A stretch of 64,000 bases of DNA from Eledone cirrhosa (taxonomy: Eukaryota). A model generated the notes under the pieces. It was not told where the DNA came from, ran no database searches, and saw only the letters and a program-made list of their open reading frames with translations. A program made the translations under genes and the position numbers. Below, one piece after another: positions 1 through 64,000 of the stretch (positions are counted from its first letter, which is position 1; every line of letters starts with the position of its first letter). The DNA lies in NCBI GenBank assembly GCA_964016885.1, contig OZ024741.1, positions 218,612,001 through 218,676,000 of the forward strand, given 5' to 3'.

Positions 1-1106
1 TGTGTCGTTCACGCACATTTACACTGCACATCCAACGGAGCATGCTTGCCTCATTTCTCTCCAGCCGTCGCATATCCTCTGCAGTTGCTGCCCATGTCTC
101 ACTACCATGCAGCATCGCGCTTCTCACACAGGCATCATACAACCGGCCTTTCGTACGCAGGGAGAAACCCTTCTTCGTCAACAGAGGAAGCAGCTCCCTA
201 AACTTCTTCCAACCCGTCATTATTCTAGATACTATGGCCTCGGAACACCCTCCTCCCATGCTAATCTGATCTCCTAGGTACCGGAAGCTATCCACCACTT
301 CTATAGCGCCCTCTTGCATTTGAAAAATGTGTCTATCAGTGCGACTTCTACTGTCTAATTTCCCTGTACATCTACTGCATATGTACTTCTCCCTACCTGT
401 TAGTTTGCCTGCTATCTCGCTACATCTCTTGTGTACCCAGGATCTGTATTGTGTGCATTTTATAGAATTTATGCCAGTTCCTTTTCTGCATATCGAACAT
501 GGCCATTTCTCTGACGGAATCAGGGTTTTGTCCTCTTTTCTACTCATCAATACTTTTGTCTTAGCTAGATTCACTCTCAGTCCTCTTGCTTCCAACTGCT
601 GTTTCCATAGCCAGAATTTATTCTCTAGCTCCTCTACTGATTCTGCTATAAGAACCAGATCGAGAAGTTCCCATGGACAGCCAGTCTTAAACTCCTCTGT
701 TATGGCTTGGAGGACTATAATGAACAAGAGCGGGCTGAGGACCGAAGCCTGATATACTCCTACTTGTATCTGGAATTCCTCACTAAACTCCATTCCTACC
801 CTGACTTTACTGAGAGTACCTCTGTACAAAGTTTGCACTGTCCTCACAAGCCATTCCTCAACACCTAGCTTCCTTAGGGACCACCAGATGACAGATCGGG
901 GTACCCTATCAAAGGCCTTCTCTAGGTCAACAAAGGCTAAGTATAGTGGCTTATTCTTCTCTAAGAACCTCTCTTGCATTTGTCTCACCAAGAAGAGGGC
1001 ATCTGTTGTACCCTTCCCAGGCACAACACCAAACTGCATCTCATCTAGTTTGACCCTTATTTTAATTAGTTGTGCTAAAATCCTTTCTGCCACTTTCATA
1101 ACCTGA
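1..1106 (-). mobile_element. Degraded RTE-clade LINE fragment (RT domain to C-terminal region), running off the window start
   Basis: The reverse complement matches the RTE copies at 50778-52975 and 19356-21819, including the AFVDLEKAFDRVPR and GCPWELL regions and the Cys-rich finger. The YADD segment is deleted near 660. It abuts (TA)n at 1108. Confidence 0.9.
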
Positions 1107-1127
1107 GTATATATATATATGTGTGTG

Positions 1128-1268
1128 GAGGCACATGGCTTAGTGGTTAGAGCATTGGGCTTGCAATTGAAAGGTTGTGAGTTCAATTCTTAGACCGGGT
1201 GATGTGTTGTTTCCTTGAGAAAGACACTTTATTTCACATTGTTCCAGTTTACTCAGCTGTAGAAATGC
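1128..1268 (+). mobile_element. tRNA-derived SINE with CORE-like central domain
   Basis: A-box-like TGGCTTAGTGG and B-box-like GAGTTCAATTC, followed by CCTTGAGAAAGACACT (CORE-like). Similar copies at about 39725-39842 and 61790-61870. Confidence 0.7.
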
Positions 1269-1419
1269 AGTGGAATGATAGGGACCCCAGTCCCTTTCAT
1301 TCCACTGCAGGAAAATCACCCAGACCACACTGTGAAATCGACGTGTAGGTGCCACGGCAAAAAAGCAGCCAGCACTCACTGTAAATGAGGTTGGTGTTAG
1401 GAAGGTCATCATATATAAG

Positions 1420-1549
1420 TTTATCCCGGGTTCAATCGAGGGTAAGCACAGTAAGTAAGGTACTCAATACATATTTAATATAGAAAGGCTTCCTAATGAT
1501 TTCTCTCGAATGAAACAGTTCTATTCCTGTAGAAGCCTTTCTATATTAA

Positions 1550-1550
<1 letters not shown>
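1420..1550. mobile_element. Penelope-like 3'-end fold-back remnant with a hammerhead-like fold
   Basis: A perfect 19-bp inverted repeat (1474-1492 / 1532-1550) encloses CTAATGA-TTTC..GAAT-GAAACAG..CTGT-A. The tail carries GTACTCAATAC. Same family as 53365-53575 and about 46514-46560. Confidence 0.65.
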
Positions 1551-1585
<35 letters not shown>

Positions 1586-1629
1586 TTGTATGTATAAAGC
1601 AGTATCTGTGTGTATATGATATCATTAGT

Positions 1630-1822
1630 AATAATTATTTCTACTCTTGGCACAAAGCCAGCAGTTATCCCATTGTATTACTGGTACTTTATATTATCAA
1701 CCCCGTAAGGATGAAAGGCAAAGTAAAGCTCGGCGGGATTTGAACTAAGATCATAAAGGGCCGTAACTCTATGCTTCAAAACATGGGGTCCGACCCTCTA
1801 CCGATACTGCCAATCCACCTCC
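1630..1822 (-). mobile_element. tRNA-derived SINE with Nin/Deu-like domain
   Basis: Reverse complement of the family seen at 27903-28092 and 31528-31720 (GAGTTCAAATCCCGCCGAGG..GCCTTTCATCCTTACGGGGTCGATAAAATAAAGTACCAG). Confidence 0.8.
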
Positions 1823-2084
1823 CATTAGTAATAATATCAGTAGAAATCATGCTGCGTTATTTTACATTCGTAAAAAAGTTTGATATTTCCACTGTGGAGT
1901 ACACGTTAACTGAGTTTACTGTAAATATTTACGGATTGTGCACACATCTTGAGCTTGAAATCTTCTTGACATTTCTCGATTAAGCAGATTTCTCAGCTTA
2001 TTTAACTTTGTAATACCACCAACAGTACTAACATTATAACACCACCACTGCCAATAGCATTATTACTCAACTCCTCAATCGCAT

Positions 2085-5000
2085 ACCACCACCACCAGCA
2101 CCACCACCATCACCACATCCTCAATCAGATTTAACACCATCACCACCATCACCACCATATCCTCAATCGCATATAACATCATCACCACCACCGCCACCTC
2201 CTCAATTGCATATACTACCCCTCCACATACTCAATGGCATATACCAGCACCACCAGCACCACCACCACCACATCCTCATTTGTATATGCTACCACCATTA
2301 TCACCACCACCACATCAATCACTACCACCAACATCACCTACATTACCACTACCACCACCATCACCTCCATTATCACTACCACCACCATCACCTACATTAT
2401 CACTACCACCACATTCACCTACATTACCACTCCCACCACCATCACCTACATTATCTCTACCACCACCCTCACCACCACCATCACCTACATTATCACTACC
2501 ACCACCATCACCACCACCATCACCTACATTATCACTCCCACCACCATCACCTACATTATCACTACCACCACCATCACCTACATTACCACTACCACCAACA
2601 TCATCTACAATATCACTACCACCATCATCACCTACATTATCACTACCACCACATTCACCTACATTACCACTACCACCACCATCACCTACATTACCACTAC
2701 CACCACCATCACCTACATTACCACTACCACCACCATCACCTACATCATCACTACCACTACCATCACCACCACCATCACCTACGTTATCACTACCACCACC
2801 ATCACCACCACCATCACCTACATTATCACTCCCACCACCATCACCTACATTATCACTCCCACCACCATCACCTACATTATCACTACCACCACCATCACAT
2901 ACATTATCACTACCACCAACATCACCTGCATTACCACAACCACCACCATCACCTACATTATCACGAACCACCACCATCACCACCACAATCACCTACATTA
3001 CGACTACCACCACCATCACCTACAATATCGCTACCACCACCATCTTCTACATTACCACTACCCTCACCATCACCTATATTATCACTACCACCACTACCAC
3101 CACCATCACCTATATTATCACTACCACCACCACCACCTACATTACCACTACCACCACCATCACCTACATTATCACTACCAACACCATAACCTACATTACC
3201 ACTACCACCACCATCACCTACATTACCACCACCACCACCATCACCTACATTACCACTACCACTACAATCACCTACATTACCACTACCACCACCATCACCT
3301 GCATTACCACTACCACCACCATCACCTACATTACCACCACCACCACCATCACCTACATTATCACTACCACCACCATCACCTACATTATCACTACCACCTC
3401 CTACATTATCACTACCACCACTATCACCACCACAATCACCTACATTACCACTACCACCACCATCAACTACATTACAACCATCACCACCATCACCTATTTT
3501 ACCACTACCACCACCATCACCTATATTACCACTACCACCACCATCACCTACATTACCACTACCACCACCATCACTACATTACCACTACCACCACCATCAC
3601 CTCCATTATCACTACCACCAACATCACCTACATTGTTACTACCACCACCATCACCTACATTATCACTACCACCACCATCACCTACATTAAATCTACCACC
3701 ACCATCACCTACATTATCACTACCACCACCATCACCTACATTGTTACTACCACCACCATCACCTACAGTACCACTACCACCACCATCACCTACATTACCA
3801 CTACCACCACCATCACCTACATTACCACTACCACCACCATCACCTACATTACCACTACCACCACCATCACATACATTACCACTACCATCACCATCACCAC
3901 CACAATCACCTAAATTACGACTACCACCACCATCACCTACATTATCACTACCACCACCATCTCCTAAATTACCACTACCCTCACCATCACCTATATTATC
4001 ACTACCACCACCATCACCTACATTATCACTACCAACACCATCACCACCACAATCACCTACATTACGACTACCACCACCATCACCTACATTATCACTACCA
4101 CCACCATCTCCTAAATTACCACTACCCTCACCATCACCTACATTACCATTACCATCACCATCACCTACATTACCACAATCACCACCATCACCAGTACAAT
4201 CACCTACATTACCACTACCACCACCATCCCCTACATTATCACTACCACCACCATCACCTACATTACCAGTACCATCACCATCACCTACATTACCACTACA
4301 ACCACCATCACCTACATTACCACTACCACCACCATCACCTACATTACCACCATTACCACCATCACCACCACGATCACCTACATTATCACTACCACCACCA
4401 TCACCTACATTACCACTACCCTCACCATCACCTATATTACCACTACCACCACCATCCCCTACATTATCACTACCAACACCATCACCTACATTACCACTAC
4501 CACCACCATCACCTATATTACCCCTACCACTACAATCACCTACATTACCACTACCACCACCTACACCTGCATTACCACTACCACCACCATCACCTACATT
4601 ACCACCACCACCACCACCAACTACATTACCACTACCACCACCATCACCTACATTATCACTACCACCACCATCACCTGCATTATCACTACCACCAACATCA
4701 CCTACATTACCACTACCATCACCTACATTACCACTATCAACACAATTACCTACATTATCCCTACCACCACCATCACCTACATTACCACTACCACCACCAT
4801 CTCCTACATTACCACTACCACCACTATCACCACCACAATCACCTACATTACCACTACCACCACCATCAAGTACATTACCACTACCATCACCATCACCTAC
4901 ATTACCACAATCACCACCATCACCAGTACAACCACCTACATTACCACTACCACCACCATCCCCTACATTATCACTACCACCTCCATCAACTACATTACCA

Positions 5001-8000
5001 CTATCATCACCATCACCTACATTACCACTACAACCACCATCACCTACATTACCACTACCATCACCATCACCTACATTACCACCATTACAACCATCACCAC
5101 CACCATCACCAAAATTATCATTACAACCACCATCTCCTACATTACCACTACACTCACCATCACCTATATTATCACTACCACCACCACGACCTACATTACC
5201 ACTACCACCACCATCACCTACATTGTCACTACCAACACCATCACCTACATTACCACCACCATCACCTATATTACCACTACCACTACAATCACCTACGTTA
5301 CCACTACCACCACCATCACCTGCATTATCACTACCACCACCATCACCTACATTACCACCACCACCACCATCACCTACATTACCACTACCACCACAATCAC
5401 CTACATTATCACTACCACCAACATCACCTACATTACCACTACCATCACCATCACCTACATTACCACTACAACCACCATCACCTACATTACCACTACCACC
5501 ACCATCACCTACATTACCACCATTACCACCATCACCACCACCATCACCTACATTATCACTACCACCACCATCTCCTACATTACCACTACCCTCACCATCA
5601 CCTATATTATCACTACCACCACCTACATTACCACTACCACCACCATCACCTGCATTACCACTACCACCACCATCACCTACATTACCACCACCACCACCAT
5701 CACCTACATTACCACCACCACCACCATCACCTACATTACCACTACCACCACAATCACCTACATTATCACTACCACAACCATCACCTACATTATCACTACC
5801 ACCAACATCACCTACATTACCACTACCACCACCAGCACCTACATTACCACTACCACCACCATCACCTACATTACCACCACCACCACCATCAACTACATTA
5901 CCACTATCACCACCATCTCCTACATTACCACTATCAACACAATTACCTACATTACCACTACCACCACCATTACCTACATTACCACTACCACCACCATCAC
6001 CTACATTATCCTTACCCCCACCATCACCTACATTACCACTACCACCACCATTACCTACATTATCACTACCACCACCATCACCTACATTATCAGTACCACC
6101 ACCATCACCTACATTATCACTACCTCCACCTACATTATCACTACCACCACAATCACCTACATTACCACTACCACCACCATCAACTACATTATCACTACTG
6201 CCAAAATCACCTACATTACCACCATCACCACCATCACCACCACCATCACCTATTTTACCACTACCACCACCATCACCTATATTACCACTACCAGCACGAT
6301 CACCTACATTGTCACTACCAGCACCATCACCTACATTATCACTACCACCACCATCCCCTACATCATCACTACCACCACCATCACCTTCATTACCACTACC
6401 ATCACCATCGCCTACATTACCACTACAACCACCATCACCTACATTACCACTACCACCACCATCACCTATTTTACCACTACCACCACCATCACCTATATTA
6501 CCACTACCAGCACCATCACCTATATTACCACTACCACCACCATCACCTACATTATCACTACCAACACCATCACCTACATTATCACTACCACCACCATCAC
6601 CTACATTGTTACTACCACCACCATCACCTACATTACCACTACCACCACCATCACATACATTACCACTACCACCACCATCACCACCACAATCACCTACATT
6701 ACCACTACCACCACCATCACTACATTACCACTACCACCACCATGACCTACATTATCACTACCACCAACATCACCCACATTATCACTACCACCACCATCAC
6801 CTACAGTACCACTACCACCACCATCACCTACATTATCACTACCACCACCATCACCTACAGTACCACTACCACCACCATCACCTACATTATCACTACCACC
6901 ACCATCACTAAAATTACCACTACCACCACCATCACCTTCATTACCACTATCAACACAATCACCTACATTATCACTACCACCACCATCACCTACATTACCA
7001 CTACCAACACCATCACCACCACAATCACCTACATTAGCACTACCACCACAATCACCTACATTACCACTCCCACCAACATCACCTACGTTACCACTACCAC
7101 CACCATCACCTACGTTACCCCTACCACCACCATCACCTACCATACCACTACCACCACCATCACCTACATTACCACTACCACCACCATCACCTACCTTACC
7201 ACTACCACCACCATCACCTACATTATCACAACCACCACCATCACCTACATTATCACTACCACCACCATCACCTACATTACCACTACCACCACCATCACCT
7301 ACATTACCACTACCACCACCATCACCTACCTTACCACTACCACCACCATCACCTACATTACCACTACCACCACCATCACCTACATTATCACTACCACCAC
7401 CATCACCTACATTACCACTACCACACCCATCACCTACCTTACCACTACCACCACCATCACCTACATTACCACTACCACCACCATCACCTACATTACCACT
7501 ACAACCACCATTACCACCACAGTCACCTACATTACCACTACCACCACCATCACATACATTACCACTACCACCACCACAATCACCTACATTACCACTATCA
7601 ACACAATCACCTACATAATCACTACCACCACCCTCACCTACATTATCACTACCACCACCATCACCTACATTATAACTACCACCACCATCACCTACATTAT
7701 CACTACCACCACCATCACCTTCATTACCACTACCAACGCCATCACCTACATTTCCACTACCACCACCATCACCTACATTATCACTACTACCACCATCACC
7801 TACATTATCACTACCACCATCACCTACATTATCACTACCATCACCATCACCTACATTACCACTACCACCACCATCACCTACAGTACCACTACTACCACCA
7901 TCACCTACATTACCAATAACACCACCATCACCTACGTTACCACTGCCACCACCATCACCTACATTATCACTACCACCACCATCTCCTACATTAAACTACC

Positions 8001-11000
8001 ACCACCATCAACTACATTACCACTACTACCACCATCAGCTACATTATCACTACCACCACCATCACCTACATTATCACTACCACCACCATCACCTACATTA
8101 TCACTACCACCACCATCACCTACATTGTTACTACCACCACCATCTCCTACATTACCACTACCACCACCATCACATACATTTCGACTACCACCACCATCAC
8201 CACCACAATAACATACATTACCACTACCACCACCATCACTACATTACCACTACCACCACCATCACCTACATTATCACTACCACCAACATCCCCTATATTA
8301 TCACTACCACCAACATCACCCACATTATCACTACCACCACCATCACCTACATTACCACAACCACCACCTTCACTACATTACCACTACCACCACGATCACC
8401 TACATTACCACTACCACCACATCACCTACATTATCACCACCACCACCATCACCTACATTATCACTACCACCACAATCACCTACATTACCACTACCACCAC
8501 CATCACCTACATTATCACTACCACCAACAATACCTACATTACCACTACCACCACCATATCCTACATTACCACTACTATCACCATCACCTACATTACCACT
8601 ACCACCACCATCACCTACATTATCACTACCACCACATCACCTACATTACCACTACCACCACCATTACCTACATTATCACTACCACCACATCACCTACATT
8701 ACCACTACCACCACCATGACTACATTACCACTACCACCACCATCACCTACATTACCACTACCACCACCATCACCTACATTACCACTACCACCACCATCAC
8801 CTACATTACCACTACCACCACCATCACCTATATTACAACTACCACCAACATCAACTACATTACCACTATCAACACAATCACCTACATTATCACTACCACC
8901 ACCATTACCTAGATTATCACTACCACCACCATCACCTACATTATCACTGCCACCACCATCACCTACATTATCACTACCACCACCATCACCTACATTATCA
9001 CTACCACCACCATCACCTACATTATCACTACCACGACCATGACCTTCATTAGCACTACCACCACCACCATCACCTACATTACCACTACCACCAGCATCAT
9101 CTACATTACCACTATCAACACAATCACCTACATTATCACTACCACCACCATGACCTAGATTATCACTACCACCACAATCACCTACATTATCACTACCACC
9201 ACCATCACCTACATTATCAATACCACCATCACCTATATTATCACTACCATCACCATCACCTACATTACCACTACCACCACCATCACCTACATTACCACTA
9301 CTACCACCATCACCTACATCCAACATTACCTACATTAACACTACCACCACCATCACCTACATTATCACTACCACCTACATCACCTACATTATCACTACCA
9401 CCACCATCAGCTACATTACCACTACCACCACATCACCTACATTACCGCTACCACCACCATCACTACATTACCACTACCACCACCATCACCTACATTACCA
9501 CTACCACCACATCACCTACATTATCACTACCAACACCATCACCTACGTTATCACTACCACCACATCACCTACATTACCACTACCACCACATCACCTACAT
9601 TACCACTACCACCACATCACCTACATTACCACTATCAACACAATTACCTACATTATCACTACCACCACCATCACCTACATTGTTACTACCACCAACATCA
9701 GCTACATTACCACTACCACCACATCACCTACATTACCACTACCACCACAATCATATACATTACCACTACCACCACCATCACCAACACAATCACCTACATT
9801 ACCACTACCACCACCATCACTACATTACCACTACCACCACCATCACCTCCATTATCACTACCACCACCATCACCTCCATTACCACTACCACCAACATCAC
9901 CTACATTATCACTACCACCAACATCACCTACATTACCACTACCACCACCATCACCTACATTACCACTATCAACACAATTACCTACATTACCACTACCACC
10001 ACCATCACCTACATTACCACTACCACCACCATCACCTACATTACCACTATCAACACAATTACCTACATTACCACTACAACCACCATCACCTACATTACCA
10101 CTACCACCACCATCACCTACATTACCACCATTACCACCATCACCACCACTATCACCTACATTATCACTACCACCACCATCTCCTACATTACCACTACCCT
10201 CACCATCACCTATATTATCACTACCACCACCACCACCTACATTACCACTACCACCACATCACCTACATTACCACTACCACCACCATCACCTACATTACCA
10301 CTATCAACACAATTACCTACATTACCACTACGACCACCATTACCTACATTATCACTACCACCAACATCACCTACATTATCACTACCACCACCATCACCTA
10401 CATTATCACTACCACCACCATCACCTACATTATCACTACCACCACCATCACCTACATTGTTACTACCACCACCATCTCCTACATTACCACTACCACCACC
10501 ATCACATACATTTCGACTACCACCACCATCACCACCACAATAACATACATTACCACTACCAACACCATCACTACATTACCACTACCACCACCATCACCTA
10601 CATTATCACTACCACCAACATCCCCTATATTATCACTACCACCAACATCACCCACATTATCACTACCACCACCATCACCTACATTACCACAACCACCACC
10701 TTCACTACATTACCACTACCACCACGATCACCTACATTACCACTACCACCACATCACCTACATTATCACCACCACCACCATCACCTACATTATCACTACC
10801 ACCACAATCACCTACATTACCACTACCACCACCATCACCTACATTATCACTACCACCAACAATACCTACATTACCACTACCACCACCATATCCTACATTA
10901 CCACTACTATCACCATCACCTACATTACCACTACCACCACCATCACCTACATTATCACTACCACCACATCACCTACATTACCACTACCACCACCATTACC

Positions 11001-14000
11001 TACATTATCACTACCACCACATCACCTACATTACCACTACCACCACCATGACTACATTACCACTACCACCACCATCACCTACATTACCACTACCACCACC
11101 ATCACCTACATTACCACTACCACCACCATCACCTACATTACCACTACCACCACCATCACCTATATTACAACTACCACCAACATCAACTACATTACCACTA
11201 TCAACACAATCACCTACATTATCACTACCACCACCATTACCTAGATTATCACTACCACCACCATCACCTACATTATCACTGCCACCACCATCACCTACAT
11301 TATCACTACCACCACCATCACCTACATTATCACTACCACCACCATCACCTACATTATCACTACCACGACCATGACCTTCATTAGCACTACCACCACCACC
11401 ATCACCTACATTACCACTACCACCAGCATCATCTACATTACCACTATCAACACAATCACCTACATTATCACTACCACCACCATTACCTAGATTATCACTA
11501 CCACCACAATCACCTACATTATCACTACCACCACCATCACCTACATTATCAATACCACCATCACCTATATTATCACTACCATCACCATCACCTACATTAC
11601 CACTACCACCACCATCACCTACATTACCACTACTACCACCATCACCTACATCCAACATTACCTACATTAACACTACCACCACCATCACCTACATTATCAC
11701 TACCACCTACATCACCTACATTATCACTACCACCACCATCAGCTACATTACCACTACCACCACATCACCTACATTACCGCTACCACCACCATCACTACAT
11801 TACCACTACCACCACCATCACCTACATTACCACTACCACCACATCACCTACATTATCACTACCAACACCATCACCTACGTTATCACTACCACCACATCAC
11901 CTACATTACCACTACCACCACATCACCTACATTACCACTCTCACCACCATCACTACATTACCACTACCACCACCATCACCTACATTACCACTACCACCAC
12001 ATCACCTACATTATCACTACCAACACCATCACCTACGTTATCACTACCACCACATCACCTATATTACCACTACCACCACATCACCTACATTACCACTATC
12101 AACACAATTACCTACATTATCACTACCACCACCATCACCTACATTGTTACTACCACCAACATCAGCTACATTACCACTACCACCACATCACCTACATTAC
12201 CACTACCACCACAATCATATACATTACCACTACCACCACCATCACCAACACAATCACCTACATTACCACTACCACCACCATCACTACATTACCACTACCA
12301 CCACCATCACCTCCATTATCACTACCACCAACATCACCTACATTATCACTACCACCAACATCACCTACATTACCACTACCACGACCATCACCTACATTAC
12401 CACTACCACCACCATCACCTACATTACCACTATCAACACAATTACCTACATTACCACTACAACCACCATCACCTACATTACCACTACCACCACCATCACC
12501 TACATTACCACTATCAACACAATTACCTACATTACCACTACAACCACCATCACCTACATTACCACTACCACCACCATCACCTACATTACCACTACCACCA
12601 CCATCACCTACATTACCACCATTACCACCATCACCACCACTATCACCTACATTATCACTACCACCACCATCTCCTACATTACCACTACCCTCACCATCAC
12701 CTATATTATCACTACCACCACCACCACCTACATTACCACTACCACCACATCACCTACATTACCACTACCACCACCATCACCTACATTACCACTATCAACA
12801 CAATTACCTACATTACCACTACCACCACCATTACCTACATTATCACTACCACCAACATCACCTACATTATCACTACCACCACCATCACCTACATTACCAC
12901 TATCACCACATCACCTACATTACCACTACCACCACCATCACCTACATTACCACTATCAACACAATTACCTACATTATCACTACCACCACCATCACCTACA
13001 TTACCACTACCACCAGCATTACCTACATTATCACTACCCCCAACATCACCTACATTACCACTACCACCACATCACCTACATTACCACTACCACCACCATC
13101 ACCTACATTACCACTACCACCACCATTACCTACATTATCACTACCACCAACATCACCTACATTACCACTACCACCACATCACCTACATTACCACTACCAC
13201 CACCATCCCCTACATTACCACTACCACCACATCACCTACAATACCATTATCACCACCATCACCTACATTACCACTATCAACGCAATTACCTACGTTATCA
13301 CTACCACCACCATTACCTACATTATCACTACCACCACCATCACCTGCATTATCACTACCACCAACATCACCTACATTATCACTACCACCACCATCAGCTA
13401 CATTACCACTACCACCACATCACCTACATTACCGCTACCACCACCATCACTACATTACCACTACCACCACCATCACCTACATTACCACTACCACCACATC
13501 ACCTACATTATCACTACCAACACCATCACCTACGTTACCACTACCACCACATCACCTACATTACCACTACCACCACATCACCTACATTACCACTATCACC
13601 ACCATCACCTACATTACCACTATCAACACAATTACCTACATTATCACTACCACCACCATCACCTACAAATTTTACTACCACCAACATCAGCTACATTACC
13701 ACTATCACCACATCACCTACATTACCACTACCACCACAATCATATACATTACCACTACCACCACCATCACCAACACAATCACCTACATTACCACTACCAC
13801 CACCATCACTACATTACCACTACCACCACCATCACCTCCATTATCACTACCACCAACATCACCTACATTATCACTACCACCAACATCACCTACATTACCA
13901 CTACCACGACCATCACCTACATTACCACTACCACCACCATCACCTACATTACCACTATCAACACAATTACCTACATTACCACTACCACCACCATTACCTA

Positions 14001-16655
14001 CATTATCACTACCACCAACATCACCTACATTATCACTACCACCACCATTACCTACATTATCACTACCACCAACATCACCTACATTATCACTACCACCACC
14101 ATCACCTACATTACCACTACCACCACATCACCTACATTACCACTACCACCACCATCACCTACATTACCACTATCAACACAATTACCTACATTACCACTAC
14201 CACCACCATTACCTACATTATCACTACCACCAACATCACCTACATTATCACTACCACCACCATTACCTACATTATCACTACCACCACCATCACCTACATT
14301 ACCACTACCACCACATCACCTACATTACCACTACCACCACCATCACCTACATTACCACTACCACCACCATTACCTACATTATCACTACCCCCAACATCAA
14401 CTACATTACCACTACCACCACATCACCTACATTACCACTACCACCACCATCACCTACATTACCACTATCAACACAATTACCTACATTATCACTACCACCA
14501 ACATCACCTACATTACCACTACCACCACATCACCTACATTACCACTACCACCACCATCACCTACATTATCACTACCAACACCATCACCTACATTATCACT
14601 TCCACCACCATCAGCTACATTACCACTACCACCACATCACCTACATTACCATTACCACCACCTTCACTACATCACCACTACCATCACCATCCCCTTCATA
14701 ACCACTACCACCACATCTCCTACATTACACTACCACCACCATCAACTACATTACCACTACTACCACCATCACATACATTACCACTACCACCACTATCACC
14801 TACGTTATCACCACCACCACCATCACCTACATTATCACTACCACCATTATCACCTACATTACCACTACCACCACCATCACCTTCATTACCACCATCACCA
14901 CCAACATTACCACTACCACTACCATCACCTATTTTACCACTACCACCACCACCACCTATATTACCACTACCACCACCATCACCTACATTATCACTACCAC
15001 CACCATCACCTACATTATCACTACCACCACCATCACCTACATTACCACTACCACCACCATCACCTACATTACCACTAGCAACACAATTACCTACATTATC
15101 ACTACCACCACCATTATCTACATTATCACCACCACCACCATCACCTACATTACCACTATCAACACAATTACCTACATTACCACTACCACCACCATCACCT
15201 ACATTACCACTATCAACACAATTACCTACATTACCACTACCACCACCATCACCTACATTACCACTATCAACACAATTACCTACATTATCACTACCACCAC
15301 CATCACCTACATTATCACTGCCACCAACATCCCCTACATTATCACTACCACCACAATTACCTACATTACCACTACCACCACATCAGCTACATTACCACTA
15401 CCACCACCATCACTACATTACCACTACCACCACCATCACCTCATTACCACTACCACCACATCACCTAAATTATCACTACCACCACCATCACTACATTACC
15501 ACTACCACCACCATCACCTCCATTATCACTACCACCACCATCACCTACATTATCACTACCACCACCATCACCTACATTACCACTACCACCACTATCACTA
15601 CCACCATCACCTACATTATCACTACCACCACCATAACATACATTACCACTACCACCACCATCACCAACACAATCACCTACATTACCACTACCACCACCAT
15701 CACCTACATTATCACTACCACCACCATCACCTACATTATCACTACCACCACCATCACATACATTACCACTACCACCACTATCACTACCACCATCACCTAC
15801 ATTATCACTACCACCACCATCACCTACATTACCACTACCACCACCATCACCTACATTACCACTACCACCACCATCACTACATTACCACTACCACCACCAT
15901 CACATACATTACCACTACCACCACCATCACTACATTACCACTACCACCACCATCACATACATTACCACTACCACCACCATCACATACATTACCACTACCA
16001 CCACCATCACCTACATTATCACTACCACCACCATCACTACATTACCACTACCACCACCATCACATACATTACCACTACCACCACCATCACTACATTACCA
16101 CTACCACCACCATCACTACATTACCACTACCACCACCATCACATACATTACCACTACCACCACCACCATCACATACATTATCACTACCACCACCATCACA
16201 TACATTACCACTACCACCACCATCACCTACATTATCACTACCACCATTATCACCTACATTACCACTACCACCACCATCACCTATATTACAACTACCACCA
16301 ACATCAACTACATTACCACTATCAACACAATCACCTACATTATCACTACCACCACCATTACCTAGATTATCACTACCACCACCATCACCTACCTTACCAC
16401 TACCACCACCATCACCTACATTATCACTACCACCACCATCACCTACATTATCACTACCACCACCATCACCTACATTACCACCATTACCACCATCACCACC
16501 ACCATCACCTACATTATCACTACCACCACCATCTCCTACATTACCACTACCCTCACCATCACCTACATTATCACTACCACCACCATCACCTACATTATCA
16601 CTACCACCACCATCACCTACATTATCACTACCACCACCATCACCAACATTATCAC
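2085..16655. repeat. About 14.5-kb minisatellite, 27-bp unit CCACCACCATCACCTACATTACCACTA with variants, intronic in the G-alpha gene
   Basis: Hundreds of near-identical 27-bp units; the + strand is almost G-free. It accounts for the long SPTLPLPPP / HHLHYHY / TTTITYI pseudo-ORFs. Internal higher-order duplication with a 2332-bp offset. Confidence 0.95.
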
Positions 16656-16812
16656 TTTACGTTCTGGGTTCAAATTCCATTGAGGTTAGCTTTGCCTTTC
16701 ATCCTTATGGAGTCGATAAAATAAAGTACCTGTAATGTACTGGGGACGATTTCAACAACTTACCCCACCCCCAAAATTGCTGGCTTTGTGCCTAAATCAG
16801 AAACCATTATTA
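16656..16812 (+). mobile_element. Nin/Deu-like SINE, 3' portion
   Basis: GGGTTCAAATTCC..GCCTTTCATCCTTATGGAGTCGATAAAATAAAGTACC..TGTGCCTAAATCAGAAACC. Confidence 0.75.
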
Positions 16813-16869
16813 AAGTCCAAATTTCTATTCCAGTATTCTTATATCATTATTCTATTCTCTTCCTTACAG

Positions 16870-17023
16870 AATAGCATGCAGGACAGTTTGCAAGCATTTA
16901 GTGATGTAGTCCATAACCGGTTTTTGGAAAATATGAACTTCATTCTGTTTCTAAACAAGGAAGATCTTTTCATTAGGAAATTAAAATTTACGAAGATGTC
17001 TAAAAATTTCCCTGATTACAGAG
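16870..17023 (+). CDS. Heterotrimeric G-protein alpha subunit (divergent, Gi/o-like), penultimate coding exon
   Basis: Acceptor ttctcttccttacag| and donor |gtaaat define a 154-bp exon encoding NSMQDSLQAFSDVVHNRFLENMNFILFLNKEDLFIRKLKFTKMSKNFPDYR. It contains the ILFLNKxDLF G4 box and matches the length and phase (0/1) of the homologous Gi/Gq exon beginning NRMxES. Confidence 0.93.
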
Positions 17024-17069
17024 GTAAATACTTTTACATGTATGCTTTATGTAGCCATGTCTTATGTTC

Positions 17070-17148
<79 letters not shown>

Positions 17149-17150
<2 letters not shown>

Positions 17151-17932
17151 CAAAAGGGATATTCAATTTGTTGGTAATTCAACAAATATATATATTTATA
17201 ACTGATTCAGAGCACTCAACAGATTTTCTGGAGTATAATATTCAATGATATTAAATAAATGGAAACTATATTTATAAAACCATATTTATTCTATTATATA
17301 TATTTCAAGGGTACCAAAACTTTGGTATGCTCTCATCAGATAAAATACAAAGTTTGTTTTATAAATATTGACATAACCAAGAAAACATACCTTAACGGTT
17401 CAAGTTGAACCAGGAAAACTTTTTTCTTGGTTACGTCAATATTTATAAAACAAACTTTGAATTTTATCTGATGAGAGTGTACTAAAGTTTTAGTACCGTC
17501 GAAATATATATAATAGAATAAATATCATCATCATCATCATCATCACCGTTTTACGTCCGTTCTTCCACGCTAGCATGGGTTAGACGGGTTGTCCTGTTGT
17601 GTGCAGTGTCTGGTCGGCTGACCACGCCTTGCTCATACAGGAACTGATCTGGCTTGATTTCTACAGCTGGATGCCCTTCCTAACACCAACCTCATTTACA
17701 GTGAGTGCTGGGTGCTTTTTCGTGGCGCCTACACGTCCACTTTACAGTGTGGGCTGGGTGCTTTTTTGCCGTGGCACCTCCACGACCACCTTGCGGTGGG
17801 GTGTGTGGGGGCATATTGTTTATATGCTTCAGCATGTACCCATGGGAGGTCGGGTACTCTGTATTACTGCGTGACGCCAGAAGTCACGGTCGTGATAAAT
17901 ATAGTTTCTATTTATTTAATATCATTGAGTAT
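17149..17932. mobile_element. Penelope-like fold-back element with a hammerhead in each arm; right arm interrupted by an RTE-tail insertion
   Basis: Arms about 17240-17381 and 17424-17525 plus 17895-17932. The + hammerhead spans 17461-17519 (ATTTTAT-CTGATGA..GAAA-TATATA-TA-ATAGAAT), with its mirror core at 17333-17339. Tail motif AGCACTCAA at 17211. Same family as 42265-42801. Confidence 0.75.
17526..17800 (-). mobile_element. RTE 3'UTR/tail-derived short element
   Basis: (CAT)n tail at 17526 followed by the reverse complement of GGTTGGTGTTAGGAAGGGCATCCAGCTGTAGAAA, which is also in the 3'UTR of the RTE at 21820-22329. Further copies at about 1310-1410, 18124-18290 (-) and 18365-18606 (+). 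Confidence 0.75.
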
Positions 17933-17944
17933 ATATATATATAT

Positions 17945-18345
17945 ATATATAATATTATTCGCAATATTAACAAATGAAAAATATTCGCATAATCAAAATA
18001 TATACTTTATTATATATATTTCAAAAGTACTGTGTTGTTTTTATTTCAGTACGTCCTTATCAGACAATCATATATTTTGGCTGATGAGGACGTACTGAAA
18101 AAACAACACAGTACCTTTGAAATCATCATCATCATCATCATTTTACGTCCGCTTTTCCCTGCTTGCAAGGGTGGGACGGGAACTGATTCTGGCTTGATTT
18201 CTACAGCTGGATGCCCTTCCTAACACCAACCTCATTTACAGTGAGTGCTGGGTGCTTTTTTGCCATGGCACCTCCACGACCACTTTGCAGTATATATTTT
18301 GATTATGTGAATATTTTTCATTTGTTAACATTTCGAATAATATTA
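17945..18345. mobile_element. Fold-back element with CTGATGA..GAAA core; right arm interrupted by an RTE-tail insertion (18124-18290)
   Basis: Arms about 17950-18068 and 18076-18123 plus 18289-18345. CTGATGA-GGACGTACT-GAAA at about 18081-18100; stems I and III are not convincing. Confidence 0.55.
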
Positions 18346-18638
18346 AAAACTCCATAAAACAAAAAAATCACCCAGCCCACACTGTAAAGTGGACGTGTAG
18401 GTACCACGGAAAAAAAAGCACCCAGCACTCACTGTAAATGCGGTTGGTGTTAGGAAGGGCATCCAGCTGTAGAAATTAAGCCAGAATCAGTTCCCGTTTG
18501 AGCAAGACAAGGTCAGCCGACCAGACACTGCCCACAACAGGACAACCCGTCTAAACCATGCTAGCGTGGAAGAACAGACATAAAACGGTGATGATGATGA
18601 TGATGATATATATATATATATATGTATATATATACACA

Positions 18639-19122
18639 CACCTCTCTAAGACAATGTCACTGGACCGAGAACTTTGGCACCATGCAGCAATACAGAAGAC
18701 CCGCCTTGCCTATGTACAATGCGAAAACTACAGTCAGTAGGCACCTCTTAACCAAATATACACTCCAACCCACCCCTACTCCATCCTCTCACTCCCACCA
18801 ACAGCACCCTTTCTCTGTAAAGTTATGTTGGTGCCACAACATCCAGTCTAAAATAATGAATTCGTGTAGGTGTCACGACAAAAAAATACACAGTCCACGC
18901 TGTAATGTGGCCGTGTAGGTAACACGGTAAAAACCTCCCAGACCACACTGTAAATGTGGTTGGTGTTAGGAAGGGCATCCAGCTGTAGAAAACCTGCTAG
19001 ACAGTCCTATACGAGCGATACACGGTCACCCAACCAATCTTGCCTCAAGTGGGACAATTCCCATCTAATCCATGCTAGCGTAGAAGATAGACGTTAAATG
19101 ATGATGATGATGATGATGATGA

Positions 19123-19126
<4 letters not shown>
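18639..19126 (+). mobile_element. 5'-truncated RTE LINE 3' end (ORF end, 3'UTR and (GAT)n tail)
   Basis: Encodes HLSKTMSLDRELW..KTRL, like the end of the 19369-21819 ORF. Same 3'UTR and tail; flanked by (TA)n. Confidence 0.85.
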
Positions 19127-19166
<40 letters not shown>

Positions 19167-19268
19167 TGAATATAAAAGAAAAACGGACACAGATATATAC
19201 ATATATGTGTTCAAATTATTGTAAGAGACTATCTGATATATATATTTCTAACTCAATATATACCTTTG

Positions 19269-19355
<87 letters not shown>

Positions 19356-19356
<1 letters not shown>

Positions 19357-22329
19357 CGAGACAATCACTTGATCACCTATAGATCGGGGGAACACACAAG
19401 CCAGGTAGATTATATCCTTACCAGAAGACGTGACAGAGTGTCTGTTGTTAACACTAAATCCCACCCCCATGAAGAATTCACCTCCCAACATAGACTGATA
19501 ATTAGCGACCTCATAGTCAGGACGAGACGTACTAGACAGCGGAAGAGGACTATCCTCAGGAGAAAAATATGGAAGCTAAAGGACCCCACAGCCAGAAATA
19601 AATTCCAAAGCATATTACTTGACGCTTTCGACAGTAAGGAAGAGCAATTAGAGTCGTATAATATAGAGGAACAGTGGGAATTCCTGAGAGCAAACCTGCT
19701 GACGGCGGCAGACGAAGTCTGTGGCTGGAGCAGGCCTGTAGGTAGGAGGAGAGTAACATGGTGGTGGAACAGTAAGGTGGAGGAGTCAATTAAGGCCAAA
19801 AAGCAGGCTTGGAAAGTATGGCGGGATGGGGGAAGTAGAGAAGACTATCAAGTGGCCAAGAGGGAAGCTAGGAGACAAGTGTACTTCGCAAGAAGGGAAG
19901 CAGAGGAAAGAAAGTTCAAGCATGTTCTACAACGTGAGGACCAAAAACGTGAGGTGTTCAGGATTGCCAGGCAATGTGTCAAGGAAAACCGTGATATTGT
20001 CGGGGAGAAGTGTGTACTTAACGATGATGGCATACTTGCCATCACCGACGCTGATAAGAAGGTAGCTTGGAAGTGTCACTACGAAAGGCTTCTAAATGAG
20101 GAGAACAAATGGGAGAAAGACAGTCTCCCCCAGATCGATCCAATAGAGGGACCAGCAGTGTTAGTTGAAGGTAGTATAATAAGTAAGGCAATCAAAGATA
20201 TGAAGACGGGTAAGGCGGCTGGGCCTTCGGAAATAGTTGCTGAGATGCTGAAGGCATCTGGTTCGGTGGGACACACCATGGTCACCCGGATAGTTAACCA
20301 AGTCGTACAGAATGGGGTTGTTCCGAAGGAATGGCGTAGCAGCATCATCGTTAACTGCTATAAGGGAAAAGGAGATGCCCTAGATAGGAGTAACTATAGA
20401 GGCATTAAATTAATCGACCAGGTCATGAAGGTCACCGAAAAAGTAATAGCGCAACTAATCAGAGAGAGAATTGATCTAGATGAAATGCAGTTCGGGTTTG
20501 TGTCAGGCAAAAGTACCACAGACGCTCTTTTCATTGTACAACAACTACAGGAGAAGTACCTAGCTAAAAGTAAACCCCTATACTTAGCTTTCGTCGACTT
20601 GGAGAAAGCCTTCGACAGAGTCCCCCGTTCCATTATCTGGTGGTCTCTTAGAAAACTAGGTGTTGACGAATGGCTTGTGAGAGCTATACAAGCCATGTAT
20701 AAAGAAACAGTCAGTAAGGTTAGAATTAACAACGAATATAGTGAAGAGTTTAGCGTAAAAGTTGGTGTCCATCAGGGCTCTGTTCTTAGCCCCCTACTAT
20801 TTATTATTGCCCTTCAGGCTATAACAGAGGAGTTCAAGACCGGCTGCCCATGGGAACTCCTATACGCAGATGATCTAACGCTCATAGCTGAATCAATGAC
20901 CGAACTAGAGAAGAAATTCCAAACGTGGAAGCACGGCCTAGAATCAAAAGGCCTTAAAATTAACCTGGCTAAGACTAAAGTTCTAGTTTGTAGGAAAGAA
21001 AATAAGGCGGCGGTCCCATCGGGGAAATGGCCATGCTCAGTGTGTAGGAAAGGCGTAGGTAGAAACTCCATTTTATGTCCCAAATGCAAAGTATGGGTGC
21101 ATAAAAGATGTAGTGGGATCACAGGTAAGCTAACTAAGAACATAGATTTTACATGTGGCCGGTGCTCTGGTGCAATAAGTAGCAGAAAGTGCCCACAAAA
21201 TACTAGCTCCTTCAACTGCGCAGAGGGTTCTATAGAAATAGTGGACAGCTTCCGTTATCTGGGTGACAAAATCAGCAGTGGGGGAGGGTGCTCTGAAAGT
21301 ACAGTAGCTAGAGTCAGAACTGGATGGAAAAAGTTCAGAGAGCTTATACCACTATTAGCCGCTAGAGGGTTCTCCCTAAAAATGAAAGGCAGGTTATACG
21401 ATGCCTGCATACGAACAGCAATGCTGCATGGCAGTGAGACCTGGGCATTGTGTGCAGAGGATATACGCAGACTAGAGAGGAACGAAGCTTGCATGCTCCG
21501 CTGGATGTGCAATAGTAATATACGTGAACGGCAAAGCATAAACGAACTAAGGAAAAAATTAGAAATAAGAGGGATCAGATGTTGTTTACTCGAGAGAAGG
21601 CTACGTTGGTACGGTCACGTGATGCGCATGAAAGACGACAGCTGTATAACAAAGTGCAGGGCAATAAAGATAGACGGTAGCCACGGAGTAGGCAGACCCA
21701 GAAAAACATGGGACGAGCTGATAAATTCCGACCTCACACGCTTACACCTCTCCAAGACAATGTCACTGGACCGAGACCTTTGGCGGTACTCAGTAATAGA
21801 GAAGACCCGCCTTACCTAAATACAAAGTAAAAACCTACTACAGTCAGTAGGCATCTCTATCAAAACACACCCCCGTCCCACCACCCTCCACCCCACCCAC
21901 ACCGCCCCTTTCAATGTAAAGTTATGTTGGTCCCACAACATCCAGGCCGAAACAAATGAGATCGTGTAGGTGTCACGACAAAAAACACACAGTCCACGCT
22001 GTAAATGTGGCCGTGTAGGCAACACGGTAAAAACCTCCCAGCCCCACACTGTAAATGTGGTTGGTGTTAGGAAGGGCATCCAGCTGTAGAAAACCCGCCA
22101 GACAGTCCACGCTGTAATGTGGCCGTGTAGGCAACACGGTAAAAACCTCCCAGCCCCACACTGTAAATGTGGTTGGTGTTAGGAAGGGCATCCAACTGTA
22201 GAAAACCCGCCAGACAGTCCTATGCGAGCAAGACAACCACTCTTGCCTCAAGTGGGAAAACCCCCGTCCAAACCCATGCAAGCGTGGAACACGGACGCTA
22301 AACCTGATGATGATGATGATGATGATGAT
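19356..22329 (+). mobile_element. 5'-truncated RTE-clade non-LTR retrotransposon inserted in (TA)n within the G-alpha intron
   Basis: Open frame to 21819, a 3'UTR with an internal duplication of about 116 bp, a (GAT)n tail to about 22329, and (TA)n on both sides. Confidence 0.95.
19369..21819 (+). CDS. RTE ORF: APE endonuclease C-terminal remnant, reverse transcriptase and PHD-like Cys/His finger (5'-incomplete, not a real start)
   Basis: ITYRSG..SQVDYIL (end of APE), NYRGIKL, QFGF, AFVDLEKAFDRVPR, GVHQGSVLSPLLF, LYADD, CSVC..CPKC..HKRC..CGRC, FRYLG, HGSETW, RRLRWYGHVMRM, GRPRKTW. No stops over 816 codons. Confidence 0.95.
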   Translation: MITYRSGEHTSQVDYILTRRRDRVSVVNTKSHPHEEFTSQHRLIISDLIVRTRRTRQRKRTILRRKIWKLKDPTARNKFQSILLDAFDSKEEQLESYNIEEQWEFLRANLLTAADEVCGWSRPVGRRRVTWWWNSKVEESIKAKKQAWKVWRDGGSREDYQVAKREARRQVYFARREAEERKFKHVLQREDQKREVFRIARQCVKENRDIVGEKCVLNDDGILAITDADKKVAWKCHYERLLNEENKWEKDSLPQIDPIEGPAVLVEGSIISKAIKDMKTGKAAGPSEIVAEMLKASGSVGHTMVTRIVNQVVQNGVVPKEWRSSIIVNCYKGKGDALDRSNYRGIKLIDQVMKVTEKVIAQLIRERIDLDEMQFGFVSGKSTTDALFIVQQLQEKYLAKSKPLYLAFVDLEKAFDRVPRSIIWWSLRKLGVDEWLVRAIQAMYKETVSKVRINNEYSEEFSVKVGVHQGSVLSPLLFIIALQAITEEFKTGCPWELLYADDLTLIAESMTELEKKFQTWKHGLESKGLKINLAKTKVLVCRKENKAAVPSGKWPCSVCRKGVGRNSILCPKCKVWVHKRCSGITGKLTKNIDFTCGRCSGAISSRKCPQNTSSFNCAEGSIEIVDSFRYLGDKISSGGGCSESTVARVRTGWKKFRELIPLLAARGFSLKMKGRLYDACIRTAMLHGSETWALCAEDIRRLERNEACMLRWMCNSNIRERQSINELRKKLEIRGIRCCLLERRLRWYGHVMRMKDDSCITKCRAIKIDGSHGVGRPRKTWDELINSDLTRLHLSKTMSLDRDLWRYSVIEKTRLT

Positions 22330-22567
22330 ATATATATATATATATATATGTCCTTCATGATACCAATCTCCTTACAGGAGTACTACTGGGTACGTTGATG
22401 TCCTGTATTAAGCACCGAAACATCTATGATCTCGGTTTAAAGCTGATGAAGGATTTCTTCTCTTGTTTCATCCATATTACCATCTTAAACTTTGTCTACT
22501 GTAACCGCACAGCTCATTTCGTTTCTTATATAATTTTATATATATATATTTTTTAGTTATATATATA

Positions 22568-22868
22568 TGTAAAGTTATGTTGGTGCCACAACATCCAGGC
22601 CGAAACAAATGAGGTCGTGTAGGTGTCACGACAAAAAAAACACACAGTCCACGCTGTAATGTGGCCGTGTAGGTAATACGGTAAAAACCTCCCAGCCCCA
22701 CATTGTAAATGTGGTTGGTGTTAGGAAGGGCATCCAGCTGTAGAAAACCCGCCAGACAGTCCTATGCGAGCAAGACAACCACTCTTGCCTCAAGTGGGAA
22801 AACTCCCGTCCAAACCCATGCAAGCGTGGAATATGGATGTTAAACGATGATGATGATGATGATGATGA
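22568..22868 (+). mobile_element. RTE 3'UTR fragment with (GAT)n tail
   Basis: Nearly identical to about 21915-22329 but without the internal duplication. Confidence 0.85.
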
Positions 22869-22869
22869 T

Positions 22870-23335
22870 ATCTAGGGTGGGCAAAATTCCTGAGATTCAT
22901 GAACAAGTTCTCTCCAGCGGTCTCTGTCCCTCATTATCCCTGCCATGTCCTGCGTCTCCAAGAGACCAGTGTCTGTCCTTAGGGCATCAACATATGTTAA
23001 CCTCGGTCTTTCTCTTCCAGTGTGTCCATGCAGGGGCTTCCACAGGAGCACTGAGTGCAGTGTCAACTCTGGATGTCGGTGAGCATGTCCAGCTAACCTC
23101 AGTTTTCTCTGTGTCACTTTCAAGCTGACTTTTGGGAGGCTCCCATACAGCTCTGAGTTCTTCATCCTCAGTGTATACTGATTAATGTTCAGAGCCATCC
23201 TCAGCATTCTCCTGTAGCACCCATCCACCATCTGAGTGAGTTTCTTGGTCAGTATCCAAGTCTCAGACCCATACAACAGGACAGACTCCACTACAGCAAT
23301 GAAGAGATGGACCTTCGTTGCTGTAGTGGAGTCTG
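22870..23335 (-). mobile_element. 3' fragment of a different RTE-like LINE family, tail-to-tail with the preceding element
   Basis: Encodes VESVLLYGSETW..RRMLRMALNI..RKLRLAGHAHRH..GRERPRLTYVD..DRDRWREL. Confidence 0.85.
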
Positions 23336-23814
23336 TGCTGTCTGTAGGTTTTGCATGCAGGGACATTTCATGGAGAAGGTCAAGATCCTAGAAAATATAA
23401 GTTTTTGATGCTGCCCACACGAATATACAAGTAAAAAAAAGGGTGAAAAAAACCCCAAAACAAATGCTAACTAATGCAGAAATGTCTGTGAGAATCTTAT
23501 GAAACAATCAGAGGACATGATAGACTGAAGAGACTCTTGGATTTTAACAGACTGTCAGAGATATTAAGAGTCTGTCAGACACGCCTTCAAGTGGGTCTTA
23601 TCTGAAGCAGCCGTCTCCACTGTCTCCAGTTAATCTGGTTGGTTCATTAAAGACTCTGTCAGATACACCTTCCAGCGGGTTCTATATGAAGCAAAGGTCT
23701 CCAGTTGATCTGGCTGGGCCACATAGCGAGACCAATCATCCAGATATTCAGAGACTCTGAGAGATTTTGAAAAACAATGAAGCAAAAGAAAATAACATCT
23801 AATCTAAATAATCA

Positions 23815-24790
23815 TATTTTATTAATGTTTCTGGTGACCCTATTTCGACCACTTGTATTCGCGATTGTGTCATTTCGATCATACGATTCACGACCATAGG
23901 TAAGGGTTGGCATGAATACCGAATTGAGGATAGCAAATTCGCCAGTTACACCTATCTCCCTTCTGACCGAAATGGGGTTCCCCCTAAGTATGTTTTGAGT
24001 AACGTTACTCGATAGACTGCGTAGCTCGGGGATCAGAGAGATGCTCCAAGTAGAGCCACTCATCGCCATCATCATCATTTTACGTCCGCTTTTCCCAGCT
24101 TGCAAGGGTGGGACGGATCCTATTCAGCACAGCATCTCTCTACTTGTCACAGTCCTTCGTCATCTCCTCCGTGAGCTTCAGCGATCTGAGGTCTGCTCTC
24201 ACCATATCCGCCCATATTTTTCGTGGTCTTCCTCTACTGCGTCTTCCTTCTACTGGGATTTCTTGGCACTTCTTTACCCAGCGGTCATCCTCCATGCACA
24301 TCACATGTCCATACCATCTCAGCCTTCTCTCCCGCACACCACAACTTATCCCTCTTATACACAGTTTCTCTCTCAACTCATCCATGCTTGGTTGTTCACG
24401 CACATTTACATTGCACATCCAACGGAGCATGCTTGCTTTATTTCTCTCCAGCCGTCGCATATCCTCTGCAGTTGCTGCCCATGTCTCATTAACATGCAGC
24501 ATCGAATTGAAAGATCACCGCTCTGCCGATACTTCAGACATCTGGTTAGTATGTCTAAGGAAAGAATTGCTAGGCAACTTTCACGGGCAAAACCAACCGA
24601 CAGGAAAACCAAGGGTAGACCCCAAGCAAAATGTTTGGATAACGTCCATGAGCTCTTCTGGTCTCGCTTGGAAATCAACTGGTTTAACTGGGCCCGGCGA
24701 GAGACGGTTGTTTCTTAAGGACTCACAGGAAGGTGTGCTTGAGGACTCTGTCCCCATGACCCTCCCACAAATAAGTGGGCAAAGAAAAGG
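23815..24790. mobile_element. Old RTE-like LINE 3' end with an inverted 5' segment, split by a younger RTE
   Basis: The - segment (about 23815-23980) encodes FAILNSVFMPTLTYGRES. The + segment from about 23997 encodes VTLLDRLRSSGIREMLQVEPL and resumes after 24504 with IERSPL..KGRPQAK. Confidence 0.65.
24061..24504 (-). mobile_element. 5'-truncated RTE 3' end
   Basis: Encodes ETWAATAEDMRRLERN..RRLRWYGHVM..GRPRKIW, with a (CAT)n tail at 24061-24077. Confidence 0.9.
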
Positions 24791-24855
24791 ATGTCTTATT
24801 TATGTATTTATGTATTTCTATATTTATTTATTATTTATCTGTGTTTGCATTTCAG

Positions 24856-25040
24856 AGGACAACACCCCTGAGCAGTGTCAGGAGTATATCCGGGAGCAGT
24901 TTTTAGAAAAGACACCAAACAAGGAGAACATCTACACACATATAACCTGTGCTGTGGACGAGATAAAAATGAGGGAAGTTCTGGATAACTTGCTCGAAAT
25001 GATAGTTGAATTCAACACCCGAAAGTGTGGCACTTTCTAG
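24856..25040 (+). CDS. G-protein alpha subunit, final coding exon
   Basis: Acceptor tttgcatttcag|; the phase-1 join with 17023 gives EDNTPEQCQEYIREQFLEKTPNKENIYTHITCAVDEIKMREVLDNLLEMIVEFNTRKCGTF*. It contains the YTHxTCAxD G5 box and a C-terminal CGxF. Confidence 0.93.
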
Positions 25041-25084
25041 GATTTCACGACTGTAGTTATCCTCTGGCTCACACATAACCATTC

Positions 25085-26548
25085 TCTCCACCACCACCAC
25101 CACTACAACCATTACTACGATTACCACTATTACTACTACCACTAGTACCACCATCACCACCACCATTACTACTACTATTACTACTATTACCACCATTACT
25201 ACTACCACAACTACCACTACTACTACCACTAGTACCACCACCACCACCACCATTACTACTACTATTACTACTACCACAACTACCACTACCACTAATACCA
25301 CCTCCACCACCAGCACTACTACAGTTACCACTAATGCTACTACTACTATTACCACTACCACAACTAGCACTATTACCACCGCTACTATCAGCACTACTAC
25401 AGTTACCACTATTACTACTACTACCATTACCACTACTACAATCACCACCACTACTACAGCTACCACTATTACTATTACAACTACTACTACCACTACCACC
25501 ACCACTACTACCATCACCACCACTACTACAACTACCACTATTACTACTACCACCATTACTATTACTACCACCACCAGTACTACCATCACCACCACTACTA
25601 AAACTACCACTATTACTACTACAACTACTACTTCCACTACCACCACCAGTACTACCATCACCACCACTACTACAACTACCACTATTACTACTACAACTAC
25701 TACTTCCACTACCACCACCAGTACTACCATCACCACCACTACTACAACTACCACTTATTATTACCACCACCACCACCACCACCCCACTACTACAACTACC
25801 ACCACCTCCACTATAACTACCACTATTATTACACCACTATTACCCCCACTACTACAACTAGTACTAATATAACTACCACTACTATTACGTTTACTATCCC
25901 CACCAACAACACGACCACCACTACCACTACCACTACCCCCACTACCACCACCAGCACCACCTCTACTCCCATCTCTATTACTGCTACTACTACTACCACC
26001 ACCATCACCACGACTATCACAATCAACACAACCATCGCCGACACCACTACCATTAACACCACCATCACTACTACCACCACTACCACAACCACCAACTCAA
26101 CCAGACCACCACCAACACAATCACTATCACTACAACCACCACCATTACCACCACCACAACCACACCACCACCACCACTACCACCACCATCACTACTACCA
26201 CCAGAACAATCGATAACCAATACCACTACCACCATCACCACCACCACTACCACTACTACCACCACCACTACCACTACTACCACTACTAGCACCACTACCA
26301 CTACCACCATTACCACCACTACCACCACCACTACCAGCACCGCCACCACCACTACCACCTCCCCGCCGCCACCACTACCACTACTACTAACACTACCACC
26401 ACCACCACCACCACTACCACTACTATTACCCCACTACTACCACTACCACTACTATTACCCCACCCTACCACCACCACTACTACCACTACCACTACCACCA
26501 CCGCCAACACCACCACTACCACCGCTACCACCACCACTACTACTACCA
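25085..26548. repeat. (ACT/ACC)n low-complexity tract directly after the G-alpha stop codon
   Basis: Mixed trinucleotide repeats that produce poly-V, poly-S/G and poly-L/P pseudo-ORFs. Confidence 0.9.
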
Positions 26549-26582
26549 GAACAATCCATATCCAAGCTACTGTCATTTTATC

Positions 26583-26588
26583 AATAAA
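26583..26588 (+). promoter_or_regulatory. Candidate polyadenylation signal of the G-alpha gene
   Basis: First AATAAA I could find downstream of the stop, followed by a GT-rich stretch (TGTTGCTTATTGTGT). Confidence 0.4.
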
Positions 26589-26806
26589 CTCCAGCTTCTG
26601 TTGCTTATTGTGTCAATAGATTTATTGGTGTGTGTGTGTATGTGTGGTTGTGTGTGTATTTGTGTGTGTGTATTTGTGTGTGTGTGGTTGTTTCTGGTTG
26701 GTTGTGTGTGTTTGCTCTGTGGTTATGTGTGTGTATGCATGTGTGTGCATGTGTGTTGTCTAATATTATTGCTTTGTTGGCATTTGATAGCTTTCATTGT
26801 TCATTG

Positions 26807-26876
<70 letters not shown>

Positions 26877-26980
26877 CTATATATATATATGTTTCTGTGT
26901 CTTCGTCTATATATATATATATATATAAATATATTCACACACATACATATATATGTGTGTGTATGTATATATATATATAT

Positions 26981-27270
26981 GTAGAAGGTGAGTAATATTG
27001 TAGAACAATAAAACTATGCATATATCAGATAAGTAGCACTCAACAGTTGGTAGAACTGGAGTATATATAATAAAGAGGAATTAAAAGATGGTTAAAAGAG
27101 TTCCATATATTTTATTATGTGCATTTCGAATACAAAATCATCCTGGGACAAAAATTATTATTTTATCTGATGAGAACACAATTTTTGCCCCAGGATGATT
27201 TTGTATTTGAAATGCGCATAATAAAATATATGGAACTCTTTTAACCATCTTTTAATTCCTCTTTATTATA
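26981..27270. mobile_element. Penelope-like fold-back with a complete hammerhead
   Basis: Arms about 27063-27155 and 27181-27270. Hammerhead 27159-27228: TATTTTAT-CTGATGA-GAACACAA..TTGTATTT-GAAA-TGCGCA-TA-ATAAAATA. Tail motif AGCACTCAA at 27035. (TA)n on both sides. Confidence 0.8.
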
Positions 27271-27290
27271 TATATATATATATATATATA

Positions 27291-27504
27291 TAGAAGTGGT
27301 TACACAACAGTTAGTTCACCATACCGAGAACAATTGTTTCACCTTAGCGGATCCTCAGCTCGTAATTGAGCTGAGGATCCGCTAAGGTGAAACAATTGTT
27401 CTCGGTATGGTGAACTAACTGTTGTGTAACCACTTCTACCTAACTCGTCCCATGGACTGATTGCTCTACCACTACGGATATTACCTTCCAATGTTCTACC
27501 ATAC

Positions 27505-27508
<4 letters not shown>
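27291..27508. mobile_element. Penelope-like fold-back with minimal hammerheads
   Basis: Perfect inverted repeat of about 71 bp (27291-27361 / 27368-27438). GAG-CTGAGGA-TCCGCTAAGGT-GAAAC-AATT-GT-T-CTC at 27368-27403. Unpaired tail 27439-27508; (TA)n flanks. Confidence 0.75.
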
Positions 27509-27593
<85 letters not shown>

Positions 27594-27740
27594 TACTTAT
27601 GCTGACTAAACGAGGTTACATATGCAACGCACCAATCAGTAAATAATGATGTAATTCAATTCAAGCATTCAACGTCATGGATTTTCTTTCAAACACGATT
27701 TGTCAGTCAGTGACGGAATATATGTAGACTAAGGAAAATA

Positions 27741-28222
27741 CGAAGGTCGGTGTAGATGTTAAACAGTCCTTGATTAATAAAGCTGTGATACATATTTTAA
27801 TGACAATCATGGCCACGTGATTGCTCAGTCATGTAACCGGTGATGTGATGTCATCAGACAGCATCGTTATGTAATGAGGTTACATTTCATTATTACATAC
27901 AAGGGCGGTGGATTGGCAGTATCGGTAGAGAGTCGGACGCCATGCTTTCCAGCATAGTTACGTCCCTTTACGATCTGAGTTCAAATCCCGCCGAGGTTGA
28001 CTTTGCCTTTCATCCTTACGGGGTCGATAAAATAAAGTACCAGTAATGCACTGGGTAATTGATGGCCTTGTGCCTAAAGTAGAAACAATTATTACATAAT
28101 GATGCTGTCTGACAAGATCACATGACCAGTTACATGGTTGAATAATCACGTGATCACGATTGTCATTGAAATATGTATCACAGCTTTGTCAATAAAGGAC
28201 TCTTTAACATCTACAACGAACT
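27741..28222. repeat. Old diverged inverted repeat with a SINE (27903-28092, +) inserted near its centre
   Basis: 27747-27875 is the imperfect reverse complement of 28091-28217. Confidence 0.6.
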
Positions 28223-28393
28223 ATCATATTTCCCGGTGCCAAAGACGCTTCATCCTCGGCGACCAACCCTAATTTTGACAACCAAAAATTTGAAAAAAAA
28301 TAATAAACAACCTTTGGCCTCCAGGACGCATTGTAGATTTTTGAGACTTATTTTAGGAAAAAAGTAATGTCTTCGATGCCGGGAAATACAGTA
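28223..28393. mobile_element. Tc1/mariner-pogo-type MITE
   Basis: Ends TCATATTTCCCGG / CCGGGAAATACAG-TA. Same family as 48139-48311. Confidence 0.65.
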
Positions 28394-28408
28394 TATATAT
28401 ATATATAT

Positions 28409-29698
28409 ATATCTTTAAGTCGTTTGGAAGCCTCGACAATGCAAATGGGTAAATCTCCGGGTAACAAGATCCGGTGGTGGAGAGAGAGATGTAAGTGGGT
28501 GTACGTTGAGATGCGTGGTGTGTAAAGATGTGTAAATGTGTAGAAGAAAGAAGGGAAGAGTATAAAGGATATAATAAAAATAACAACACAAGAGAGAGTT
28601 ACCTTGGGAGAGAATTAATAGTCCCTATATATTTCGGATTCACATCCATCAACTTGGGGTTTTTTTATCCGGGGTAAAGGTTGTCTGTCGGACATGTGCG
28701 AAACGCGTCCTCCGCTGTTTGTTGTTTTGAATATCTGAGGTATTCGGCAGAGCGCGCGTGCGCGTGAAATGGGGTCGGTCTGGCAGAGGTCAGCGGCCGA
28801 ATGAGGGAGTGGCGTGGCGCTAGCTGTCAGTCCATTCTCTGCCTGTTTGTTAAATGGGCCTCGTCTTTCTGGAAACACATAGACAAATGCGGAAACAAAG
28901 ACGGAAGGCCCATTGTCACAATTCTAGCGACTGAAAGAAACGTCGACACGTTACGTATCAAGGAAGCACTTTTTATCAAACGCCTGCAACCGCAAATAAA
29001 CAACCGATCAGAGAGAAGCGAAATGAGAAGGCTGGTTTAAGTTAACAAACGATGTAGCAACACACAACACACGCACACACAAACGAGACAACTACACACA
29101 CACAGTAGCATTCCACCATACGAACATACTACACTGCCAATACAGAGGAACAAGGCAACAACACACGCACACTCAAGCGAGACAACAACACACGCACACA
29201 CACACAGTAACATTTAACAAACAGGCAGAGAATGGACTGACAGCTAGCGTCACCCCATTCCATCATTCGGCCGCTGACCTCTGCCCGACCGACCCCATTT
29301 CACGCGCACGCGCGCTCTGCCAAATACCTCAGATATTCAAAACAACAAACAGCGGAGGACGCGTTTCGCACCTGTCCGACAGAAAACCTTTACCCCGGAA
29401 AAAAAACCCAGTTGATGGATGTGAATCCGAAATATATAGGGACTATTAAATCTCTCCCAAGGTAGCTCTCTCTTGTGTTGTTATTTTTATTTTATCCTTT
29501 ATACTCTTCCCTTCTTTCTTCTACACATTTACACATCTTTACACACCACGCATCTCAACGTACACCCACTTACATCTCTCTCTCCACCACCGGATCTTGT
29601 TACCCGGAGATTTACCCATTTGCATTGTCGAGGCTTCCAAACGACTTAAAGATATTTATTTATTATTCCACAATGCTTGAAGCAAACTTCAATACTCT

Positions 29699-29700
<2 letters not shown>
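28409..29700 (+). mobile_element. Penelope-like retroelement 3' end: inverted pseudo-LTR, GIY-YIG C-terminus, pseudo-LTR and tail
   Basis: Arms of about 445 bp (28409-28856 / 29211-29655) flank the ORF end at 28858-29040. Unpaired tail 29656-29700; (TA)n on both sides. Confidence 0.85.
28858..29040 (+). pseudogene. C-terminal half of a Penelope-type GIY-YIG endonuclease (5'-truncated)
   Basis: ASSFWKHIDKC..IVTILATERNVDTLRIKEALFIKRLQPQINNRSE* fits the S..H..C..IL..E..R.xEAxxI..PxxN pattern of Penelope endonucleases. Confidence 0.75.
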
Positions 29701-29748
<48 letters not shown>

Positions 29749-29857
29749 TGTGTGTGTGAGTGTTTATATTCATATATATATATATATTTTATTTATGTGC
29801 ATATATATATGTATACATATGTATATGTGTATATATATATATATAAATGTATACATA

Positions 29858-30043
<186 letters not shown>

Positions 30044-30095
30044 CGTGTATGTGTATATATATATACATATAAAAAAAAATATATATATATATATT

Positions 30096-30228
<133 letters not shown>

Positions 30229-30705
30229 GTGTATATATATATATATATATAGAAGTTTCGAACATAGGCCATGGGCTGTATACAAATATGTATTTGAATT
30301 TCGTATTTCTAAAGAAATGCGGTAGGTTTATAAATAAACATTTAGAAATCCATAACTATGAATGACACAGGCAGCTAACGCCACAAGGTATACATATATA
30401 CTTAATGTTTCCCTGTGATCTCTTATGTATTACTGTGTATTACAGCTAAAATCACACCATAATATATTCAGTGATGGAGAAGATTTTTGGGGGGAGCCAC
30501 AGTTGTATGTTGTTGGATTAACAGCCTTGTCTGAGATATTAGGAACCGTGATGAAGTCTACTACACAGCCACTGATGTGCTGTTCCTTTAATACATTGTC
30601 CATCACTGGTTTTCCACTGGTTGCTGCACTGACTTTGTGCCATTCTTTTAATGTATATATGTGTATATGTTTTTCTGTTTTTTCATACTTGTATTTCTGT
30701 TGGAG

Positions 30706-30758
<53 letters not shown>

Positions 30759-30918
30759 ATGTGTGTGTGTGTGTTTACATATATATACGTGTGTGTGCGT
30801 GTTTACACATACATACAAGCATATATATTGATATATATATTTATATATTTATATGTACATACACATATATATATATATATATATATGTATATGTATATAT
30901 ATATGTATATATGTATAT

Positions 30919-30957
<39 letters not shown>

Positions 30958-30998
30958 AATGTTTACATATAAATACACATATATTTACGTATATATTT

Positions 30999-31065
<67 letters not shown>

Positions 31066-31294
31066 TTCAAATGTATATATATATACATATATATAATATA
31101 TACATATATATATATATATTTATATATATATATATATATATGTGTATGTATATGTGTATATATATGAGAAAAATTAGTACATTTCATCATATATATTTTC
31201 TACACACCTCAGAATCATTGCTATTTTCCTGCAATGGTTTTGTGCCTATGAGAGAAATTATTATTATAATTTACCCTAATTTGAGACAGTGGAT

Positions 31295-32100
31295 TAACAA
31301 TATCAATAGAGTGTCGGACAACATGCTTTGTGGCATACAGTTATGTCCCTTTGGTCCTCAAATTCAAATCCTGCTGAGGTTAGCTTTGCCTTTCATCCTT
31401 ATGAGGTCGATAAAATAAAAATACCAGTAACATACTGGGATTGATTTAATTGACTTTACTCTCCCAAAATTGCTGGCCTTGTGCCTAAATCAGAAACCAT
31501 TATTATTATTATTATTGAGAGGTCGAATGGCGGTGGATTGGCAGTATCGGTAGAGGGTCGGACACCATGCTTTGACACATTGAGTTACGGCCCTTGCCAT
31601 TCTGAGTTCAAATCCCGCCGCGGTTAACTTTGCCTTTCATCCTTACAGGGTCAATAAAATAAAGTACTAGTAATGCACTGGGTAATTGCTGGCCTTGTGC
31701 CAAAAGTATAAACAATTATTATTATTGAGGAGGCTGGAGGGCTGGATTGGCAGAATTAATATATCATTTCAGTATTTGTTTTGACTCTTTATGTTCTGAG
31801 CTGAAATTCTGCCGAAGTTGAATTTACCTTTCATCCTTCCAGGGATAAAGTAAAGGACCAGTAAAATAAAAGGGGGATGATATAATTAAATGTTTCTCTC
31901 CACACAAATTGCTGGCTCTAAATCAGAAACCTTTATTATTAGGGCACTGGATAGGCAAAATCTTTAGTGCATCAGCTGAAATACATAATATTTTGTTACT
32001 GCACTTTACATTCTCAGTTCAAAGCCAGCCCAGGTTAGCTTTGCCTTTCATTCTTACAGGGTTGATAAAATAAAGTACCAGTAATGTACTGGGATCAATT
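31295..32100 (+). mobile_element. Cluster of four head-to-tail Nin/Deu-like SINEs
   Basis: GGATTGGCAG..GTTCAAAT..GCCTTTCATCC..ATAAAATAAAGTAC modules at about 31295, 31528, 31740 and 31942. Each sits after the ATT-repeat tail of the previous one. Confidence 0.8.
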
Positions 32101-32103
32101 TAA

Positions 32104-32319
32104 CCCTTTAGCATTTTCATTACTCTATATTTACTATTGTATTTTCATGGTAAACACTTTATCTTACATAATTATCTCACATAATATCGAATATACGGGA
32201 TTTTGATATTATTTATTTTGAGAATAATACCTTAACATAAGTATGAGTGGCTAGTTATGAACAGTTTGAACAGAAAGAGAGAATTCTGGCCAGATATGGC
32301 CGGTTTAAATGCTAAAGGG
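32104..32319. mobile_element. piggyBac-like MITE
   Basis: TTAA|CCCTTTAGCATTT...AAATGCTAAAGGG|TTAA: 13-bp terminal inverted repeats with a TTAA target duplication. Confidence 0.8.
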
Positions 32320-33051
32320 TTAAAAGAAAAAACTTTAATCCTCTCACTTAAATTTCAGTTGTATTTTTAAAAGTTTGCTTAACGGCAACAAATATTTCCT
32401 TAGTACTTTAGTGTGCTTTATATATCAAAGCTCAAACAGATGTAATTTAAAATACACACACAAACGCACATACACATACACACACACACATACATACACA
32501 CACTCACACACATATACATCTTTTTTTTTTACCTAGAGAAGACTATTTCTCTTCAGGTCTGAACAAAGAAAATTTCATGGAGAGAATGTGAGAGAAAGAG
32601 ATATACAGGAAGAACCGATCCCAGTACTGGATTGGTACCTTTTTATGAACCTTGATGGATGAAATGCAGGGTTAACTTCGATATTATATATTGTGTATTG
32701 TATATATTATATATGTTGTATTAAAGATCATATATTGTATTAAAGAACTTATATGATATATTCTGTTTTATATAATATATATGATATACAATTTATTATA
32801 TATTATATATATTTTATTAAAGATCATATATTATATAATGTATATGATATATTCTGTCTTATATAATATATATGATATAAAATATATATTATATATTATA
32901 TATTCGCTGTCATGCTATAAGGGAATGGTACCCTTTTGGCAAGTACCGCACACCTTGACTGTCTTTCGGACAACAAAACAACAGATGTTCTTGGATAGAT
33001 GTGTGTGTGCATGTGTGTATGTGTGTATATATATATATGTATATATATATG

Positions 33052-33119
<68 letters not shown>

Positions 33120-33491
33120 TATATATATGTGTACATATGTGCATGTAAATATATATTTGTATGTATATATAAATATATATATATATATTTATACATATAT
33201 ATATGCATATATATATATATATATAAATATATATACATACATATATATATATATATATACACACATATAATTTTATATATAGATATACATATTACATATA
33301 TAATATACTTATGTGTGTGTATAAATATATACATAAGTATATACATTCATATGTATATACATGTATTTCTATATACATTTACTTGTATATACAAACGTAT
33401 ATACATTCCAATATTTTTGATATAGCTAATATCATTATTTCTCCTTCACTCACTCTCTCTCTCTCCCTCTCTCTCTCTCTCACTCTCTCCC

Positions 33492-33538
<47 letters not shown>

Positions 33539-33598
33539 GTATATATATATTTATTTATTTATATAAATATATACATATATATATACATATACACACAC

Positions 33599-33630
<32 letters not shown>

Positions 33631-33640
33631 ATTTATATAA

Positions 33641-33683
<43 letters not shown>

Positions 33684-33691
<8 letters not shown>

Positions 33692-34094
33692 CGAAAAATC
33701 AGTGATGCATCTGGACTCAGTTTATTGCGTGTTACAATTGTTTCACCGGCAGGTAGCTCGAGACATGGTCCCTGTATGGATCTGGCTGATTCTACGGCTG
33801 CAGGCTCCATCGGACATGGGTAGTTCGTTCGGAGCAAATTTCCTCACTGAAAATTTGCTCCGAACGAACTACCCGTGTCTGAAGGAACCTGCAGCCGTAG
33901 AATCAGCCAGATCCATACAGGGACCATGTCTCGAGCTACCTGCCGGTGAAACAATTGTAACACGCAATAAACTGAGTCCAGATGCATCACTGATTTTTCG
34001 TTTTTATACTATCCACACTCTACTCTGTATGAATATTGAGTGCTAATTTTGGCATACCGCCTATGGAAGCACCATAGCTACCATTATACACAAG
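33684..34094. mobile_element. Penelope-like fold-back with a variant hammerhead
   Basis: Near-perfect arms of about 158 bp (33684-33842 / 33850-34008). CGTGT-CTGAAGG-AACC..GGT-GAAAC-AATT-GT-A-ACACG at 33874-33964. Tail motif TTGAGTGCT at 34036; (TA)n flanks. Confidence 0.75.
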
Positions 34095-34553
34095 TATATA
34101 TATATATATATATATATATATGAATATATACGTCTATATATATATATATATAAAACACAACCAAGAAATATTTTCCAGTGATATATTTTTTGTCATTCCA
34201 AACTGGTCACCATTATTTTCCTAACTTCCCCTTCACACTCACCCCAACCTTTGCCATTCTTTTTGTAATTCCTCCCTCTCCACATCACCAAGATGGCCAC
34301 CATTGCTATTACTATCCCCTCCTTCATAGATAGGTAGATATATAGGTAGATAGCTAGATAGATAGATAGACAGATATGTGTATATACATATATTTATATA
34401 TGTAAATATATATATATATGTATATATATATATTTTGCGTTTCGTTTCGCTTTTTCTACCTGCCGAAATGCGATTCTCGCTGAATTTATATATATATATA
34501 TATGTAGACATATATATGTATATATATTTTATATATACATATATATGTGTGTG

Positions 34554-34592
<39 letters not shown>

Positions 34593-34757
34593 CAGCATAT
34601 ATGTGGATATGTATATGCAATTATATATATATGTATATATATGTATATATATATATGTATATATATAAATGTATATGTATATATATATATATGTATGTAT
34701 ATATATATATATATATATATACATATATATAAATATATATATATATATAATACATAT

Positions 34758-34802
<45 letters not shown>

Positions 34803-34825
34803 CATATATATACATATATATATAC

Positions 34826-34858
<33 letters not shown>

Positions 34859-35139
34859 ATTGTATATACATATCCACATATCCACATATATGCTGATATA
34901 TATATATATATATATATATACATACACACACAAACATATATATGTGTGTGCGTGTGCTTATTTATGTATCTTCATTTTTGTTCTTCCATATGTTCATATT
35001 TATATATCATCTTTTTTTCTCTTTCCTGTTAAAACACTTAACTTATATATATTCAATTATTTGGGGGAGAATTGTATTGTTTTACCTGACCTAATTCTTG
35101 TCGGGAGTTGTGACCAGCAGATAGCTTCAGCACGAGATT

Positions 35140-35955
35140 GACCAATGGAAACAATGTTTCCTTGGTCCAACAAATAGTATCAGCAATGGAAACATGGATT
35201 CCTTGGTCCAACAGATAGTATCAGCAATGGAAAGACCAATGGAAACATTGATTCCTTGGTCCAACAGATAATATCAACAATGGAAAGACCAATAGAAACA
35301 TTGTTTCTATTGGTACCAACAGTTAGTATCAGCAATGGAAAGACCAATGGAAACAATGTTTCCTTTGTTTGATCAGATACTATTAACAATGGAAAGACCA
35401 ATGGAAGTATTGTTTCCTTGGTCCACAATATATTATCAACAACAGAAAGACCAATGGAAACATTGTTTCTTTGGTCCACAAAGTAGTATCAACAATGGAA
35501 AGACCAATGAAAACACTGTTTCCCTGGTCTGATCAGATAGTATTAGCAATGGAAAGACCAATGAAAACACTGTTTCCCTGGTCTGATCAGATAGTATTAG
35601 CAATGGAAAGACCAATGAAAACACTGTTTCCCTGGTCTGATCAGATAGTATTAGCAATGGAAAGACCAATGGAAACATTGTTTCTATGGTACCAACAGTT
35701 AATATCAACAATGGAAAGACCAATGGAAACATTGTTTCCCTGGTCCACAAGATAGTGTCAACAATAGAAAGACCAATGGAAACATGTTTCCTTTGTCCGA
35801 TCTGACAATCAGCTCCTTTTTTTCCCAGGAGTTGTGAACTGTAGATAGTATTAACAATGGAATGACCAATAAAAACACTGTTTCCCTGTTCTGGTCAGAT
35901 AATATTAGCAAGGGCAGAACCAATGAAAACACAGTTTCCATGGTCTGATCCATCA
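35140..35955. repeat. About 58-bp minisatellite whose unit contains a hairpin (GACCAATGGAAACA-T-TGTTTCCTTGGTC)
   Basis: About 13 diverged units; a lone unit also occurs at about 39865-39920. Confidence 0.85.
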
Positions 35956-36294
35956 ATTGGCTCTTTTCTTTGTTAACTTTTATTATTCTTCTTTATTCTT
36001 TGTATTTCATAAATATTTTAAAACATTATTTATTTATGTTTTATTTCAATAAATTTACTTCTTAAAAAATAAAACGAATAACAATAACAACAAAACAACA
36101 AAACAAAAACAAAATAAAAAAGAAAACAATTAAAAAAATGTTGTAACCCTCACCCACCTCCTAAACATTTTAATCTCCTTCAAATGAATTTTCAACCTCC
36201 ATTTTTTTTTATTTATAAAATAGACAAATAAGTCAGATAAATTCTCCTAGGAGATGGAATAAAAGGTGAACAGACACACCTGAATGAATCAAAC

Positions 36295-36748
36295 CCCACA
36301 TCTGCCATATACCAGATGACTGTAACAACTATTTCTGCTGGTGCCACACCTGTCATATACCATATGACTTCAAGAACCATTTCTGCTGGTGTCACACCTG
36401 TTATATACCAGATGTCTGTGACAACCATTTCTTCTGGTGTCACATCTACCATCTGCCAGATGACTTCAACAACCATTTCTGCTGGTGTCACATCTGCTAT
36501 ATACCAGATGACTTCAACATCCACTTCTGGTGTCATATCTGCTATATACCAGATGATTGCCATAACTACTTCTAGTATCACATCTGCTATATACCAGATG
36601 ATTGCCATAACCACTTCTGGTATCACATCTGTTATATACCAGGTGATTGCCATAACTACTTCTGGTGTCACATCTGCTATATCTGGTGCCACATCTGCTA
36701 TATACCAGATGTCTGCAACAGCCACTTCTGTTGGTGCCTCTGGCCATC
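36295..36748. repeat. About 57-60-bp minisatellite (CACATCTGCTATATACCAGATG..CTTCTGGTGT)
   Basis: About 8 diverged units that stay in frame on both strands. Confidence 0.8.
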
Positions 36749-37115
36749 TTTTTCTCCATCTCCAAGGATAATGTACCTAAATTATTCAACTATTTTATAG
36801 TTAATATATGCATTGTGGCAGCTTTTCAAAGAGAAGCAAATAGATTCTCAACTTTTCAGATTTGTTCCCAAATTTTCATTAACTTATCAAACTAATTAAT
36901 TATTTGAATCACATTTTAAAAAATGTTTCTGTTTACCTGTCAAACAAAATTGCTCTAATCATTGTTTTTGTGGTTTCCCACACAAAACTATCCTTCCTCT
37001 CTTGGTAGATTCTGAACCTTTTAAGGAAGATATTTGACCCTTGTTGTGTTTCATAGTACAAACTAATTCCTATTTTAGATATGTTGATCTTTTTATAATA
37101 TATTCTTTTATTCTG

Positions 37116-37348
37116 TTACTGGTTCCAGTCATTAGACTGTGGCCATGCTGGGGCACTGATCTTTTACTGGTTCCAGTCATTAGACTGTGGCGGTGCTGGG
37201 GCACTGATCTTTTACTGGTGTCAGTCATTAGACCGTGGCCATGCTGGGGCACTGATCTTTTACTGGTTCCAGTCATTAGACTGTGGCCATGCTGGGGCAG
37301 TGTACTTTTAGTGGCTCCAGTCATTAGACTCTGGCCATGCTGGGCACC
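37116..37348. repeat. 48-bp tandem repeat, about 5 copies
   Basis: TTACTGGTTCCAGTCATTAGACTGTGGCCATGCTGGGGCACTGATCTT starts at 37116, 37164, 37212, 37260 and about 37308. Confidence 0.85.
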
Positions 37349-38043
37349 ACTTTACAAAATGCAAATTCCTGCAATGATAACAATTAAGAAATTTTATTTC
37401 AAGACTTTAACCTTTTTGTGACCATATTTCTAAGGAATTACATTCTATTCAAATTAATTAAGACTTTTGAGGGACTTACTAAAATTATTAATTATTTCAT
37501 TACTAGGATAATAACTTAAAATATGGTTCTCATATAAAACTATGATGGAAGATTTTAATTTAGATAGGAAGCCTTTAACCATTTTGAAACCATATCCCTA
37601 AGGAAATTCACTCTATTCTAATTAATTAATGAAGACTTTTGAGTAATTTACTAACATTTTTAATCATTTCATTACTATGATAATGACTTAAATATGGTTC
37701 TTAAGGTTCTTAAATAAAATGATGTTTGGAGATTTTAATTTAAGTAGGAAGCCTTTAAAATGGATTTATTTTTATAGAACAGATGTTAGTTTTAGCCAGG
37801 TTTGTATCAAACGTACTAAAGTACTGTTGGTATATATAAATACATATAGTGCAGAGTTAATTAATACAGTATTAAATTCTTTGCTTAAACTTTAATCTGT
37901 ACTACTAATAATAAATATATATATATTATTATTCTTAGTAGTAGTACAGATTAAAGTTTAAGCAAAGAATTCCTGCTCCCATCCTATATATATATATATA
38001 CAATACTTATTGAGCCTTCTTCAGATTTTTGTCTTTGTAATTA

Positions 38044-38232
38044 TGGTGGATTGGCAGTATCGGTAGAGGGTCGGACACCATGCTTTGACGCATAGAGTTA
38101 CGGCCCTTGCCATTCTGAGTTCAAATCCCGCCGAGGTTAACTTTGCCTTTCCTCCTTACGGAGTCGATAAAATAAAGTACCAGTAATGCACTGGGTAATT
38201 GCTGGCCTTGTGCCAAAAGTAAAAACAATTAT
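38044..38232 (+). mobile_element. Nin/Deu-like SINE
   Basis: Nearly identical to the copy at 31528-31720. Confidence 0.85.
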
Positions 38233-38256
38233 TACTATATATATGTATATACACAC

Positions 38257-38540
38257 GTTGGTAGAAATCCGTAGAGGAAAGATCAAGGAACACAGTGCTC
38301 AATATGGAAGCGAGCTTGTTTAGAATAAACAAAGTTTCATACACTTAACATGTATGTGCTTCCATTGGTTTCAGGGTCTAGTTATGGCCACCACTGTATA
38401 TTGGAAGAGGCACACTTTGTCCATGTGCCCAAATGAAGGGCCAGTTTAAAAGTGCCTCTTCCAATATACACCAGTAGCAATGACTGGATGCCAAAACCAA
38501 TGATAGCACATACATGTTAAGTGTAAGAAACTTTGTTTAC
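38257..38540. mobile_element. Diverged fold-back element with tail motif
   Basis: Arms about 38326-38411 and 38453-38539. AGTGCTCAA at 38294 in the unpaired left tail; (TA)n flanks. Confidence 0.6.
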
Positions 38541-38542
38541 GC

Positions 38543-38630
<88 letters not shown>

Positions 38631-38810
38631 AGGACGATTTGTTAAGTCTTCATTATGTTTATTGATTGGTGACACGTGTTTCACTATTGATCAGCTCAAG
38701 GTTCAATCTGTATTGATCTGGCCCGACTCTGGAATCAAAAGCTTGTCGGACCTCTGCTGTTGTGATGACAGAATTACACCCTCCCTGGATGTATATATAT
38801 ATATGTATAT

Positions 38811-39157
38811 AAGAATGGAAAACAGCACAGAAGTATATCTAAAGACTCTTTTTTTCTTGTTTCTTCTTTAATCCGTCAAAGTGTTATTATTGAAAAAAGG
38901 AGAACGACAATTTTTAAAACAAAAGGGGTTTTATAAAATATCAAAATATTACCTGTTTTGATAATCCATCTTATTAAATATTTGGTAAGATGGATTATAT
39001 CGGAATTGTTTTTCTCATCTTTCAATAATAACGCTTTGATGGATTAAAGAAGAAAAAAAGAAGAAAAAGATTCTTTAAATATACTTATGTGCTGTTTTCC
39101 ATTCTTACTTTTGTTTCTATAACCTCTGTTTTGTATAGAAGCTTACCCCCTTTTCAA
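38811..39157. mobile_element. Diverged fold-back element with an unpaired right tail
   Basis: AAGAATGGAAAACAGCAC at 38811 pairs with GTGCTGTTTTCCATTCTT ending about 39107. Inner hairpin ATAATCCATCTTA / TAAGATGGATTAT; (TA)n flanks. Confidence 0.55.
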
Positions 39158-39181
39158 ATATATATATATATCATATATGTA

Positions 39182-39567
<386 letters not shown>

Positions 39568-39569
39568 GT

Positions 39570-39715
39570 GTGTAAAAGGTAAACGGAAATAACAACACAA
39601 AAGGTACAGTATATGGAAGGAATATATTAGTTGAAATAGCAGGAGCGTGTTAACGTTTTGGACGCTAGTCCTTCATCAGAAGAAAGAATGAAAGATTAGA
39701 AAGATTGAAGGGACA
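39570..39715 (-). mobile_element. Penelope-like 3' end with a degenerate minimal hammerhead
   Basis: The - strand reads CTGATGA-AGGACTAGCGTCC-AAAAC-GTT (core complement TCATCAG at 39673-39679), resembling the CTGANGAAGG..CCGAAACG motif typical of Penelope 3' ends. Confidence 0.5.
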
Positions 39716-40295
39716 TATACATATGAAGGCGCATGGCTGAATGGTAAGAGAATTGGATTCGCAATCGTGAGGATGTGAGTTTGATTCCTGGACCAAGCAA
39801 TGCATTATGTCCTTGAGCAAGACACTTTTTTTCACGTTGTTCCTTCTACCTGGAATTGCAACTGATAGATAGTATTAGCAATTGGAAAGACCAACGGAAA
39901 CATTGTTTCCTCGGTCCGATTTGACGAAAGTCGATTGACTGATATATATATATATATATGAACAGCATAATATATTGTTGGTATATAAGATGTATAATAC
40001 AGAGTTAAAATTCATATTGTATTGACAATGTATATATATATATAATGTAACTCTTGCTTGACTGTATCTTAATGTTTAAGTTTGTAGGTTTCTCTGCAGC
40101 TTTTCTTCCATTTAGATTAGAACTAGTAACTGCTACTGCTACTACTACTACTACTACTACTCCTCCTCCTCCTCCTACTACTACTACTACTACTACAGTG
40201 TATGTGTATTATATATATATATATATATATATATAAACAGATTGAGGGTCAAATATCTACAATGTTGTCTGCCAAATTTCACATAATTTAATTAA

Positions 40296-40326
<31 letters not shown>

Positions 40327-40420
40327 CATACATATATATATGTATATATATATGTATACATATATATGTATACATATATATGTATACATATATATGTATA
40401 CATGTATATATATATTATTC

Positions 40421-40458
<38 letters not shown>

Positions 40459-40929
40459 TTAATTTAATAATGTGAAATATATATATATATTCATATATAT
40501 ACTGTATATGTATGTATACACCAATATATATAAGTTTATTTTCTGATACTGAATCACCATGTTTAACATTATTTGTCCAAGACTAGATCTCACACACATA
40601 CATACGCACAGAATTATACATATGCGCACACATACACAATTACGCACACACACAATTACACCATACACTCGCAATTACACACACATGCACACACAATTAC
40701 ACACACATATTTAGAATCTTCTATTATGACCCATTTCCCTAAAAATCTATGGAAACTATTTACAAAGATATCTATTTCCATTAAAGTTTTACCCAAAATC
40801 TTCTTCGGTTGTTTTCGTTTGTTTTTTCCGTTTATTGATTTATTTCGTTGTTTGTTGTTGTTTTTTATAGATCATTGCTGGACGTTAGGGACAGAACATG
40901 TGACCCCTTTTTTAGGGACTCTAAAACTG

Positions 40930-41500
40930 GTGGAAGGGAGAGGGAAGAGGGAGTGGGGACAGAGGAGAGAGAAGCAAGGGGAGAGGGGGGAGAGGAGAGA
41001 AAAGGGGAGAGTGAGAAGGTTGTAAGGGGAGAGGGGAGAGTGATAGGGGAGGGGGTCGGTTGTGAGGGGAGAGGCGAGAGTAAGTGGGGGAAGGTTGTGA
41101 GGGGAGAGTGAGAGGGGGAAACAGGGATGGGGGAGTGAGGGAAGGAGGGTAAAAGAGAGAGAGTGAGAGAGGGAGTGAAGGAGAGAGACAGTGACAGAGA
41201 CAAGGAAGAGCGAAGGAGGGAGAGGCCGAGAATAAAAGAGACAGAGAGAGGGAGAGGGAGAATGGGAGAAAGTATGAGAGATGGAATGAAGGAGAGAGGT
41301 AGTGACAGGGTCAAGGAAAGAGAGAGAGAGGGTGAAGGTATGAGATACGGAGAGATGGAGGGAGAGAGTGAGACGAAAGTGGGAGAAAAGCGTGAGAGAG
41401 AGGATGAGGGAAGGAAGGTAAGAAAGAGTGAGAGTGGGATTCACAGGGTCAAAGAAAGAGAGACAGGGAGGGTGAGGTTATGAGAGATAGAGAGAGGGAG
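40930..41500. repeat. Purine-rich (GA/GGA) low-complexity tract
   Basis: The + strand is almost entirely A and G. Confidence 0.85.
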
Positions 41501-41592
41501 GAAGTTATCCTCAAACCAGTACCCTGGCCAGAGTGGACTCTACTGAAGGTAACCAAGATTCGGGCGGTGGCGTTAAACCATTTATTTTAAAC

Positions 41593-41648
<56 letters not shown>

Positions 41649-42264
41649 TGGCTGCCAACTCGTTTTCGAGTACGGCCACTACTTTATATCCATGTAGGAG
41701 AACCCCTACCGATGCGCCGAACGAATGTGACTTTTTAGTCCAGCCAGCAACTTGAAAACTCTGGTACAAACACTACACTTGTGACCATTATTGACACATA
41801 GTGCAGGGCCCATGGTACCATGTGACGACAAGTGCAGAGAGATCTCCAGATATAAAGCAATGCCTGTGCCGTGAAGCTTTTATAGTGAGCAAAGGCACTG
41901 CACAAAGCCAGTCCCACTCTCTTAACCAAGATGATATTTACCAAAAAGAAGAACAAGTCAACATCATTGGATACCATCAAGGTTGCAGGTGTTACATCAG
42001 AGTTTTCCTTCTCCTAGAATTCTGCCTTGACAAAGGCTAAGGGGTCATCTCTCCCAGTGATTTTGGATGGCCATTGACTCTTAAGAGCTCCTTTGCCCTT
42101 TGACAGGTTTTGTTTTTAGTCCTGCAGGATGTCCAAAGTCACCCTCCTCACCAAGAAACCTTGGTGGGGTTGCCAGTTTAGTCGCCAACGACCCGACCAT
42201 GAGACAGGTTGTACTGGGATACATGTTACCAGTAGCACCAACTGGTGACCTGACATATATATAT

Positions 42265-42798
42265 ATACAATATATTAACAAATGGAAACTATATTTATAA
42301 AACGATATTTATTTTATTATACATATTTCAAGGGCCACCAAGGTAATTAGGGTGCGCTTTCATCAGATAAAATACAATACAGATTGGTTTTATAAATAAA
42401 TATTGACATACCCTGAAAAAAGACAACCTTAACGGTTGGAGCTTCCTGGATAGTGGAGATATTAGATTTATTGAGGGTGATAGAAAATTATGATTGAGTA
42501 TGCAAATAAATCTAATATCTCCACTATCCAGGAAGCTCCAACCGTTAACGTTGTCTTTTTTCAGGATATGTCAATATTTATTTATAAAACAAATCTGTAT
42601 TGTATTTTATCTGATGAAATTGCACCATAATTTGCCTTGGTGGCCCTTGAAATATGTATAATAAAATAAATATGGTTTTATAAATATAGTTTCCATTTGT
42701 TAATATATTGTATATTTACTCCATAATCGGTTGAGTGCTTTATATCAGTTATAAAAATGTTTAAGCTTATTGAATCCCACCAAATTAAATATAACCTC

Positions 42799-42801
<3 letters not shown>
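42265..42801. mobile_element. Penelope-like fold-back with a hammerhead in each arm
   Basis: Arms about 42265-42471 and 42505-42713. The + hammerhead spans 42603-42668 (TATTTTAT-CTGATGA..GAAA-TATGTA-TA-ATAAAATA), with its mirror core at 42360-42366. Tail motif TTGAGTGCT at 42731. Confidence 0.8.
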
Positions 42802-42869
<68 letters not shown>

Positions 42870-42870
<1 letters not shown>

Positions 42871-43693
42871 TTTCAACAATGTCAGTATTCCGTGCGTCAT
42901 AATTCTCGATTATCATTGGTTCATAGGTTTCAAACTACTCCGCCCACCTCAACGACGCCAAACTTAAATTAATATGCATAATGCCAATCAGAGAGTGAGA
43001 GGGGAGAGTAAGAAACAGAGGCAAAGTGAATGCTGTAACTATTACCATGTGTGCATGTGTATGTACGTGCGCATATGTTTATGTGTGTGTGCGTGCGTGC
43101 AGCGTTCCACAGAAAGTAAAAGCAATTCGACTTTATCAAACAGTGAACTACAGCGGCGACGGCGTGCAGCCAGCAATGAGGAAAAACGGGCTGAACAGCG
43201 CCACTGGAACGCCGAACTTCAGAGGCGAAGACGTGCCGCCATGAATGAAGAGGAGCTGGCTGAACAACGCCAACGAAACACTGGAGCCAAGCAGCGACGG
43301 CGTGCTGCGATGGTTGAAGACGAACTGGCTGAGCATCATCTTTTATATTAATTATCTATATCTATATCTACATATAATATAGAAGATTGGAACTTCCATC
43401 ATCCTTTTGAGAAACGTGGACCAACCACGTCTATGCAATGATACGCGTTTTACAGTCAGGCTGAAGATGAACCATCTCCTAGAGATCACTATTCTAGGTG
43501 GGAGCACCTTGAATTGTTCATATACTATGCACAAACGGTACAACGAAGAATCTGGTATATCTGGAAGAATTTTTTTACTGTTTTTTGTATCACACAGACT
43601 CTACGGACTCGCCACATACTGTAAGCAGACAAACATCCAATAGCCATTTTCTCTTTTGCCTGTCTTCTCTTATCATCTGGGTACGTCAGCTAG
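42870..43693 (+). mobile_element. Internally deleted Helitron remnant
   Basis: About 43140-43335 encodes repeated ELQRRRRAA..EE.AEQR, like RepHel N-terminal repeats. About 43383-43503 encodes KIGTSIILLRNVDQPRLCNDTRFTV..LLEITILGG (Pif1-like helicase motif). It ends GGGTACGTCAGCTAG|T, a 3' CTAG terminus. Confidence 0.75.
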
Positions 43694-43744
43694 TATATAT
43701 ATATATACAAGTGGAAGGTTAGTAAAATCTTTCCCCATATATAT

Positions 43745-44750
43745 ACTAGACATGAAAAATGCGCAAGCTCAAAAGTGCCACAGAATGTTATAATAAACCT
43801 TCAAAAGTGTGGGACTAGAGTTGTTGCTAAAAAATATTGTAATCATTATATATCGTACATTCTGTGGCATCCTTTATAAAAATAGCTTAAACCAACGAAG
43901 CCTTTATTTTTACGCTATTTCACTTAGTTAATTCTTAGAGTGTAACATATAAAAATATGATTTACAACTATAAAATAAATTAATTAATATAATAACAGAG
44001 CTGCGGAGCTGAAATTTAGGAAATAATAGAGTATCGGATCCTGAGTTGGAGCCAGTCAATTTTTGGCCGACTCCGCAGCCCTGTATAATACATTTCATAT
44101 TAAAGTTATTAATAAACCTATTTTACACTTCATGCAAATTACCACGAGATATTGATATTAGATATAAGATACAGCGCAATATCTACAGCTGTAAAAGTAC
44201 GAAAGCGAAGTAATAATAAGTGGCTTAAGGTAATTCCAATATGAAAGTTTGTAGTGATAAAAATTTGATAATGCAATACGATTGTTAATATTATAGTTCT
44301 ATGAAAATGTAACAATAGATAACTAAATTATTTTACTATTAGTATATTTAAGAAATTATCATTATAGATTTGATCGTTCATATAAGCATCATATTAAGTT
44401 TCAACACAATTATTTTGTTACTATGAGTATATGATAATAATATTACGTAATTATTTATAGCTTTTATTACATTAAACATAGATGTATTTATTTTTATATG
44501 TTACACTCTAAGAATTAACTAAGTGAAATAGCGTAAAAATAAAGGCTTCGTTGGTTTAAGCTATTTTTATAAAGGATGCCACAGAATGTACGATATATAA
44601 TGATTACAATATTTTTTAGCAACAACTCTAGTCCCACACTTTTGAAGGTTTATTATAACATTCTGTGGCACTTTTGAGCTTGCGCATTTTTCATGTCTAG
44701 TTTAATATTTTTTTAAGGCAACGCTTGTAATAACTCTAGTTAAACAGGAT
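43745..44750. mobile_element. Element with identical 213-bp inverted arms and a short unpaired right tail
   Basis: 43745-43957 is the reverse complement of 44489-44701; the spacer is about 530 bp and AT-rich. Confidence 0.7.
43996..44083. mobile_element. Small hAT-like MITE nested in the preceding element
   Basis: Terminal inverted repeats CAGAGCTGCGGAG / CTCCGCAGCCCTG with a near 8-bp target duplication (TATAATAA / TATAATAC). Confidence 0.55.
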
Positions 44751-45257
44751 ATATATTAATAATAAATTATCGTTGTAATGTAATTAGATTATGTAATTGT
44801 TATTATAAATTATCTTATAAATATTAGTGTAAGATGTATAAAAATATTTTCAGACTTTTAATATAAACAACTACAAAAAACAATCAATATTAAATCAATA
44901 TATTATACATAATAGAAAACATAAAATATACAATACAAAAACAAAATATTTACATACAATTGCAATTATCAGTGTATATACATTTTCTTTATATTCCCTG
45001 AGCAAATTAATAAGATTTGTTTTTATTGTACATAATTTGATGACTTGTTGGAGTGTATTAAAAGATAGCAACAATTTGTGATTAAATTGTTATCTTAAGC
45101 AACTCACTTTTTAATAGTTGTTGGCTGAGCAAAATTGTAAAAGCCTATGAGCAAATATAAAAAAAAATACACAAACAACATTTCCTTGTGTTATTACAAC
45201 ATTAGATAAAATAATTGAGCAATGTCGTTATATTTTGCTCTTATTGCACATTAATAG

Positions 45258-45425
45258 TGTTTCTATTTTTCGGCACAAATCCATTACGGCAGTCCATTAC
45301 TGGTACTTTATTTTATCGAATTAGTAAGTATGAAAGTCGAAGTTAACCTCGGCAGGATTTGAACTTAGAATGCAAAGGACCATAACAATACTGCAAAGCA
45401 TGGTGTCTGACGCTCTACCAATACT
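45258..45425 (-). mobile_element. Nin/Deu-like SINE
   Basis: CTGGTACTTTATTTTATCGA..GGATTTGAACT..GACGCTCTACC. Confidence 0.75.
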
Positions 45426-45815
45426 TGTGTTGATCTGGTCATTAATTTATGGTGGTCGTGCGTGGAGTAGAGCAATCGCTAGTTGAAATATTATGAACAA
45501 AACATTTTTATTTGCCGAAGAACATATTTTCAATACTGTTTGTGAATGTGACGAAGGAAATACATTCTGATATGGAACAGTGTACAAAGTGTGTCTGTGA
45601 ATAACATAATGTTACCTCATGTTGTTGTCAAGACATAATGGATTTCGTATATCCAGTTAGAAGATGAAACCTAGCCATCTCGGATTAGTTATATTTCATG
45701 CCATGTGTAAACGTGTTTGGGGATAGCAAAATATGCGCGTTAATTATAATAATTAGTTAATAATATTACAAAATATACCTAATTAAACTCTTTGCTTGAA
45801 ATTTTATCATTCTTC

Positions 45816-45902
<87 letters not shown>

Positions 45903-47314
45903 TCTAGTCCTTCGCTCAAGATTAATCTATAAGTTTAGATGTTTGCCTTCGTTTAAGTAAATATTACAGTAAGATTTTTAATATAAACAACTACAAAAAA
46001 CAATTAATATTAAAACGAAAAAATTATCAATGATAAAAGAAGCGGATGCAACTTTTTTTTTTATAAAGTTATATTCCTGTTTCTTTAAAGAACATTTCAT
46101 TTTTGTTCTATTGTAGGCGAAATAATGCAATGGTTTAATAGGGAAGATATAACTTACGAATTATGTCTCTAACCGTGTAACGCTTTTTAAGTAGATAACT
46201 ACAATTGAAAATACTAAAGAAATGGAACCAACAATTCAATTTGAAAGTCGTCTAGTGACAGTGTATTACTGGTACTTTATTTTATCGACCCCGTAACGAT
46301 GAAAGGCAAAAATGCAAATGCTTAAAATTTAAATTGCCTTAATTCTATCGTCTGCTGTTTCATTAAAGGGAGATTATCGTCTGTATTTAATTCTATCGTC
46401 TACTGTTCCACTAAACAGATATACCTCCACTATCGTCTCTATTTATACATTTTAACTTATAACTTATACACATTTGATTTGAAATATTTTATCTAGTCCC
46501 CCCTCTCAATATTATGATGATTTCTTTCGAATGAAACAGTTCTAGTCCTGTAGAAGCCATTTATATATATAATTGAACTGAGTTAAAAATTCACAATATT
46601 TATAATTAAATAAGCTCATATATATATGTGTGTATTTATCTGTTTATTGTATTATATATAATGTGTGTATATACAGGATGTCCCCCAAAAATATATACAC
46701 ACTTCAACAGCATTCTAATAACTATTGCCTGTACAGGTAATCAAAGTGTCAATCGAATGTTAGTTTCGTGTTTTAACAGTACAAATTTACAATACACACA
46801 TAAAACCAGTGTATATACATACATGAGTGTGTATACACATACATGAATGTGTATATACAATATATATGTATATATATATAGACACATATATTCACTGTGC
46901 AACGGTACATTAAAATATAGATGCGGGAGAGGGGGGGGGGTGTATATATAGGGGCGCTGGGGATAAAGGAGTGTAAAGCGTGTGTAATTGATATATTGAA
47001 GGAGAGGAGCGTGCAGCGATAGAGTAACAAATATATAGAGAGGGGGAGAGATGGTATTGAAGGGGAGGAGTGCAAAGCGAAAGAGTAAGAGATATATATA
47101 GAGACGGAACAGATAGAGAGAAACAGGCGTAAGTAACAGTGGAAGAGATATAGAGAGAGGTACTCTGATTGGTTGAAAATTAGCCAATGACATACGATCA
47201 CCACCACCACGGCTATCCCCGAAAAAATTTTAAAGAAGCTAGGCATATATGTTAGAACACGAAAAGTGAACATTCTGTTGTTTCACACTTTTCGTGTTCT
47301 AACAGATATATATA

Positions 47315-47479
47315 AAGAGTCAGGACCCCGACAGCTAGATCCGAACAGAGTTCGGATCTAGCTGTCGAAACGGCCGGTGCTCAGCCGTCAGGGTCTTGAC
47401 TCTTTCCCTGTTACCCACATCCTAAGTATCGAGTACTCTGGTGCGTTATGGTCCAGCTGGTTTCTTACCGCACTTTCTT

Positions 47480-47485
<6 letters not shown>
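47315..47485 (+). mobile_element. 3' end of the 39231/53607/54859 family with an internal hairpin
   Basis: CGACAGCTAGATCCGAAC..GTTCGGATCTAGCTGTC-GAAAC; tail motif TCGAGTACT at 47429. Confidence 0.65.
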
Positions 47486-47512
<27 letters not shown>

Positions 47513-47811
47513 AGTATGCATGTATACGTACATACATATATGTATACAGACCGTATGGCATAAATTCAGGCTGTTCAGTTTGTTTACAAACGAACAAAGC
47601 GACGTTATAATAAGCGCCGCTAAACTGATACGTGCATATATGTATGTGTACCTGTATGCATATGTATATATATGTGTATATATATATATATATGTGCATG
47701 CTACTGTACGTCTGTATACATATATGTATGTACGTATACATGCATACTTACATTTAAGTAAGTGCCATACTAAGAGTGAGAAATGAAATTTCGTTTTCAT
47801 TTTGTTTCAAT

Positions 47812-47867
<56 letters not shown>

Positions 47868-48138
47868 CTGTGACTGTATGTGTACGTGTGTATATATATA
47901 GATATGTTTGTATGTGAGTTTATGTGTGTATATGCCATCGATGTAGTTTAGCCAGATGTTAAAAAAGATCCAGTAAACCTTCGTATGATTAAAGCCTTGC
48001 TTGTTGTAACAGCTGAGTTATTTTCAGACAGACCATTTAAATTATAATACGTATATAATGTGTACTTCTTCTCCGAAGATAGTATGGGAGTCTAGAATAG
48101 AGATTTAGCTTCTATTTCTAACAAGAAAATTCCACCTA

Positions 48139-48311
48139 CCGTATTTCCGGGTGCCGAAGACGCTTTCGTCCTCGAGGACGCACCTTAATTTTGACAACCA
48201 AAAATTTGAAAAAAAATAATAAACAACCTTCGACAACCTGGAGGGACACAGGGAAGATTTTTGAGACTTATTTTAGAGGGAAAGTAAAATCTTTGACGCC
48301 GGGAAATACGG
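48139..48311. mobile_element. Tc1/mariner-pogo-type MITE
   Basis: TA|CCGTATTTCC...GGAAATACGG|TA: terminal inverted repeats with a TA duplication. A related element lies at about 59953-60143. Confidence 0.75.
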
Positions 48312-48559
48312 TATATATTTTTTTACAAGATATAAATATGAAATAGAGTTGTCTCCCTTGTATAGAATCTTTTTTTTTTTTTATAGACGATTGTTGGGGG
48401 AAAAAAACTAAGGGAAGCAACTCCATTTACTTAAAATATATACCGTATATACTCGAATATATGTCGACCGTTATTTTGTCTGTAAAATAGGCAAACATTA
48501 AAATCTCGTATATAAACCAAGGCAGATAACCAACAAATAATGACACGATTTTGAAATTC

Positions 48560-49030
48560 TCATGTCAGAAAAATGAACAGTGTATGAGTCATGAAATACA
48601 TGTGTGGGTGTGTATGCAGGGGGGACATCAGGTGCAGTGTTGGCGAATGTCAGGAAGCATGGAGGTTTTAAAGGGTGCAGTGTCTCGACAGCTAACAACT
48701 GATGCAGGTAGTTTGTTCCATGCTTCAGCAACTCTGAGCGTGAAAAAATGTTTCTGAAAGTCATGGGAGCTGTGCTGTTTTCTGACTTTGTTGGCATGCC
48801 CACGTGTGTTAGACACATGGAAATCAAAGGTACTCAGGGTTGTTGTTGGAAAGAAAAGATGGTTAATAATTTTGTGGTTGTTTACCAAGTCAGTTGCCAG
48901 ACGTCAGAGCTTCAATGTATCCATGCCCAGGTAAGCAAGGCATTCAGAGTACGGTAGATGCCTGATGGAGGGTATTCGATTGGTTGCACGTCTCTGAACA
49001 GTTTCCAGGAGGTCAATATTCTGAGCAGGA
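48560..49030 (-). mobile_element. CR1-clade LINE 3' fragment
   Basis: Encodes SNTRGHANKVRKQ..HFFTLRVAEAWNKLPASVV..FKT, the typical CR1 ORF2 C-terminus. Confidence 0.8.
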
Positions 49031-49398
49031 GATTTATATATAAATGTATGGAGAGATATATGTATATGTATAGAGAGATATATGTATCGATATATATATA
49101 TATCGAGAGATATATGTATAAGTATATATAGAGAGAAAGGGCCATATATCTATGAGAAAACAATATATTGTATATACACAGAGCACATATTTCAAAATTT
49201 ATATATATATAAATATATAAAACAAATAGTTATCGCCCTACATGGCTGAATACAATAAATGTATTCTGAGATTTTCGAATATTGATAACAATATTCAATT
49301 CATTTGCAATTATGCAAATGGCCTCTTCTAAGCCATGTCAGTAGAATGAGCCCTCATTCTTGCTCTTGTGTTGGCTTATATATGTATATATATATATA

Positions 49399-50425
49399 AT
49401 TGAATAAACAAGAGAGATGAACACTAATATAAACATACATGTGTTCGAATTGTAAGGACCAAATTTGCTAGGGTGAAAAAATACTAACTACAGCAATATG
49501 GTTTGTTATCCTTAATGACACGTGCGTTAATTCATATCGTACACAATTCATTCTCTAATATTTTTAGAAGTGAAAGGATCACTAATTTCTCAACAACTAC
49601 TGAGGAGCAGAGAAATGTGAGAACTTCACTTAATAAGTCATTGCGAAACAGTCTCCAACACTGTCTAAGGTCTGTTATTTTTCTTAATTTTTCTTAATTT
49701 AATATTTAAAGTTAAGGATAACAAACTATATTGCTGTAGTTAGTATTTTTTCACCCTAGCAAATTTGGTCGTTACGATTCGAACACATGCATGTTTATAT
49801 TAGTGTTCATCTCTCTTGTTTATTCAATCATATTGTACAGCTCAGAAAAGCTTTTTTCTTAGAGCTATTTAATTGTAAGAGACTACCCTGAGTTCTTAAC
49901 TCAATATATATTTGTCGACTCCATCATGTAGAGCTAATTTTTAATGTCCTGTCAGCCAGGCTGCTATTTTTAGCGGCAGGGAATTTCGAGACAAGCTGGG
50001 TTCCGAATGACACGTGCGATAATTCATATCGTACACAATTCATTCTCTAATATTTTTAGAAGTGAAAGGATCACTAATTTCTCAACAACTACTGAGGAGC
50101 AGAGAAACGTGAGAACTTCACTTAATAAGTCGTTGCGAAACAGTCTCCAACACCGTCTAGTTGTTACCAGGCATTTTGCCCAATATAGGTCTGTTATTTT
50201 TCTTAATTTTTCTTAATTTAATATTTAAAGTTAAGGATAACAAACTATATTGTTGTAGTTAGTATTTTTCACCCTAGCAAATTTGGTTGTTACGATTCGA
50301 ACACATGCATGTTTATATTAGTGTTCATCTCTCTTGTTTATTCAATCATATTGTACGGCTTGGAAAAACTTTTTTCTTAGAGCTATTTAATTGTAAGAGA
50401 CTACCCTGAGTTCTTAACTCAATAT
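49399..50425 (+). mobile_element. Penelope-like element: short inverted pseudo-LTR plus two tandem pseudo-LTRs, each with a hammerhead core
   Basis: 49399-49513 is inverted relative to about 49712-49828. Direct repeats at about 49514-49910 and 50006-50425. Hammerhead cores at 49600 and 50092; (TA)n flanks. Confidence 0.85.
50084..50165 (+). ncRNA. Type I hammerhead ribozyme (predicted)
   Basis: Stem I AACAACTA/TAGTTGTT (8 bp), core CTGAGGA 50092-50098, stem II GCA/TGC, GAAA 50137-50140, stem III ACAG/CCGT (one mismatch), GTC cleavage triplet 50155-50157. Confidence 0.75.
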
Positions 50426-50492
50426 ATATATATTGCAAGCAGGGAAGAGCGGACGTAAAATGATGATGATGATGATGATATATATATATTTA

Positions 50493-50762
50493 ATTAGAAA
50501 GTGAACAACACAATACATAACTACTCCATTACCAAAGGTTTCTGGTCCCTAGACAATATTAATATACATCTGGATCGTTCATCAGACAGTGATAACATCT
50601 CTGTCTGATGAACAATCCAGACATATATTAATATTGTCTAGGGACCAGAAACCTTTGGTAATCGAGTAATTATGTATTGTGTTGTTCACTTTCTAATATA
50701 ATAGCTCTGTTCTATACGTAGAGCACTCTTTTTTCATTGCCTTTTGTTTGGAATTACCTAAC
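50493..50762. mobile_element. Fold-back element with hammerhead-like cores
   Basis: Arms about 50493-50589 and 50601-50697. CTGATGA at 50605 and GAAACC-TTT-GGT-A at 50648-50660. Tail motif TAGAGCACT at about 50719. Confidence 0.65.
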
Positions 50763-50777
50763 ATATATATATATATA

Positions 50778-52975
50778 TATAATTTATGCCAGTTCCTTTT
50801 CTACATATCGAACATGGCCATTTCCCTAACGGAATCAGAGTTTTGTCCTCTTTTCTACTTATCAACACTTTTGCCTTAGCTAGGTTCACTCTCAGTCCTC
50901 TTGATTCCAACTGCTGTTTCCATAACCAGAATTTATTCTCTAGCTCCTCTACTGATTCTGCTATAAGAACCAGATCATCAGCATAGAGAAGTTCCCATAG
51001 ACAGCCAGTCTTAAACACCTCTGTTATGGCTTGGAGGACTATAATGAACAAAAACAGGCTGAGGACCGAACCCTGATGTACTCCTACTTGTATCTGGAAT
51101 TCCTAACTAAACTTCATTCCTACCCTTTACTGACAACACCTTTGTACAAAGCTTGCACTGTCCTCACAAGCCATTCCTCAACACCTAGTTTCCTTGGGGA
51201 CCACCAGATGACAGATCGGGGTACCCTATCAAAGGCCTTCTCTAGGTCAACAAAAGCTAAGTATAGTGGCTTGTTCTTCTCTAAGAACCTCTCTTGTAGT
51301 TGTCTCACTAAGAAGAGGGCATCTGTTGTACTTTTCCCAGGCACAAAACCAAACTGCATCTCATCTAGTTTGACCCTTTCTCTAATTAGTTGCGCTAATA
51401 TCCTTTCTGCCACTTGCATAACCTGATCCATCAGTTTTAAGCCCCTATAATTGCTCCTCTCCAGAGCATCACCTTTACCTTTGTAGCAATTTATGAGAAT
51501 ACTGCTGCACCAGTCTTTGGGTATACAGCCATATATAACCTGATTGATGATGCATGCAACCAGTTTAGTGCCTACGTCCCCTGATGCGTTCAGCATCTCA
51601 GCAACTAACCCTAACGGTCCAGCAGCCTTACCATTTTTCATTCCCTTAATCGTCTCTTGGACACTATATTCGTCAATCTCAATAGCTGGTCCCTCTGTCA
51701 GATCTACTGGGGGTAATTTCTCTCTCTCCCATTCGTTCTCCACATTCATCAGTCTCTCATAATGACATTTCCCGGCCTCCTTTTTCCAATCATTCGTGAC
51801 ACTAAGTACACCAGCATCATTCCTGACACACTTATCTCCAACAACATCCTGATTTGCAATGACACACTGCCTTGCAATACGGAACACCACACGTCTCTGA
51901 TCTTCCCGTCGCAGACCATTGGCAAACGTCCTACTCTCAGCCTCCCTGCATGTTAAGTACACCTGACGTCTAGCTTCTCCTTTAGCAGCTGTATATCCTT
52001 CTCTACTGCCACCATTTTTCCAAGCATTCCATGCTAGTCTTTTGTCTCTAATGGCCCTATCTACCATGCTGTTCCACCACCAGGTCACTCTCTGTCTGGT
52101 TGGAGCTCTGCTCCAGCCACAAGTTTCTTCAGTAGCCTGTAGTAAGTTGTCCCGTAAGAAATCCCAGTTATCATCTATGTCATACGACTCTAATGCAGAT
52201 CTTGAGTACACAAGAGATGTGGTGGGATAGCAGGCAAACTAACAGGTAGGGAGAAGTACATATGCAGTAGATGTACAGGGAAATTTGACAGTAGAAGTCG
52301 CATTGATAGACACATTTTTCAAATACAGGTGGGTGCTATAGAAGTGGTTGATAGCTTCCGGTACCTAGGTGATCAAATTAGCATGGGGGTGGGGGGGGGG
52401 GGGGGGTTCCGAGGCCATAGTATCTAGAATAAGGATGGGTTGGAAGAAGTTTAGGGAGCTGCTTCCTCTGCTGACGAAGAAGGGTTTCTTCCTGCGTATG
52501 AAAGGCCGGTTATATGATGCCTGTGTGAGGTGCATGGTAGTAAGACATGGACAGCAACAGCAGAGGATATGAGACGGTTGGAGAGAAATGAGGCAAGCAT
52601 GCTTCGTTTGATGTGCAATGTCAATGTGTGTGAACGACCAAGCATAGACGAGTTGAGAAAGAAACTGGGTATAAGAGGGATAAGTTGTGATGTGCAGGAG
52701 AGAAGGCTGAGATGGTATAGACATGTGATGCGCATGGAGGATGACCGATGGGTGAAGAAGTGCCAAGAAATGCCAGTTGAAGGAAGACGTAGTAGAGGCA
52801 GACCACGAAAAACATGGGCGGAGGCGGTGAGAGCAAACCTCAGATCGCTGAAGCTCACGGTGAAGATGACGAAGGACCGTGACAAGTGGAGAGATGCTGC
52901 GCTGAATAGGACACAACCCACCCTTGCAAGCAGTGGAAAGCGGACGTAAAATGACGATGATGATGATAATGATGA
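50778..52975. mobile_element. RTE LINE with an inverted 5' segment (twin-priming structure), frameshifted
   Basis: 50778-52191 (-) encodes ESYDIDDNWDF through RT/YADD to CSICRKGTGIN. From about 52192 (+) the sequence continues VHKRCGG..YLG..GRPRKTW to the (GAT)n tail. Confidence 0.9.
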
Positions 52976-53331
52976 TATGTATATACATTAAATATGGAGA
53001 ACATGACAAGAGAAAAAAGACAGATAAAAAATAAAGAAAAAAACACTTCAATCTTGGTCCTGATTTTATTCTTCTTTTACAAAAAGGACAACAAAATAAT
53101 AATAATAATAATATCAATAATAATAATAATAATAATAGTAATAATAGTCTGGCTTAAAAATCAATTCTTTTTAATAGTTGAATTACAAAGTAATATGCTG
53201 AAAAGTTGAATATATTTTCAAACAATGTTATCAGAATATGGAGGGAGGGGGGCATGGAAAAAAAAAAAGGCAGTCAATGTATCTCTGTGTGTATAGTAGT
53301 AGTAGAGAAAGTTCCCTAATATGAACGTAAT

Positions 53332-53364
<33 letters not shown>

Positions 53365-53366
<2 letters not shown>

Positions 53367-53575
53367 TCAATGTAGAAATGACTTCAACAGGACTAGAACT
53401 GTTTCATTTATATGAAATCATCAGGAATTGTATTCCTAATGATTTCATATGAATGAAACAGTTCTACTCCTGTAGGAGTCATTTCTATATGAAATAAATA
53501 GGTTTATTATAATGTATGGAGTACCTTACTTAACTGTGGTTTCTTCCTGATCTCCTTTGGAAACCCATTCTTAAC
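53365..53575. mobile_element. Fold-back element with hammerhead-like cores (family of 1420-1550)
   Basis: Arms about 53372-53427 and 53431-53488. The - arm reads CTGATGA-TTTC..AAAT-GAAACAG..CTGT-T. Tail motif TGGAGTACC. Confidence 0.65.
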
Positions 53576-53606
<31 letters not shown>

Positions 53607-53609
<3 letters not shown>

Positions 53610-53812
53610 GGAAAATGTTCAAGACCCGGACGGCAGAACTCAAGCAGCTTCGACGGCTATTTCTGGACTGAAATAGTCCAGAAATAGCCGTCGAAATGGC
53701 TTGAGCTCTGCTGTCGGGGTCTTGAACATTTTCCTATTACCCACTCTACTACCCAAAGTATTGAGTACTCTGGTGCGTTATGGTCCACCTGGTTCCTTAC
53801 CACACTTCCTTC

Positions 53813-53813
<1 letters not shown>
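53607..53813. mobile_element. Fold-back element (39231 family)
   Basis: Arms about 53607-53669 and 53675-53737; tail motif TTGAGTACT at 53761. Confidence 0.75.
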
Positions 53814-53863
<50 letters not shown>

Positions 53864-53865
<2 letters not shown>

Positions 53866-54069
53866 TTTATCATGACTAAATGATGAGTCTTGTTACTCTA
53901 GAGTTTCATGTGTTCTAACAGGATCATCAGGCAAGACACATGTCTTGTTAGCTGATTCCGTGAGGGAGCAGGTGAAACTCCAGAGTAACAAGACTCATCA
54001 CTTAGCCCTAATAAAGGATATTTAAACTCTACCTCAGTATTGAGTACTCATTCTTACATCCGTCAAAAT

Positions 54070-54072
<3 letters not shown>
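53864..54072. mobile_element. Fold-back element with a hammerhead on the - arm; sister copy at 54310-54488
   Basis: The - strand at 53887-53937 reads TCTTGC-CTGATGA-TCCTGTT..-GAAACTC-TA-GAGT-A-ACAAGA. Tail motif TTGAGTACT at 54040. Confidence 0.7.
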
Positions 54073-54124
<52 letters not shown>

Positions 54125-54858
54125 CGTTTAGGATAGTCACAGTTATGCATTTTAGAAATAAAGGTGAGCCAAATTTAAAGGAAATATTCTTATAGATTTT
54201 AACCTGATAATTGAACAATTCAGGTGTAGAAATTTGCTGGGTATCTATTTGAAAAGGTTCTTAGCACTATCAGCTAGATTTTATATGTAATCCTGCCTAA
54301 CACACACACATTCATTTTATTAAGGGTAAATAGTAGGTCTTGTTACTCTAGTGTTTCCCCTGTTTATCACAGGATGATAAACAGGTGAAACTCCAGAGTA
54401 ACAAGACTCACTATTTTAGCCTTAATATAATGAATATATAAACTCTACTTCAGTATTCCATACTATTTCCTCTCAGCTATCAACTACATATATATATATA
54501 TGTCAGTGTGTGTGTGTGTGTGTTAAATTTATGGATTTGTGTGATAAACACACTAAACATGCTCGGTATTCAGGACTAATATTCTGTGTATAGAGTCAAT
54601 ATCGAACCATATACAATATTTATATGTACAATAAGTATACAGATAGCTTTACTGTGAATATATTACACTGCGATCAGATGACAGCTACCTCAGTATCTGT
54701 GTGAGAGAATTATGTACACATTTCAGCTTGTTTTGTAGCTGTGACATAATCACAGCTTAAAACATTCATACCAAGACTGTATGCATGTCTATTATACATA
54801 AATATAGTGTGTGTATATATATATATATATATACATATATATATACATATATATATAT

Positions 54859-55051
54859 ATAGGAACGAGTAGGACTCCGACGGCTGAGCTCAAGCCGTTT
54901 CGACGGCTAATTCTGGACTAAATTAGCCGTCAAAACGGCTTGAGCTCAGCCGTCGGGTCCTACTCATTCCTATTACCTACTCTACTACCCTAAGTATTGA
55001 GTACTTTGGTGCATTATGGTCCATCTGGTTCCTTACCACATTTCCTTCGTT
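54859..55051. mobile_element. Fold-back element (39231 family)
   Basis: Arms about 54859-54912 and 54921-54973; tail motif TTGAGTACT at 54997. Confidence 0.75.
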
Positions 55052-55066
55052 ATATATATATATATA

Positions 55067-55200
55067 TTGAAGAGGTAACTAGTCGAAACTGCTGAGGTCA
55101 TAGTTGATACTCTGTTTTTACTAATATACATGCTCTGCATCATACCATGTATTGAGTGCTTCTTTGATTTGTGCTCTTCCTGGTCACAGTACCACAGATT
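55067..55200 (+). mobile_element. Penelope-like 3' end truncated at the hammerhead core
   Basis: TGAAGA-GGTAACTAGTC-GAAAC-TGCTGAG-GTC, then TTGAGTGCT at 55152; (TA)n flanks. Confidence 0.5.
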
Positions 55201-55221
55201 ATTTATATATATATATATATA

Positions 55222-55710
55222 TATATTGTTATATTTGGGGAGGGTCATGTTGTTATATTTCCAGAAATATATAATTAAACACACTCACTGTTTGGTTTGG
55301 ATTGGTTTTCGCTTCTGTATATTTTATATCCCTATAGTTAATTTAGCTGGCAATCAATGTTTATCATTGATTGACAAACAGTTAAAAATGTATGTTTCCT
55401 CATGTATTACAATACAACAGGAAGAAACATAATAGTGCCATTGATGATGTCACAGGTGTGTGATGAAAGAACTTTGATAGATATATTTATATCTGTATTT
55501 TTAACCATTGGTCAATCAATGATGAACATTGATTGCCAGCTAAATTAACTATAGGGATATACAATATACAGAAGTGAGAACTAATCCAAACCAAATAGTG
55601 AGTGTGTTTTATTATATATTTCTGGCAATATTATAACAATATGACCCTCCCCAAATATAACAATATTTGTTTCAACTCACGATTTCATATAAAAAACCTT
55701 GCAAAACAAA
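55222..55710. mobile_element. Diverged fold-back element with an unpaired right tail
   Basis: About 55222-55389 is the imperfect reverse complement of about 55497-55666. Confidence 0.65.
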
Positions 55711-55908
55711 TATATATATATGTGTGTGTATGTAAGTGTGTGTATATATGTGTGTGTGTGTATATGTATGTATACAGCTCTATTTTGAACCACGCTGTGT
55801 TTGTGCCATTGCTAGAGTCAGTATGACAATTGGTATTAATGCTAACTGTTGTTTTCTGCTCCATTTTCACACTGCAAAATGTGTAAAGATCCCAGGAAGC
55901 ATGAGTCC

Positions 55909-56469
55909 GGTGTTGATTGAACGCCTGCCTAACACTAACTTCCCTCCAACTTTATAACAGCAGTAGTAGGTGTTGATTGAACGCCTGCCTAACACTAACT
56001 TCCCTCCAACTTTATAACAGCAGTAGTAGGTGTTGATTGAACGCCTGCCTAACACTAACTTCCCTCCAACTTTATAACAGCAGTAGTAGGTGTTGATTGA
56101 ACGCCTGCCTAACACTAACTTCCCTCCAACTTTATAACAGCAGTAGTAGGTGTTGATTGAACGCCTGCCTAACACTAACTTCCCTCCAACTTTATAACAG
56201 CAGTAGTAGGTGTTGATTGAACGCCTGCCTAACACTAACTTCCCTCCAACTTTATAACAGCAGTAGTAGGTGTTGATTGAACGCCTGCCTAACACTAACT
56301 TCCCTCCAACTTTATAACAGCAGTAGTAGGTGTTGATTGAACGCCTGCCTAACACTAACTTCCCTCCAACTTTATAACAGCAGTAGTAGGTGTTGATTGA
56401 ACGCCTGCCTAACACTAACTTCCCTCCAACTTTATAACAGCAGTAGTAGGTGTTGATTGAACGCCTGCC
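55909..56469. repeat. Perfect 60-bp tandem repeat, about 9.3 copies
   Basis: Identical unit GGTGTTGATTGAACGCCTGCCTAACACTAACTTCCCTCCAACTTTATAACAGCAGTAGTA. Confidence 0.95.
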
Positions 56470-57025
56470 ACTGCCATCATCACCTCTTTCAACACAGCAT
56501 CCCTCAGCATATTACTGTTATTTTTATTTCCTTGAGAGCCACCATCACCATTGACCAAACTCCAAAGAGGATGAAAGGCAAAAAAGATGAACACTTTGAT
56601 GAGTGGGGATTCGATTTTGGGACTCAAACATAAAAATTAAAGAAAATCCTACTGAATATTTCTAATTGAGGGCTTGACTTTTAACTCCATCATTTCTTTT
56701 TGGGGGACCAGCTTGATGTCTTTACAGGGTGGGGCTAAAACATAGGTCCAGTTGTTAACACCAATAAATCCTCAAAATGTATATAAAATAGTGAGCAGGG
56801 CAGTGCAGGACAAGGGCTAGGGGAGGGCACAGAAGGGGGAATGGGGTGCATCATATTTAAAACAACTGTACAGAATAATATACATACATGTATAATGTAT
56901 GTATACATATATATGTAATGTATATATATGCATATGTATATAAATACATATATACATATACACACACATATGTATATTCATATATATATAAATATATATA
57001 CATACATGTATGTATATGTGTATGC

Positions 57026-57056
<31 letters not shown>

Positions 57057-57494
57057 TATATATATACACATATATATATATATGTGTGTGTATAGTGAAT
57101 TAATAAGTTCCCAGCTGTATCACCAGATGACAGCATGTGGTAATACAAATGTCAGACAACTATAACAAGTAAAATATATATAAAATACCAGTTAACAAAT
57201 GGGGGAGTAAAAATACAAACAAACAATAAAATTAAAATATATAGATTGTGCTCCAAGCAGCTTGACCGGTTATCTAATTAGGTCTAATTAGTAAGGTTAG
57301 TTAATTGAAAACTATTAACTAGGCTAGTAAATGGATAGAAAATTTGGTGGTCATAATTCTAGATTTCTCGCAGATTCTACTGAAAAATGTTGCAACACAA
57401 ACAGATTTGACATGACAGGTTGGGTAATAATAATAATGACTTGTTTAAAATGAACAGAAAAAAAAACAAAATGAATAACCTTCTGTTGTAGCTC

Positions 57495-57820
57495 TAGTAG
57501 TAGTAGTAGATGTAGTAGTAGTAGATGTAGTAGCAGTAGTAGTAGATGTAGTAGTAGTAGTGGGAGTAGTAGATGTAGTAGTAGTAGTGGGAGTAGTAGA
57601 TGTAGTAGTAGTACTAGTGGGAGTAGTAGTAGTAATAGTGTGGTGATGGTGGTAGTTGTAGTAGTAATGGTAGTAGTGTGATACTGTTGGAAGTGGGAGT
57701 AGTACTGGTAGTAGTAGTGGTAGTAGAAGTAGTGGTGGTAGTAGTAATAGTAGTAGTAGTGGTGGTAGTAGTGGTGATAGTAGTAGTGGTAGTGGTGGTA
57801 GTAGTAGTAGTAGTAGTAGG
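57495..57820. repeat. (TAG/TGG)n low-complexity tract
   Basis: Mixed GTA/GTG trinucleotide repeats. Confidence 0.9.
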
Positions 57821-58123
57821 ACAGGAAATACTTGAGTAAAGATGTGTATGCGTGTATGTAAGTTAAGTGTGTGTGTGTATAGTTAAGTGTGTGTGTATGT
57901 AAGTTAAGTCTCCGAAAAATATATAATTATATATAGTTTGGAAATTGATGAAAGAATTGAAACCTAATCCTTCAAAGATCCAGAAGGGAGATAACCAATC
58001 CTTCAAAGATGAGGAAGGGAGGTAACCAATCCTTCAAAGATGAGAAAGGGTGTTAATGATGGTTTGAGATATATACTAACTATACATCTATACATGTGTA
58101 TATATACATGTTTATATATATAT

Positions 58124-58158
<35 letters not shown>

Positions 58159-58162
<4 letters not shown>

Positions 58163-58427
58163 AAAGAATAGAGGTGTAACACACGAGTTGTGATATATTG
58201 GTAAAAGGAAAAGAAAATGCTGACAAATTGTTCCCAGTGAAAAATAGTTTAATTAGTAATAAGTAAAAATTAGTAATAAGTATTGGTTAGTATTCAATTT
58301 TGGTTTTAAAACCAAAACTTTAAAACCAAAACTGAATACTAACCAATACTTATTACTAATTTTTACTTATTCCTAATTAAACTATTTTTCACTGGGAACA
58401 ATTTGTCAGCATTTTCTTTTCCTTTTA

Positions 58428-58436
<9 letters not shown>
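58159..58436. mobile_element. Near-perfect fold-back element with an unpaired left tail
   Basis: Arms about 58193-58311 and 58319-58436; tail 58159-58192; (TA)n flanks. Confidence 0.7.
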
Positions 58437-58494
<58 letters not shown>

Positions 58495-58764
58495 GTGGTG
58501 TTAGAAACATTAGAAAGTGAAGGCAGATGTGATAACAAAGCCTTATAGCCAATATATACATATCGTGTATATATACATATATATGTACATATTAAGTGTT
58601 TCCGTAGGAAAGGTAAAGGAAAGGAGAGTGTTCTATGTAGGTTACAGAGCTATTTAGTTATGTAATAAACAACATGATGAACGATTTCAGACGTCTGAGT
58701 CGAGCTCGTCTGTCTTCGTCAAACCTTTGGTAAATGAAATAATTGTCTTATGTTGTTTATTATA

Positions 58765-58799
<35 letters not shown>

Positions 58800-58815
58800 G
58801 TATATATACACACAC

Positions 58816-58891
<76 letters not shown>

Positions 58892-59040
58892 TCCTCCTCA
58901 TGATCATAACCTAACATCTGTTTTCCTTGCTATGTGTATGTCCCTTATATAGATATATCCAATAAATACCAGAGAAAATGTATTTCCAGTAACATTCTTG
59001 AAATATTTGAAACTAAACTAAAAGAATTATGCCATAAATG

Positions 59041-59072
<32 letters not shown>

Positions 59073-59090
59073 TATATATATATATATATG

Positions 59091-59132
<42 letters not shown>

Positions 59133-59325
59133 AAGAGAGAAAAAGATCTCAATTTTCCATGTTTTTATTTGTTTTTGTTTTGTATTTATAATTTTTTTTA
59201 AATTTTTCTAAATTTTATTTTATTTTTTATGTGTAATGCTTGAGTAAAAAATATATAAAAAAAAAACATCCGAATTCTAGTTGTATTAGTATTAATATTA
59301 TTATAATAATAATTATTATTATTAT

Positions 59326-59361
<36 letters not shown>

Positions 59362-59516
59362 AATGTGTAAAAAAGGGCTACAGGCTACGTACATACTATC
59401 AGGTAGGGAAAGAAAGATATGAAGTAAAACATAGGATAGAGGCTGGCTTGAATATGAAACCATGGAGAGAAAAGATGTATTTTCTGAGAAGATGGCCAAA
59501 TTTTTTTTTTCTTTAA

Positions 59517-59947
59517 CCCTTTAAGTACTGGTTATATGACACAGGTATGTTTTATTTTAACCTGTTTATATTTATCTAAAAAACTTTCCATCATAATTTT
59601 ATGTAAGAACCTTTTTTAAGTTATGTTCCAAATATCAGCTTCATAACAAGTTAATTATATTACTCAATTCCTCTACATATTGGATTATTTTTCAAAATTA
59701 TTTGAAAATCATAGGCAGTATATCCCATTAAACATATGGTAACAAAAGGGTTAAAATGTTTAATATTTATCTAAGAACCTTCCATCATAATTTTATGTAA
59801 GAACTTCTGTTAAGTTATGTTCCAAACACCAGCTTAATAATGAGAAAGTTAGTTATATTACTTAATCCCTCCAAATTTTTCAATATTTTCAAGATTATTT
59901 GAAAATCGTAGGCAGTGTCTTGCATTAGGAATATGGTAATGAAAGGG
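59517..59947. mobile_element. piggyBac-like MITE with a duplicated right part
   Basis: TTAA|CCCTTT start and AAAGGG|TTAA ends at 59750 and 59947. 59570-59754 is repeated at 59765-59951. A related reverse-oriented duplicated remnant lies at about 37408-37800. Confidence 0.6.
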
Positions 59948-61157
59948 TTAAATACCATATTTTCCGGAATATAAGTTGCACCAATGTTGTATAAGACGCA
60001 CCAAAATTTTGTGAAAAGAAATTTGGAGAAAACTTATTGTCATGTCTAATATTATTTTTATTCTGTAAATAATGATGTAGAAGGATTTTAACATCGAATT
60101 CTGTGAATAAAAATGTGCGCCTTATACACCAAAAAATATGGTAAGTTAAGTAACAACTTTGTTGTAGAGAGGCAAAGAATGGCAGTACTTGGTTACTAGT
60201 CCTTCATTGATATCTTTAATTCAGTATCATTTGTCAATAAAATAAAGTACCAATCAAGTATTGGGTCGATATAATCGACTTTCCCATCACATGAATTGCT
60301 GGGCTTGTGCCAAAATTAGATTCCTTTAATTCAGTAACATCTCTTAATAAAATAAAGAACCAAAGTACCAGTCAAATACTGGGGCTGATATAATCAACTT
60401 TCGATTCACTTAAATTGCTGGGCTTAGGAATCATTATTTTAGCATCATTTATTTAAAAAAAACGAGAAAGAGAGAGAGATAAAGGGGTGAGAGGCCATCT
60501 TGTTTAAGCTTATGTTTTAGAAGACATACGTTGTGAATATGAATATGAAAGTTCTCTCCATGTTTCTGCTACGTCCACTCCAGTTCCTTTAAAGTAATAG
60601 TTGTCAAAGTAGTGGTTTTAAACTGACCAATGGTCAGGGGAAAAAATGGGCACAACTGTTGTAAGCATTCAGTTCTTTTCTTTTATTCTTCTTCTTCTTC
60701 TTCTCTCTGCATGTGTCTATGTGTGTGAGTATGTGTGTTTGCGTGTGTGTGTGTAGATAAATGCCAGTGGGAGAGTGTTCATATATTTGTGAATGCGTGT
60801 GCATCTGTGTAATAGTTGTCATAGAAAGTATGTGTATATGTGGTATATGTGTGTATAGAGAGAGAGAGAGAAGTTTTTCTGAGTAGATATGTTTGTGTGG
60901 GGTGTATATATGAATGGCAACAGAAGTGTGTTTATATATTGGTGTGTATATATATATATGTAGATATATATATGTATATATACACACATATATGTATCTG
61001 CAAGAAATGTGCCACAACAGTCTTGAAAGGAAAAAAAAAACAAAGAAAATAACATGAAGGATTCTGAAGAAGAACAAAAAAGAATTTCTTTTCTTTTCTT
61101 TTTTTTGGGAAATAAAATAAAAAGTAATAATAAAAAAAAAACAAACAAACAAACAAA

Positions 61158-61303
61158 TTAGTGCTGTGCCACTCTTGGAGGACTTGTTGAATAAATTCCT
61201 CTCGGTTGGTCTGCTTCTTCCATAGACATACTACGGTTACGTTGTTGGATTGGTCCGTCCTGGGAGGCGGAACGTTGAACACGGGGCATTGGTACACTGC
61301 CCA
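61158..61303 (-). CDS. Terminal coding exon of a - strand host gene, probably NDRG family (alpha/beta-hydrolase fold) C-terminal tail
   Basis: Acceptor gttctctcttatttcag|, then xGSVPMPRVQRSASQDGPIQQRNRSMSMEEADQPRGIYSTSPPRVAQH*, in non-repetitive sequence. The SVP..RSxS..RSxSMEExDxP pattern resembles invertebrate NDRG tails as I recall them; this is not verified. Confidence 0.6.
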
Positions 61304-61364
61304 CTGAAATAAGAGAGAACACAGCTTTAGAAATTAATACAACTGTAAGATTTGTGGACATTGC

Positions 61365-61760
61365 CTGGTCAAATGGTCAAATTGTCCAATAACTAAATGG
61401 TCAAATTGTCTAATAGCCAAATGGTCAAATGGTCAAATTGTCTAATAGCCAAATGGTCAAATTGTCCAGTAGCCAAATGGTCAAATAGTTAAATTCTCCA
61501 ATAGCTAAATGGTGAAATGGTTAAATTGTCCAATAGTCAAATTGCCAAATCGACAAATTGCCAAATAGACAAATGGTCAAATAGCCAAATGGTCATATAG
61601 TAAAATGGTCAAATAGTTAAATGGCCAAATAGTCAAATTGCCAAATAGCCAAGTCGCTAAATGGTCAGATAGTCAAATGGCTAAATAGTCAAATGGCCAA
61701 ATAGTCAAATGGCCAAATGGTCAAATGGTCAAATAACCAAATGGCCAAAAGTTCCAATGG
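61365..61760. repeat. Short-period tandem repeat (CAAAT[G/A]G[T/C])n in an intron
   Basis: Repeating 8-nt CAAATGGT / CAAATAGC / CAAATTGT units. Confidence 0.85.
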
Positions 61761-62029
61761 CTGAATATTTAGGAAGTTCTCTTCACAATCACTGCGTTTC
61801 AGGTTTGATTCCACTGTGTGACATCTTGAGCAAGTGTCATTTACCATAGCTCCATGTTGACTCATGCTTGTTAGTCAAATTGGGTAGACAGAAACTGTCT
61901 GGAAGCCCATCAGATGAACTGTAGTTGAAATTCAAAGGGCCAGCCTTGTCACATAGACTATGTCATGCTAAATCTCTTTGAGAATTACACCAAGGGTACA
62001 CATGTTTGTGGAATACCCAACTACTTAAA

Positions 62030-63247
62030 TTATACCAGTTTCTGATTTAGGCATAAGGTCAACAATATTTGAGGAGGAGGGAAAATCAATTAAATTGACC
62101 CCAGTGAGTTACTGGTATTTTATCGACCCCGTAAAGCGGGATTTGAACTCAGAACATGATGGACCTGTAGAAATACTGCAAAGCATTTTGTCTGACACGG
62201 TAATGTTTCTGTAAATTCACATTTACACTATGATACAAGGTGGACTTGTACCTGTAATTCAAAAGGCCAGCTTTATTACATACTCTGTAATTCTGAATCT
62301 CCCTGAGAATTACATTAAGGATACATGTGTTTGTTGAATACTCAGCTACGTATGCTATAATTGTTTCTACTTTTGGCACAAGGCAAACAATTATCCCAGT
62401 ACATTACTGGTACTTTATTTTATCGTCCCTGTAAGGATGAAAGGCAAAGTTAACCTCAGTGGGATTTGAACTCAGACTGTAAAGGGACGTAACTCTATGC
62501 TACAAAGCATGGTGTCTGACCCTCTACCGATACTGCCAATAAGGTGGACTGTACCTGAAATGCAAAGAGCCAGCCTTGATAGACACTGTGTCATGTTGAA
62601 TCTCCCTGAGAATTACATTAAAGGTACGTGTGTCGGAACCTTGTAACCACAGTGTTCTACAGTAAAAGACAGCAAAAGGCTAGTAATCTAGAGGAGGGAG
62701 TGGAAAGTTGATTAAATGGACACCAGTACATGACTGGTACTTTATTCTGTGAACCCTTGAAAGTATGAAAGGCATAGTTGACCATGGTAGTATTTGAACT
62801 CAGAATATAATGAGGTGTAACAAAACCTGCCATAATAATGGTTTCTCATTTAGACACAAGTCCAGCAATTTCATTGGGGGAGGGGAAAAGTCAATTAAAT
62901 CAACCCCAGTGCATTACTGGTACTTTATTTTATCGACTTTGTAAGGATGAAAGGCAAAGCTAACATCGGCAGGATTTGAACTCAGAACGTAAAAGGTCGT
63001 AACTCTATGTTGCAAAGCATGTAGTCTGACGCTCTACCGATTCTGCCAATCCACCACCCTCTGCAAAAATAATTGTTTCTACATTTGGCACAACGCCAGC
63101 AATTACCCAGTGCATTACTGGTACTTTATTTTATCGACTCCGTAACGATGAACGGCAAAGTTAACCTCGGTGGGATTTGAATTCAGAATGGCAAGGGCCG
63201 TAACTCTGTGTCAAAGCATGGCGTCCGACCCTCTACTGAGACTGCCA
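62030..63247 (-). mobile_element. Cluster of five Nin/Deu-like SINEs
   Basis: CTGGTACTTTATTTTATCGAC..GATGAAAGGCAAAG..GGATTTGAACTCAG modules at about 62030-62210, 62358-62540, 62690-62830, 62832-63060 and 63068-63247. Confidence 0.8.
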
Positions 63248-63387
63248 AAATAATGGTAGACAAATCAACTTACTCATTCCTAGTCCTTGTACCATATACA
63301 AGAAACTTTCAGCAAATTCTTCAGGCTAAAATAGAAATAGAAATGTAAGTATCAGGGCTTTCTATAAATTCATTGTTTAATTCATTA

Positions 63388-63673
63388 GCATAAGAGGGAT
63401 AAGTTGTATGTAGTGAGCGGCAGAGAAGACTGCGATGGTATGGACATGTGATGTGCATGGAGGATGACCGCTGTGTAAAGAAGTGCCAAGAAATCCTAGT
63501 AGAAGGAAGACACAGTAGAGGAAGACCACGAAAAACATGAGCAGACCTCAGATCGCTGAAGCTCACGGAGGAGATGACGAAGGCCCATGACAAATGGAGA
63601 GATGCTGTGCTGAATAGGACCCATCCCACCCTTGCAAGCAGGGAAAAGCGAATGTAAAATGATGATGATGATG
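63388..63673 (+). mobile_element. 5'-truncated RTE 3' end with (GAT)n tail
   Basis: Matches 52672-52975 and the reverse complement of 24061-24358. Confidence 0.85.
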
Positions 63674-64000
63674 AAACACCTTTTAACATATTTTTACAAT
63701 ATCAACATGCATGTTATAGGTGTGCTACACAATACATTCAAGTTTATCTGTTAAGATAATCAACATCTTTTAGCATCTTTTTACAATGGGTTTTATAAAT
63801 AATCTTCTTTACCCACTTTTTTCTGAGAGGGTTGTGGGTGCAGAATCCTCGACTACTCCTTCCAGCAGGTTCTGTAAGAAGCAATTGTTTCCAACTGATC
63901 TGGTTAGATCCCCACATAAGACCAGCCAAGCAAATGGATGTTATTCAACCAGCTTGCTTGGGGGGTCTACTCCTAGGTCTCCTGCTGGCTGGGTTTTGCC

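Follow-up and report, generated by a model that had tools for sequence, protein, structure and literature searches.

A probable Penelope-type insertion with tandem hammerhead repeats, an inverted arm and a one-sided tail in Eledone cirrhosa

Insertions of Penelope-like elements (PLEs) have been described as partial tandems truncated at the 5' end, in many cases beside an inverted copy and with a tail at one end; the same account reports a bias toward microsatellites, including (TA)n, and a tail of 30-40 bp (PMC8557442). The partial tandems are reported to normally follow a full-length copy (PMC8969392). Work on the PLE enzyme from Anolis describes cleavage of AT-rich DNA on both strands, two cDNA start sites that lie downstream of the hammerhead, are used on both strands and delimit the tail, and insertion in vitro that is independent of hammerhead cleavage (PMC11167929). 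Hammerhead ribozymes within PLE pseudo-LTRs have been catalogued, including opposite-strand pairs 100-700 bp apart, with long helix III forms assigned to fungal and protist PLEs and metazoan motifs described as mostly minimal or palindromic (PMC4209133).

Animal retrozymes are another closely related system. They have been defined, and their circular RNAs of 170-400 nt demonstrated (PMC7229834), and a recent preprint argues that they are non-autonomous PLE derivatives and that an active retrozyme requires two complete hammerheads (bioRxiv 10.64898/2026.07.22.740005). The link drawn there between retrozymes and PLEs has so far come from co-occurrence and pseudo-LTR similarity. Both PLE pseudo-LTRs with hammerheads and non-coding animal repeats with hammerheads are known already. 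For O. vulgaris, 31 recently active Penelope-like families are reported in an article whose main text does not mention ribozymes (PMC13282606). Here we analyze a 64,000-nt stretch of the Eledone cirrhosa genome (the window) containing two tandem hammerhead-bearing repeats, which the original prediction had read as a retrozyme-like unit.

Architecture and history of the insertion

Pairwise alignment recovered the two proposed direct repeats with hammerhead cores (A upstream, B downstream) and their GTC triplets at 49663-49665 and 50155-50157, and the spacer put at about 95 bp measured 94 nt, with no second copy in the window (Table 1). Over 397 aligned nt the repeats differ by 10 substitutions, a 1-nt indel and a 27-nt deletion in A, which corresponds to B 50160-50186, begins 2 nt past the upstream cleavage triplet and sits, at window position 49668, between short direct repeats. 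The offset between A and B is 492 nt ahead of this deletion and 518-519 nt beyond it. Because the deletion removed the 3' strand of stem I of the upstream hammerhead, the intact unit is 518-519 nt rather than 492 nt, so that the 492-nt period holds as the spacing between triplets and fails for the undeleted unit. The locus carries 1.8 direct copies of this 518-nt unit, which has a GC content of 34%.

Table 1. Coordinates of the insertion and of related and neighboring features in the window
Feature	Position	Strand	Basis or remark
Left (TA)n target microsatellite	49378-49399	.	Sequence
Inverted, 5'-truncated arm, 122 nt	49394-49515	-	Reverse complement of 49712-49833; as delimited in the insertion, 49400-49515 against about 49712-49828
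Repeat A (upstream, 5'-truncated pseudo-LTR copy with 27-nt deletion)	49514-49911	+	Pairwise alignment
Upstream type I hammerhead	49592-49667	+	Core 49600-49606 and 49645-49648, GTC 49663-49665
Tail of repeat A, between the two end points	49829-49905	+	Folds as two hairpins
Spacer, 94 nt	49912-50005	+	Single-copy in window, no coding remnant found
Repeat B (downstream, undeleted copy of the pseudo-LTR)	50006-50429	+	Pairwise alignment
Downstream type I hammerhead	50084-50165	+	Descriptor scan; predicted cut after 50157
Tail of repeat B, only at the right end of the insertion	50347-50425	+	End-point comparison, folding
Right (TA)n target microsatellite	50422-50433	.	Sequence; unrelated insertions beyond
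Mini-copy of the family, diverged and bounded by (TA)n runs	19162-19268	.	Alignments versus shuffles
Five further type I hammerheads	17339, 17468, 27167, 42366, 42611	-, +, +, -, +	Strict scan
PLE-type inverted insertions holding those five hammerheads	17149-17525, 26983-27274, 42255-42800	.	Strict scan
Inverted insertion, minimal hammerhead-like motif at 27371+, 69-71-nt tail	27291-27508	.	
Insertion with 456-nt inverted arms, 37-49-nt tail	28401-29700	.	Surrounds GIY-YIG-like remnant
Family with hammerhead 3' halves, long helix III	39309-39469, 47349-47420, 53607-53737, 54859-54973		
Another family with hammerhead 3' halves, long helix III	1490-1567, 46515-46573, 53360-53500		
Further inverted, (TA)n-flanked insertions with one-sided extension	50487-50762, 58190-58430, 43737-44750, 55223-55710, 38245-38546, 38810-39160		
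LINE-type RT ORF and relatives	19357-21819; 50776-53153; 3-1106	+; -; 	

Two further features had gone unremarked in the original prediction, although the first lies within its coordinates. An inverted arm, 96% identical to A and 93% to B, abuts the upstream repeat with a 2-nt overlap at 49514-49515. The arm stops without a tail at a proximal end point, at the (TA)n run and 75-80 nt short of where the direct repeats end, and the second overlooked feature is this 75-80-nt extension, which is confined to the direct repeats. No separate inverted arm accompanies B, and a 7-nt TA run marks the junction of A with the spacer. We rejected classification as a MITE since the inverted arms fail to reach both termini and a tail occupies the right end.

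Flanking (TA)n runs, an inverted 5'-truncated copy adjacent to the 5' end, a partial tandem of pseudo-LTRs, a tail at one end, a type I hammerhead within the pseudo-LTR and an AT-rich target together match a PLE insertion, and the locus is very probably of this type. The labels "pseudo-LTR" and "non-autonomous, hammerhead-bearing" suit it well, but the reading as a retrozyme array gives way to a PLE-type insertion of 1.8 copies that has an inverted arm and a tail on one side. Local tandem duplication of a single truncated PLE remnant after insertion would suit the abundance of tandem repeats in the window; this is extremely unlikely, as there is no second copy of the spacer and the duplication would have to begin exactly at the inversion junction yet exclude the arm.

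The copies have probably decayed since insertion. Half of the A/B substitutions (5 of 10) are transitions at CpG, more than expected by chance (p 1e-4 to 8e-4), and in four of these it is A that has lost the CpG, which points to post-insertion mutation in DNA. Divergence is 2.5% between A and B and 4% between the inverted arm and A; on an octopus calibration taken from PMC13282606, roughly 1.3-2% per copy would correspond to a few million years. Pointing the other way, five of the six substitutions in predicted helices preserve pairing in both copies, and four of the 10 differences fall within 12 nt of the tail hairpin, a pattern suggesting that A and B may stem from different source copies. 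Repeats that started out identical are predicted by circular and linear tandem templates alike. The 27-nt deletion reflects either slippage or the copying of cleaved RNA, and in the boldest reading its start 2 nt past the cleavage site could be the scar of reverse transcription across a self-cleaved molecule.

A sequence of events consistent with this architecture would begin with an RNA of more than unit length, whether tandem read-through or circular, bound by a PLE reverse transcriptase-endonuclease supplied in trans, probably from an autonomous PLE. The enzyme would nick both strands of a (TA)n run and carry out target-primed reverse transcription. A first cDNA starting at the distal point (50425) would copy a full unit and continue into a following one, which would account for B, the spacer and A; a second cDNA, starting on the opposite strand at the proximal point 75-80 nt upstream, would give the inverted arm, which lacks a tail. 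Joining of the two 5' ends through the 2-nt overlap would follow, and later CpG decay and the 27-nt deletion would have stripped stem I from the upstream ribozyme. Each of these steps, from RNA binding and nicking to the cDNA starts and the joining, is inferred from the arrangement of the copies.

Hammerhead motifs and the proposed circular RNA

The descriptor scan reproduced the perfect 8-bp stem I claimed for the downstream hammerhead (50084-50091 with 50158-50165), together with a core at 50092-50098 and 50137-50140 and a branched stem II with a 4-bp base. Its stem III consists of 2+2 bp flanking one A.C mismatch, closed by a 7-nt non-palindromic loop. Stem I is the open helix, which makes the motif type I. 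The description of the upstream motif also held, with alignment and descriptor both giving a perfect 5-bp stem III and a stem I reduced to 2 bp by deletion of its 3' strand. Under the type I descriptor, stems I, II and III therefore measure 8, 4 and 2 bp in B and 2, 4 and 5 bp in A. The perfect stem III of A is probably a product of CpG decay and not the ancestral state, judging from the substitutions between the copies.

Chance was controlled with 5000 dinucleotide shuffles of the 518-nt unit and 40 shuffles of the window. Only one of the 5000 unit shuffles contained a core with stem I of at least 3 bp and stem II of at least 4 bp, none had stem I of at least 6 bp, and the 40 window shuffles gave no hits. 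The Rfam hammerhead models returned nothing at gathering score and were also absent among the 10 weak rows, and bacterial and archaeal genomes scanned with a hammerhead pattern yielded no matches. The minimum-energy fold of B differs from the hammerhead fold (z -0.10 and -0.17), and the hammerhead fold lies 7.1 kcal/mol above the ensemble for B and 9.2 kcal/mol for A. Five other hammerheads in the window pay similar penalties (5.2-7.2 kcal/mol), which keeps the free-folding result from refuting B. The upstream hammerhead is predicted to be crippled, and its downstream counterpart may still be capable of a single cut, after 50157.

These properties bear directly on the proposal that both hammerheads cut and that the 492-nt RNA between them is ligated into a circle. 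The two cores do follow one another on the same strand, A could still fold a stem I interrupted by two bulges, and circles are known from animal retrozyme dimers (PMC7229834). The 492-nt segment folded as a circle gives z -2.67 against 60 shuffles, but 5 of 11 control segments score lower than the monomer (58-60% paired, z -2.5 to -2.7). A 492-nt circle also requires cleavage by the damaged upstream ribozyme, the one with the larger folding penalty, and in a read-through RNA 122 nt of A would be engaged in pairing with the inverted arm. Even for predicted dimers in Xenopus, one of nine was cleaved in vitro according to the preprint (bioRxiv 10.64898/2026.07.22.740005). We therefore consider a working dimer at this locus very unlikely, and with it the ~490-nt circular RNA; the deletion of the upstream stem I means that an intact parent would instead give 518-519 nt. 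That the parent family makes circles is itself rather doubtful.

Related insertions and the nature of the parent element

The window is repeat-rich animal DNA with RT-bearing ORFs and G-alpha exons, and its SINE and RTE tails are, we presume, octopus-like. A 14-kb C-rich minisatellite occupies 2320-16656 (period 27 nt, ~525 copies, GC skew near -0.97), and a 60-nt perfect tandem repeat occupies 55909-56469 (9.4 copies, 100% identical). The LINE-type RT ORF encodes 820 aa, its RT domain is followed by a PHD finger, and it has two diverged relatives. Exons for the C-terminus of a G-protein alpha subunit lie at ~16870-17020 and 24850-25000 on the plus strand, with the element ~24 kb downstream.

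Within this sequence we found a diverged mini-copy of the same family, in which an inverted arm running to the proximal point (19162-19217) is joined to a direct piece running to the distal point (19214-19268). It shares both end points with the main element, and in each of three alignments none of 5000 shuffles reached the observed score. The mini-copy extends 4 nt past the TA stretch, matching the first bases of the spacer, a weak and post hoc match.

The end layout recurs more widely. Among 36 local inverted repeats in the window, 17 (two of them from the main element) have one side within 18 nt of (TA)n and the other 37-83 nt short of it. In 15 selected inverted insertions, main element included, the one-sided extension measures 44-91 nt, and 11 of the 15 tails have 2-8 nt of TA-like, element-internal bases at the proximal end point. 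A 7-nt motif located 19-28 nt into the tail is common to eight of the 15 (three from one family), against ~0.2 expected; the comparison is post hoc, and the exact match is absent from the main element. One possible role for this motif is recognition by the PLE enzyme.

Hammerheads accompany several of these insertions. A strict scan returned seven hits in the window, namely B, five in such insertions and a weak one at 18081; the five have stem I of 7-8 bp and a short, mostly palindromic loop III. In the two families with hammerhead 3' halves, helix III is 4-6 bp and the 5' core has mostly been severed by the inversion junction, so that the long helix III form occurs in three families in the window, counting that of the main element. 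Independent insertions adjoining within one (TA)n run also occur, and the insertion at 50487 lies directly 3' of the main element.

One neighbor may preserve part of a coding PLE. The insertion at 28401-29700 includes a 60-aa GIY-YIG-like C-terminus at 28858-29037 on the plus strand (scored as protein-like by Atlas, recognition 3238, 0.96 at best; the closest cluster with a Pfam label is GIY-YIG, in 15% of its members, at 0.89), a label for which Pfam, PDB and a homolog search returned nothing and which serves as a lead only. A degenerate hammerhead-like motif, recognized by eye near 29413-29440, follows ~370 nt from the stop codon. The insertion probably represents the 3' terminus of an autonomous PLE.

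The main element itself is not an autonomous PLE. It has no ORF combining a telomerase-like RT with GIY-YIG, and the absence of an ORF noted in the original prediction extends to any coding remnant in the frames tested. Its longest stop-free frame is 80 aa, with nothing in homolog searches or Atlas (recognition 1225), and Pfam gave no hits for nine of the 29 listed stop-free frames. A 96-residue frame over the tail and spacer resembled a PLE N-terminus by eye and was rejected when a search of 1.84 billion proteins returned no hits. The analysis found neither an autonomous partner nor an RT for this family.

With just 180 nt of B lying upstream of the core, the missing ORF fits a short unit and a truncated long PLE equally well. 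The locus might hold stacked 5'-truncated copies of a long autonomous PLE, with the spacer and B as its last 514 nt, the inverted arm and A contributed either through template jumping or when another copy inserted in that TA run, and the 518-nt period an accident of truncation; in a variant, the ORF was lost by internal deletion within the spacer. Truncation at the 5' end is described as usual among PLE insertions (PMC8557442, bioRxiv 10.64898/2026.07.22.740005), 180 nt is too short to demand an ORF remnant, and the neighbor at 28401-29700 has a longer stretch, ~370 nt, between its stop codon and hammerhead-like motif. The TA run at the A/spacer junction, in a window where neighboring insertions share TA runs, and the clustering of A/B differences in the tail hairpin also favor this account. 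However, the TA-like internal bases at most proximal ends mean that the distal TA run need not be a target, and the mini-copy match continues beyond that run. Divergence between A and B is also not above that between the arm and A, and B lacks an arm. We regard stacked or internally deleted copies of a long PLE as the main rival, at a lower probability than the short unit.

The alternative, that the short ~518-nt unit was the real template, is one we favor slightly. The same 4-nt mini-copy match counts weakly for it, as does the reported tendency of partial tandems to follow full-length copies (PMC8969392). The locus is likely an old, decayed insertion of a non-coding mini-PLE and a dead copy. 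A fuller reconstruction is improbable as a whole: a retrozyme-like mini-PLE parent of ~518 nt, probably cephalopod, that circularized its unit RNA, whose insertions keep the whole PLE integration scar of inverted arm, two-site tail and (TA)n target, and whose long helix III hammerhead was competent as a monomer to release unit-length RNA.

Comparison with retrozymes and other PLEs

Plant LTR retrozymes are described as having, like this locus, a short non-coding spacer with a ribozyme-bearing repeat on either side (PMC7229834, bioRxiv 10.64898/2026.07.22.740005), but with type III hammerheads, PBS/PPT and 4-bp target duplications, whereas the motif here is type I and the locus has an inverted arm and lies in (TA)n. 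Non-autonomous Chlamys PLEs such as MRC1 share the ORF-less organization, the pseudo-LTRs and the head-to-tail copies; they are green-algal and reported mostly without canonical hammerheads (PMC8557442), and four motifs sought in the supplement of that article were absent from it.

The non-LTR retrozymes of animals have the same non-coding head-to-tail repeat and one type I hammerhead per unit (PMC7229834, bioRxiv 10.64898/2026.07.22.740005), and our locus conforms in having a non-coding tandem of 1.8 units with two cores. Its 518-nt unit is inside the 51-972 bp range given for retrozyme consensus sequences (bioRxiv 10.64898/2026.07.22.740005) and exceeds the 170-400-nt circles (PMC7229834). 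With one of the two ribozymes complete, the locus falls short of the two hammerheads expected of an active retrozyme, although its family may operate in the manner of a non-autonomous PLE or retrozyme. The inverted arm, tail and microsatellite target also set it apart, as the words "inverted" and "microsatellite" do not appear in the main text of PMC7229834.

A search of the open literature found nothing on this family or on octopus PLE hammerheads, and this rich collection of long-tailed insertions with hammerheads may not yet have been described in the host. A single decayed copy carries little weight alone and has its value as a lead. An ORF-less 518-nt unit with PLE scars would connect retrozymes with PLEs; if the fuller reconstruction is true, it would be structural evidence that PLE enzymes mobilize animal retrozymes, and the mini-PLE would be a minimal template for testing that mobilization.

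A close match is with PLE pseudo-LTR insertions (PMC8557442, PMC4209133, PMC11167929), for which the partial tandem, inverted 5'-truncated copy, one-sided tail, (TA)n target and type I hammerhead upstream of the end points are all described. The locus differs from them in having no RT/GIY-YIG ORF between its repeats and a tail of 75-80 nt instead of 30-40 bp, and it differs from most metazoan PLEs in a hammerhead whose long, non-palindromic helix III resembles the fungal and protist forms (PMC4209133).
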